Below are positions 1 through 35,285 of a stretch of DNA of 35,285 nt, piece by piece. The notes below the pieces were generated by a model. It saw only the letters and a program-made list of their open reading frames with translations. It did not search any database and was not told where the DNA came from. The DNA is from Candidatus Methanofastidiosia archaeon. GTDB lineage: Archaea > Methanobacteriota_B > Thermococci > Methanofastidiosales > SZ-28-30. The position numbers were made by a program, and so were the translations under genes. The number at the start of each line of letters is the position of its first letter. The stretch's first letter is position 1. The stretch lies in NCBI GenBank assembly GCA_046760205.1, contig JBHIDS010000002.1, positions 1-35,285 of the forward strand. Reading direction: 5' to 3'.

Positions 1-354
1 AATGACAATAATCCATGCTTTTTTTTTGATAAAGCTTTCTCTCTTTTTATACTTTCTAAATTCTTTTTCATTCATCCTTTTTATCGATCCTATCTTCAAG
101 TAGTAATTGAAACTTATGAGTATCAAAGCTATGATCAAAATTCCTATGAGATAATTTTTTGGAAAAAATTCTATGAATTCTTCTGGTATTAAAATAAAAG
201 ATAAGATCAAGGGTATTCCCAATCCAATCACCACAATTTCCAAACTGAAGTATCTCTTAAGTTTTTTCTTCAACATGAAAATAGTTGGAATTGAAAGTAA
301 CAATATCACCCATGCAAGAATTATCCTTGTAAGCCAAATCATTTCGTTCTCCAT
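1..354 (-). CDS. Integral membrane protein, N-terminal 118 codons only (gene runs off the window start)
   Basis: Absent from the ORF track because it has no stop inside the window. Hand translation of the minus strand from ATG 354..352 to base 1 is stop-free: MENEMIWLTRIILAWVILLLSIPTIFMLKKKLKRYFSLEIVVIGLGIPLILSFILIPEEFIEFFPKNYLIGILIIALILISFNYYLKIGSIKRMNEKEFRKYKKRESFIKKKAWIIVI. It has three hydrophobic helices, AAGGTG 5 nt upstream of the ATG, and lies on the same strand as the upstream genes. Preferred over the antisense track ORF 173..397. Confidence 0.45.
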   Translation of the reverse strand, partial: MENEMIWLTRIILAWVILLLSIPTIFMLKKKLKRYFSLEIVVIGLGIPLILSFILIPEEFIEFFPKNYLIGILIIALILISFNYYLKIGSIKRMNEKEFRKYKKRESFIKKKAWIIVI

Positions 355-548
355 TTTAGCACCTTATTTTTTTGAATTCGGTTTAGGATTATATTAACTT
401 TTTGGTTTAAAAATCCCACATATATCCCAAATCAATAGGTGAAACATGAAAAGAATCTTTATCATCGTTATTTTTCCTCCTCAACTTCGTTTTTTTCTCA
501 AATTGGGCTTTGTTTGAAAGTGATGTTGTAAAAATCAAAGATTTAGAG

Positions 549-1151
549 TTAGGATGAAAAGAGTCTCTTCTCTCTAACATCCTCAACGAGTTTAAGAATG
601 TCTCTCCTGAGATTTGGAACCAGATCAGAGATGGCATAGAATCCGATAACACCAATGAGAACTCCTCCAAGGTTGTAGGTGAGATCGTGGGCATACTTCC
701 AAGCCAATCCTTTCTCGAAAAAGAATATAACAAGAGTAAGCCTTAAAGTGTTTAGGAAGTATAAGAGGAGAGCGAGAATTATCAGAGATTTGAGTTTATC
801 TGAGAGTTTGGCTTCTGTTGCAAGAACCAATCCGAGAAAGAGTCCAAATATGGGAACTATGGTGCAGTTCACTGTTATCTCATAGGTTCCAATTGTGGAG
901 CTCTGAGTTTGGGCAGCTTTTCTTATGCTCTCTATGGCAGGATTTAAGATAATCCAAACCTTTTCATCCAAAACTGACACAGACTTGTTCTGACCAAGAA
1001 GGTTCAAAAGTCCTACCGCATGGATTGCAGTCTGTTTTCTGAACCAGAAGTAATTGGATATAAAATAGATGAAGAGAAAAACTCCAACTGTAATAGATAG
1101 AAAGACAAGACTTCTGTTGAGACCAAACTTCTTTTCTACTGCATCACTCAA
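549..1151 (-). CDS. Exosortase/archaeosortase-family-like polytopic membrane protein (stand-alone, Cys-containing paralog)
   Basis: Track ORF 549..1181. The likely start is TTG 1151 (AGAGGTGG, then 5 nt, then TTG), overlapping the upstream stop at 1144 by 8 nt. The protein is polytopic. In track numbering the motif order is LLNLLGQNKSVSV, then ITVNC(106)TIVPIF, then NTLR(147)LTL exactly 41 residues later, then AH(165)DL 18 residues after that. This Cys...Arg...His layout in consecutive TM helices matches what I know of the EpsH/ArtA family. The Cys codon TGC was verified at 866..864. Assignment by eye only. Confidence 0.6.
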   Translation of the reverse strand: MSDAVEKKFGLNRSLVFLSITVGVFLFIYFISNYFWFRKQTAIHAVGLLNLLGQNKSVSVLDEKVWIILNPAIESIRKAAQTQSSTIGTYEITVNCTIVPIFGLFLGLVLATEAKLSDKLKSLIILALLLYFLNTLRLTLVIFFFEKGLAWKYAHDLTYNLGGVLIGVIGFYAISDLVPNLRRDILKLVEDVREKRLFSS

Positions 1152-2607
1152 GTGAACCACCTCTGTGGAATCTCTCCTCAAGCTCCCTTTTAAAGTTTTT
1201 GAGAGAGAGATTCAACTCTTCCTCAAACTCTGGAATCTCTGGGGAGAGGAATTTTAAGAGGATGTAACTCTCTGCAATAAAAAATAAGTAATATGGAAGG
1301 TCGTGAGCCCAAAACATGGAAAATCCAAGGTTTGTTCCATAGAGAAGCAAAGACAGCCTTACGAGATTTGAGGAAAAAACGACGAAAAACACCTTGAAAA
1401 TAGCTTTGAGCCTCTTTGAAAAGGTTGTCTTAGATGCTATACACATCCCAAAGAAGAGAAAAAGAATTGGGAGGGCTGCAGAGTTTTTGGAGAGTAGGTA
1501 ATCATCGACAAGGGAAAAATCGCCTAAGAACTCCACCCTCACAGAGTATCCCAAAAAGTCTAAGAGCTTATAGAGGATGATGGTGGTGATTCTTCGAAAG
1601 ATGTAGTAATCTGAGATTTTATAGAGAAAGGTTGTAACTAGAAAGGTTTTTAGGAGAAAGTAAAGAATCTTGTTCTCATAGAGATGTCTCAAGATCGATT
1701 CAAGGGTATCCACCAAGACTACTTTCTCCTCTCTTTTCTTCATGTACTCCTCAAGTAGAACTGGAAGGAGAAGAAAGAAAAGAATCACCCAGAAAAAGGA
1801 GGGGATGAACTCCTTAATCTCAACTATGTCTTCCAACTCTGCAGGATCTGATGTATCCACAGTTATCAACTTTCTCTTTGCAAAGTCAGAGACCCAGATG
1901 AAGTTTTCCTGGAGAGCCACTCCAAGAGGGTATGCAGTTGGAGCCTGGAACCAATCCACCATCTCGCCATTTGTGGTATCAAAGCTATAGATTATTCCTC
2001 CAGAGAAGTCTGAAATTATTAAATACTCTCCATCCCAGTCCATTCCCTTAGGGTGCTCTCTCGGAGCCCTGAATCTCTTCTTCATCTCCCCAGTTTCTGT
2101 ATCTATTGTGTAGATTATGCCAGCAGGTTTTGCGTAGATGTCTGGAAATCCCTCTGTTCCATAGACATCTGAGACCCAGAGGTTCTCACCATCCCAGGCA
2201 AGCCCCCATGGAGTGGATAGAGGGGTTTTCAGCTCTAAGAGTACCTCACCCTTTAAAGAGAGCATGAAGAGCTTTCCTCCAATGAAGTCTGCATTCCAAA
2301 GATGCTCTCCATCCCAGGCAAGGCCTGCAGGCTTTACAGCAGGCGTTTTGAAGCTCTCAAGAACTTCAAACGTTTGGGGGTCCATTACCTTAATTAGTTT
2401 TTTCCTTGAGTCTGCAAGATATAGCTTTCCCTCAACAAACACCAATCCTTTATAGACGGTTGAGGGGTCTCTGAACTCTTGAACAGTTTCAAAGTAGTTT
2501 GAGACCTCTCTCTTTACAAGTTTTAATTTATAATCTCTGTAAAGGAGGATGGAAAAAGTGAAAAAAGCCAGAATGAACAAAATGATGAGCTTGTTTATCT
2601 TCTTCAA
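1144..2607 (-). CDS. Fusion protein: N-terminal TM anchor + five-bladed beta-propeller (glutamine cyclotransferase-like) + TM + C-terminal archaeosortase-like polytopic domain with Ser in the Cys position
   Basis: 487-aa ORF with a TTG start at 2607 preceded by GGTGAT plus 3 nt. Residues 5-22 are hydrophobic. Five repeats of the type G(L/M)(A/D)WDGE.LW..D...(I/L)....D cover residues ~55-250, and a DPQTFEVL segment is reminiscent of plant/bacterial glutaminyl cyclase. A TM helix spans residues 271-285. Residues ~300-455 align with the 549..1151 protein: LLDFLGYSVRVE, KNS(376)AALPIL, NLVR(417)LSL, AH(435)DL, with the identical 41 and 18 residue spacings. Confidence 0.7.
   Translation of the reverse strand: MKKINKLIILFILAFFTFSILLYRDYKLKLVKREVSNYFETVQEFRDPSTVYKGLVFVEGKLYLADSRKKLIKVMDPQTFEVLESFKTPAVKPAGLAWDGEHLWNADFIGGKLFMLSLKGEVLLELKTPLSTPWGLAWDGENLWVSDVYGTEGFPDIYAKPAGIIYTIDTETGEMKKRFRAPREHPKGMDWDGEYLIISDFSGGIIYSFDTTNGEMVDWFQAPTAYPLGVALQENFIWVSDFAKRKLITVDTSDPAELEDIVEIKEFIPSFFWVILFFLLLPVLLEEYMKKREEKVVLVDTLESILRHLYENKILYFLLKTFLVTTFLYKISDYYIFRRITTIILYKLLDFLGYSVRVEFLGDFSLVDDYLLSKNSAALPILFLFFGMCIASKTTFSKRLKAIFKVFFVVFSSNLVRLSLLLYGTNLGFSMFWAHDLPYYLFFIAESYILLKFLSPEIPEFEEELNLSLKNFKRELEERFHRGGSLE
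1874..2379. repeat. 506-bp tract 100% identical to 2970..3475 (direct repeat, offset 1096 bp), internal to the propeller-coding region
   Basis: Base-by-base comparison of the two stretches found no mismatch from ctctttgcaaagtcagagac... to ...cttcaaacgtttgggg. The encoded 168-aa segments and the antisense-frame ORFs are identical in the track. The flanks diverge immediately (t vs c at 1873/2969, g vs a at 2380/3476). Confidence 0.9.
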
Positions 2608-2616
2608 TCCATCACC

Positions 2617-2787
2617 CTAAAAAAGTAAGAGAACCAAAAGCCCCAGTAGAATCATCACTACTATTAAAATTATGAAGGGAAAAAAAATGGTCTCTAAAGT
2701 TGCTATGGTAATGGCTATGTAGTCCTTCCAGTCAGGTTTTATCTCGTCTTTTTTTTTCTCAAAATCATCAAATTCAAAGTCTCTCAT
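2617..2787 (-). CDS. Small membrane protein, 56 aa (sORF below the track cutoff); paralog of 11358..11495
   Basis: Hand translation: MRDFEFDDFEKKKDEIKPDWKDYIAITIATLETIFFPFIILIVVMILLGLLVLLLF, stop TAG at 2619..2617. ATG 2787 is preceded by GAGGTGA plus 3 nt and overlaps the last 14 nt of the upstream gene. The sORF exactly fills the gap before the next gene (start 2607). It has an acidic N-terminus plus one TM helix. A second copy with the same (W/F)KDY(I/V)A..IA.L(E/Q)T...PF..LI core sits in the same context elsewhere in the window. Confidence 0.55.
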   Translation of the reverse strand: MRDFEFDDFEKKKDEIKPDWKDYIAITIATLETIFFPFIILIVVMILLGLLVLLLF

Positions 2788-3703
2788 TTCTCACCTCACG
2801 TAGATTTCTTATTTTTTTGGGAAGCCTGCTCTTCATGTACTCCTCTACAAATATTGGTAAAAGAGCGAAGGCAAGAATCACCCAAAACCAACTTGGAACA
2901 AAGTTCTCCCTCTCACCAAATATGTCTCTGTACCTTGCAGGCTTTGAGAGATTGACTTTAAATATAACCCTCTTTGCAAAGTCAGAGACCCAGATGAAGT
3001 TTTCCTGGAGAGCCACTCCAAGAGGGTATGCAGTTGGAGCCTGGAACCAATCCACCATCTCGCCATTTGTGGTATCAAAGCTATAGATTATTCCTCCAGA
3101 GAAGTCTGAAATTATTAAATACTCTCCATCCCAGTCCATTCCCTTAGGGTGCTCTCTCGGAGCCCTGAATCTCTTCTTCATCTCCCCAGTTTCTGTATCT
3201 ATTGTGTAGATTATGCCAGCAGGTTTTGCGTAGATGTCTGGAAATCCCTCTGTTCCATAGACATCTGAGACCCAGAGGTTCTCACCATCCCAGGCAAGCC
3301 CCCATGGAGTGGATAGAGGGGTTTTCAGCTCTAAGAGTACCTCACCCTTTAAAGAGAGCATGAAGAGCTTTCCTCCAATGAAGTCTGCATTCCAAAGATG
3401 CTCTCCATCCCAGGCAAGGCCTGCAGGCTTTACAGCAGGCGTTTTGAAGCTCTCAAGAACTTCAAACGTTTGGGGAGAAATCTTGTATATGAGCTTTGTG
3501 TCAGAGTTTGCAAGCCAAAGATTTTCTCCATCAAAGCAAATCCCTTGCGTGATGTTTGAGGGGCTTTCAAACTTGTTTTCTGTAACGAAGTATCTTGAAA
3601 TAATAGTTTCTCTCCTTTTACTATCGTACACATCATACAAAAAAACAGTGAGAACAAAGATTCCAAAGATGAGCAACAAAATTCTCTTGTTTACCTTTCT
3701 CAA
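2774..3703 (-). CDS. Membrane-anchored five-bladed beta-propeller protein (glutamine cyclotransferase-like), paralog of the N-terminal half of 1144..2607
   Basis: Track ORF 2774..3793. I place the start at TTG 3703, for three reasons: GGTGAT plus 3 nt plus TTG is the same arrangement as the paralog start; it gives (M)RKVNKRILLLIFGIF, which aligns with MKKINKLIILFILAFF; and it avoids an 86-nt overlap with the upstream ATPase gene (stop 3708). Layout is N-terminal TM, propeller repeats, then a C-terminal TM (WFWVILAFALLPIFV) followed by a basic tail. Confidence 0.8.
   Translation of the reverse strand: MRKVNKRILLLIFGIFVLTVFLYDVYDSKRRETIISRYFVTENKFESPSNITQGICFDGENLWLANSDTKLIYKISPQTFEVLESFKTPAVKPAGLAWDGEHLWNADFIGGKLFMLSLKGEVLLELKTPLSTPWGLAWDGENLWVSDVYGTEGFPDIYAKPAGIIYTIDTETGEMKKRFRAPREHPKGMDWDGEYLIISDFSGGIIYSFDTTNGEMVDWFQAPTAYPLGVALQENFIWVSDFAKRVIFKVNLSKPARYRDIFGERENFVPSWFWVILAFALLPIFVEEYMKSRLPKKIRNLREVRNERL
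2970..3475. repeat. Second copy of the 506-bp identical tract (partner 1874..2379)
   Basis: See 1874..2379. Confidence 0.9.
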
Positions 3704-3707
3704 ATAA

Positions 3708-4676
3708 TCACCTTGGAAAGTAGCAAGCGTAGAAGTGCTCATCTCCATTGTCTTTGAACTCAGGTTCTTCCTTTGAACAGATTTCCTTGGCATAATGGCA
3801 TCTTGGATGAAATCTACAGCCTGAAGGTGGGTTTATAGGATTTGGAACATCTCCCCTCAAGATGATTCTCCTCTTCTTGATTTTAGGGTTTGGGATTGGA
3901 ATTGCAGAAACCAGAGCCTCTGTGTAAGGATGCTTTGGAGCCTCGAAGAGGGTATCAACATCTGCAAGCTCCACCAGCTTTCCAACATACATTACAGCCA
4001 CTCTGTCTGAGATGTGCTTTATCATAGAGAGGTCATGGGAAATGAAGAGATAGGTGAGCTTGAATTCTTTCTGAAGGTCATTCATCAAATTTAGAATCTG
4101 AGAGCGTACAGAGACATCCAGTGCTGATGTAGGCTCATCTGCAATTACCAACTTTGGATTGAGTGCAAGAGCTCTTGCAATTCCTATTCTCTGTCTCTGT
4201 CCCCCAGAGAACTCGTGTGGGTATCTGTATATGTGAAAAGGTGCAAGCCCCACCTTGTCCATTAACTCTTGAATTTTTTGAAACTTTTCCTCTTTATCTG
4301 CAACCTTGTGAATGTCGAAAGGCTCTCCTATGATATCATAAACCGTCATTCTCGGATTTAGAGAGGAGTAAGGATCCTGGAAGATGTACTGGATGTTCTC
4401 TCGAAGCTCGTTGAGCTCTCTCTTCTTGAGGTCGAGAATATTTTTTCCACCGTAGTAAATCTCTCCTGAGGTAGGTTCTGTGAGCCTAAGCATGGTTCTT
4501 GCAACAGTGGTCTTTCCACACCCACTCTCCCCCACCAATCCCAAGGTCTCTCCCTCTTTTATCCCAAAGCTCACGCCATCCACTGCCCTTACGTGCCCAA
4601 CAGTCTTCTTGAATATTATTCCTGCCTCTACTGGAAAGTATTTCTTCAAGTTCCTGACTTCTACGAGAAAGCTCAT
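3708..4676 (-). CDS. oppF: Oligopeptide/dipeptide ABC transporter ATP-binding protein (OppF/DppF type)
   Basis: Walker [10 protein letters not shown], signature FSGGQRQR, Walker [14 protein letters not shown]-loop ISHDL, and an Opp-type C-terminal extension [11 protein letters not shown]. The start is moved to ATG 4676 ([14 protein letters not shown]). This forms an ATGA overlap with the upstream stop and aligns with the paralog start at 17522. Confidence 0.93.
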
Positions 4677-5647
4677 TCCAACAACTCCGCATGATGACAT
4701 GCTGAGAGATGGCTATCTCCCATGCTTCTCAAAACTGGAATCTCTTTTTCACAAATCTCTGTTGCATAATCACACCGAGGGTGAAATCTGCACCCAGAAG
4801 GAGGAAATATTAGGTTTGGAACATTTCCTCTTATGACTCTCAACCTTGCTCTCTCCTGGTCCAATCTTGGAATTGATTCCAAGAGAGCTTTGGTATAAGG
4901 ATTTTTCTGGTTGAGGAATATGCTCTCAACATCTCCATACTCTGCTATTCTTCCAGCATACATCACGGCCACGTCATCGCAGGTTTCTGCTATCAACCCA
5001 AGATCATGGGTGATGTATAGAATTGCAGTGTTGAACTCCTTTTTAATTTCATTCATTAACTCTAAAACCTGAGCCTGGATTGTGACATCCAAGGCTGTGG
5101 TAGGCTCATCTGCAATGAGTAAATTAGGGTTGCATGAAAGTGCCAAGGCAGTCATCACTCTCTGCCTCATTCCCCCAGAGAACTGGTGGGGATAGTCCTT
5201 TGATCTGGACTCTGCCTGTGGAATTCCCATGAGCTCCATCATCTCTACAGCTTTCTTGAGAGCATCTCTCTTACTCAAGTTTTGGTGCAAGATTATGGCT
5301 TCTGCAATCTGGTCCCCAACCGTAAAGACAGGATTGAGGGATGTCATGGGGTCTTGAAATATCATAGAGATCTTGTTTCCTCTTATTTCCCTCATCTCTT
5401 TTTCTGTCATTTCCAAAAGGTTCTCTCCTTTAAAGGAAATCTCTCCCTCAACTATTAAACCTGGAGGATTTGGAACCAGCCTCAAGATCGACAGGGCAGT
5501 GACAGACTTCCCTGAACCTGATTCTCCTACTAGGCCGAGAGTCTCTCCTTCTTTGATATTCAAATCTATTCCGTCTATGGCTTTTACAACCCCATCCTCT
5601 GTGTAAAAGTAGGTCTTAAGTCCTCGAATCTCTATCAAATTTACCAA
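4673..5647 (-). CDS. oppD: Oligopeptide/dipeptide ABC transporter ATP-binding protein (OppD/DppD type)
   Basis: Walker A GESGSGKS, signature FSGGMRQR, Walker [18 protein letters not shown], and C-terminal [14 protein letters not shown] start at 5647 preceded by GGTGGT plus 3 nt. Confidence 0.93.
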
Positions 5648-5657
5648 TGAACCACCA

Positions 5658-6551
5658 TTACTGTTTCAGTCTTGGATCTAAAGCATCCCGCAAGCCATCT
5701 CCAAAGAAGTTGAAACCAAGAACTGTGAAGAAGATTGCAAGTCCTGGGAAAGTGGCAGCCCACCATGCATATCTGAGAGCATCCCTTCCACGGGTGAGCA
5801 TCTGTCCCCAGGAGGGTTGCGTTGGATCACCAAAGCCAAGAAAAGAGATTCCAGCCTCTGTTAGTATGGCTCCAGCTATTCCAAAGGTTGCCACAACGAG
5901 AATAGAATTCATGGCATTGGGGAGGAGGTGCCTGAAGATTATTCTCAGATCATTTGCCCCAAGAGCTCTTGCAGCCTCTGCATAGTCTGACTCTTTTAGA
6001 GAGAGAATCTGGCTTCTCACTATTCTGCAGTAACCTGTCCATGAAAAGATTCCTATCACAAAGGCGATCATCCATATCCCACCTTGGGGATAGATCTGCA
6101 AAGCAAGGAGAATCACAAAGAGGAAGGGCAAGCTCAAGAATATATCAACGAATCTTTGGATTATGTCATCCACCTTTCCTCCAGAGTAGGCAGAGATGCA
6201 GCCCAAGAAAGTACCAGTTGTGCTTGCTATCAAAACTGCCACAATGCCCACAACCATGGAAATCCTTGCACCCCATATCAATCTCGATAGAACGTCTCTT
6301 CCAAGCTCGTCCGTGCCCAACAAGTGCTTGGAGCTTGGAGGGTCGTAGCGCTCAAATAGAACTATCTCTTTGGGATTGTAGGGAGAAAGCTGAGGTGCAA
6401 ATATGGCTGTGAAAACCACCACCAAAACTATGGCTGAACCGAGTATTGCCATCCTATTTCTCTTTAATCTTCTCAGGACAGTCATCATCTGTCCCATTCT
6501 TCTTCTTTTAACAACGATCTCAGTTTCATCCTTGGTAACATCTATAGCCAT
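5658..6551 (-). CDS. oppC: Opp/Dpp ABC transporter permease (OppC/DppC type)
   Basis: Six-TM BPD-type permease with the typical N-terminal LGTDELGRDVLSRLIWGARIS motif and an EAA-like loop SDYAEAARALGA. GGTGAT plus 3 nt lies before ATG 6551. Confidence 0.92.
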   Translation of the reverse strand: MAIDVTKDETEIVVKRRRMGQMMTVLRRLKRNRMAILGSAIVLVVVFTAIFAPQLSPYNPKEIVLFERYDPPSSKHLLGTDELGRDVLSRLIWGARISMVVGIVAVLIASTTGTFLGCISAYSGGKVDDIIQRFVDIFLSLPFLFVILLALQIYPQGGIWMIAFVIGIFSWTGYCRIVRSQILSLKESDYAEAARALGANDLRIIFRHLLPNAMNSILVVATFGIAGAILTEAGISFLGFGDPTQPSWGQMLTRGRDALRYAWWAATFPGLAIFFTVLGFNFFGDGLRDALDPRLKQ

Positions 6552-6563
6552 TCTATCACCCTT

Positions 6564-7547
6564 TCAGTACTTCACCCTCGGATCCAAAACAGTGTATGAA
6601 ATGTCGACTATGAAGTTGGCAACGACGATGAGAACTGCAAACATCATCAGAATCCCCATGCAAACTGGATAGTCTCTAAGCCCAAGAGCAGAGACATAGA
6701 ACTTTCCCATTCCAGGCCATGAGAAAACAGTCTCTGTTATTGGTGCTCCTCCAATCAAAAGAGCAATGTTTAAGCCAACTACAGTTACCACAGGCAGGAG
6801 ACCATTTCTCAAAGCGTGCTTATATATCACAACTCGCTCTTTCAGTCCTTTGGAGCGTGCAGTCATTATGTAGTCCTGTCTTAAAACCTCAAGCATGTTG
6901 GATCTCACAAGCCGAGTCATGAAGCCCACAAAGGTGACAGCCAGTGCAATAACTGGCAGAACGAGATGCTTTATGTAATCTATGTAGTAAGCTGTGTCTC
7001 TTGGAATGTCTTTACCCAAAAAAGCCACTCCATGAGCTCCCTGAGAGGGAAACCAGCCGAGATGCAGAGAAAAAAGAAATATCGCCATAAGCGCAAACCA
7101 GAATATGGGCATAGAAACTCCCATCAGGGCTCCAGTCATGGCTATGTTATCGAGTTTGGAGTATTGCTTAACTGCAGATAAAACACCAATTGGGATTGCA
7201 ATTATGAGGGAAATAGCGTAAGCCACAGCTTGCATTATCATGGTGTTCCAGAACCTTAACTTTATTTCCTTGGTGACAGGCTCTCCACTTATGTAGGAGT
7301 TACCAAAATCTAAGTGTAAAACATTGTTTAGCCAATAACCATACTGAATGTACCATGGTTTGTCGAGTCCAAGATTGTGCCTCATTCTCTCTACTTCAGA
7401 AGGTGGGAGATTTGGGTTGAGAGAAAATCTCTGGGTTATTGGATCGCCTGGAACAGCATACATTATTCCAAAAATAAGAATAGATATTCCAATTAGTATG
7501 GGAATCATCTGTATGACTCTTTTTATGGCATAATCTCTCACGCCCAT
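6564..7547 (-). CDS. oppB: Opp/Dpp ABC transporter permease (OppB/DppB type)
   Basis: Typical OppB N-terminus (YAIKRVIQMIPILIGISILIF, then PGDP), an EAA loop DYIMTARSKGLKERVVIYKHALRN and the C-terminal LDPRVKY. GGAGGT lies 6 nt before ATG 7547. Confidence 0.92.
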   Translation of the reverse strand: MGVRDYAIKRVIQMIPILIGISILIFGIMYAVPGDPITQRFSLNPNLPPSEVERMRHNLGLDKPWYIQYGYWLNNVLHLDFGNSYISGEPVTKEIKLRFWNTMIMQAVAYAISLIIAIPIGVLSAVKQYSKLDNIAMTGALMGVSMPIFWFALMAIFLFSLHLGWFPSQGAHGVAFLGKDIPRDTAYYIDYIKHLVLPVIALAVTFVGFMTRLVRSNMLEVLRQDYIMTARSKGLKERVVIYKHALRNGLLPVVTVVGLNIALLIGGAPITETVFSWPGMGKFYVSALGLRDYPVCMGILMMFAVLIVVANFIVDISYTVLDPRVKY

Positions 7548-7624
7548 TTTTAACCTCCATTGTTTTTCTTTAATTTACCTTGAATACCTTAAAAAAAATT
7601 TTAAAAATTAAAAAATAAAGAAAT
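7548..7624 (-). terminator. Putative intra-operon oligo-T terminator/attenuator after the binding-protein gene
   Basis: On the transcribed strand, immediately after the stop: atttctttATTTTTTAATTTTTAAAATTTTTTTTaagg, with T6, T5 and T8 runs. Archaeal termination signals are oligo-T tracts. This is the only sizeable gap in the operon. Confidence 0.3.
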
Positions 7625-9457
7625 TTAGTTGTCTTTTTTCTTTCTCAAAACCAAACCAAGTCCAAAGAGTACTGCGATTATGCTGAAGGCTGGTGCCTCT
7701 GCTTTCTCTGTTCTCACCCAGTAGCTGTACCCAGCTTTTGCCATGGTTTCCCTAGCCTTTACTGGGTCGTATGGATAAGGTTGTAGGTTGTCGTTGTAAG
7801 CCCAGGAAGGCACTGCAATTGGGTTTGCAATTGGAACTGAGAGACCTCCTAAAAGCTCATCCACTATTTGTTGTCTTGGTATCATGTAGGAGCAAGCCTG
7901 TCTTACGTACTTGTTGGCAAGGTAGGGATTTCTCACGTTGTAGTGCATGTGCTGGTATCCAAAGTTCTCTGCAGTAACAGCGGTGATGTTGGGCTTTGCG
8001 TTGAGATCGTCAAAGAACTCGTTGAGACTGTACTGGGCATCGAGGATGTCAACCTCGTTGTTCTCGAGAGCCACTTGGGCAACTGAAGCCTCAGTTATTG
8101 GCTTGATGATCAAGTACTTCGCTCCAGCTTTCCCAGGAGTTGTGCCCCAGGTCGCAATTCCTCCCCAGTAGTCCTCGTTTCTCTCAAGCTTGACGAACTC
8201 GTCCTTCACCCATTCAACGAACTTGAAGGGTCCTGTTCCGATCACTTTTGTTGGGTCTCCAGTGCTGTGAGGTGCCTCTATCCAAGCTTGGGCTGAACCC
8301 TCACCTGTAAGTGGTAACTCTCCATAAACACTCTTTGGCAGAACTGCAACACTGATCTGTCCAAGCCAGTTGGCGTGGGGTTGCTTGACGTAAACTCTCA
8401 CAGTGTACTTGCCTACCTTCTCGTACTTCTCGATCATATCTGGTAACTGTCCAGTCTGGGGCAGCGCCAGATCATCTGAGAGCAGTGCATCGTAGGAGAA
8501 TATCAGATCGTCCGCAGTCATCTCAACTCCATTGTGGAACTTGATACCTTCTCTAAGCTTTATGTCAAAGTACTCCGGAAATTCAAGGGGTGTAGCAACA
8601 TCCTCAATCTCGAACTCCTTTGTAGGTCCTGGAGTTGCTGATTCGGCAAGAAACGGCACCAAGCTAAGATTCTCATCCCTTGTAAACAGACCCTCAAAGA
8701 CCTGTCCAATGGCTTGAATGGTGTAAAGAGAACCATACAGATAGACGTTGGTAGTCTCTATGTCGTCGTTTTGAGCATATACGATGGTATCTCCATCTGC
8801 AGGCACCCAGGGTCTTGCATCCCCAACGATGGACCAGTGGTCACCGTTAAAGCCGCCCAGGTTAGAATCATAGGCATAAACCTGCTTTAGAGAGTAAATC
8901 ACAGAGTAGGGTTGTTCATCATAGATTATCTCCTGCCACTCATCCAAAAACTGCTTTCTCTTTGCTTGGTCAAGCTCTAATCTTGCCTTCACCAAAAGCT
9001 CGTCAGCCTTGGGGTTAATCCACCAGGTGATGGAATATCCTTCTGGAATGAGGTACTTCGAGGAGAAAATGTACTCTGGGTCTGGATCAATACCCACACC
9101 CCAGCCAAAGAATCCGATGTCAAATCCACCCTCATCGTAGGTCTTTCCCTCCACGTTGTCAAACTCCCTGCCAATCAAATCAGAGAAGTCCATCATAACA
9201 AGTTCGGTCTCTATTCCAATCTTCTTGAGCTCTTCAGCCATGATTGCTGCATACTGCTCTCTCACCTTGTTACCCAACGGGGCTATCAAAGTGATCTTGA
9301 AGAATTTGGGATATGTAGAGTAGTCCTCTGTGAAAGGCACTTGGGTAAATTCTGGAGGTTCTTGTGCAACAACAGATACATTTCTTCCAAAGAAAGCCAG
9401 AGTCAACATTGAAACAAATAGCAAACTCACCAGTACTCCAAATTTCCTAGATTTCAT
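7625..9457 (-). CDS. oppA: ABC transporter substrate-binding protein, family 5 (Opp/Dpp type), with a C-terminal PGF/PEF-CTERM-like membrane anchor
   Basis: 610 aa with an N-terminal signal/anchor (FGVLVSLLFVSMLTLAFF). It has SBP_bac_5-like sequence throughout (e.g. GTGPFKFVEWVKDEFVKLERNEDYWG). The C-terminus is EAPAFSIIAVLFGLGLVLRKKKDN, i.e. motif, TM helix, then basic cluster. GGAGGT lies 7 nt before ATG 9457. Confidence 0.9.
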   Translation of the reverse strand: MKSRKFGVLVSLLFVSMLTLAFFGRNVSVVAQEPPEFTQVPFTEDYSTYPKFFKITLIAPLGNKVREQYAAIMAEELKKIGIETELVMMDFSDLIGREFDNVEGKTYDEGGFDIGFFGWGVGIDPDPEYIFSSKYLIPEGYSITWWINPKADELLVKARLELDQAKRKQFLDEWQEIIYDEQPYSVIYSLKQVYAYDSNLGGFNGDHWSIVGDARPWVPADGDTIVYAQNDDIETTNVYLYGSLYTIQAIGQVFEGLFTRDENLSLVPFLAESATPGPTKEFEIEDVATPLEFPEYFDIKLREGIKFHNGVEMTADDLIFSYDALLSDDLALPQTGQLPDMIEKYEKVGKYTVRVYVKQPHANWLGQISVAVLPKSVYGELPLTGEGSAQAWIEAPHSTGDPTKVIGTGPFKFVEWVKDEFVKLERNEDYWGGIATWGTTPGKAGAKYLIIKPITEASVAQVALENNEVDILDAQYSLNEFFDDLNAKPNITAVTAENFGYQHMHYNVRNPYLANKYVRQACSYMIPRQQIVDELLGGLSVPIANPIAVPSWAYNDNLQPYPYDPVKARETMAKAGYSYWVRTEKAEAPAFSIIAVLFGLGLVLRKKKDN

Positions 9458-9512
9458 TCTTCTTACCTCCTTTCTATTTTTAGCTACCTATGTTTTCTCA
9501 TTTAAAAAACTT

Positions 9513-9560
9513 TAGGTAGCTACTACAACCTATAATAACTCTACTTTATAAAGTTTTCGG
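9513..9560 (-). promoter_or_regulatory. Putative BRE/TATA promoter of the first Opp operon plus a conserved GGTAGCTACTA box
   Basis: The minus strand reads AACCGAAAACTTTATAAAG (BRE-like CGAAAA plus a TATA), then about 20 nt, then TAGTAGCTACC. The same layout is found upstream of the second Opp operon (22190..22233). TAGGTAGCTA (9513..9522) also forms a perfect 10-bp inverted repeat with TAGCTACCTA (9481..9490). Confidence 0.45.
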
Positions 9561-9632
9561 TTCATCTCTTATGTGGCAAAGACAAATGTCGTTGGGCAAA
9601 TCTTTATAAACTCCATATACTCCATCTTATAG

Positions 9633-10016
9633 ATGGAACTCGGTCCATTGGAAAACAAGATAATGGAGATAGTTTGGAGAAAGAGAAAGGTCGATGCGAG
9701 AGAGATTTACAAGGAACTCAACAGGGAAAAAAAATTAGCCTATACCACCATAAACACCACTCTGACAAGACTTTGCGAGAAGAATCTTTTAAAGAGGAAA
9801 GCTATCAAGGGGAGAGGAGGTATGAGGTACATCTACACCCCTACTAAAACTAAGAGAAAGTTTCAGAACTTTGTCATAAGAAAGACCTTGGACGATCTTC
9901 TCTCAAGATTTGGAGAGGTTACCATTCAATACTTCTCTGAGAATCTAAATTTGAGTGAGGAGGAGATCGAGATGCTCAAGAGGAGAATGGAGGAATTGAA
10001 TGAGAGAGGAGATTGA
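9633..10016 (+). CDS. BlaI/MecI/CopY-family winged-helix transcriptional repressor
   Basis: LENKIMEIVWRKRKVDAREIYKELNREKKLAYTTINTTLTRLCEKNLLKRK is the typical Penicillinase_R-type N-terminal wHTH. Size is 127 aa. It overlaps, and is followed by, an M56-type peptidase gene. A TTTATAAA box lies ~25 nt upstream of the ATG, suggesting a leaderless or short-leader mRNA. Confidence 0.8.
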   Translation: MELGPLENKIMEIVWRKRKVDAREIYKELNREKKLAYTTINTTLTRLCEKNLLKRKAIKGRGGMRYIYTPTKTKRKFQNFVIRKTLDDLLSRFGEVTIQYFSENLNLSEEEIEMLKRRMEELNERGD

Positions 10017-11361
10017 GAATTTAGCCTTTGCCTTGGCTCTCGTTTTGCTCATCTATGTTTTAAACGAGATTGTAATCAAGCTATTTCGAATTTCAAATCC
10101 ATCCACCAAGTTTAAAATCTACATGATCTCTCTTCTAACCTGCTTTTCCCTCTTCATTTTAGTTCCTCTCAAGGTCAGAGAGCTCAACATCATCCTTGAA
10201 AATTCTGAGAGTGTTCTCTTTGACAGCATCGACTCTATCTACACTATTAAGGCAAGCTCAGTTTTTTTTGCCACCCGTTACTCTGACTTTGCGATACTCT
10301 CTGCGGTTTCTGCAATCCTCACTTTAAGCTTTTTCTCAATAGTTCTTCTCGCCTCCAAAAGACTAATTAAGTATAAGATCGGTGCAAGAGAACTTGAAAA
10401 CCCAAAGGTCTTAAAGCTTATAGATGAATTGGAAAGGGAGATTGGGGTTGAGGTTTCAGAAGTTGTGAGCTTTGAGGGAGAACCTAACGCCTTTGTTTTT
10501 TCCTATCCTCCAATTCTTGCCTTGAGTAGGGAGCTCTTAGAAAAGTTGGACAAAGGAGAGCTCAAGTTGGTTTTGAGACACGAGCTCTATCACATCAGAA
10601 ACAGAGACACCTTACTTAAACCTCTTTTACTCTCAATCTCCATCTTCTTCTTCTACAACCCTTTATCCTACTTTCTCTACAAGAGACTTATGGAGTACAG
10701 AGAGTACGTTGCAGACAAATCTGCAATATTCTCTGAGATGGAAAAGAGAAAGTTCCTCTCTCTACTCTTGAAGTTTCACACTCTGGAGAGAGAACACGGA
10801 GTTCTCTCCTTTAAAGGCTCAAAGAATTTGAGAAACAGAATAAATTCCCTCCTTTCAACTCAGAAAGAAAGAAAAGCTCCAATTCTCATAAGTATCCTCC
10901 TCACCCTTTCTCTAATCTTTTCTGGAAACTATTACCTAGGAGCCAACTTTGAGTACTCGGAATCCTATGTGAGAAACCTCAAAGATCCACAGAGCCTGAA
11001 GGGTGTAGAGAGAGTCTTTTTGAACTTCTCAGATCAAGAGATAATAGAGATGTATGAAAAAAAGATTAGAAATAGGGAGAAAATAGAGTTCTACCTCAAC
11101 AAAACAGATGCCGAACTCATTAAAATTCTTTTAAGAGAGAAAAACAAATCGAAGGAGAGTGTGAAAATAAACTTGAACTCTCTAAATCTCAACAAGCGAA
11201 GATTCAGAGCGCTTCTTAACATAGAGGAGAATTTGAGAAAGGAATTCAAGCTTGTGATAGACAACACTGGAGAAGTTCTCACTGTATATATCACCATAAA
11301 CGACCCTCAAGAACCTTTGAAATTTGAAATCCCAAAAAATCCCAAGTACCAGATCATCTAG
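10000..11361 (+). CDS. BlaR1/MecR1-like M56-family membrane metalloprotease/signal transducer (no penicillin-binding sensor domain evident)
   Basis: Several N-terminal TM helices, an HEXXH zinc motif in LVLRHELYHIRNRD, and further TM helices. The ~150-aa Lys/Glu-rich C-terminal domain has no SxxK motif. GGAGGA lies 5 nt before ATG 10000, and the gene overlaps the blaI-like gene by 17 nt. Confidence 0.7.
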   Translation: MREEIENLAFALALVLLIYVLNEIVIKLFRISNPSTKFKIYMISLLTCFSLFILVPLKVRELNIILENSESVLFDSIDSIYTIKASSVFFATRYSDFAILSAVSAILTLSFFSIVLLASKRLIKYKIGARELENPKVLKLIDELEREIGVEVSEVVSFEGEPNAFVFSYPPILALSRELLEKLDKGELKLVLRHELYHIRNRDTLLKPLLLSISIFFFYNPLSYFLYKRLMEYREYVADKSAIFSEMEKRKFLSLLLKFHTLEREHGVLSFKGSKNLRNRINSLLSTQKERKAPILISILLTLSLIFSGNYYLGANFEYSESYVRNLKDPQSLKGVERVFLNFSDQEIIEMYEKKIRNREKIEFYLNKTDAELIKILLREKNKSKESVKINLNSLNLNKRRFRALLNIEENLRKEFKLVIDNTGEVLTVYITINDPQEPLKFEIPKNPKYQII

Positions 11362-11495
11362 GGTATGAGGTTTATGAGAAGCACTATTAAAAAGAGAACG
11401 AGAATTAAGAGAAGAAATGGTAGAAGAGTAGTTTGAAGCAAGGCTATGACGAATGCCACATAGTCCTTGAACTCCAACTCATCTTTATCTGACAT
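11358..11495 (-). CDS. Small membrane protein, 45 aa (sORF below the track cutoff); paralog of 2617..2787
   Basis: Hand translation: MSDKDELEFKDYVAFVIALLQTTLLPFLLLILVLFLIVLLINLIP, stop TAG at 11360..11358. ATG 11495 overlaps the last 11 nt of the upstream 695-aa gene. The core EFKDYVAFVIALLQTTLLPFLLLI aligns with DWKDYIAITIATLETIFFPFIILI of the other sORF. Confidence 0.5.
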   Translation of the reverse strand: MSDKDELEFKDYVAFVIALLQTTLLPFLLLILVLFLIVLLINLIP

Positions 11496-13572
11496 AATGG
11501 ACCCTATCCTCAATCTCCTTTAAGACTTTTCCCTTAATTGATCTTAGGTAAGCAAACTCCACCATCTCTCTCTCCTCCATGAGAGTCCTTGTAAAACCTA
11601 TATAGAGTAGAAGAAAAACCAAGATCAAAATACTCAGGTAAAGCATCTCTCCAAAAGTCTCACTCTTCAAGAGAAAATCTGAGAAAATCCATGTGAAATA
11701 GAAGGTGTATGGTACCGTAAACGCAAGAATTCCAATGATGAGAGAGATGATGAAAGCCCTCAACTTTATCCCTCTTCTTATTCCCTCCTCCAAACTCTGA
11801 GAAACGCTTGAAAGTCTCAACCAAAAAATGTAGATAAAGAGGGCTGGAAAAACCAGAAGATGCATGTAGTAGGAAAGCTCCAAGGTAAAGTAAAAAACCA
11901 GAAAGAACAGAAACACCATGATGAAGGTATCCTCTACTTCCTTTTGAATCATTTTCCTTTTGTGATAGCTTAAAAGAATGGAAAAGCACATGAGAAAAAG
12001 AATTGGGATTTTGAGGGAGTGATTGAAAAGGGCATAGGTTAGCTCAAGATAATCTATTTCTTCTATACCCTCCTTTGAAACCCTCAAGTGATAAGTGTTC
12101 AGGGGGTTTAGAATTCTTTCACCCTCAGTCTCTACCCAGACGTGTCCTATCCCAAAGACAAGCTCTGTCTTGTACCCAAGATTTTCGAGTAAAGAGGCTG
12201 CGAGAAAAGCCTGACCATCACAGTCCTCCCCCATTCTTCTTAAAGTTTCAAGAGGGGTGGTGTAGAACTCGACCCTTTCTGGTTCTGAGGAAACCCTACT
12301 CCTCACAAACTCCTCCACAAATCTAACTCTCTCATTCTCATCTATAAATTCAAATCCCATCATATAACCTCCTATGAGTTCTACAGGAACACTCTCTTGT
12401 AAAACTAACCTTGAAGGGTTGTACACTCTCTCGTAGTTCAAGCCTTGAGGTTGGGTTGATAGATAGAAGGTGAGAAGCAAAATGAGAAAGAATCCTGCCT
12501 TGATATAGAAATCGATTTCTCGTAGCTTAAAGGTCCCAATTGCAAAGAGGCTGAAAATGAGCAAAACCTTGATTAAAAAGATGGAGATACCATATCTGTT
12601 TTTGAGGTTTGGAGGGGAAGGATTTTCAAAATAAGATTTTCCCTCTTTTAAGTATTTCTCTGTCTTAAAGCTATCCTCCTTGAAGTAGGAACTCCAAGCT
12701 CTCTCGAGCATTATGGTGGCATCGAGACTTGAGGGTTGAAGCTCAAGTTCCTTCTGAAATTCCATGAGCTTGAAGTAAAGGGAAGAACTCTCAAGCTTTG
12801 GGGATGCAAGATTTGAAATTAAATCTGATATGAATTTCTTGTTGTTGGAGTATCTCATATCCAAGCTGTCTCCAATGACCACCACTCGTCCCATCCCATA
12901 CTCCCTCATAGCCATGAGAGCCAAATCTCCTCTCTTCACGATGATTCCTGGATAGCCCTCCTCGTGAAGTTGCCTTGAGAATGACTCCCTACTTGCCTTC
13001 AGAGTCTTCCATTCACCTCTAAATTCAAGGGAAGAGGAATGGTTCAGATAGAGCTCTCTCTCTAAACTGAAATCAAAGGTTTGATCTAAAACTATGTAGC
13101 TCGAGGGAGACCTTCCTCTATAAGTAGGCACGTAACTCTTAAAATCAAAAACCACGTCTCGTTTCACAGAAATCTTGAAACTCTCCAAAAGCTCGTTAAC
13201 GTATGAAGTCCAATTACTCATCACAACGAGAGTCCCTCCTTCCTCCACATAACTCAAAATGTCTGAAATCTCACTTTCGAGAAAGGAGGATGTAGGTTCA
13301 AAAATCAAGAGAACCTGGTAGTTTGAAAGGAATTTGCGATGAAGTGGGAAGAAGGGTGGAGTGTCTGAGTAGAAATCAAAGATATCTTGAAAGAGCTTCA
13401 CATCTGAGGATGGATTTTGATGCTTGTCATCCAGCAGAACCCTAATTTTACCAGAGGGAGATTCTATGTTGGCTTTCTTGATAGATGGGGTGGTGGAATA
13501 GCCATCAAAATCGATGGATGAGAAGGCGAGGGCAAGCATTATTAAGAGATAGATTAGATGGCTTTTATTCAT
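11485..13572 (-). CDS. Large membrane protein with an extracytoplasmic N-terminal alpha/beta domain, a transglutaminase-like Cys-protease core and a polytopic C-terminus
   Basis: 695 aa with a signal/anchor MNKSHLIYLLIMLALAFSS. The N-terminal ~300 aa include YQVLLIFEPTSSF...YVEEGGTLVVMSN, which is DUF4350-like to my eye. Two TM helices follow. The transglutaminase core is GEDCDGQAFLAASLLENLGYKTELVFGIGHVWVE (Cys and His in the canonical spacing). About 6 more TM helices complete the protein. Confidence 0.7.
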   Translation of the reverse strand: MNKSHLIYLLIMLALAFSSIDFDGYSTTPSIKKANIESPSGKIRVLLDDKHQNPSSDVKLFQDIFDFYSDTPPFFPLHRKFLSNYQVLLIFEPTSSFLESEISDILSYVEEGGTLVVMSNWTSYVNELLESFKISVKRDVVFDFKSYVPTYRGRSPSSYIVLDQTFDFSLERELYLNHSSSLEFRGEWKTLKASRESFSRQLHEEGYPGIIVKRGDLALMAMREYGMGRVVVIGDSLDMRYSNNKKFISDLISNLASPKLESSSLYFKLMEFQKELELQPSSLDATIMLERAWSSYFKEDSFKTEKYLKEGKSYFENPSPPNLKNRYGISIFLIKVLLIFSLFAIGTFKLREIDFYIKAGFFLILLLTFYLSTQPQGLNYERVYNPSRLVLQESVPVELIGGYMMGFEFIDENERVRFVEEFVRSRVSSEPERVEFYTTPLETLRRMGEDCDGQAFLAASLLENLGYKTELVFGIGHVWVETEGERILNPLNTYHLRVSKEGIEEIDYLELTYALFNHSLKIPILFLMCFSILLSYHKRKMIQKEVEDTFIMVFLFFLVFYFTLELSYYMHLLVFPALFIYIFWLRLSSVSQSLEEGIRRGIKLRAFIISLIIGILAFTVPYTFYFTWIFSDFLLKSETFGEMLYLSILILVFLLLYIGFTRTLMEEREMVEFAYLRSIKGKVLKEIEDRVHYVR

Positions 13573-13633
13573 AAGAAATTTTGTTTTATGGCTTTTTAAA
13601 ATTTTTGGTTGGATTCAAAGAAAAGTTTTGTTT

Positions 13634-14140
13634 TCATAGAGGAATCGGCTTTGCCTCTTTCCCCAAAATCCTTCTAATGTATGCAATTTGTCCTGCATGG
13701 ATTGATTCATGAATCAGCTGTCTGTTACACATGTCCAAAAGGTTCCCTCCCCAAAATTTGTTCCCCTTTGGATCTACAAGAATTTTGTAGAAATCCTTCT
13801 CCTCTAAAGAGGAGAAATATTCAAAGGTGTCTCTTCTAACACTCATCAAGTATTCCATCAATTCCTCCAAAAGAGGAATTTCTTCGGGTTTTATCTTTGG
13901 ACTTTTAAACCTAAACAATTCTCTATATTCTTTCGACAATTTTAATTTCCCTCTTCCAAACCAGTTGAAAAAGACATCCTCCTGCAAACCTATGTGTCCC
14001 AAAATCCAGCCGATTGGATTGCAGTTTTCGCTTGAACAAAAAACAATATCTTTTTGGGTCAAATCCTTTGCCATAAGTTTCTTTATAATGGCGCCAATCA
14101 CCCATTTCATGTTTTTCTTGGTTAACTCTATTTCATCCAT
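13634..14140 (-). CDS. DinB/YfiT-like putative metal-dependent hydrolase family protein
   Basis: 168 aa. Conserved His residues are in DinB_2-like positions (GWILGHIG near the N-terminus, HESIHAGQIAYIRR near the C-terminus), consistent with a four-helix-bundle family. A TATA-like CTTATAAATAA lies ~25 nt upstream of the ATG. Confidence 0.65.
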   Translation of the reverse strand: MDEIELTKKNMKWVIGAIIKKLMAKDLTQKDIVFCSSENCNPIGWILGHIGLQEDVFFNWFGRGKLKLSKEYRELFRFKSPKIKPEEIPLLEELMEYLMSVRRDTFEYFSSLEEKDFYKILVDPKGNKFWGGNLLDMCNRQLIHESIHAGQIAYIRRILGKEAKPIPL

Positions 14141-14279
14141 AGAATTAGAAAATTTTTGGTTATTTATAAGGCTTTGGGGAGATTGGTTTTATCTTCAACC
14201 GAAGTTCTTTTCATAACGATAAAAGACCTCAAACCACAAGAATTAAATAATATCAACTTCAACATTTGTTGGTGATTTT

Positions 14280-14504
14280 ATGAAAAACGGCACTATTACC
14301 GTGGACAGAAAAATTTTGGAAAAGATTGCATGAGATGTTGAAAGATTGCATGAGGAACTTGAGATTCTTATAAATCCAGATTAGAAAAGGGCAATTGATG
14401 AGGCTTTGGAAGAAGTTGAAAGGGAAAATATTATTGATAGAGGGGAACTGGAGAGGAATTGGAAGGAAGAACATGTTTATAAAAATCGGATAGATATTGA
14501 TTGA
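14280..14504 (+). pseudogene. Decayed archaeal RelB-like antitoxin gene (one frame, two in-frame stops)
   Basis: GGTGA lies 4 nt before ATG 14280. The single reading frame gives MKNGTITVDRKILEKIA[TGA]DVERLHEELEILINPD[TAG]KRAIDEALEEVERENIIDRGELERNWKEEHVYKNRIDID[TGA]. The pattern resembles small archaeal RelB-type antitoxins. No toxin ORF follows. A 14-nt direct repeat AAAGATTGCATGAG (14321..14334 and 14341..14354) carries the first stop. Confidence 0.35.
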
Positions 14505-14537
14505 GATCAGTTTAACCCCTCAACCCAAACCTCATTT

Positions 14538-15005
14538 TCAAAACAACCTTCTTTGGTGAAATGAGAAAAAACCTCTGTAAGACTTTTTTTGAAGCTCGGA
14601 GTAGAGTTTTTTGGTTTGCTCCCAGGAAAGCCTCTCATACTCTGAAGGCATTCCCTCTTTAAGTCTCAACTTTGTCCTAAAGAACTCTTCCTTGCTCTCT
14701 GAAGCTATGGTGTAAACTTCCTTTCCGAGATTCACCCCATACTCCATCTCCTTCAAAACTCCATACGTATACTTTTCAAAGATGACGAGCCCACAAACTA
14801 TCCTTGATGATGAAATGAGATTCTCAAAGAAACCTTTTCCCTTGAAACCGTAGTCTGCTGGATTTATTATCTTTGAATCCCGAAACTTTGATCTTAGAAA
14901 TTCAAGGCACTCCCTCTCTGTTTTGGTGTGAAAGGTGAGTGTGGGATGTGAGAAGTAGAGTTTTTCACCCAAATCCTCTCTTCTCCCAAAAAGCCTTCTA
15001 AGCAA
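14538..15005 (-). CDS. Hypothetical protein; tentative nucleoside 2-deoxyribosyltransferase-like (DUF4406-like) fold
   Basis: Track ORF 14538..15014 (GTG start). I prefer TTG 15005 (AGAGGTGGA, 4 nt, TTG), which overlaps the upstream stop by 8 nt. KLYFSHP...INPADYG...RIVCGLVIFEKYTYGVLKEMEYGVNLGKEVYTI loosely resembles the IYxxGP...NP...CDxxxxL..S.G...E...A..lGk.V pattern. The function call is weak. Confidence 0.55.
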   Translation of the reverse strand: MLRRLFGRREDLGEKLYFSHPTLTFHTKTERECLEFLRSKFRDSKIINPADYGFKGKGFFENLISSSRIVCGLVIFEKYTYGVLKEMEYGVNLGKEVYTIASESKEEFFRTKLRLKEGMPSEYERLSWEQTKKLYSELQKKSYRGFFSFHQRRLF

Positions 15006-16557
15006 GTCTTCCACCTCTTAAAGTATATATAAACCTCAAAAAGACTCCACAAAAAGCACCTAAGGGGCTTGTCTTTAAGCCAAGAGAGATTCCAGAGATT
15101 CCAAATCTTAGAATCATAGCTATGATGAAACTCTCACTCTCTGAAACCCATAAAAAGCATCCCACCAAAACTCCTGTAAAAAGGGAAGCTATTAATCCCA
15201 AACCAAACCCCACGAAGAGACCAATGAAACCGCCCTCACTTTTCCAGGCATTCCTTCCTGCAAAGCCTCCTGAGAAAAGACCTACCAAAAGAAAAAAAGA
15301 ACTCTCAAAAGGCGCCTCTCCCAAATATCTTCCCAAAATAGCACCAAATATTCCTCCAAGAAGAAAGGAGAAGAACTCTCCACCCTTTAAGAAATCAAGA
15401 CTCAATTTCTTTCCTCTGTAAGTAAAGATGAAAATCTCTAAAATTCCAACACCAAAAACCAAAGCCCATGCATTTCTCGAACCTATAAGAAAAACCGAAT
15501 TGCTGAAAAAAAGGTTTACAGAATCTTTTGAGAAGGAAAATATGTACTCTCCACCAAGAGAACTCTCCAAGAATCTCCTCTCTTCAATCCCACTATATCT
15601 CCAAACTGGAATTTTCCTTTTGCCATAGTACAAACTAATACCCTCTCCATCAGAAACTATGAGATAAGAACCATATGGTGGAAAATAGATGAGAGCTTCA
15701 TCTTTAACGTCATGTGAAATCAGTAATTCTCCGTTATTGGAGAAGATTTTTATCTCCTCTCCCACAACCATCACCTCTCTTCCCTTGGCTCTTAAACTCA
15801 GACTTTTTATCTCCTCTTCAATATTGTGACTCCAGAGAGTCTTGCCCTCATGTAATAGATGAATCTCTCCATTTGATGTGGCAACTGCCATATAATCTCC
15901 AGACCTTGAAATTGAGGCATCGATTATCTTGAATAGAAACTTCCTCTCCCAAATCAACTCTCCCTTCGAGGAGGAAAAAAATGAGAGCTTTTTATCTGAA
16001 AATATTATAACATACTTTCCATTTTGAGACAATTTTGCCTTTGCACCTTTTAGGGAGATTGACCACATGGGACTTTCCCTGTTCTTGTCGAAGAGTGAAA
16101 CTTTCTCTTTAGAAGTAACCAGAATTCTCACCAAAGCTGTGGTTCCTCCACCAGAGAATATGTCAGATACTCTTGAATCCTCTCTGAGATTTATTTTTAA
16201 AAGAGGCATGGGTTTTCCTGCATTTCCTTGAAAGATACAGTAGAGATTTCCCTTCTCGTCAGTGGCAGCAAGGTATCTTCCATCTAGAGATATTTTGAGA
16301 GAGGTTATCCTTGCATCTGCTTGGTACTCCCAAAAAGGTTTGGAATTGAAGGAAAGGTGGTAAAAGATCTTTCCACTTGAAGTCCCAAAAACCAAAGAGC
16401 CTCCATCCCCAGAGACATGAGTAGACGTTATCTCATCTTCTGTGTTAAGTATCCAGTTGGGTTTCTTTTCCCTGACAGTACCTGTGAAAACATAGATGGA
16501 TAGAATGATAAAAATGAGGGCAAATGAAATAGCCTTAAAGTTTATCGTCATCACCAT
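14998..16557 (-). CDS. Membrane-anchored PQQ/WD40-like beta-propeller protein with a C-terminal glycine-zipper polytopic domain
   Basis: Track ORF 14998..16650. The start is moved to ATG 16557 (MVMTINFKAISFALIFIILSIYVF), overlapping the oppF2 stop by 7 nt. About 330 aa carry repeats of the type S.DG.Y.A..T..G.I.L......LW. Then come 5-6 Gly-rich TM helices (GGIFGAILGRYLG, GLFSGGFAGRNAW, GLFVGFGLGLIASLFTGVLVG). Confidence 0.75.
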   Translation of the reverse strand: MVMTINFKAISFALIFIILSIYVFTGTVREKKPNWILNTEDEITSTHVSGDGGSLVFGTSSGKIFYHLSFNSKPFWEYQADARITSLKISLDGRYLAATDEKGNLYCIFQGNAGKPMPLLKINLREDSRVSDIFSGGGTTALVRILVTSKEKVSLFDKNRESPMWSISLKGAKAKLSQNGKYVIIFSDKKLSFFSSSKGELIWERKFLFKIIDASISRSGDYMAVATSNGEIHLLHEGKTLWSHNIEEEIKSLSLRAKGREVMVVGEEIKIFSNNGELLISHDVKDEALIYFPPYGSYLIVSDGEGISLYYGKRKIPVWRYSGIEERRFLESSLGGEYIFSFSKDSVNLFFSNSVFLIGSRNAWALVFGVGILEIFIFTYRGKKLSLDFLKGGEFFSFLLGGIFGAILGRYLGEAPFESSFFLLVGLFSGGFAGRNAWKSEGGFIGLFVGFGLGLIASLFTGVLVGCFLWVSESESFIIAMILRFGISGISLGLKTSPLGAFCGVFLRFIYTLRGGRLA

Positions 16558-17522
16558 AAACCTCGAAAGTGACAAGCCACAAAGTGTCTGTTTACCTCCT
16601 CTAAAAGCTTGGGTTCTTCTTTGGTGCAAACTTTCTGTGCAAATGGACATCTTGGATGAAACCTACAGCCTGGAGGCGGATTTGAGGGAGATGGAACATC
16701 TCCTTTTAGAATTATCTCTTCCTGCTGAAAGTCTGGATCAGGATTCGGTATGGCAGAGAGAAGAGCTTTGGTGTAGGGATGGAGATGGTTTGAGAAGAGC
16801 TCATCCACACCACACATCTCCACTATCTTTCCAACGTACATCACTGCAACGATATCTGAGATGTGCTTTATAATCGAGAGATTGTGAGAGATGAAGAGAT
16901 AGGTTAGATTCATGTTTCTCTGCAAATCTTGGAGCATATTTAGAACCTGAGCCTGCACTGAAACATCTAAAGCTGAAGTGGGCTCGTCCAAAACGATGAA
17001 CTTGGGATTTAGAGCCAAAGCCCTTGCCACACATATCCTCTGTCTTTGACCTCCAGAGAACTCATGAGGGTACCTATTGAGGTGCTCTGGTTTCAACCCC
17101 ACCGTATCCAAAAGCTCTAAAACCCTTTCCTTTAACTCTTTCCCGTTGTAAAGATTCTGGATAACGAAAGGCTCCCCCACGATGTTCTTGATGGTCATTC
17201 TTGGATTTAAAGATGAGAAGGGATCCTGAAAAACCATCTGCATGTTTCTCCTCATAATCCTCAGCGTTTCGTTATCGAGATTTCCTAAGTCTTTGCCCTC
17301 AAAATAGATCTTCCCTTCTGTGGGTTCCACAAGCCTTAGGATTGTTCTCCCAACAGTGGTCTTTCCACACCCACTCTCTCCCACCATGCCAAGGGTCTCT
17401 CCCTTCTCGATATAGAAAGAAATGTCGTCCACAGCATGCACATACCCAATGACCCTTGAGAAGACTCCCCCTTTTATTGGAAAGTACTTCTTCAGCCTCT
17501 CAACTTCAATAAGATGAGTCAC
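16551..17522 (-). CDS. oppF: Oligopeptide/dipeptide ABC transporter ATP-binding protein (OppF/DppF type), second system
   Basis: [34 protein letters not shown] and C-terminal [11 protein letters not shown]. Track start is 17558. I prefer GTG 17522 for three reasons: GGAGGTGG lies 5 nt upstream, it forms a GTGA overlap with the upstream stop, and the N-terminus (M)[13 protein letters not shown] aligns with [14 protein letters not shown] of the paralog. Confidence 0.92.
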   Translation of the reverse strand: MTHLIEVERLKKYFPIKGGVFSRVIGYVHAVDDISFYIEKGETLGMVGESGCGKTTVGRTILRLVEPTEGKIYFEGKDLGNLDNETLRIMRRNMQMVFQDPFSSLNPRMTIKNIVGEPFVIQNLYNGKELKERVLELLDTVGLKPEHLNRYPHEFSGGQRQRICVARALALNPKFIVLDEPTSALDVSVQAQVLNMLQDLQRNMNLTYLFISHNLSIIKHISDIVAVMYVGKIVEMCGVDELFSNHLHPYTKALLSAIPNPDPDFQQEEIILKGDVPSPSNPPPGCRFHPRCPFAQKVCTKEEPKLLEEVNRHFVACHFRGLW

Positions 17523-18508
17523 CTTGCCACCTCCTCCACCTTCTTGTAGAGATAGCAAGCTACACTGTGCTCAGATTTTACGTTGAAGGCTGGTGGTTTT
17601 TCCTTATCACATATATCCATTCTAAAGTCGCATCGAGGATGAAATCTGCAACCAGAAGGAGGATGAATCAGATTTGGAACTCTTCCCCTGATTATCTCAA
17701 GTCTCTCTCTCTTCTCCGAAAGCTTTGGAATAGCATTTATAAGTCCTTTGGTGTAGGGGTGCATTGGATCCTTGAAGATACTTCTCACGTCTGCAAACTC
17801 TACTATTACTCCCGCATACATCACAGCCACCCTGTCACAAATCTTGGCTATCACTCCCAAGTCATGAGTTATCAGGAGGAGAGAGGCATCTATTTCTCCC
17901 ATAATCCCTTTTATCAACTTTAAGATTTGGGCTTGGATTGTGACATCCAAAGCTGTGGTGGGCTCGTCTGCAATGAGTAAATCTGGGGAGCAAGAGATTT
18001 CCATGGCAATCATCGCCCTCTGCCTCATCCCCCCACTGAGTTCATGAGGATATTGTTTGAGCACTTTCTCTGGGTCAGGCATTCCCACTAGTTTTAACAT
18101 CTCCAAAGCTCTCTTTTTTGCTTCATCCTTTCCTACCTTCTGGTGAAGCATTATTATCTCCCTCATCTGGGATTCTATGGTAAAGACAGGATTAAGGGAT
18201 GTCATAGGTTCTTGAAAGATCATGGCAATTTCATTTCCCCTTATATCTCTCATCTCGTCCTCTGTTAACTCTAAGAGATTTTTACCCTCAAATAATATCT
18301 CTCCCCCGACTATTTTTCCTGGAGGGGATTGAATGAGTCTCATTATGGATAAGGCTGTAACAGACTTTCCACAACCAGTCTCTCCCACAAGCCCCACCGC
18401 CTCTCCCTTTTTGATATCTAAATTAATTCCATCAAGTGCTCTTACCACCCCCTCGTAGGTATAGAAGTAAGTACGAAGATTTCTTATCTCAAGTATTACC
18501 TCCTCCAT
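17519..18508 (-). CDS. oppD: Oligopeptide/dipeptide ABC transporter ATP-binding protein (OppD/DppD type), second system
   Basis: [33 protein letters not shown] and C-terminal [15 protein letters not shown] lies 8 nt before ATG 18508. Confidence 0.93.
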
Positions 18509-18512
18509 GAAA

Positions 18513-19409
18513 TCATCTCCTGAGTCTTGGGTCTAGGATGTCTCTCAAACCATCTCCAAAGAGATTGAAACCCAAAACGGTAATGAGAATTGCAAGTCCT
18601 GGAAAGGTCACCTGCCACCATGCAGTTACCAACCACTCTCTTCCATCTGCAATCATCCTACCCCACTCTGGTGTCCCTGGGGGAGCTCCAAAACCTATAA
18701 AACTCAGACCTGCAGCTGCTAAAATTATCCCTCCCATGTCCATGGTGGCTTGCACTGTTATGGGAGCAAGAGTGTTCGGCAGTACATGTCTGAATATGAT
18801 TCTCCTGTTGGAAGCTCCAAGAGAACGCGCGGCCTCCACATACTGATTCTCTCTCACAGAGAGAGCTTGACCTCGAATGAGTCTTGCATAACCTGCCCAT
18901 CCAACGAATGAGATAGCAAGAATAACCGTTTCAAGGCTCCTCTCACCAATAGCTGCAGCCACTGCCATTGCAAGGATCAAAAAGGGTATTGCAAAGAAAA
19001 CATCCACCACCCTCATTATGAACTCATCGATCTTTCCCCCCATATAACCTGCAATGACTCCAAGGGCAGAGCCCACACTCACGGATATGGCTATCACTAT
19101 CGCCCCAATCCTCAGAGAAATCCTTGAGCCATAAACAACCCTTGAGTATACGTCCATGCCACTGTCATCGGTTCCAAAGAAGTGCTCTTTAGATGGAGGT
19201 ATATTAATCTCTCTCAATACAACCTTCTCTGGATCATGGGTGGCAAGGTAGGGGGCAAACATAGCCACCAACAAAACCAAAGCAATTATTGCAAGCCCCA
19301 GCACGGTGAGGGGACTGTTTCTTATCAAGAATAAAGTGTACTTGTACTCCTTTATCTGAGCGTCGTGCTCTGCTCTCCATTCTGAGTAAAAGCTCATCAT
19401 ATCACCCAT
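18513..19409 (-). CDS. oppC: Opp/Dpp ABC transporter permease (OppC/DppC type), second system
   Basis: FGTDDSGMDVYSRVVYGSRIS, an EAA-like loop NQYVEAARSLGASNRRIIFRHVLPN and the C-terminal LDPRLRR. Track start is 19469. ATG 19409 (MGDMMSFYSEW) overlaps the oppB2 stop by 8 nt, and ATG 19400 or 19397 are also possible. Confidence 0.9.
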   Translation of the reverse strand: MGDMMSFYSEWRAEHDAQIKEYKYTLFLIRNSPLTVLGLAIIALVLLVAMFAPYLATHDPEKVVLREINIPPSKEHFFGTDDSGMDVYSRVVYGSRISLRIGAIVIAISVSVGSALGVIAGYMGGKIDEFIMRVVDVFFAIPFLILAMAVAAAIGERSLETVILAISFVGWAGYARLIRGQALSVRENQYVEAARSLGASNRRIIFRHVLPNTLAPITVQATMDMGGIILAAAGLSFIGFGAPPGTPEWGRMIADGREWLVTAWWQVTFPGLAILITVLGFNLFGDGLRDILDPRLRR

Positions 19410-20430
19410 ACCTAATCCTTGGATCCAAAAATGCATAAATGATGTCCACGATGAGGTTGGCAGTGACAAATATCACTGCAATAATCACTACGAACCCCAT
19501 GATGGTGGGAAAGTCTAAGGTAGTTAGGGCATTCACAACGTACCTTCCCATCCCAGGCCAGTAGAAAACAGTCTCTGTGAGAACAGCTCCACCCAGGAGT
19601 CCTGCAAAGGATAATCCTATGACTGTGGTGGTGGGAATTAGGGCATTTCTCAAAGCGTGCTTGTATATCACAACCCTCTCTGAAAGTCCTCCAGCCCTTG
19701 CTGTTCTTATGTAGTCTTGTCCCAAAACCTCAAGCATTGAGGATCTGGTCATTCTGGTAATTATGGCAGTTGACGCATACGAGAGGGCGATGGCAGGCAT
19801 TATGAGATGTTTCAAAGTGTCCACAAAAATAGGCCAGTTACCTGCAATCAGGCTATCAACGAGATACAATTTGGTTATCTTTTTTAGAGGATACTTCATG
19901 ATTACAAAATCGTTAACCCTTCCTCCTGGATCTGGAAGCCAACCGAGCTTGAAGTAAAAGGTTAGTTGGAGAAGAAGTCCAAGCCAGAAGATTGGAATGG
20001 AAACACCCAAAAGCGCAAATATTCTGGTGAAGTGATCCATGGGCTTGTCCTTCTTGACAGCAGAAATAACTCCTGTGGGAATCCCAATCACTATGGCAAG
20101 CAGCATAGAAAATATGGTTAACTCCATGGTGGCTGGAAAGTAATCTTTCAACTCTTTCAAAACAGGTCTGTGAGTAACTGGAGAGTATCCCAAATCTCCC
20201 TTCAAGATTCCCTTCAAATAAATTAGGTATTGTACATATAGGGGATCGTTTAGATGATACGCTTCCCTTATGTTTTCTATGGCAGTCTCACTGGCTTTGG
20301 GTCCTCCAGCCCAGGCTGCTGCTGGATCTGCAGGAATTACGTGGGATAAAAAGAAAGTTATAAGGGTAACTCCAAACATCACTGGAATTAGAAGCAAAAG
20401 CCTTCTCAATATGTAGTCACGCATCTTCAT
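19402..20430 (-). CDS. oppB: Opp/Dpp ABC transporter permease (OppB/DppB type), second system
   Basis: MKMRDYILRRLLLLIPVMFGVTLITF, then PADP; an EAA loop DYIRTARAGGLSERVVIYKHALRN; and the C-terminal LDPRIRYG. GAGGT lies 6 nt before ATG 20430. Confidence 0.92.
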   Translation of the reverse strand: MKMRDYILRRLLLLIPVMFGVTLITFFLSHVIPADPAAAWAGGPKASETAIENIREAYHLNDPLYVQYLIYLKGILKGDLGYSPVTHRPVLKELKDYFPATMELTIFSMLLAIVIGIPTGVISAVKKDKPMDHFTRIFALLGVSIPIFWLGLLLQLTFYFKLGWLPDPGGRVNDFVIMKYPLKKITKLYLVDSLIAGNWPIFVDTLKHLIMPAIALSYASTAIITRMTRSSMLEVLGQDYIRTARAGGLSERVVIYKHALRNALIPTTTVIGLSFAGLLGGAVLTETVFYWPGMGRYVVNALTTLDFPTIMGFVVIIAVIFVTANLIVDIIYAFLDPRIRYG

Positions 20431-20499
20431 TTGGAAACCTCATCCACACCAAGCAAAAATTCAATATAAGCTTTTTGGTAAAATAAAAAAGAAAAAAGT
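20431..20499 (-). terminator. Putative intra-operon oligo-T terminator/attenuator after the second binding-protein gene
   Basis: The transcribed strand right after the TAA stop reads acTTTTTTcTTTTTTaTTTTacc. The position is equivalent to 7548..7624 in the paralogous operon. Confidence 0.3.
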
Positions 20500-22155
20500 T
20501 TAAAAGATTCCTGGAATGACCTCCTTCCAGATATCGTAGTACTTGAGTCCAGCTATGGGGTTGTAGTAGTATCCCTGTACCCATGCTCTTCTTATGGTGT
20601 AGTGCTCTGACTGGTAAACCCAGAGGTACGGGGCATCCTCGTGGTCAATCCTTTGAATTTCATAGTAAATCTGCCATCTCTCAGGACCACTTGGAAGCTT
20701 TCTCGCCTTCATTATGAGATCGTCCATCACTGGATTGTTGTAGTGAGCTGGATTCCAACCTTCGCTGTGCAGGAATGGGAAGACATAGTCATCTGGATCG
20801 TTGTAGTCTGGTGCCCATCCTATGTTGAGAATCGCTACCTCACCTCCCCTTATCTTCTGGATGAAGGTGGGCCAGTCAAGCTCCTGGATCGTGACATTGG
20901 TTATTCCGAGCTCTGATAAGTTCTCCTTCACAGTGAGCATTATCTGCTTTCTCACATCGTTTCCCTGGTTGTAGTAAAGGGTGATGTCTGGAACGTTGTT
21001 GTAGTACTTGGATTTCTCATAGAAACTCTTCGCCTTGTCTAGGTCTCTGTGATACATGTAGCTCTCATAATCTGGATCGTTTCCGTTCATGCCGAGGGGT
21101 ATCGGTCCCCTTGCTTGGATTCCATATCCCTTCACAACAAAATCTATGATTCCGTCGTAGTCAAAGGCATAGGAAAGTGCTACTCTGAAGTTTTTGTCGT
21201 CAAAGGGTGGAAGGTCGTTGTTCATTGCCACAAAGATTATCACAAAGCTATGTTGTCCTCTTTCAAAGTAGAGGTCTCCACCTGCACCACTCAAGGCTTC
21301 TGTCAGATGTGTCGTTGGAATGTATGCAAAGTCTGTGTCTCCAGCCTTTAAGGCAAGCATTCTCGTTGAAACCTCAGAAACTTCCTTTATTATTATGGTC
21401 TCAACGTGTTTTCCCTCCCAGCCTTTCCAGTAGGTTGGGTTCTTCTCCAAAACGATTCTCTCCTTGTGGGTCCATTCTTTCAAGACGTAAGGTCCTGTTC
21501 CAATGAGATTTTCTGTACACCACTCACACTCTGTTCCTTCCTCAACCGTCACGCCTGCAGCCTCATAGGTTTCCTTGTCCAAAATTGTTGCAACTGGACA
21601 TGCCAGAACAAAGATCATACCACCGTATGGGAATTTCAGGGTTATCTTTACGTTGTAATCGTCTATCTTCTCGATTGAATCCACAAAGTCTGCAAGCATC
21701 CAAGAGGGGTCAAGACCCATGGTGATAACTCTCTGCAAACTCCAGACCACATCGTCTGCGTTGAAGACAGCTCCGTTGGAGAAAGTAACGTTCTCCCTCA
21801 GCTTGAAGGTATACGTCAGTCCATTACTTGAGATATCCCAAGATTCTGCTAAGCCAGGAACGACCTTTGAGGCATCTCCCTTCTCGTAGGTGACGAGAGT
21901 CTCTGTAACCTGCCAGAGTATGTTCCATGAAGCAGAGTCGTATGCTAAAGCTGGGTCCATGGTCTCTGGTTCACCTATGGTCATAGAAGTCAAAGTCTTG
22001 CCAAAAGCAACATCATCTCTTCCAGGCCACATGTCCTCAACGTCTGGTACACCGTCCCCATCACTGTCTGTGGTGGGTTGCTGCCCAACACAACCTGACA
22101 ACACCACTAAAGCTGTAATCAAAGCGAGCAACTTTTTTACTCTACCTACATTCAT
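20500..22155 (-). CDS. oppA: ABC transporter substrate-binding lipoprotein, family 5 (Opp/Dpp/Nik type)
   Basis: 551 aa. It has a signal peptide with a lipobox-like LVVLSGC, followed by a calcium-binding-type DSDGDGVPDVED motif. The body is SBP_bac_5-like (GTGPYVLKEWTHKERIVLEKNPTYWKG). There is no C-terminal TM. GGAGGT lies 7 nt before ATG 22155. Confidence 0.9.
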   Translation of the reverse strand: MNVGRVKKLLALITALVVLSGCVGQQPTTDSDGDGVPDVEDMWPGRDDVAFGKTLTSMTIGEPETMDPALAYDSASWNILWQVTETLVTYEKGDASKVVPGLAESWDISSNGLTYTFKLRENVTFSNGAVFNADDVVWSLQRVITMGLDPSWMLADFVDSIEKIDDYNVKITLKFPYGGMIFVLACPVATILDKETYEAAGVTVEEGTECEWCTENLIGTGPYVLKEWTHKERIVLEKNPTYWKGWEGKHVETIIIKEVSEVSTRMLALKAGDTDFAYIPTTHLTEALSGAGGDLYFERGQHSFVIIFVAMNNDLPPFDDKNFRVALSYAFDYDGIIDFVVKGYGIQARGPIPLGMNGNDPDYESYMYHRDLDKAKSFYEKSKYYNNVPDITLYYNQGNDVRKQIMLTVKENLSELGITNVTIQELDWPTFIQKIRGGEVAILNIGWAPDYNDPDDYVFPFLHSEGWNPAHYNNPVMDDLIMKARKLPSGPERWQIYYEIQRIDHEDAPYLWVYQSEHYTIRRAWVQGYYYNPIAGLKYYDIWKEVIPGIF

Positions 22156-22189
22156 TCTTTCTACCTCCTTTCTTTGGACTACCTTAGAT

Positions 22190-22233
22190 GGTAGCTACTA
22201 TATGTTATAATAGGATACTTAAAAAGCTTTCGG
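22190..22233 (-). promoter_or_regulatory. Putative BRE/TATA promoter of the second Opp operon plus the conserved GGTAGCTACTA box
   Basis: The minus strand reads AACCGAAAGCTTTTTAAGTA, then about 17 nt, then TAGTAGCTACC. The 11-mer GGTAGCTACTA (22190..22200) is identical to 9515..9525 and lies at nearly the same distance (26 vs 28 nt) from the (T/C)TTTCGG BRE complement. Confidence 0.4.
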
Positions 22234-22266
22234 TTTTTCTCAAAGTTGATTAAGGCAGATGTCTTT

Positions 22267-22680
22267 TTAGAGGTTTCTTCCAAGAGATGTACAAACGAGC
22301 TTTCCATGAAGTATTCCCCTCGTTCCCAACAACCTATCAGAGATCTCCTTGAGCTTTCTTGCTCTTCCTTTAAGCACCAAAACCTCCAAACACATATCCT
22401 CGTCAATATGCACATGAGTCATAGAAAGGATGTTTTTATGGTGGGAGTGCTGGAGCTTTCGAAAAGCCTCCCCTATGCCAGAAGCTTTATGGTTGTAGAC
22501 CACAGTAATCGTTCCCACTACTCTCTCGTTTTTTCTCCACTCTTCCTCCACTAAGAAATCTCTTATGAGGTCCCTTATGACTTTGGAGCGATTTGGATAG
22601 CCTTTCTCCCTCACCATCTTGTCCAGCTTTTCAAGAAGATGTGGTTTTAGAGAGACCCCGAATCTTTTGACTTTCTCCAT
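22267..22680 (-). CDS. nikR: Nickel-responsive transcriptional regulator NikR
   Basis: 137 aa. The N-terminal ribbon-helix-helix is KRFGVSLKPHLLEKLDKMVREKGYPNRSKVIRDLIRDFL. The C-terminal metal-binding domain is VVGTITVVYNHKA...LQHSHHKNILSMTHVHIDEDMCLEVLVLKG, with His/Cys ligands in NikR-like positions. Confidence 0.9.
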   Translation of the reverse strand: MEKVKRFGVSLKPHLLEKLDKMVREKGYPNRSKVIRDLIRDFLVEEEWRKNERVVGTITVVYNHKASGIGEAFRKLQHSHHKNILSMTHVHIDEDMCLEVLVLKGRARKLKEISDRLLGTRGILHGKLVCTSLGRNL

Positions 22681-22689
22681 GCCTTAGGT

Positions 22690-22764
22690 AAGAGTAACAC
22701 CTTTTTATAAGTTTTGCTACCAAAACATTTATAAAGAGTAACACGAATTTTAAAAGGGTGTTAC
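22690..22764. promoter_or_regulatory. nikR-cbiM divergent control region: candidate NikR operators GTAACAC-N13-GTGTTAC (perfect) and GTAACAC-N13-TTGCTAC (degenerate) overlapping two TATA boxes
   Basis: GTAACAC lies at 22738..22744 and GTGTTAC at 22758..22764, with a 13-nt spacer. This site sits between the TTTATAAA box (22728..22735) and the cbiM SD/ATG (22776). A second GTAACAC at 22694..22700 is paired at N13 with TTGCTAC (22714..22720). That pair spans CTTTTTATAA (22701..22710), the likely nikR TATA read on the minus strand. The 11-mer AAGAGTAACAC is repeated at 22690 and 22734. Confidence 0.5.
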
Positions 22765-22775
22765 AAGGTGAGAAA

Positions 22776-23411
22776 ATGCATATACCTGATGGGTTTTTAA
22801 GCCCAGTTGTATGGGTGCCTTTGTATCTGGTATCCATTGCTGTGGTGGGATACTCTGTAAAAAGGGCAAACAAAAGACTTGGGGAAAGACACATTCCATT
22901 AATGGGAGTTCTTGCAGCCTTTGTATTTGCAGCTCAAATGTTGAACTTTCCTGTTGCAGGAGGAACTTCAGGACATTTACTTGGAGGAGTTTTGGTGGCA
23001 GTTTTAGTTGGACCTTTTGCTGGAACAATTGTAATGACAGTGATTTTTGTGGTTCAGGCTATTGTTTTTCAGGATGGTGGAATTACAGCTTTGGGAGCAA
23101 ATATCTTTAACATGGGAATGATTGGAACAATTTTAGGATACTACATCTATGTAACAATTAGAAAGATTATTAAGGAGGATAGAGGAATATTGGTGGGAGC
23201 CTTTGTTGCCTCTTGGATTGCAATGGTTTTGGGAGCAATTTTTGTTGCAGTAGAGCTTGCAATTTCTGGTACATCTCCCATTGAAATAGCTCTGCCTGCA
23301 ATGGCTTTGATTCATGGAGTTACTGGCATTGGTGAGGGATTTATCACTGTTGCAGTTATTGGATATATTTTAAAGGTAAGACCTGATATTTTGGAGGTGG
23401 AAAAGATATGA
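22776..23411 (+). CDS. cbiM: ECF-type Ni/Co transporter substrate-capture component CbiM/NikM
   Basis: Track ORF starts at 22758. The true start should be ATG 22776, giving MHIPDGFL, the conserved CbiM/NikM N-terminus whose Met1 amine and His2 bind the metal (established knowledge). GGTGA lies 5 nt upstream. About six TM helices are present, with QMLNFPVAGGTSGHLLGG. Confidence 0.92.
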   Translation: MHIPDGFLSPVVWVPLYLVSIAVVGYSVKRANKRLGERHIPLMGVLAAFVFAAQMLNFPVAGGTSGHLLGGVLVAVLVGPFAGTIVMTVIFVVQAIVFQDGGITALGANIFNMGMIGTILGYYIYVTIRKIIKEDRGILVGAFVASWIAMVLGAIFVAVELAISGTSPIEIALPAMALIHGVTGIGEGFITVAVIGYILKVRPDILEVEKI

Positions 23412-23677
23412 AATGGTGGCAGTATGGTTTGCTGGTCTCTCTGGTTTTTGCAGGGATTTTTTCAATTTTTGCATCTTCTCTGCCAGATGGATTAGAAAGA
23501 GTTTCTGAGGATTTAAACTTTGCAGAAAGAGCATTGACAATCTTTAAATCTCCAATTCCAGACTATCTATTTCCCTCTATCAAAAATAAGGCTTTGGCAA
23601 CATCTCTTGCAGGAGTTATTGGTGTTTTTATCGTTTTTCTGCTTACCTATCAAGCTGCAAAATTTTTAAAAAAGTGA
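23408..23677 (+). CDS. PDGLE-domain small membrane protein (CbiN/NikN-equivalent component)
   Basis: 89 aa with two TM helices flanking SSLPDGLERVSEDLNF, which contains the PDGLE motif. It has an ATGA overlap with cbiM and occupies the position of cbiN in cbiMNQO-type operons. Confidence 0.8.
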   Translation: MKWWQYGLLVSLVFAGIFSIFASSLPDGLERVSEDLNFAERALTIFKSPIPDYLFPSIKNKALATSLAGVIGVFIVFLLTYQAAKFLKK

Positions 23678-23681
23678 TTGA

Positions 23682-24431
23682 ATGGAGCATGATTTTATAG
23701 ACAAGTATGCAAATTTGGAAAGCCCAATTCACAAATTGGATGTAAGGGTAAAGATAGCTATATTTATTTTCTTTATTTTTTCTGTTGTTACAACTTCAAA
23801 ATTTTTAGATTATATTTTCTACTTCATACTTATTTTCTCAATCCTTGTTTTATCAAAAATTCCTTTAAACTTTGTTTTCAAAAGGTCTCTGATAATAGTT
23901 CCCTTTGTAATTTTAATATCAATTTTTATTCCCTTTATGAAAGATGGAAATGTTATTTTTTCTCTTTTTTTTCTAAAAGTCACAGAAAATGGAGTTTTAA
24001 CATTTTTCAATGTATTGATAAAGGCATGGCTTTCTGTTGTATCAATGATTCTTTTGACTTCAACAACGCAATTCTCAAATCTTTTGCATGGTTTTGAGGC
24101 TTTAAAGGTTCCAAAAATAGTTGTGATGCTTATGTCTTTTGTGTACAGATACCTATTTGTATTTGAAGATGAGATTATGAGAATGAGAAGGGCTGCATAT
24201 TCCAGAAACATAAAAAAAGGTTTTTTTCACCAGATAGGGGTTTTTGGGAATATAGTTGGAAGTTTGTTTTTAAAAACCTATGAAAGGGGAGAGAGAATCT
24301 ATGTTTCCATGACTTCAAGGGGTTTTGATGGAAAGATTAGAACTTTTAAAGAATTTGAGTTGAAGAAATCTGATGTTTTGTTTTTTTCCCTATTTGTTTT
24401 CTACATACTTGTTGTGAAGGTGGTTTTGTGA
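23682..24431 (+). CDS. cbiQ: ECF transporter transmembrane (T) component CbiQ
   Basis: 249 aa. The N-terminal SPIHKLDVRVKI is typical of CbiQ/EcfT. It is polytopic, and the conserved Arg-rich coupling region is MRMRRAAYSRN...ERGERIYVSMTSRGF. Confidence 0.88.
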   Translation: MEHDFIDKYANLESPIHKLDVRVKIAIFIFFIFSVVTTSKFLDYIFYFILIFSILVLSKIPLNFVFKRSLIIVPFVILISIFIPFMKDGNVIFSLFFLKVTENGVLTFFNVLIKAWLSVVSMILLTSTTQFSNLLHGFEALKVPKIVVMLMSFVYRYLFVFEDEIMRMRRAAYSRNIKKGFFHQIGVFGNIVGSLFLKTYERGERIYVSMTSRGFDGKIRTFKEFELKKSDVLFFSLFVFYILVVKVVL

Positions 24432-25120
24432 AGGCTGTGGAAGTTGAAAATCTGAGTTTTTCATATCCAGATGGAACCAAAGCCTTGAAAAGTATGAATT
24501 TGGAGATAGAGGAGGGGGAAGGGATTGCATTGGTGGGACCAAATGGGGCTGGAAAGTCCACTCTTTTACTACACTTTAATGGAATTTTAATTGGCAAAGG
24601 TACTGTAAAAATCTTTGGGATTGAGGTAAAACATGAAAATTTGAGAAAAGTCAGAAATCTTGTGGGTTTGGTTTTTCAAGACCCAAACGACCAACTCTTC
24701 ATGCCAACTGTCTTTGATGACGTTGCCTTTGGACCTCTAAATTTAGGACTCTCTAAAGAAGAGGTTTTAAAGAGGGTGGATGAAGCTTTGAGGGCTGTGG
24801 AGATGGAGGATTTTAAAAAGAGAGCTTCTCATCACTTGAGCTTTGGGGAGAAGAAAAAGCTCTCTCTTGCAACCGTTCTATCGATGAATCCCAAGCTTTT
24901 GGTATTGGACGAGCCTTCAGGCAATCTTGATCCAAGGGGAAGAAGAAACCTCTTGAAAATTCTGGGTGGTTTGAATCTCACAAAGCTCCTTGCAACTCAT
25001 GATCTAAATTTTGCCTCAAAGGTCTGTGAGAGATGTGTGATTTTAAACGGTGGGAAAGTCGTTTACGATGGAGGATTTTCAACATTAAGAAAAGAGGATT
25101 TAAGATACTATGGGTTGTAG
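24428..25120 (+). CDS. cbiO: ECF transporter ATP-binding component CbiO
   Basis: Walker A GPNGAGKST, Q-loop VFQDP, signature LSFGEKKK, Walker B LLVLDEPSGNLD and H-loop ATHDL. GTG start with a GTGA overlap, and AAGGTGG 3 nt upstream. Confidence 0.92.
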   Translation: MKAVEVENLSFSYPDGTKALKSMNLEIEEGEGIALVGPNGAGKSTLLLHFNGILIGKGTVKIFGIEVKHENLRKVRNLVGLVFQDPNDQLFMPTVFDDVAFGPLNLGLSKEEVLKRVDEALRAVEMEDFKKRASHHLSFGEKKKLSLATVLSMNPKLLVLDEPSGNLDPRGRRNLLKILGGLNLTKLLATHDLNFASKVCERCVILNGGKVVYDGGFSTLRKEDLRYYGL

Positions 25121-25601
25121 GGTTTTAAATGCTGAGCTTCAACCCTTCAAAGAAAGCTTTTTAAGCATTGAAATAATTTTTGAAAGGATAAAGAAAGTCA
25201 GTGTGAGATGGACTGGAAAGCTTCAATTCCAAGCTCATGATTCTCTTGGAAACTCTATGCTTCTAAATTCTCCAAAAGAAGAGGGAGAAGGAGTCAAACC
25301 TTCTGATCTCTTACCCATAGGACTTGCAAGTTGTTCTGGAATAGATGTCTTGAGAATTCTTGAAAAACAGAAGCAGGATCTGAGGAAATTCGAGATTCAG
25401 GTTTTTTTCAAACAGGCGTTAAAACCTCCCTGGAAGTTTGAAAAGATTCATTTGAAATACCTCATAGGTGGAAGGAACATTAAGGAGAAGTTTGTGAGAA
25501 GAGCAATTGAGCTCTCTCAAAAGAAGTACTGCTCAGTTTACGCCACTTTAAAAGGGAATGTGGAGTTTGAAAGCTCCTATGAGATAGAGGAAGTTGCATG
25601 A
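25110..25601 (+). CDS. osmC: OsmC/Ohr-family peroxiredoxin-like protein
   Basis: VRWTGKLQFQAHDSLGNSMLLNSP....GVKPSDLLPIGLASCSGIDVLRILEK...KKYCSVYATL carries the two conserved Cys of the OsmC family. The start is uncertain. ATG 25110 overlaps cbiO by 11 nt, and GTG 25200 (SVRW) would give a more typical ~133-aa protein. Confidence 0.8.
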   Translation: MGCRVLNAELQPFKESFLSIEIIFERIKKVSVRWTGKLQFQAHDSLGNSMLLNSPKEEGEGVKPSDLLPIGLASCSGIDVLRILEKQKQDLRKFEIQVFFKQALKPPWKFEKIHLKYLIGGRNIKEKFVRRAIELSQKKYCSVYATLKGNVEFESSYEIEEVA

Positions 25602-25999
25602 AAACAGATGAACAAATTAAAAAGATTCTAAAACTCAAGAACATAGCGGTTGTGGGATTCTCTAAAAACGAGGAAAAACCAAGCCATTACGTTCCAAAGT
25701 ACTTGATCTCGAAAGGATACAACGTAATCCCTGTGAACCCCAATGCCTCAGAGATCTATGGAATGAAGGTCTATGAAAGACTCTCAGAAGTTCCAGATTA
25801 CATTGACATCGTGGAGATATTCAGACCTTCAGAAGAAGTTCTTGAGATCACAAAAAAAGCCATAGAAAAGAAAGTCAAAGTGATCTGGATGCAGCAGGGC
25901 ATTGTAAACCACAAAGCTCAAGAGCTTGCAGAGAAAAACTCAATCGAAGTTGTGATGGATAGATGCATGATGACAGAGCACAAAAGGTTGGTGGATTGA
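25598..25999 (+). CDS. CoA-binding domain protein (YccU/CoA_binding_2 type)
   Basis: 133 aa. KNIAVVGFSKNEEKPSHYVPKYLISKGYNVIPVNPN...IDIVEIFRP matches the Rossmann-like CoA-binding family pattern. ATGA overlap with osmC. Confidence 0.8.
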   Translation: MKTDEQIKKILKLKNIAVVGFSKNEEKPSHYVPKYLISKGYNVIPVNPNASEIYGMKVYERLSEVPDYIDIVEIFRPSEEVLEITKKAIEKKVKVIWMQQGIVNHKAQELAEKNSIEVVMDRCMMTEHKRLVD

Positions 26000-26358
26000 T
26001 GAAGAGAAAGCTTGGAGAACTTTCAAAATTACAAAAAATGCCTTTGAAAGTGGAAGATAAAAACTTAAAAGAGATTCTTCAAAACCATTCTCTCGTGCTT
26101 TTGGATTTCTTTGCAACTTGGTGTTATCCCTGTAAATTGGTATCTCCCACAGTTAAAGAGCTTGCAAGAAAGTATCATGAAAAGCTTTTGGTGGGAAAGC
26201 TAAACGTGGATGAGAATCCTCTTACAGCCTCAAGGTATGGGGTCTTCACCATTCCCACTTTGATTCTCTTCGAGAATGGGGTTGAGAGGGAAAGAATTGT
26301 TGGTGCAATGCCAAGAGATGAGATAGAAAAAAGGATTTTGAAATATTTGAAGAGGTGA
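25999..26358 (+). CDS. trxA: Thioredoxin
   Basis: The active site is WCYPCK within LVLLDFFATWCYPCKLVSP, followed by FTIPTLILFENG (cis-Pro loop). Track start is 25963. ATG 25999 (MKRKLGEL) overlaps the upstream TGA (TGATG) and gives a typical 119-aa protein. Confidence 0.88.
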   Translation: MKRKLGELSKLQKMPLKVEDKNLKEILQNHSLVLLDFFATWCYPCKLVSPTVKELARKYHEKLLVGKLNVDENPLTASRYGVFTIPTLILFENGVERERIVGAMPRDEIEKRILKYLKR

Positions 26359-26362
26359 TGAA

Positions 26363-26995
26363 ATGATTTCAGAGAAAGATAAAGAGTTGATGAGAGCTCA
26401 ATTTGAAAAGCTTGAAAATGAGGTAAGTCTCGTATACTTCACTCAAGAACATGAGTGCAAGTACTGTGAAGAAACGAGAGAGCTTTTAGAGGAAGTTAGC
26501 TCTCTTTCTCAAAAGATAAAACTCGAGGTGTACGACTTTGTAGCTGATAGAGAGAAAGCAGAGAGCTATTCGATAGACAAGATTCCTGCCACAGTGGTTG
26601 AGGGTGAGAAGGACTATGGAATAAGATTTTTTGGAATTCCCTCTGGGTATGAGTTCTCCTCTCTGATAGAGGATATAGTAGACGTTTCAAGAGGAAAAAC
26701 CGATCTCTCAGAGGAGAGCAAGAAGAGTTTGAAAAAGATAAATAGGAAGGTTCACATCCAGGTTTTTGTGACACCCACATGCCCATACTGTCCTTCTGCT
26801 GTGAGGCTTGCCCATAAACTCTCAATAGAATCTCCACATATCAGAGGAGAGATGATTGAAGCCATAGAGTTTCCCCACCTTGCTTCAAAGTACTCTGTGT
26901 TTGGAGTTCCAAAAACCGTTGTAAATGACAAAGTGGAGTTTGAGGGAGCAGTTCCTGAGAAGGTTTTTGTGGAGAATGTTCTAAAGGCTCTTTGA
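26363..26995 (+). CDS. pdo: Protein disulfide oxidoreductase (glutaredoxin-like, two thioredoxin-fold units)
   Basis: 210 aa with two CXXC sites, CKYC and CPYC (TPTCPYCPSAVRLAH), in tandem thioredoxin folds as in the PDO of hyperthermophilic archaea. GGTGAT lies 3 nt before the ATG. Confidence 0.88.
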   Translation: MISEKDKELMRAQFEKLENEVSLVYFTQEHECKYCEETRELLEEVSSLSQKIKLEVYDFVADREKAESYSIDKIPATVVEGEKDYGIRFFGIPSGYEFSSLIEDIVDVSRGKTDLSEESKKSLKKINRKVHIQVFVTPTCPYCPSAVRLAHKLSIESPHIRGEMIEAIEFPHLASKYSVFGVPKTVVNDKVEFEGAVPEKVFVENVLKAL

Positions 26996-27432
26996 GAATA
27001 GGCCATTTCAAATATTCATGCTTGGTATTTCGGTTGCTTTCGTAATTGATATTTCAATAAATGGTTTTAACTATTTGAATGTAGGAATTTTCATAACGTA
27101 CTTTGGTAATTATCAAACGAAAGTCAAGCTCTTGATCGAGCAAGATATAGAGGAAAGAATGGATATTAAGAACTGCAAAGGAAGCTGGCATAGATGTTAG
27201 GAGATATAATCTACCAAACAATGGTAGAAAGTTCCATGAGATAATAAATATTAAAATTGACAATTTTGAAAGATTGATAGAAGATTTAAAGGATCATAAT
27301 CAGCTGAAAACACCAAGAAAATTGCTGGAAGGGAGAAAATACGATGAATTAAAACTATAAAATACTCAACAAATCCAAAAAAATTGTGTTGGCTCTGGAC
27401 AAGAAAGAGAATTTGAAGACCACTTTGCCACG

Positions 27433-27630
27433 CTATTCCTCAAAAATAAAGAGCTCCTCAATGGTGGTATTCAGTACTTTTGCCACACGATGAGCCAACC
27501 TAAGAGAAGGATTGTACTTTTCCTTCTCCAAAAAAACGATGGTTTCTCTTCTGACACCTACCTTTCTTGCCAGGTCTTCCTGTGTTAAGTCGTATCGTGC
27601 CCTGAGTTCCTTGATTCTGGTTTTCATCAT
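27433..27630 (-). CDS. XRE-family (COG1476-like) helix-turn-helix transcriptional regulator
   Basis: 65 aa. [56 protein letters not shown] is a canonical HTH_3 domain. It lies 3 nt downstream of a small membrane protein gene, a common pairing for this regulator class. Confidence 0.88.
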
Positions 27631-27633
27631 ATA

Positions 27634-28056
27634 TCACCCCTTTCTGCCAAAGTACCAGCGCAATCCCAAATTCAATATTGCAGTTACAAGGATCGATATT
27701 ATGAGTGCTGGTAATGCCTTCAGCTCGGGCCAACCAAATACTTCCATGCCAAGGAAGATGTACCACATGAGTCCTAACATGAACCAGAGACCTATCATGA
27801 CTGTATAATGTCCTGCACAACCTTCTATGTACATCGTCCTCTCATCCTTAGTTGGAAAACCTGCCTTTTTCTCCTGCATCCTTTTCCACAGTACCCAGGA
27901 AAAAACAAACAAGTTAGCAATAACTATTCCCAGAATCACAGATGGCAATAGGGCATGGCTTTCCCACCCTAATTTTGACCAGAAGGCGATCACTGCTATC
28001 ACAACGACAACTGCTGTCACTGCTATCCAAAGTCTATTCAATGTCCTACTTTTCAT
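27634..28056 (-). CDS. Small four-TM membrane protein co-transcribed with the XRE regulator (DUF2178-like, tentative)
   Basis: Track ORF 27634..28167. The start is moved to ATG 28056 (MKSRTLNRLWIAVTAVVVVIAVIAFW), preceded by AGGTGAGAGG. The longer version would read through the repeat-containing promoter region. Confidence 0.7.
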   Translation of the reverse strand: MKSRTLNRLWIAVTAVVVVIAVIAFWSKLGWESHALLPSVILGIVIANLFVFSWVLWKRMQEKKAGFPTKDERTMYIEGCAGHYTVMIGLWFMLGLMWYIFLGMEVFGWPELKALPALIISILVTAILNLGLRWYFGRKG

Positions 28057-28076
28057 CCTCTCACCTCTGTTATTTT

Positions 28077-28140
28077 TTTCTAACTTTATGTTTTTTATTT
28101 CTAACATAATGTTATCTATTTCTAACATAGAGTATATAAA
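28077..28140 (-). promoter_or_regulatory. Putative promoter/operator of the membrane-protein/XRE operon: TATA box plus three GTTAGAAA repeats at exact 21-bp phasing
   Basis: The plus strand carries TTTCTAAC at 28077..28084, 28098..28105 and 28119..28126, each 21 bp apart. The two upstream copies extend to ATTTCTAACAT (28097..28107 and 28118..28128). An inverted repeat TAACAT-A-ATGTTA lies at 28102..28114. TTTATATA on the minus strand corresponds to 28133..28140. Confidence 0.45.
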
Positions 28141-28209
28141 GCTTTTGGTGCTTGTAAAACTTTGCATGGAAGTATCACTTTCAATTTCATATAAGTAGAG
28201 AGTATCTCT

Positions 28210-29001
28210 TTAAACAACTACATCTGACCCTTTAAAATAACGGTAAATTAAAAAACCAATACCAACAAACACCACCCACAGATTTTCAATTACCACAGCA
28301 GTACGATTCAAAGGTTGAGAAGTAATTATCTGTGGACCGTGGATAAAAAAGGTTCCCAAGATCACAAACAAGATTACAGACCCAAAGGCAAACACATCCA
28401 TCACCAGAGAAGGTTGAAAATGCAATATATTCTCTCTTTTAGATAACTTGCTGATAAAAACTGCTGCCACAACGACAATCAGGATTAATGCCACCAAATA
28501 AGAAAGAGGTGTTCCCCGAGGTCTGTACAGATTCGATCGAGAAAGCAGGATGACCAATACCTGGTAACCGACACATAGCGCCCAGCCTAATTTCCCCATA
28601 CGAGGATGGTTCCAGTCACGTACCTGGATGCGGTTGGCAAAATAAAAGGTGACAATGGACTGGAGAATTCCCCAGGCAAAAAAGTTGATGGAAAGAAGCG
28701 TTCCCAAATTCAAACCTAAAAAGAGAAGACCAAAATAAATTGTCTTGTTAAACAAATTCCCAGTCAAAAACATCTCTGGAATGAACCCATACAAAAATGC
28801 AAACAATGCTATCTGGTAATTCTTCAAGCGATATCGTACCATCAAATCCTCGAACATAGCAAAAAATGTGAAATAAATACCAAACAAAGACAAAAAGAGC
28901 AGTGGTCGTTGAGAAAGAGTTGTAATGCCTCGGGCTGAATACTCAAAGAGAATGTTGAAAAGCACACAGAGCAAGATGATGCGTACTCGGTTGGATAGCA
29001 T
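28210..29001 (-). CDS. Polytopic membrane protein of unknown function (about 8 TM helices)
   Basis: 263 aa, highly hydrophobic, with no motif I recognise. AGGAGTGA lies 6 nt before ATG 29001, which is 7 nt downstream of the ModE-like gene stop. Confidence 0.7.
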   Translation of the reverse strand: MLSNRVRIILLCVLFNILFEYSARGITTLSQRPLLFLSLFGIYFTFFAMFEDLMVRYRLKNYQIALFAFLYGFIPEMFLTGNLFNKTIYFGLLFLGLNLGTLLSINFFAWGILQSIVTFYFANRIQVRDWNHPRMGKLGWALCVGYQVLVILLSRSNLYRPRGTPLSYLVALILIVVVAAVFISKLSKRENILHFQPSLVMDVFAFGSVILFVILGTFFIHGPQIITSQPLNRTAVVIENLWVVFVGIGFLIYRYFKGSDVVV

Positions 29002-29007
29002 GATTTT

Positions 29008-29553
29008 TCACTCCTTCAAAATCATTACCTCTGTTGCCTTTATTATGGCTTTTACCTCCTCTCCTTTCTTCAAATCCAGAGCCTCTACAGCTTCCCTTGT
29101 TATCACAGCCTTTAGCTCTGCCTTCTCAATCTTCAAGGTAACTTTAGCAGCCACATCTCCCTTCTCAATCTCTTTAACTCTTCCTCTTAGTAAGTTTCTC
29201 GCACTGATCTTCAAAGAAACAACCTCCCAGAAGGTTTTGTCATGGATGGTTTCTTTCAATATCTTAAGATAATCGTCATACTCTCTTAGAAGTTTTTTTC
29301 CTTCTTCAGTTAACTTTGTGAACCCCCCCTCTCTCCCACCACGCCTTGAGGTAACTATTTTTTTACCAAGAGCCTTCTCAATCTCATGAATCATCAACCA
29401 GGCATGCTTGTAGGAGATTGAAAGCTCCTCTGATGCAAGCTTTAAGGATTCTACTTTCAAAAGCTTTCTCAAGAGCTCAGCCTTTCCGTCTCCAAGAATA
29501 GATTTTTCATCCTTTTCAAGCCAGAGCCTGGTGTGGGGCTGAAACTTCTTCAT
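29008..29553 (-). CDS. ModE-like regulator: N-terminal ModE/LysR-type HTH plus a single C-terminal TOBE/Mop (molybdate/tungstate-binding) domain
   Basis: GDGKAELLRKLLKVESLKLASEELSISYKHAWLMIHEIEKALGKKIVTSRRGGREGGFTKLTEEGKKLL matches the ModE N-terminal domain. ISARNLLRGRVKEIEKGDVAAKVTLKIEKAELKAVITREAVEALDLKKGEEVKAIIKATEVMI is a TOBE domain. Confidence 0.8.
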   Translation of the reverse strand: MKKFQPHTRLWLEKDEKSILGDGKAELLRKLLKVESLKLASEELSISYKHAWLMIHEIEKALGKKIVTSRRGGREGGFTKLTEEGKKLLREYDDYLKILKETIHDKTFWEVVSLKISARNLLRGRVKEIEKGDVAAKVTLKIEKAELKAVITREAVEALDLKKGEEVKAIIKATEVMILKE

Positions 29554-29557
29554 GTCT

Positions 29558-32500
29558 TTAAATTATATTTAAGGTTAAAAGCCTTTTGGGATTGAAGTAC
29601 TTCTTCAAAACATCCTTTGGTAGTCCATTTATGTGAGGATAGTATAGGAAATTCTTTATCCCTCCCTCAAATATTGCTTGAAAAGCCTTATCTATCTCTG
29701 AAGCTGAAAGTGGCTCTCCTGTTTCAAAATCTTGGACCTGTACCTTCATTATGAGAAAATTTTCATCCGTCATCTCAATTCCTTTCTGTGTGATTTTTTT
29801 GAGTTTTTGGATTGCCTCTTTTAAAGAGAGCTCATCCCACTTTGCAATATCCCTGTGATAAGACATCACTGCGATGTTTGAAAACCCATACTCTCTTGCA
29901 AGCAAAACGTCTTGTGAAAACCATGCAAGAGCTTCTTCAGGCTCTGAGATGGAATCCTCAAAGGTATCCAGGACGAACTTCAGGTTGGGGTTTATTTCAT
30001 GCATTTCATCCATAATCTCTTTCGTCAACTTTAAGAGCTCCTCTGCCTTCCATCTGCTCCAATTCCAGAATTCTTCGGTGTATTCTCCATCAACAACCAT
30101 GTTTTCAGGTTTCAACTCTTTTTCAAATTCTTTTTCATAGGCATCCTTTGCAAATTTACTGTAGTCCTCATACTCTGTTAGGTACAAATCATCTTGAAAC
30201 ATAACTCCCTCAATATCATATTTCGCAATGTCTTTAAAGAGAATTTTAAGATACTCTCTGTGCTCTGGAACGAAGGGAGATACCCTCTTCCACCAGCTCA
30301 TGTTTTTCTCAAACCTATTCCTCTCATAATCATATCCCACAACAGCCCAATTTGGATGTTCCTCCAAAACCCACTTCATGTTGAGAGTAGTCATCCATGC
30401 ATAAACTCTAATATCATACTTTTTCGCTTCATGAATTACATCAGAGAGCAAGTCTCTTTCAACTGGAGCTAAATTTGTTTTGAAGTAAACTCCCGAATCG
30501 TATGAGAAAATCCTCAGGAATATGGTATTTACTCCAATTTCAGAAAGCTCTGAGATCACATCTTCAACGCTCTCCTCCTCAAAGATTTCAAGCTCAATTT
30601 GCACTCCCTTTATAGGAAATTTCTCAAAGAACCTCAATATCTCAAATCTCCTCTCTTGTGCAACTCTTCGTGTATCCTCCCTCTCATTTCCTGCAACTAT
30701 CACAATTTTCTGATTCTTTCTAAAGGAATCTCTCTTGAAGAAGATGTCTCCAAAGCCTTTTTTCTCCAAAGAATTTCTCTCCTCTGTTGTCAGAAGTAGC
30801 TCTGAGATTTTTCCTGTATCTTCAGATTCATGTCCTCCAAGCACAACTATTCTCTCACAGGTCTTGTCGAACTGATCCATACCAACTATCTTGGTTTCAA
30901 CTCCATTATCCTCAAGAAATTCAGAGAGCATCTCTGCAGTTGAAAGATCGTTTGAGTTGGAGAGAATCTGTACTTCCTCCTCCGTTTCAAGAACAAGAAG
31001 GGTGTGATCCCTAACTTCAAGCTTCACTGTGTTTTCATCAATTTCAAGAGGAGTTGCCTTAGAAAGAAAGTCAATCTTTTTTGCACTCTTCAGCTTGGTG
31101 TTGAATTTTATCTCGATTTCCCTTTTTTCAGGAACCACATCTCCAGGCGAAATTCCCTCAAGATTCAAAATTTTGAGTATGAGATTGTTTTTATACTTAA
31201 ATGGAAGAATTACAATTTTAGAGGATGCATCAGTTAAAAAAAATTCTTGAATCTCGATGTTTTCTAGAAGCTTTGAAAACTCCTCTCTTAAATTTGAGGG
31301 ATCCTCTCTTTCTTCGTATTCCCAGAAGTAGGGTTTTGTCGAATCAAAATACTCATTTCCATAGAGTCTTTTTGTGAAAATGGCATTTTCTCCAAAGGTT
31401 TCTTTTAATGGAGTAGCTCTCTTTCTCCCCATTTCATCACATGTAAAGGTCTTTCCAGTGGAGAGGAGCTTTCCACCCCTCTCAACAAAACTTCTTATCT
31501 TTGAAATCTCCTCCTCACTCATACACATTACGTTTGGAAGAATTAGGGCATCAAAGCTTGAAAGACCATCAAGCTCAACCAAGACCTCATATGGTACGTG
31601 AAGCTCGAGGAGCATCATAGAAATTCCTAAAAACTCTCTATAGAACTCTCCTTCCTCCTCAAAACTCTGGGCATCTTTAAAGTCCATGGTTGCCTTTGAG
31701 TAGAATAGAGCTACATTTGAGAGTTCCTCTGTATCGTAATAGTACTTCTGGTTCTCCCTTATCCATTCGAATATCTCTTTTCTCGTACTATAATCCACAG
31801 ACCCTGCCATGTCTTCATAGTCTGTGTCGTAGTAGTTCCCTCCAATCTCTAAGATTAAGCTTGCAAGAAACTTTTGAGATTCTCTCTCTTGAGAATATGC
31901 GAGAATCCAAGTGGGGTGCCCCTTATCTACCCCATGGTAAAACTTAAGGAATGCCAAATCTCGCAAAAAGTTGTAGGAATCGTAAAACTCTGGATTGTGG
32001 GTTGCAGAGTGGTACTCGTGGGCAAGGACATCTGTTACACCCTGGAGGCCTATGGGACTCCAAGCATTCTTTGTAGAACCCACATCAAAACCGTGCCAGT
32101 GCTCTACAATTATCTTTATATCAGGATTCACACTCCTTGCAGCTTTTCTTAAATCATCTATGAAACCTTGAATCTTTTCCTGTCTCCAAAGAACCCATTT
32201 CTTCCAAATCTCATTCTCCCAGTCTATCTCCTCTGGAATATCAAGGCCTGTCTCTCTTTTGAACAACTCTTTACTGTACTTGGAGTGACATGCCCACTCC
32301 TCCTCCCAATCTCCAAAGGTGTTCTGAAACATGACAACGTCTATCCATATCCCATCTATTCCCGTAGCTGCAAGCTCTCTAAAACCTCTCAAAGTGAGTT
32401 CTCTCACCTCATGATTATTTGGACAGAGCCACGCATCCTCATCTGTCTCCCCAACCCAGAATGCCCAACTTCCCCAGTAAACTGCATATCTCCCAGAAAT

Positions 32501-32944
32501 CCCAACCTGCAACCACTCAGGATGTTCGGTGAATACGCTTTTCTTTCCCTCGTCCACTTTTGAATCCATGTTCATGTCAACGTTGGGTGTTATTACTTCA
32601 AGGGGAGCCTGATATAAGATTATCCTCATGTCTTTGTAGTTTTCATGGATATGAGAGGATACCTTTCTTAGAAATTCCAGCTCTTTTTCAGAAGGAATCA
32701 GGTTCTCACTTTCAATCCAAGAGAGAATCACAGAAATCCCTTGTTCATGAGCTTTTTCAATGGCATCAAAGATCTCCTCATCATCTTCCTCAAACCAGAA
32801 GTCAGCATCTGCAATCCTTGCATACCTCAACCAGTCAGAATCGTAACTTGAAAGAATATCCTCAGAGTCCTGGTGCCAATGTAAGCCTCCAGACAAAAGA
32901 GCGAAAACCAAGATAAAAATCAACTTTTCACTCATGCCTCTCAT
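29558..32944 (-). CDS. Secreted 1128-aa multidomain glycoside-hydrolase-like protein: N-terminal TIM-barrel (GHL6-like) + GH42M-like domain + linker alpha/beta domain + C-terminal PgaB C-terminal-like (GHL13-like) TIM barrel
   Basis: The signal peptide is MSEKLIFILVFALLSGG. The N-terminal barrel includes GIDGIWIDVVMFQN. The mid domain FDALILPNVMCMSEEEISKIRSFVERGGKLLSTG resembles the beta-galactosidase trimerisation/GATase-like domain. The C-terminal VNTIFLRIFSYDSGVYFKTNLAPVERDLLSDVIHEAKKYDIRVYAWMTTL...IEGVMFQDDLYLTEYEDYS resembles the C-terminal domain of PgaB (VnaVyLQAFaDpdGdG..YFPN...R.DLF..v..ql..r..vkvYAWMPvL...GiLFHDDa.LsDyED). Assignment by eye only. Confidence 0.7.
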   Translation of the reverse strand: MRGMSEKLIFILVFALLSGGLHWHQDSEDILSSYDSDWLRYARIADADFWFEEDDEEIFDAIEKAHEQGISVILSWIESENLIPSEKELEFLRKVSSHIHENYKDMRIILYQAPLEVITPNVDMNMDSKVDEGKKSVFTEHPEWLQVGISGRYAVYWGSWAFWVGETDEDAWLCPNNHEVRELTLRGFRELAATGIDGIWIDVVMFQNTFGDWEEEWACHSKYSKELFKRETGLDIPEEIDWENEIWKKWVLWRQEKIQGFIDDLRKAARSVNPDIKIIVEHWHGFDVGSTKNAWSPIGLQGVTDVLAHEYHSATHNPEFYDSYNFLRDLAFLKFYHGVDKGHPTWILAYSQERESQKFLASLILEIGGNYYDTDYEDMAGSVDYSTRKEIFEWIRENQKYYYDTEELSNVALFYSKATMDFKDAQSFEEEGEFYREFLGISMMLLELHVPYEVLVELDGLSSFDALILPNVMCMSEEEISKIRSFVERGGKLLSTGKTFTCDEMGRKRATPLKETFGENAIFTKRLYGNEYFDSTKPYFWEYEEREDPSNLREEFSKLLENIEIQEFFLTDASSKIVILPFKYKNNLILKILNLEGISPGDVVPEKREIEIKFNTKLKSAKKIDFLSKATPLEIDENTVKLEVRDHTLLVLETEEEVQILSNSNDLSTAEMLSEFLEDNGVETKIVGMDQFDKTCERIVVLGGHESEDTGKISELLLTTEERNSLEKKGFGDIFFKRDSFRKNQKIVIVAGNEREDTRRVAQERRFEILRFFEKFPIKGVQIELEIFEEESVEDVISELSEIGVNTIFLRIFSYDSGVYFKTNLAPVERDLLSDVIHEAKKYDIRVYAWMTTLNMKWVLEEHPNWAVVGYDYERNRFEKNMSWWKRVSPFVPEHREYLKILFKDIAKYDIEGVMFQDDLYLTEYEDYSKFAKDAYEKEFEKELKPENMVVDGEYTEEFWNWSRWKAEELLKLTKEIMDEMHEINPNLKFVLDTFEDSISEPEEALAWFSQDVLLAREYGFSNIAVMSYHRDIAKWDELSLKEAIQKLKKITQKGIEMTDENFLIMKVQVQDFETGEPLSASEIDKAFQAIFEGGIKNFLYYPHINGLPKDVLKKYFNPKRLLTLNII

Positions 32945-32968
32945 CCTTTACTCTCATTATAAGATTTT

Positions 32969-34381
32969 CTATCCTTTCCTAATTCCAATCCAGTAGATTC
33001 CAATCTTGAAAATCTCGTCCACTTTGGGAAGTTTTTCTCTATCAAGGTACACAAAGATACAATCTTTGCAGTTTCTTCTCAAATCATCTATTGCCTTTGT
33101 AACCTCATTTTTTGAAACCTCAAACCACATTCCGTTGTCTGTTCTCCTTCCTGTGAGAACATATATCTTGTCACCTAGAAAGCCCTCATCCACATGGATA
33201 ATATCTTCTGGACTTGTGTTTGAGAGCAGAAACTTTGAAAGCTCTTCATCATCGAAATTGGGTTCAGGTTCATACATCAGAAGGAAACCACATCCATCGA
33301 GGGCTGTGATACTCGGAATTAACTCAGGACTTTTGCTCTTTGTAAGGTCTAGGGAAAAACTTGGAAATGGAACTATCAAGAGCAAGAGAAGAAAAACTAT
33401 TTTTTTCTTTGTAAAAACTTTGAAATACTTTTCAATGTAGATTGCAGCATATATTGAAAGAAATGGAGATACATGCCAAAAATATCTTCCACCATAAAAG
33501 ATAAAAAGGGGAATAAATGCCAAAAGCACCATCTTCAAGACAGTACAGTTTTTGGGTTTCTCTTTCAACCTCAATCCCTTTACCCAGAAAAAGAGGAGAA
33601 GTGGGTTGATTATCCAAATAAGCAGAAAGCCAATGATGAATCCCTCAAAACCAAATGAGATAAAACTCCTCATCCAATCCCTGAAAAGGATTAAGCGAAG
33701 AAACCAGGGAATGTAGAGGATGAATGAGAGCAAAGCCAATTTCAAAAAAAACTTAAAATAATTTCTGTGTTTCATAGAAATGAAACCAAGGCTCAAGAGG
33801 ATCAAGATTGGAAGGGATAGGTGGGTGTAGAGAGAGAGAACCATCAGCAAGAGCGTTGATTTGAATCTCTTTGATAAGAATGTTAGAAGAATCAAGGGAA
33901 ACAAGAGATTCACGAAAGAGGATGGAAGAAGAGCTATGAAGATTATAAGGTATGCCACGTCAATGGATAGAAGGAGAAGGGATAGAAAGGCAATCCTCTC
34001 GTCGAAGAGCAATCTTGCAAAATACCAAGCTGTCAGAAGGGCAAGAGGGTATAAAGTTGCCTGCAAAACCTTTGCTCCGAAAACAATGCTTTCTGGATTT
34101 GAAGAAAAGAAGGCAATTAAGAGATGATACAATGGAGGATAGAGGTGGGGCCTTCCAAAAGGCTGAAAATCCCAGGTGTTCCATAAAGGTATTCCTCCTT
34201 TTTCCAAGATGTTCTTAGAGATTGCCAAGTGATACCATGCATCAGGACCGAAGGGTTGGAATTTTTCAAGATTCAGGGTGAATATGATGAAAATCAGAAA
34301 AACAAAGCCTAAACTTATCTTGTCCAGGCTTTTCACCTTGAACCTCAAAGATCTGATTAAGGTTTCGCTTTCAGACGTCAC
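32969..34381 (-). CDS. Polytopic membrane protein, GT-C-type glycosyltransferase-like (ArnT/PMT-like, tentative) with a C-terminal soluble domain
   Basis: 470 aa with about 11 TM helices. The first extracytoplasmic loop PFGPDAWYHLAISKNILEKGGIPLWNTWDFQPFGRPHLYPPLYH resembles the acidic first loop of GT-C enzymes. A ~110-aa C-terminal soluble domain follows. The start is uncertain. The track start GTG 34381 has no SD, whereas GTG 34336 has GAGGT 5 nt upstream. Confidence 0.55.
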   Translation of the reverse strand: MTSESETLIRSLRFKVKSLDKISLGFVFLIFIIFTLNLEKFQPFGPDAWYHLAISKNILEKGGIPLWNTWDFQPFGRPHLYPPLYHLLIAFFSSNPESIVFGAKVLQATLYPLALLTAWYFARLLFDERIAFLSLLLLSIDVAYLIIFIALLPSSFVNLLFPLILLTFLSKRFKSTLLLMVLSLYTHLSLPILILLSLGFISMKHRNYFKFFLKLALLSFILYIPWFLRLILFRDWMRSFISFGFEGFIIGFLLIWIINPLLLFFWVKGLRLKEKPKNCTVLKMVLLAFIPLFIFYGGRYFWHVSPFLSIYAAIYIEKYFKVFTKKKIVFLLLLLIVPFPSFSLDLTKSKSPELIPSITALDGCGFLLMYEPEPNFDDEELSKFLLSNTSPEDIIHVDEGFLGDKIYVLTGRRTDNGMWFEVSKNEVTKAIDDLRRNCKDCIFVYLDREKLPKVDEIFKIGIYWIGIRKG

Positions 34382-34493
34382 AAAGAGATTTGCTTGAAGA
34401 ATTACTTAAGTCTTTTTGAAAATAAACCTAAGATTTATTTGGCAGCCCTCCGTCAAATACTAAGACCAAAAATCTATAATTTCCAAAAAAAAA

Positions 34494-34516
34494 TTTTCGA
34501 TAACTCAGTAAAAGGA
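34494..34516. repeat. 23-bp direct repeat, copy 1 (TTTTCGATAACTCAGTAAAAGGA)
   Basis: The 16-bp core TTTTCGATAACTCAGT is identical to 34621..34636. The 23-mers differ at 2 positions. The copies are spaced 127 bp apart in the 350-bp intergenic region. Confidence 0.7.
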
Positions 34517-34620
34517 AACCACCATTATTCATCAAGAGCATGAAATAAAAAATGATCCGAGGAATTTGTACTTTAACTTAAAGAATGGAGAATTCCAATT
34601 ACTATCAATTCTTTAATAAG

Positions 34621-34643
34621 TTTTCGATAACTCAGTGAAAGAA
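34621..34643. repeat. 23-bp direct repeat, copy 2 (TTTTCGATAACTCAGTGAAAGAA)
   Basis: See 34494..34516. Confidence 0.7.
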
Positions 34644-34732
34644 AATCGAAGATTCCTCAAAAAACGAAGTTTGCTCAAAAAGCTTTGCCTTTTGAAAATA
34701 TCTGAACTGAGCTTTTTACGAGAATGCAAGAT

Positions 34733-35047
34733 TTATCTCAAACTTATCAAACAAGTCAACCCTCTTCTTTCTCTTTTAATCATATTTCTTGCTTCAAGTT
34801 TCTTCAAAATTCTGCAAATCTTTGATTTGTGGTGCCCTGAAACATCCACGAGCTCTGACTGTAAAACCTCACCATTGTTGCAAATCATGTTAAATATTCT
34901 CTTTTCATCTTCTTCCAAACTCTCAATCAACTCTTGCCTCTTCTTAATCAGAAATCTATTTATTTCACTTTTATCAATTTCTATGGAAAGGTAGAATTTA
35001 TCTTCTTTAGAGACAATGTCAACTATTTTCAGAGGCATGGATTTCAT
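34733..35047 (-). CDS. Winged-helix (MarR/TrmB-like) DNA-binding protein
   Basis: EDEKRIFNMICNNGEVLQSELVDVSGHHKSKICRILKKLEARNMIKRERRGLTCLISL is a wHTH with recognition helix and wing. The track start TTG 35050 is immediately followed by ATG 35047 (MKSMPLK), which I use. Confidence 0.7.
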   Translation of the reverse strand: MKSMPLKIVDIVSKEDKFYLSIEIDKSEINRFLIKKRQELIESLEEDEKRIFNMICNNGEVLQSELVDVSGHHKSKICRILKKLEARNMIKRERRGLTCLISLR

Positions 35048-35285
35048 CAATACATTTATATTTAAGCTTTTTGGTCAAAAAAATTTGACTTTACAAAAGT
35101 AAAATTCAATATATATTGAATTTATTAATTCGCGAGCATTGACAAAGTGAGGACTACTAATAAATTTTTCACAAAATATTTTCTGACTTCTTAGAAGATA
35201 AGCTCTTAAAGATAGGCTTGGAACCAAAACACCTGCTTTGGGACATAATTCATGTATTCCACACATCAACAGCTGATATTTCCTC

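Follow-up and report, generated by a model that had tools for sequence, protein, structure and literature searches.

A possible dedicated archaeosortase system in the Opp1 peptide-importer operon of a Theionarchaea-related archaeon

The window, the whole 35,285-nt stretch analyzed here, carries on its minus strand an Opp/Dpp-type ABC importer operon and, directly after OppF, four open reading frames (table 1). All four are present at the coordinates given in a preliminary description of this DNA and are as tightly packed as it stated. The OppF stop is separated by 4 nt from a gene encoding a TM-propeller-TM protein, which overlaps a membrane sORF by 14 nt. A 9-nt gap precedes a propeller–sortase fusion gene, which overlaps a stand-alone sortase gene by 8 nt. 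Start codons are TTG rather than ATG in three of the four genes, and GGTGA/GAGGTG Shine-Dalgarno-like motifs precede all four starts. In the stand-alone gene, an alternative TTG at 1181 is also open and would extend the protein to 210 aa. The four-gene arrangement, with an extra propeller, a Ser-bearing fusion, and an extra sortase, was found on the present contig only.

Table 1. Positions of the propeller/sortase genes, their predicted catalytic codons, and the adjoining Opp operon in the window
Feature	Position	Strand	Remarks
Stand-alone small archaeosortase-family gene, 200 aa	549..1151	-	TTG start at 1151; full Cys96/Asn134/Arg137/His155
His155 codon, stand-alone sortase	687..689	-	
Arg137 codon, stand-alone sortase	741..743	-	
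Cys96 codon (TGC), stand-alone sortase	864..866	-	predicted nucleophile
Fusion gene, 487 aa	1144..2607	-	TM1, five-bladed propeller, TM2, archaeosortase-like domain
Archaeosortase-like domain of fusion, residues 313-482	1162..1671	-	with Ser376, Asn414, Arg417, His435
His435 codon, fusion	1303..1305	-	
Arg417 codon, fusion	1357..1359	-	
Ser376 codon (TCT), fusion	1480..1482	-	at near-invariant Cys position
TM2 of fusion, residues 270-293	1729..1800	-	P-x-W motif (I268-P269-S270-F271-F272-W273) just upstream
Propeller domain of fusion, residues 34-257	1837..2508	-	five blades, glutaminyl-cyclase-like fold (AF2, Foldseek)
506-nt block, first copy	1874..2379	.	blades 2-5 of fusion propeller; 100% identical to 2970-3475
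506-nt block, second copy	2970..3475	.	blades 2-5 of 309-aa propeller gene
Membrane sORF, 56 aa	2617..2787	-	single TM; charged N-terminus, C-terminal TM
TM-propeller-TM paralog, 309 aa	2774..3703	-	TTG start at 3703; C-terminal P-S-W, TM, charged tail
Opp/Dpp-type ABC importer operon	3708..9457	-	four propeller/sortase/sORF genes appended
OppF	3708..4700	-	
OppD	4673..5647	-	
OppC	5658..6551	-	
OppB	6564..7547	-	
OppA (OppA1)	7625..9457	-	
OppA1 C-terminal tail (AEAPAFSIIAVLFGLGLVLRKKKDN)	7628..7702	-	candidate sorting signal: short motif, TM, basic cluster

Judged by sequence, the two polytopic units are members of the exosortase/archaeosortase family, as had been proposed. They are paralogous (BLASTP E = 7e-15, 25% identity over 194 residues; 25–28% overall), also in agreement with the preliminary description. 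The 200-aa protein passes NCBIfam TIGR04178 (32.6–32.7 bits; cut-off 23), but the fused domain falls under this cut-off with 18.2 bits, and neither unit matches Pfam PF09721 at E<=1 or reaches a subfamily cut-off. Fused orthologs score 26.6 and 24.7 bits against TIGR04178, above its cut-off. The 200-aa protein passed none of the named subfamily models, scoring highest against heimdallarchaeosortase (46 bits; cut-off 130) and reaching 32 bits against ArtA (cut-off 75). Its AlphaFold2 (AF2) model has a pLDDT of 91.2 and a pTM of 0.83. Only 39 matches were found among 1.84 billion representatives searched exhaustively with HMMER. In a 37-sequence alignment of the two window units and their matches from this search, pairwise identity is about 20–30% and 36 sequences match TIGR04178, with genuine heimdallarchaeosortase, ArtA, and ArtH members among them.

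Cys96, Asn134, Arg137, and His155 of the 200-aa protein occupy invariant or near-invariant columns. Arg and His are invariant across the 37 sequences and Cys and Asn nearly so, with Asn missing from one only. Motif order and spacing are exact in both window units (41 residues from Cys/Ser to Arg and 18 from Arg to His, family-typical values), and the first distance equals that between Cys173 and Arg214 of Haloferax ArtA; both points had been noted before. These two ArtA residues are experimentally critical (PMC9263693), and Cys/Arg/His is the inferred triad of the family (Haft preprint). One ArtA-like match, P0049, carries C173 and R214. In the fused window copy, the nucleophile position holds Ser376, which is unique to it: the 36 other aligned members have Cys, as do 12 of 12 fused orthologs, and the TCT codon is a single base from TGT. 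The AF2 model and hydropathy place Ser/Cys, Arg, and His at the outer ends of consecutive TM helices, on the propeller side.

The propeller of the fusion was modeled with 21 strands in five blades (mean pLDDT 82.7; 10-residue blocks in 51–150 and 161–240 average 89–96). Its best Foldseek matches in the PDB are plant and bacterial glutaminyl cyclases (2iwa, 3mbr, 3nol, and 3nok; target-normalized TM 0.70–0.76, rmsd about 3 Å). The earlier designation as glutaminyl-cyclase-like is supported by the fold; window copies score 11–14 bits against Pfam Glu_cyclase_2, under its cut-off. An ortholog, P0061, is just over it (27.8 vs. 22.3 bits). At the positions aligned with FT(Q/E)GL and FGEG, which we take from the papaya and Xanthomonas enzymes to be the catalytic motifs of the cyclases, the window has VYKGL and KPAGL, and P0061 has TTNGL and FEAAG. 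Active-site residues of glutaminyl cyclases appear not to be kept in the propeller, and the proposed "N-terminal or peptide modification" is not upheld by these sequences and scores. The blades are instead like generic NHL/Vgb-lyase/DUF6923 repeats. Bacterial members of the propeller family are fused to transglutaminase-like Cys-protease cores, which would agree with the propeller serving a thiol enzyme in recognition. Three homologs (P0013, P0021, and P0026) score above cut-off for T9SS type A sorting domains, and C-terminal TM/basic tails occur in other members from archaea. The two window propellers are 74% identical (E = 3e-158), and their 506-nt identical block has flanks that are far more diverged (about 35–50% protein identity), consistent with a probable gene-conversion tract. 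This block and Ser376 were not stressed, or not seen, in the preliminary description.

TM2 together with P-x-W is the most conserved segment of the family in both comparisons made (0.71 among fused orthologs; 0.41 between the window and orthologs), and conservation is 0.52 in propeller-only paralogs encoded elsewhere without a sortase. P269, W271, P282, and E287 are near-invariant. Downstream of TM2 are acidic residues (D/E-E), followed in unfused paralogs by a conserved cytoplasmic tail of 20–30 residues (..KWW.FWKE). The P-x-W/TM2 tail has no match among known CTERM models. Homologs of the sORF (ORFs of 49–80 aa with 10 invariant columns) follow the fusion in loci L003, L005, and L011.

The window operon is orthologous to the Opp1 operon of Theionarchaea (46% identity for OppA, 64% for OppD/F). 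The order OppABCDF, fusion, sORF is repeated in at least four loci (L003, L004, L005, and L011), three of them from Theionarchaea or related MAGs. In these, the fusion start adjoins or overlaps the OppF stop and, as in the window, a BlaI/M56 pair lies upstream. Orthologous fusions form 12 clusters (485–495 aa), keep the Cys, and are annotated as "hypothetical" or a generic sortase; propeller relatives adjoin Opp-type genes in L001 and L006 as well. This conserved neighborhood, in which fusion and OppF directly adjoin or overlap, supports the suggested functional link with the importer. The module had been called undescribed, and we found no subfamily model or paper for it, but the fusion is present in public MAGs and bears the JGI label "exosortase/archaeosortase family protein". 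Four outcomes had been named as contrary to the preliminary description (no similarity to the family, Cys/Arg/His out of register, a propeller from an unrelated well-characterized family, and no conservation of the neighborhood), and none of the four was observed.

OppA1 is the sole protein in the window with a soluble domain and a C-terminal TM plus basic tail. It and its orthologs all have a signal peptide and a C-terminal TM followed by a basic tail, KKKD/KRE in orthologs. The window tail matches Heimdall-CTERM (NF045529) weakly (16.5 bits; cut-off 24), and the 18.2-bit match of the Theionarchaea tail to LPXTG_anchor reflects the TM/basic architecture only. No signature motif common to the window (APAF...) and Theionarchaea (G[TA]STTT...) OppA1 tails was found. 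C-terminal TM tails are frequent on binding proteins of the lineage, including OppA2, which has no adjacent sortase.

On the basis of family membership, residues, fold, fusion, and conserved synteny, we tentatively suggest (probability of about 0.45) that this Theionarchaea-related archaeon has, within its operon for the Opp1 peptide importer, an archaeosortase system dedicated to that operon. The sortase–propeller pairing, conserved but unnamed, probably matures surface proteins of its own operon. The enzyme would be a small intramembrane cysteine peptidase or transpeptidase of the exosortase/archaeosortase family. In relatives, it would follow, within a single polypeptide, a five-bladed propeller that is exposed at the surface and held to the membrane by two tethers. 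In the window, the unit may have been duplicated and its roles split between a fused copy, in which Asn, Arg, and His are retained and the nucleophile is replaced by Ser, and a free paralog that has the full Cys/Arg/His and is likely the active enzyme. Gene conversion has probably kept part of the extra propeller-only copy identical to the propeller of the fusion. The propeller itself is probably an extracytoplasmic docking or binding domain, not a glutaminyl cyclase. By analogy with ArtA, a membrane-proximal tripartite signal on co-encoded surface proteins would be cleaved at the outer membrane face and the TM helix replaced by a lipid anchor. The first candidate substrate is OppA1, the binding protein of the operon, with its signal peptide and its C-terminal motif, TM, and KKK tail, and the second is the P-x-W, TM2, and charged segment of the propellers. 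Encoding an enzyme near its single target is an established pattern of "dedicated" sorting systems (Haft preprint). Subfamily cut-offs that were not reached, the unmatched PF09721, and the Cys missing from the fused copy count against the proposed system. Likewise, the want of a common motif in OppA1 tails, their weak or generic CTERM matches, and the presence of TM tails elsewhere in the lineage and on the sortase-less OppA2 speak against it. As TM2 is best conserved, the propeller is at least as strongly indicated as substrate or partner.

This conservation is also central to an explanation that we consider rather unlikely, though deserving of weight, in which the propeller is the sortase's own cargo, P-x-W/TM2/charged segment is an internal tripartite signal, and OppA is not a substrate. 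Cleavage of the fusion, by itself or by the free paralog, would leave the propeller with a C-terminal lipid anchor and release the sortase to process unfused propeller paralogs. Conserved residues within a signal TM are expected of intramembrane sorting enzymes (Haft preprint), the segment is kept in sortase-less paralogs, and the propeller homologs with T9SS domains or TM/basic tails resemble typical sorted cargo. There is precedent as well: the fusion of a substrate gene to its downstream gene created an internal PGF tripartite signal, and this signal is cut by ArtA (PMC6098224; PMC9263693). However, TM2 is followed by acidic residues and, in unfused paralogs, by the conserved cytoplasmic tail, whereas known signals have short ends rich in Arg/Lys; this suggests that TM2 is permanent and has a function in the cytoplasm. 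TM1 also resembles an uncleaved anchor, the tail is without a CTERM match, and the constant place behind OppF is left unexplained. An improbable alternative makes the proteins noncatalytic membrane partners of the Opp transporter, structural or regulatory (for example, in OppA assembly or positioning, or in peptide capture), with a co-opted sortase fold that has no peptidase activity. The loss of Cys from the window fusion is compatible with such roles, as are propeller-only genes adjoining Opp-type permease genes and the relative P0012, which lies beside an Opp operon and has a propeller and TM2 with a truncated, nonsortase C-terminal membrane region. But Cys is present in every fused ortholog and the free paralog, and across the 37 sequences Arg and His never vary and Asn is lacking from only one; such retention at about 20–30% identity argues for retained catalysis.

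We regard it as quite improbable that the propeller and transpeptidase-like domain cyclize, trim, or ligate extracellular free peptides for import by Opp. The location within a peptide-importer operon, the cyclases as best fold matches, and the P0061 score favor such processing; the subthreshold window scores, the changed cyclase positions in the window and P0061, and the generic blades do not. We know of no exosortase-family member that acts on free peptides, which also counts against it. Finally, there is a very small chance that the window arrangement is an assembly artifact or decaying duplicate of an ancestral layout with one fusion and an sORF. A perfect 506-nt repeat within 1.1 kb, confinement to one contig, and a Ser376 codon so near to Cys speak for this, but all four ORFs are intact, their junctions are compact and each has its own Shine-Dalgarno-like motif, and divergence outside the repeat is well past strain variation. 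The sortase units, only 25–28% identical, imply an old duplication.

The proposed system shares its family, by the TIGR04178 signature, with ArtA of Haloferax volcanii (TIGR04125; MEROPS C106; PGF-CTERM substrates). Both are polytopic membrane enzymes with ordered Cys...41...Arg...His, and a motif/TM/basic signal followed by lipid anchoring is likewise predicted for the window system. They differ in size (about 300 aa vs. a core of about 165–200 aa), and the 200-aa protein is far below the ArtA cut-off. ArtA serves many S-layer or surface substrates; no PGF-CTERM targets were identified for the window system, whose sortase is instead inside an ABC-importer operon and has a propeller as fusion partner or neighbor. 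Heimdallarchaeosortase (NF045528), the top named subfamily, has a model length of 199, close to the 200-aa protein, and its partner Heimdall-CTERM is the sole CTERM model matched by the window OppA1 tail. But it is an Asgard enzyme, whereas the window groups by synteny with Theionarchaea (Methanobacteriota), and the name and description of the model, by which alone it was compared, include neither propeller fusion nor Opp linkage.

Glutaminyl cyclases (PF05096) have a five-bladed β-propeller of equal size, but differ in profile score and active-site motifs; window blades repeat GLAWDGE.LW, typical of DUF6923/NHL-like repeats, and the window propeller sits between two TM helices. The nearest nonarchaeal propeller relatives (30–40% identity) are bacterial propeller/transglutaminase-like proteins (DUF6923/Vgb_lyase-type plus PF01841). 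As in the fusion, an N-terminal propeller precedes a thiol peptidase-like catalytic domain, but this is a soluble transglutaminase core rather than a membrane sortase, and there is no TM2. Sorting enzymes with a propeller N-terminal domain or ABC-importer context were not found in the accessible literature. Dedicated (one-to-one) exosortase/sorting systems have, as in the window, enzyme and presumed target in one gene cluster. The myxosortases MrtX, MrtC, and MrtP are CPBP/Rce1-type and not exosortase-type enzymes, but as in the fusion, they join a conserved catalytic core to a lineage-specific N-terminal domain.

The five genes of the first Opp operon (Opp1) and the four genes appended to it all lie on the minus strand, and an ORF survey of the window bears out the ORFs, order, and junctions of the preliminary description. 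From OppF down, the genes are joined by a 4-nt gap, a 14-nt overlap, a 9-nt gap, and an 8-nt overlap. The four appended genes start with TTG in three cases and ATG in one, with GGTGA or GAGGTG a few bases before each. T-runs lie downstream of 549 and are followed by a separate gene for a membrane protein, which extends beyond the window. In 1-4000, models not built for archaea predicted no intrinsic terminators and no sigma-70-type promoters above shuffle expectation. The operon encodes an Opp/Dpp-type ABC importer, presumably for peptides, and combines a family-5 binding protein with two permeases and a pair of oligo_HPY ATPases. OppA matches SBP_bac_5 with 234.8 bits as well as the NCBIfam models Opp4A, GsiB, and NikA, and the Opp ORFs and their orthologues bear the Pfam domains BPD_transp_1, OppC_N, ABC_tran, and oligo_HPY.

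Genes of the Opp1 operon, the genes appended to it, and the BlaI/M56 pair in the window and in related loci
Feature	Sequence	Coordinates	Strand	Remark
OppA	window	7625-9457	-	Opp/Dpp-type operon
OppB	window	6564-7547	-	Opp/Dpp-type operon
OppC	window	5658-6551	-	Opp/Dpp-type operon
OppD	window	4673-5647	-	Opp/Dpp-type operon
OppF	window	3708-4700	-	Opp/Dpp-type operon
Propeller-only gene, 309 aa	window	2774-3703	-	first ORF after OppF
sORF, 56 aa	window	2617-2787	-	
Propeller-sortase fusion, 487 aa	window	1144-2607	-	
Free sortase, 200 aa	window	549-1151	-	210 aa from TTG 1181
BlaI-like repressor	window	9633-10016	+	divergent, upstream of OppA1
BlaR1/M56-M48-like membrane protease	window	10000-11361	+	divergent, upstream of OppA1
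Conserved BlaI/M56 pair	L003	919-2635		
Conserved BlaI/M56 pair	L004	842-2558		
Conserved BlaI/M56 pair	L011	1-777		

By BLASTP (E=7e-15), the free sortase is a paralogue of residues 296-487 of the fusion. Membership in the exosortase/archaeosortase family, proposed in the preliminary description, is borne out for the free sortase by the NCBIfam signature TIGR04178 (32.6-32.7 bits vs. a cut-off of 23). For the fused domain alone the score is 18.2 bits, under this cut-off, compared with 26.6 and 24.7 bits for its orthologues. The other profile named for this purpose, Pfam Exosortase_EpsH (PF09721), had no match at E<=1 to the sortase units of the window, and at this threshold Pfam gives nothing at all for either one; PF09721 is present in the relatives P0036, P0077, P0079, and P0083. 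No named subfamily accommodates the free sortase. The best-scoring one, heimdallarchaeosortase (NF045528), reaches about 46 bits (46.2) against a cut-off of 130, ArtA (TIGR04125) reaches 32 bits against 75, with no PGF-CTERM among the scanned window proteins, and ArtH and ArtE score lower than NF045528 and below their cut-offs.

A word-index homologue search with the 210-aa reading (549..1181) retrieved only itself, and when a two-paralogue profile was run exhaustively with HMMER against 1.84 billion representatives, it retrieved only 39 proteins. The family alignment holds 37 sequences, namely the two window units and 35 of these 39 matches, and includes true heimdallarchaeosortases (6e-80), ArtA (1e-39), and ArtH (2e-38); TIGR04178 matches 36 of the 37. 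Cys/Arg/His is the inferred triad of the family (Haft preprint 10.1101/2023.06.07.544157), and Cys173 and Arg214 are critical in Haloferax volcanii ArtA (PMC9263693). Columns of Arg137 and His155 are invariant and those of Cys96 and Asn134 nearly so, most members have a Cys-Arg spacing of 41 and an Arg-His spacing of 18, and C173 and R214 are literally present in one ArtA-like match. The expected Cys/Arg/His residues stood for the free sortase, in which C96, R137, and H155 fall in the conserved columns, and failed at one position in the fused copy. The latter keeps R417 and H435 and is the sole aligned sequence without the Cys, with Ser376 encoded by TCT, one base from TGT.

AlphaFold2 models (pLDDT 91.2 and pTM 0.83 for the free sortase; pLDDT 82.7 for the fusion) and hydropathy put Cys/Ser, Asn/Arg, and His on three helices in a row, all at the same end. 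Judging from charge distribution and the position of the propeller in the models, this end would be the outer face. In the PDB, there was no sortase-family relative by sequence, and by fold the best Foldseek match had an E of 0.3 and a TM of 0.32 or below. At residues 64-84 (nt about 900-960), the free sortase has a ~20-residue insertion, WIILNPAIESIRKAAQTQSS, which lies in the predicted extracytoplasmic hairpin loop just before the Cys, has a lower pLDDT (67-72), and is missing from all close relatives. This insertion may be a specificity element.

Propellers of the 309-aa protein and the fusion are 74% identical, and both proteins consist of TM1, five four-stranded blades (as modeled by AlphaFold2), and TM2. 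At the sequence level, the blade motif GLAWDGE.LW..D resembles generic DUF6923, NHL, and Vgb-lyase repeats. The likeness to glutaminyl cyclases noted in the earlier reading holds for the five-bladed fold, with the plant/bacterial glutaminyl cyclases 2iwa, 3mbr, 2faw, 3nol, and 3nok as best PDB matches in Foldseek (E of 9e-15 to 6e-11; target-normalised TM of 0.70-0.76; rmsd of ~3 A across the whole domain), but not for the profile or the motifs. Against Pfam Glu_cyclase_2 (PF05096), the window propellers score 11.1 and 14.1 bits, under the gathering score of 22.3, and P0061, a fused orthologue, scores 27.8 bits, just over it. The cyclase motifs FT(Q/E)GL and FGEG align with VYKGL and KPAGL in the window, and at the presumed active-site positions the window propellers have K and A, whereas P0061 has N and A. 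Actual cyclase activity is doubtful because the aligned motif positions are not kept, and the combination with sub-cut-off scores makes a true glutaminyl-cyclase function unlikely, given catalytic residues that we take to be Gln24/Glu69 in the papaya enzyme and the Glu of FTEGL in that of Xanthomonas.

The nearest non-archaeal sequence relatives of the propeller are bacterial and of two kinds. In one, this propeller is followed by a transglutaminase-like Cys-protease core (PF01841), and in the other, the propeller is part of T9SS cargo with a type A sorting domain. The former includes P0003, P0006, P0008, and many others (~540 aa, many clusters) and the latter P0013, P0021, and P0026. The propeller family is widespread and apparently uncharacterised. 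An archaeal propeller surface protein, P0004, has an unrelated genomic context.

The association with the importer recurs in relatives, as the preliminary description would have it. Among proteins from the exhaustive search, P0061 (486 aa) has the propeller-sortase architecture of the window fusion, and when used as a query, it retrieved 12 clusters of 485-495-aa fusions plus ~300-aa propeller-only paralogues. Fusions in NCBI, from 'Theionarchaea archaeon' MAGs, are labeled 'hypothetical protein' and those in JGI 'exosortase/archaeosortase family protein'. In four independent loci, L003 and L004 (GCA_019008925.1, GCA_018992855.1), L005 (GCA_964595645.1), and L011 (JGI metagenome), OppA, OppB, OppC, OppD, and OppF are followed by the fusion and then by a 49-80-aa sORF, and in all four the start of the fusion abuts or overlaps the OppF stop. 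Identities between the Opp1 region of the window and these loci (OppA 46%, OppD and OppF 64%, and BlaI 64%) identify the genes as orthologous, and the 56-aa sORF of the window is homologous to their sORFs. A BlaI/M56 pair is divergent and upstream of OppA in L003, L004, and L011, whereas L005 has other genes there; the BlaI-like/BlaR1-like pair may regulate the Opp/sortase operon by signal transduction.

The link between propeller and Opp is recurrent because propeller relatives adjoin Opp-type genes in two further loci, L001 and L006. The one in L001 (P0012; 2825-3979) is a TM-propeller-TM protein with a truncated C-terminal membrane part that aligns with the first sortase helix only, and it is without the Cys/Arg/His part. 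It is convergent to an Opp operon whose OppA also bears a C-terminal TM tail, and is perhaps a degenerate relative of the fusion. Fusion to the sortase is specific to the Theionarchaea-type lineage. The expansion seen in the window, with a propeller-only gene, an sORF, a Ser-bearing fusion, and a Cys-bearing free sortase, was found on no other contig. A scan of genome contigs with the fusion yielded bacterial propeller homologues only and no closer archaeal relative of the window, and an exact database look-up of the window fusion returned no record. On their short contigs, the free small sortases P0036, P0038, and P0039 have no link to Opp or propeller genes.

Elsewhere in the window, a 550-aa membrane-anchored beta-propeller protein (14998-16650, minus strand) overlaps OppF2 (16551-17558) and is encoded directly after the second Opp operon (Opp2; 16551-22155), so both Opp operons of the window end in a propeller-plus-membrane-domain gene. 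This protein comprises an N-terminal TM, a propeller of PQQ/BamB-like type, and a polytopic, Gly-rich C-terminus and matches no sortase. A 470-aa polytopic protein (32969-34381, minus strand) weakly matches TIGR04154 (oligosaccharyl transferase, archaeosortase A system-associated; 14.8 bits, E=0.007), and its gene adjoins that of a 1128-aa PgaB-like polysaccharide deacetylase/glycosidase protein (29558-32944, minus strand); the pair (29558-34381) are possibly surface-glycan genes. A NikR-like regulator and CbiM/CbiQ/CbiO-type ECF metal-transporter genes (22267-25120), followed by thioredoxin/glutaredoxin-like genes (25963-26995), are ordinary context.

Two candidate signals could be read by the sortase. 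Among the soluble-domain proteins of the 35-kb window, OppA1, the binding protein of Opp1, alone combines a signal peptide with a C-terminal TM and basic tail (...AEAPAFSIIAVLFGLGLVLRKKKDN), and its orthologues all end in a TM and then KKKD or KRE. The motif ahead of this TM is not common to them, being APAF in the window versus G[TA]STTT in Theionarchaea, and curated CTERM models of C-terminal sorting signals have weak or generic matches only to the candidate tails (Heimdall-CTERM, 16.5 bits vs. 24). The second candidate is internal: P-x-W leads into TM2, which includes a conserved Pro, and D/E-E and Lys/Arg follow in that order. No other part of the family is as well conserved. Within the P-x-W/TM2 segment, fused orthologues have a mean pairwise identity of 0.71 with one another and of 0.41 with the window. 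The TM residues of signals for intramembrane sorting enzymes are expected to be conserved (Haft preprint 10.1101/2023.06.07.544157), and ArtA processes an internal tripartite signal that came about when the gene of a substrate fused with the gene downstream (PMC6098224). In Theionarchaea, the OppA of the second operon (L003 11984-13822; L011 10047-11879) ends in GG[TL]CLGTLF..., a TM, and KRRN, with an invariant Cys, and recalls the CGP-CTERM type of sorting signal, which contains a Cys and is assigned to CPBP-type archaeomyxosortases. OppA2 of the window (20500-22155) differs in having an N-terminal lipobox (LSGC) and no C-terminal TM.

The observed family membership, residues, fold, fusion, and synteny make a dedicated archaeosortase system of the Opp1 operon the most likely reading, for which we infer catalysis, substrate identity, lipidation, and the role of the propeller. 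A minimal sortase core, linked to a propeller at the cell surface, would process membrane-proximal anchors of the operon's own surface proteins and, by analogy to ArtA, would put a lipid anchor in place of the TM helix. Of the two window copies, the free Cys-bearing one is probably the enzyme and the Ser-bearing fusion probably a scaffold or altered enzyme. An unlikely rival has these proteins as non-catalytic accessory subunits of the Opp importer; the fusion of the window bears the Ser, and the Cys is kept in 12/12 fused orthologues. Another unlikely rival is a peptide-processing module, with a propeller of cyclase fold next to a peptide importer on one side and the altered cyclase motifs on the other. 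An assembly artefact, the least likely reading, is also to be weighed, as 506 nt are 100% identical between the two propeller genes (1874-2379 and 2970-3475) with flanks of ~35-50% protein identity. It is a possible explanation for this identity, but the block looks like a recent gene-conversion tract that homogenised blades 2-5, and gene conversion is favored over misassembly because the ORFs are intact and the junctions well formed.

A fusion of cargo to its own sortase is an unlikely but consequential rival. The fusion would cut itself free, lipid-anchor the propeller beside the Opp permease, and then mature OppA. The propeller would carry a new class of sorting signal, composed of P-x-W, a Pro-containing TM, and an acidic/basic tail; in the fusion this signal would be internal, and in the paralogues it would be at the C-terminus. 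The P-x-W/TM2 segment is conserved in unfused paralogues too, but their conserved cytoplasmic tail of 20-30 residues is atypical for a discarded signal. If true, an ABC importer would encode its own surface-anchoring machinery, and the long-standing problem of how archaeal binding proteins with C-terminal anchors are tethered would become approachable.

For the dedicated archaeosortase system, the search space for substrates is down to two or three co-encoded proteins, and with so few candidates, substrate recognition and cleavage/lipid attachment as one transpeptidation step are directly testable in a small system. The system suggests a possible maturation route for C-terminally TM-tagged binding proteins of Euryarchaeota, and with a fused copy naturally changed from Cys to Ser beside a free copy that has the Cys, the window offers a ready-made test of how labor is divided between scaffold and enzyme. 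The fusion family, with at least 12 clusters in Theionarchaea-type MAGs and annotated as 'hypothetical protein' in NCBI, merits its own subfamily model.

The components are of known kinds. What appears to be new, judged from NCBIfam release 20, database names, and a limited literature search that leaves this claim weaker than the others, is the fusion of propeller to archaeosortase, the fixed place as sixth and seventh genes of an ABC-importer operon, and the split into Ser-bearing and Cys-bearing copies; none of the three is in a curated subfamily model of NCBIfam release 20 or was found in that search. No paper using the term 'heimdallarchaeosortase' or 'Heimdall-CTERM' was found in the literature search. 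To our knowledge, experiments on archaeosortases have almost only been done with haloarchaeal ArtA, one enzyme for many PGF-CTERM proteins. In contrast to haloarchaeal ArtA, the sortase core here is minimal (~170 residues) and firmly coupled both to an extracellular propeller and to one particular ABC importer.

Follow-up and report, generated by a model that had tools for sequence, protein, structure and literature searches.

Can an archaeosortase-like membrane domain still act as a transpeptidase when serine stands at the position of its catalytic cysteine, and what would such a domain do beside a paralog that has kept the cysteine? Both questions are raised by two adjoining genes, ORF A and ORF B, which lie in the 35,285-nucleotide stretch of an archaeal contig analysed here and referred to below as the window (Table 1). 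The first-pass annotation of this DNA, made from the letters and the open reading frames, had read the Ser-bearing copy, which is fused to a beta-propeller, as either a pseudo-enzyme or a Ser-nucleophile variant, and had described the pair as a new architecture for the family. The arrangement itself stands as described: the fused Ser domain of ORF B lies directly upstream of the Cys-bearing ORF A. The reading that we favor, with a probability of about one half, is that the domain of ORF B is catalytically disabled and structurally intact, and that ORF A supplies the catalysis. A search of the window for tRNA genes and Rfam features found none.

Table 1. Features of the archaeosortase-like locus, in positions of the window.
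Feature	Position	Strand	Remarks
ORF A (P0001), stand-alone Cys paralog, 200 aa	549..1151	-	counted from TTG 1151; frame open from 1181
ORF A catalytic Cys (TGC)	864..866	-	
ORF A Arg	741..743	-	
ORF A His	687..689	-	
ORF B (P0002), 487 aa	1144..2607	-	TTG start at 2607; GGGTGAT upstream
ORF B mini exosortase/archaeosortase-like domain	1198..1695	-	approximately residues 305–470
His435 (CAC)	1303..1305	-	+59 from Ser376; invariant family His, inside AHD motif
Arg417 (AGG)	1357..1359	-	+41 from Ser376; invariant family Arg
Asn414	1366..1368	-	retained in ORF B
Ser376 (TCT)	1480..1482	-	catalytic-Cys column of ORF B
ORF B TM helix 2	1753..1809	-	FIPSFFWVILFFLLLPVLL, then EEYMKKR
ORF B extracytoplasmic beta-propeller	1822..2502	-	approximately residues 36–262
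506-bp block, propellers of ORF B and ORF C	1874..2379		100% identical to 2970..3475
56-aa single-TM ORF between ORF C and ORF B	2617..2787	-	homolog of 49–67 aa ORF after related fusions
ORF C, propeller paralog without sortase domain	2774..3703	-	ends FVPSWFWVILAFALLPIFV, EEYMKSR, basic tail
Opp-type substrate-binding protein (SBP)	7625..9457	-	first gene of operon down to ORFs C, B and A

ORF B encodes, in order, an N-terminal signal-anchor transmembrane (TM) helix, a five-bladed propeller, a second TM helix and a mini exosortase/archaeosortase domain; the span 1243..1707 that had been annotated earlier corresponds to residues 301–455, that is, to the polytopic domain. A division of ORF B into two genes was considered and rejected: no stop interrupts the frame, and five other loci carry the same fusion. 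The propeller is modelled by AF2 at pLDDT above 90, and its best structural match is the propeller of plant and bacterial (type I) glutaminyl cyclases (2iwa, 3mbr, 3nol): Foldseek gives TMt values of 0.70–0.75 and an rmsd of 2.7–3.4 Å against 2iwa and 3mbr, and in a profile search of the PDB the whole of 3mbr is covered at E=1.2e-9. This likeness is one of fold only, with Pfam Glu_cyclase_2 (PF05096) at 11.1 bits for ORF B and 14.1 bits for ORF C, below the gathering threshold of 22.3. The sequence repeats of the propeller are equally similar to the NHL, Vgb-lyase and YVTN classes; the Pfam models SGL, Tachylectin and Glu_cyclase_2 all score under their cut-offs, and NHL reaches 24 bits against a cut-off of 20 with no single stretch significant alone.

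For the membrane domain, AF2 gave pLDDT values of 32–70 when the full-length protein was modelled from a shallow alignment, and a mean pLDDT of 93.2 with an all-helical fold when the domain alone was modelled from a 23-sequence alignment. Hydropathy and the positive-inside pattern assign the propeller and the triad positions to one side of the membrane, the outer one. Judged from these patterns and from the all-helical model, the domain would be polytopic with extracytoplasmic active-site positions: the N-terminal anchor would put the five-bladed propeller outside the cell, the second TM helix would bring the chain back to the cytoplasm, and the mini-archaeosortase domain, with four to five helices, would hold its active-site positions at the outer face of the membrane, on the side of the propeller.

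The family assignment made in the first-pass annotation is borne out. ORF A passes the TIGR04178 signature with 32.6 bits (cut-off 23 bits), and all 23 aligned clade members, the ORF B domain included, match this model at E≤0.01; ORF B itself reaches 18.2 bits (E=0.0022), under the cut-off, in an alignment that begins past the Cys position. Two relatives (P0003 and P0006) carry precomputed PF09721 matches, and a 1225-aa repeat protein (P0017) that came up in the exhaustive search was dropped as spurious. Measured against the features that define exosortases and archaeosortases, ORF B has the full-length homology as well as the Arg and the His, and it lacks the nucleophile Cys. Word-indexed protein searches with ORF A and with the C-terminal domain of ORF B returned only ORF A itself, and neither a sequence profile nor Foldseek with the confident model (best E=0.89) detected a relative of the sortase-like domain in the PDB.

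Among the named subfamilies, Heimdallarchaeosortase (NF045528) scores best for ORF A, matches 21 of the 23 clade members and is alike in its length of roughly 200 aa; its cut-off of 130 bits is far above the 46.2–46.4 bits of ORF A and the 9.9 bits of ORF B, and its Asgard hosts differ from the nearest relatives of the window organism, which are Theionarchaea (Methanobacteriota). ArtE (TIGR04124), ArtH (NF041736), XrtX and XrtY are likewise short versions of the domain (150–200 aa), and they match ORF A and many clade members weakly, far under the equivalog or exception cut-offs; a propeller fusion is absent from the model names returned. ArtA of Haloferax volcanii (PGF-CTERM system) belongs to the same superfamily as ORF B and is likewise polytopic, with a conserved Cys and an Arg at +41 (C173/R214 in the aligned homolog P0015), as in the spacing of ORFs A and B. 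It differs in having a longer model (271 positions) and no fused propeller, and the archaeosortase A model TIGR04125 (cut-off 75 bits) gives 32 bits for ORF A and no match for ORF B. We know of no natural Ser variant.

Which residue of ORF B occupies the catalytic-Cys column was determined by three alignments. BLASTP of ORF A against ORF B (E=7e-15, 25% identity over 194 residues) pairs ITVNC with LSKNS, and an identical register was obtained with MAFFT on 23 sequences and with hmmalign on 37 family members, where the profile was built from 21 relatives with ORFs A and B left out. All three place Ser376 in the column of the nucleophile. The codons that had been read earlier (TGC in ORF A, TCT in ORF B) are correct, and so are the Arg at +41 and the His at +59 of both proteins (R147/H165 in ORF A, R417/H435 in ORF B); in ORF A the cysteine is Cys106 in the 210-aa version and Cys96 if translation starts at TTG 1151. 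Cys389 (FFGMCIAS) was considered as an alternative nucleophile of ORF B and rejected, as it falls outside this column, at a variable hydrophobic position approximately 13 residues deeper in the same helix. Across the 37 detectable family members the nucleophile column holds Cys in 36 and Ser in ORF B alone; the other family positions are Asn in 36/37, Arg in 37/37 and His in 36/36. Scored with the profile that left both proteins out, the ORF B domain reaches 121.9 bits over 165 of the 177 positions and ORF A 130.0 bits. At the 24 most conserved columns ORF B matches 14 and ORF A 19, and the mismatches of ORF B are mostly conservative. The flank of the nucleophile in ORF B (YLLSKNS) is nearly identical to that of the Cys-bearing relative P0005 (YLFSKNC).

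Such a singular residue might also arise if the Ser codon had been missequenced or misassembled, if a chimera had formed through the 506-bp repeat, or if the wrong family had been chosen. The contig is of metagenome type and contains the perfect internal repeat, and ORF B is under the TIGR04178 cut-off, all of which would favor an artefact. Against this, the Logan assembly L001 (SRR29324583), which corresponds to positions 1..1903 of the window with one synonymous difference at position 957, shows the same TCT and the same junction of propeller, TM helix and sortase domain; the Ser allele is known from one lineage only, though in two assemblies. Neither the junction nor the Ser codon falls within the repeat; both are carried by a single unitig, and the tandem arrangement of the two repeat copies leaves only one path through the assembly graph in which each segment is used a single time. 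A chimera through the repeat was rejected on the ground that the single unitig was independently recovered, and the family is supported by the clade profile with its 23 TIGR04178 matches. We consider an artefact of any of these kinds highly improbable.

The history of the fusion can be read from related genomes. Five orthologous fusions, all with Cys, are found in MAGs labelled as Theionarchaea or "Methanomicrobia": P0028 (from JGI), P0038 (HXS41_11430, GCA_019008925.1), L012 (Theionarchaea SZ_20-22.3), and the truncated P0004/L008 and L011. In the source annotation they are named only 'hypothetical protein' or 'exosortase/archaeosortase family protein'. They share with ORF B the N-terminal TM helix, the propeller, an IPxFW motif with its TM helix, and the mini-sortase domain with Arg, His and Asn. 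In the six fusion loci with 10–17 kb of flanking sequence (L002–L006, L012) the fusion gene occupies the same site after an Opp-type ABC operon as in the window, and each locus has one sortase-like gene where the window has two. Synteny is kept for a BlaI/BlaR1-like pair, the Opp operon, the fusion gene and the small TM ORF, the last following the fusion in L002, L006, L008 and L011; the ABC ATPases are 64–65% identical to those of the window and the fusion merely about 27%. A genome scan for further relatives added two loci, both with Cys, and no relative came out of two scans of metagenome contigs, run with the ORF B domain and with the fusion alignment, respectively. The propeller-archaeosortase fusion is ancestral and syntenic in Theionarchaea-type MAGs. 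The claim of a new architecture accordingly fails for the fusion itself, which in these loci is a Cys gene and the sole sortase-like gene; what is particular to the window is the Ser fusion beside an added Cys paralog. This derived state, in which the stand-alone Cys gene overlaps the stop of the Ser fusion, is seen only in this window, which also differs from the Theionarchaea loci by the propeller-only ORF C.

The TTG start of ORF A overlaps the stop of ORF B by 8 nt and is preceded by the Shine-Dalgarno-like GAGGTGG. Serine in ORF B, together with the retained Asn, Arg and His and a coupled Cys paralog, makes it most likely that ORF B is impaired and that ORF A catalyses. A plausible course of events would begin with the ancestral Cys/Arg/His fusion terminating an Opp-type peptide ABC operon, probably as the dedicated enzyme for cleaving and lipid-anchoring those surface proteins of the operon that have a C-terminal TM anchor. 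In the lineage of the window a single G-to-C change (TGT to TCT) would then have swapped the nucleophile for Ser while Asn, Arg, His and the remainder stayed intact, and the Cys-bearing ORF A would be translationally coupled immediately downstream. ORF B would no longer be an efficient thiol transpeptidase, the catalysis would come from ORF A, and ORF B would persist as a folded, non- or weakly catalytic protein that holds the propeller at the membrane and may bind sorting signals. A comparable mode is known among rhomboids, where iRhoms are inactive membrane-protease paralogs that carry an extra luminal or extracellular domain beside active relatives; the shared concept is a fold kept and a nucleophile lost, and with an unrelated fold and family the analogy is one of mode only. 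ORF A, which has just 27% identity to the ORF B domain, may also act on another class of substrates instead of compensating for ORF B.

The nucleophile codon reads TGT in all four fusion loci where it was read (L002, L006, L011, L012), which puts the TCT of ORF B one transversion away. This single-nucleotide distance would also suit a recent neutral or slightly deleterious loss, in which ORF A, or another archaeosortase of the genome, has made the ORF B domain redundant and the substitution is a first step of decay, so that the domain has no retained role and we are looking at an evolutionary snapshot. The restriction of Ser to one lineage points the same way, as do the slightly greater divergence of ORF B than of ORF A at the conserved columns and the condition of ORF C, which sits at the ancestral position of the fusion gene and is already without a sortase domain. 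The 487-codon frame is nevertheless intact and no other motif has been lost, the domain keeps a high profile score and a confident predicted fold, and gene conversion with ORF C indicates an actively maintained pair; we regard a loss without retained role as rather unlikely.

The retained Asn, Arg and His-Asp and the near-identical flank would fit a very recent mutation and a working Ser enzyme equally well. As such an enzyme ORF B would be an active Ser-nucleophile transpeptidase or hydrolase, in which Ser376 with His435 and Arg417 would form the acyl-enzyme, perhaps with altered chemistry such as greater resistance to oxidation or more hydrolysis than transfer. All other conserved positions are kept, the domain fits the family as well as ORF A does, its AF2 model is confident, and natural exchange between Cys and Ser nucleophiles is known in other protease clans. 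On the other hand, a change from Cys to Ser in sortase-type thiol transpeptidases usually costs orders of magnitude in activity, none of the 36 other detectable relatives uses Ser, and the sole Ser lineage has an extra Cys paralog adjoining, which suggests compensation. Mutagenesis of ArtA further showed that its conserved predicted active-site residues are required for processing (PMC6098224). An active Ser enzyme is, in our judgment, unlikely.

ORF C likely starts at TTG 3703, with AGGTGAT upstream, and not at ATG 3793, and the complete identity of the 506-bp block indicates recent gene conversion between ORFs B and C. The C-terminus of the SBP, APAFSIIAVLFGLGLVLRKKKDN, resembles the Heimdall-CTERM sorting signal (NF045529) at 16.6 bits, under the 24-bit cut-off, and this resemblance makes the SBP a candidate substrate. 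The tail of ORF C consists of motif, TM helix and basic residues, yet matched no curated sorting-signal model in the search of the 35-kb window. Substrates are predicted from one sub-threshold Heimdall-CTERM match and from the general architecture of a C-terminal TM helix with a basic tail.

The second TM segment of ORF B with its charged motif looks like a tripartite sorting signal in an internal position, and it is conserved in ORF C, P0043 and the orthologous fusions. ArtA is known to cleave tripartite signals at the C-terminus, so enabling lipid anchoring, and also to process a tripartite signal that lies internally, ahead of a long C-terminal domain, in a naturally fused gene (PMC6098224). 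With this precedent the fusion might combine an enzyme with its own substrate, placed ahead of it in cis, [VI]P[SF][FW] followed by the TM helix and EEYM-KKR being the internal sorting signal. The sortase domain of the Cys orthologs would then free the propeller and lipid-anchor it, ORF B would be unable to process itself and would stay permanently tethered or become a substrate of ORF A, and ORF C, which ends shortly past the segment with a basic tail, would be the free substrate. The wide conservation of the segment supports such a signal; it matches no curated sorting-signal model, though, the conserved acidic EEYM/DELM after the TM helix does not resemble the plain basic cluster that known signals have, and the helix is needed for topology anyway, so that we hold a cis-acting substrate to be improbable. 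A related division of labor in three, with ORF C as free substrate, ORF B as tethered, non-self-cleaving Ser receptor or scaffold and ORF A as catalytic subunit, in a family of fusions that would normally free and lipid-anchor their own propellers, is unlikely; if true, it would make ORF B the first regulatory pseudo-sortase of the exosortase superfamily.

Among the widespread exosortases and archaeosortases, ArtA is the sole member that has been studied experimentally according to the review literature (PMC6098224). The conserved placement of this fusion to an extracytoplasmic propeller at the tail end of a peptide-uptake operon suggests a dedicated factor for maturing the surface proteins encoded there, and the fusion locus offers a compact single-locus system in which the enzyme and its candidate substrates are found together. 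With Ser in one copy and Cys in its neighbor, the window amounts to a natural experiment on whether the family requires its Cys nucleophile. A Ser variant that is a recent loss and nothing more would be a curiosity, whereas one that works, be it as a Ser enzyme or as a non-catalytic partner, would add to the mechanisms known for these enzymes.

The sortase-like domain that ends ORF B, a 487-aa fusion with a propeller, carries Ser where ORF A, the neighboring stand-alone mini-archaeosortase, carries Cys. TGC at 866..864 encodes Cys106 of ORF A (210-aa numbering; Cys96 from TTG 1151), TCT at 1482..1480 encodes Ser376 of ORF B, and the two residues are paired by BLASTP (E=7e-15). ORF A scores 32.6 bits against TIGR04178, the exosortase/archaeosortase signature (cut-off 23), and its best named subfamily is heimdallarchaeosortase at 46 bits, far under the cut-off of 130. 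The ORF B domain alone reaches 18.2 bits against TIGR04178, just short of the cut-off, in an alignment that starts past the Cys position, and therefore evidence independent of this model was built. A profile of both ORFs, run exhaustively with HMMER against 1.84 billion representative proteins, gave no more than 37 hits at E<=0.001, one of them spurious; TIGR04178 is matched at E<=0.01 by 23 of 23 aligned sequences and heimdallarchaeosortase by 21 of 23. A profile of 21 relatives, with ORFs A and B left out, covers the ORF B domain over its whole length at high posterior probability (121.9 bits; ORF A, 130.0), and Ser376 falls under the profile Cys. In the hmmalign set of 37 true members (36 non-spurious hits and the Theionarchaea fusion P0038), the nucleophile column holds Cys in 36 and Ser in ORF B only, whereas Asn is kept in 36 of 37, Arg in 37 of 37 and His in 36 of 36. 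The first-pass annotation had proposed the archaeosortase assignment, the Ser-for-Cys difference and retention of Arg (+41) and His (+59) in both proteins; the first two agree with the searches above, and the third can be read directly from the sequence. Cys389, which it had named as another possible catalytic residue, lies 13 residues further into the same helix, where the alignment column is hydrophobic and variable, and so outside the catalytic column; the refuting condition set at first pass does not hold, and the observation is confirmed.

It is very improbable that the Ser is an artefact. A Logan contig (L001, SRR29324583) equals window positions 1..1903 except for a synonymous GTT/GTC at 957, and shares both the TCT codon and the propeller-TM-sortase junction. 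It ends 30 nt into a 506-bp block of 100% identity between the propellers of ORF B and its sortase-less paralog ORF C (1874..2379 = 2970..3475). The copies are in tandem, and therefore a single assembly-graph path uses each segment once; the Ser codon and the junction both lie outside the repeat. The flanks of the block share just 37% and 49% protein identity, which indicates recent gene conversion between diverged tandem paralogs.

The first 9.5 kb of the window form a single gene string on the minus strand. ORF C probably starts at TTG 3703, giving 309 aa; this codon lies five bases past the ATPase stop with AGGTGAT upstream, whereas the listed ATG overlaps the ATPase gene by 86 nt, and the resulting N-terminus (MRKVNKRILLL) parallels that of ORF B (MKKINKLIIL).

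Features of the locus and predicted layout of ORF B (hydropathy and charge distribution)
Feature	Position	Strand	Remarks
Opp/Dpp-type substrate-binding protein (SBP)	9457..7625	-	
Two permeases	between SBP and ATPases	-	
Two ATPases	second ends at 3708	-	
ORF C, propeller protein	2774..3793 as listed (ATG 3793)	-	
56-aa single-TM ORF	2787..2617	-	MRDFEFDDFEKKKDEIKPDWKDYIAITIATLETIFFPF...; between ORFs C and B; absent from gene listing
ORF B	2607..1144	-	TTG start, GGGTGAT upstream
ORF A (P0001)	from TTG 1151 (gene call)	-	200 aa; 8-nt overlap with ORF B stop; GAGGTGG upstream
BlaI-like and BlaR1/M56-like pair	9633..11361	+	divergently transcribed
ORF B, N-terminal anchor	residues 4-22		
ORF B, external domain			about 244 residues
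ORF B, TM helix	residues 267-285		FIPSFFWVILFFLLLPVLL, then cytoplasmic EEYMKKR
ORF B, sortase-like helices	after EEYMKKR		

The BlaI/Penicillinase_R-like repressor and BlaR1/peptidase-M56 sensor adjoin the Opp operon here and in the Theionarchaea loci, which suggests that the cassette for peptide uptake and surface maturation is as a whole under signal-dependent control. The small TM ORF has a paralogous copy at about 11364..11486 (-), after a 695-aa gene (11485..13572). At 14998..16650 (-) and 16551..22155 (-) lie a second Opp-type operon, whose SBP has a lipobox-like N-terminus (LSGC), and, after it, a PQQ/BamB-like propeller protein whose C-terminus is hydrophobic and contains several helices. 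They form another pairing of transporter and surface propeller within the window.

Fusion relatives were sought by profile search with full-length fusions and by genome scan. The profile search gave two proteins of 486 aa with the domain order of ORF B: P0028, from JGI with the annotation 'exosortase/archaeosortase family protein', and P0038, from a Theionarchaea MAG with the annotation 'hypothetical protein'. The scan yielded L012 in another Theionarchaea MAG and L011 in a MAG labelled Methanomicrobia, the latter truncated like P0004/L008. All five fusion relatives keep the Cys, encoded by TGT in the four loci read (L002, L006, L011, L012), and so TCT of ORF B is one transversion away. The loci with known flanks (L002-L006, L012) share the order BlaI/BlaR1-like pair, SBP, two permeases, two ATPases and fusion gene. 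Downstream of the fusion gene, L002, L006, L008 and L011 carry a 49-67 aa TM ORF homologous to that of the window; the small ORF is a conserved membrane partner. Identity to the window is 64-65% for ATPases, 51-57% for permeases and 46% for SBP but only 27% for the fusion protein. The organism is thus related to these Theionarchaea at moderate distance, and its fusion gene evolves fast.

In the window, ORF C fills the slot after the last ATPase, ahead of the small ORF, with ORFs B and A beyond. When every locus was scanned in six-frame translation with the clade profile, each of the six fusion loci of 10-17 kb (L002-L006, L012) yielded a single sortase-like gene and the window two. Stand-alone relatives of ORF A lie elsewhere in unrelated neighborhoods (PRC-barrel, PcrB, glycosyltransferase genes) with no adjacent propellers, and therefore its place beside ORF B is unusual for this type; the closest, L007 (P0003) and L013 (P0006), neighbor PRC-barrel, PcrB (archaeal lipid synthesis) and a GT4 glycosyltransferase. 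The sole lineage whose fused domain lacks the Cys is also the one with a translationally coupled, Cys-bearing paralog. A 384-aa propeller protein, P0043 (L009 2825..3979), has the same VPSWFF-TM...LP motif and also adjoins an Opp-type ABC operon, although its C-terminal extension differs (two or three helices, no match to the clade profile); this suggests a broader link between the propeller family and peptide transporters.

Ser376 is predicted at the outer end of one helix of ORF B, Arg417 roughly six residues inward from the outer end of the helix that follows and His435 in the outer loop after it, so that propeller and active-site positions would face the same side. In AF2 models the propeller exceeds pLDDT 90 (full-length protein), and the membrane domain reaches mean pLDDT 93.2 and pTM 0.79 (23-sequence alignment). 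The best PDB matches of the propeller are five-bladed plant and bacterial glutaminyl cyclases (2iwa, 3mbr; TMt 0.70-0.75); by sequence it is a generic NHL/Vgb-lyase/YVTN-like repeat, under the Pfam cut-off for Glu_cyclase_2. No structural neighbor of the membrane-domain model and no sequence relative of the sortase-like domain was found in the PDB.

Archaeosortases conserve residues resembling the sortase triad (PMC6098224), and for this reason loss of the thiol would most likely abolish or greatly weaken the normal reaction; an active Ser nucleophile, with Arg and His in place, is unlikely. The domain is otherwise intact and is not a decayed remnant, because it keeps Asn, Arg and Ala-His-Asp, its nucleophile flank (YLLSKNS) is nearly that of the Cys-bearing P0005 (YLFSKNC), and it agrees at 14 of the 24 best-conserved columns, most of its differences being conservative. 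Recent neutral loss, leaving a domain with no retained role, is a rather doubtful account of the single transversion. We consider the best explanation, at a probability of about 0.5, to be that ORF B is a paralog that still folds but is catalytically disabled, with ORF A supplying the activity; its domain may have acquired a receptor or scaffold role, as was proposed at first pass.

The SBP of the operon ends in APAFSIIAVLFGLGLVLRKKKDN, a sub-threshold match to Heimdall-CTERM (E=0.0077; 16.6 bits, cut-off 24), in orthologous Theionarchaea SBPs a linker and a TM helix likewise precede a terminal KKKD or KRRN, and ORF C closes with the motif, a TM helix and a basic tail. These proteins are the obvious candidate substrates of ORF A and, in relatives, of the Cys-bearing fusion. 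Alternatively, the conserved [VI]P[SF][FW]-TM-EEYM segment of the fusions could be an internal sorting signal, the enzyme being preceded by its own substrate. This has a precedent in ArtA, which cuts a PGF tripartite signal located inside a naturally occurring substrate-NifU fusion (PMC6098224), but the segment matches none of the curated sorting-signal models and we regard the idea as improbable. Predicted signal-peptide cleavage leaves an N-terminal Gln on the SBP (VVA|QEPP) and on both Theionarchaea SBPs (L002 2164..4080, AIA|QEQQ; 9984..11822, VHS|QGG); given that the operon also encodes a glutaminyl-cyclase-like propeller, the Gln may point to N-terminal pyroglutamate maturation or may be a coincidence.

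The enzyme family is already known, and its fusion to a propeller occurs in public MAGs, annotated only as 'hypothetical protein' or 'exosortase/archaeosortase family protein'. Of the architecture that the first pass suggested would be new, the fusion itself is not; the Ser-bearing fusion beside a Cys paralog, by contrast, appears in the window only. Pseudo-enzymes are common in many families and the Ser variant comes from a single lineage, which limits its significance. On the other side, the locus is a compact enzyme-substrate system open to testing, in a family that has seen scarcely any experiments and for which no solved structure was detected.
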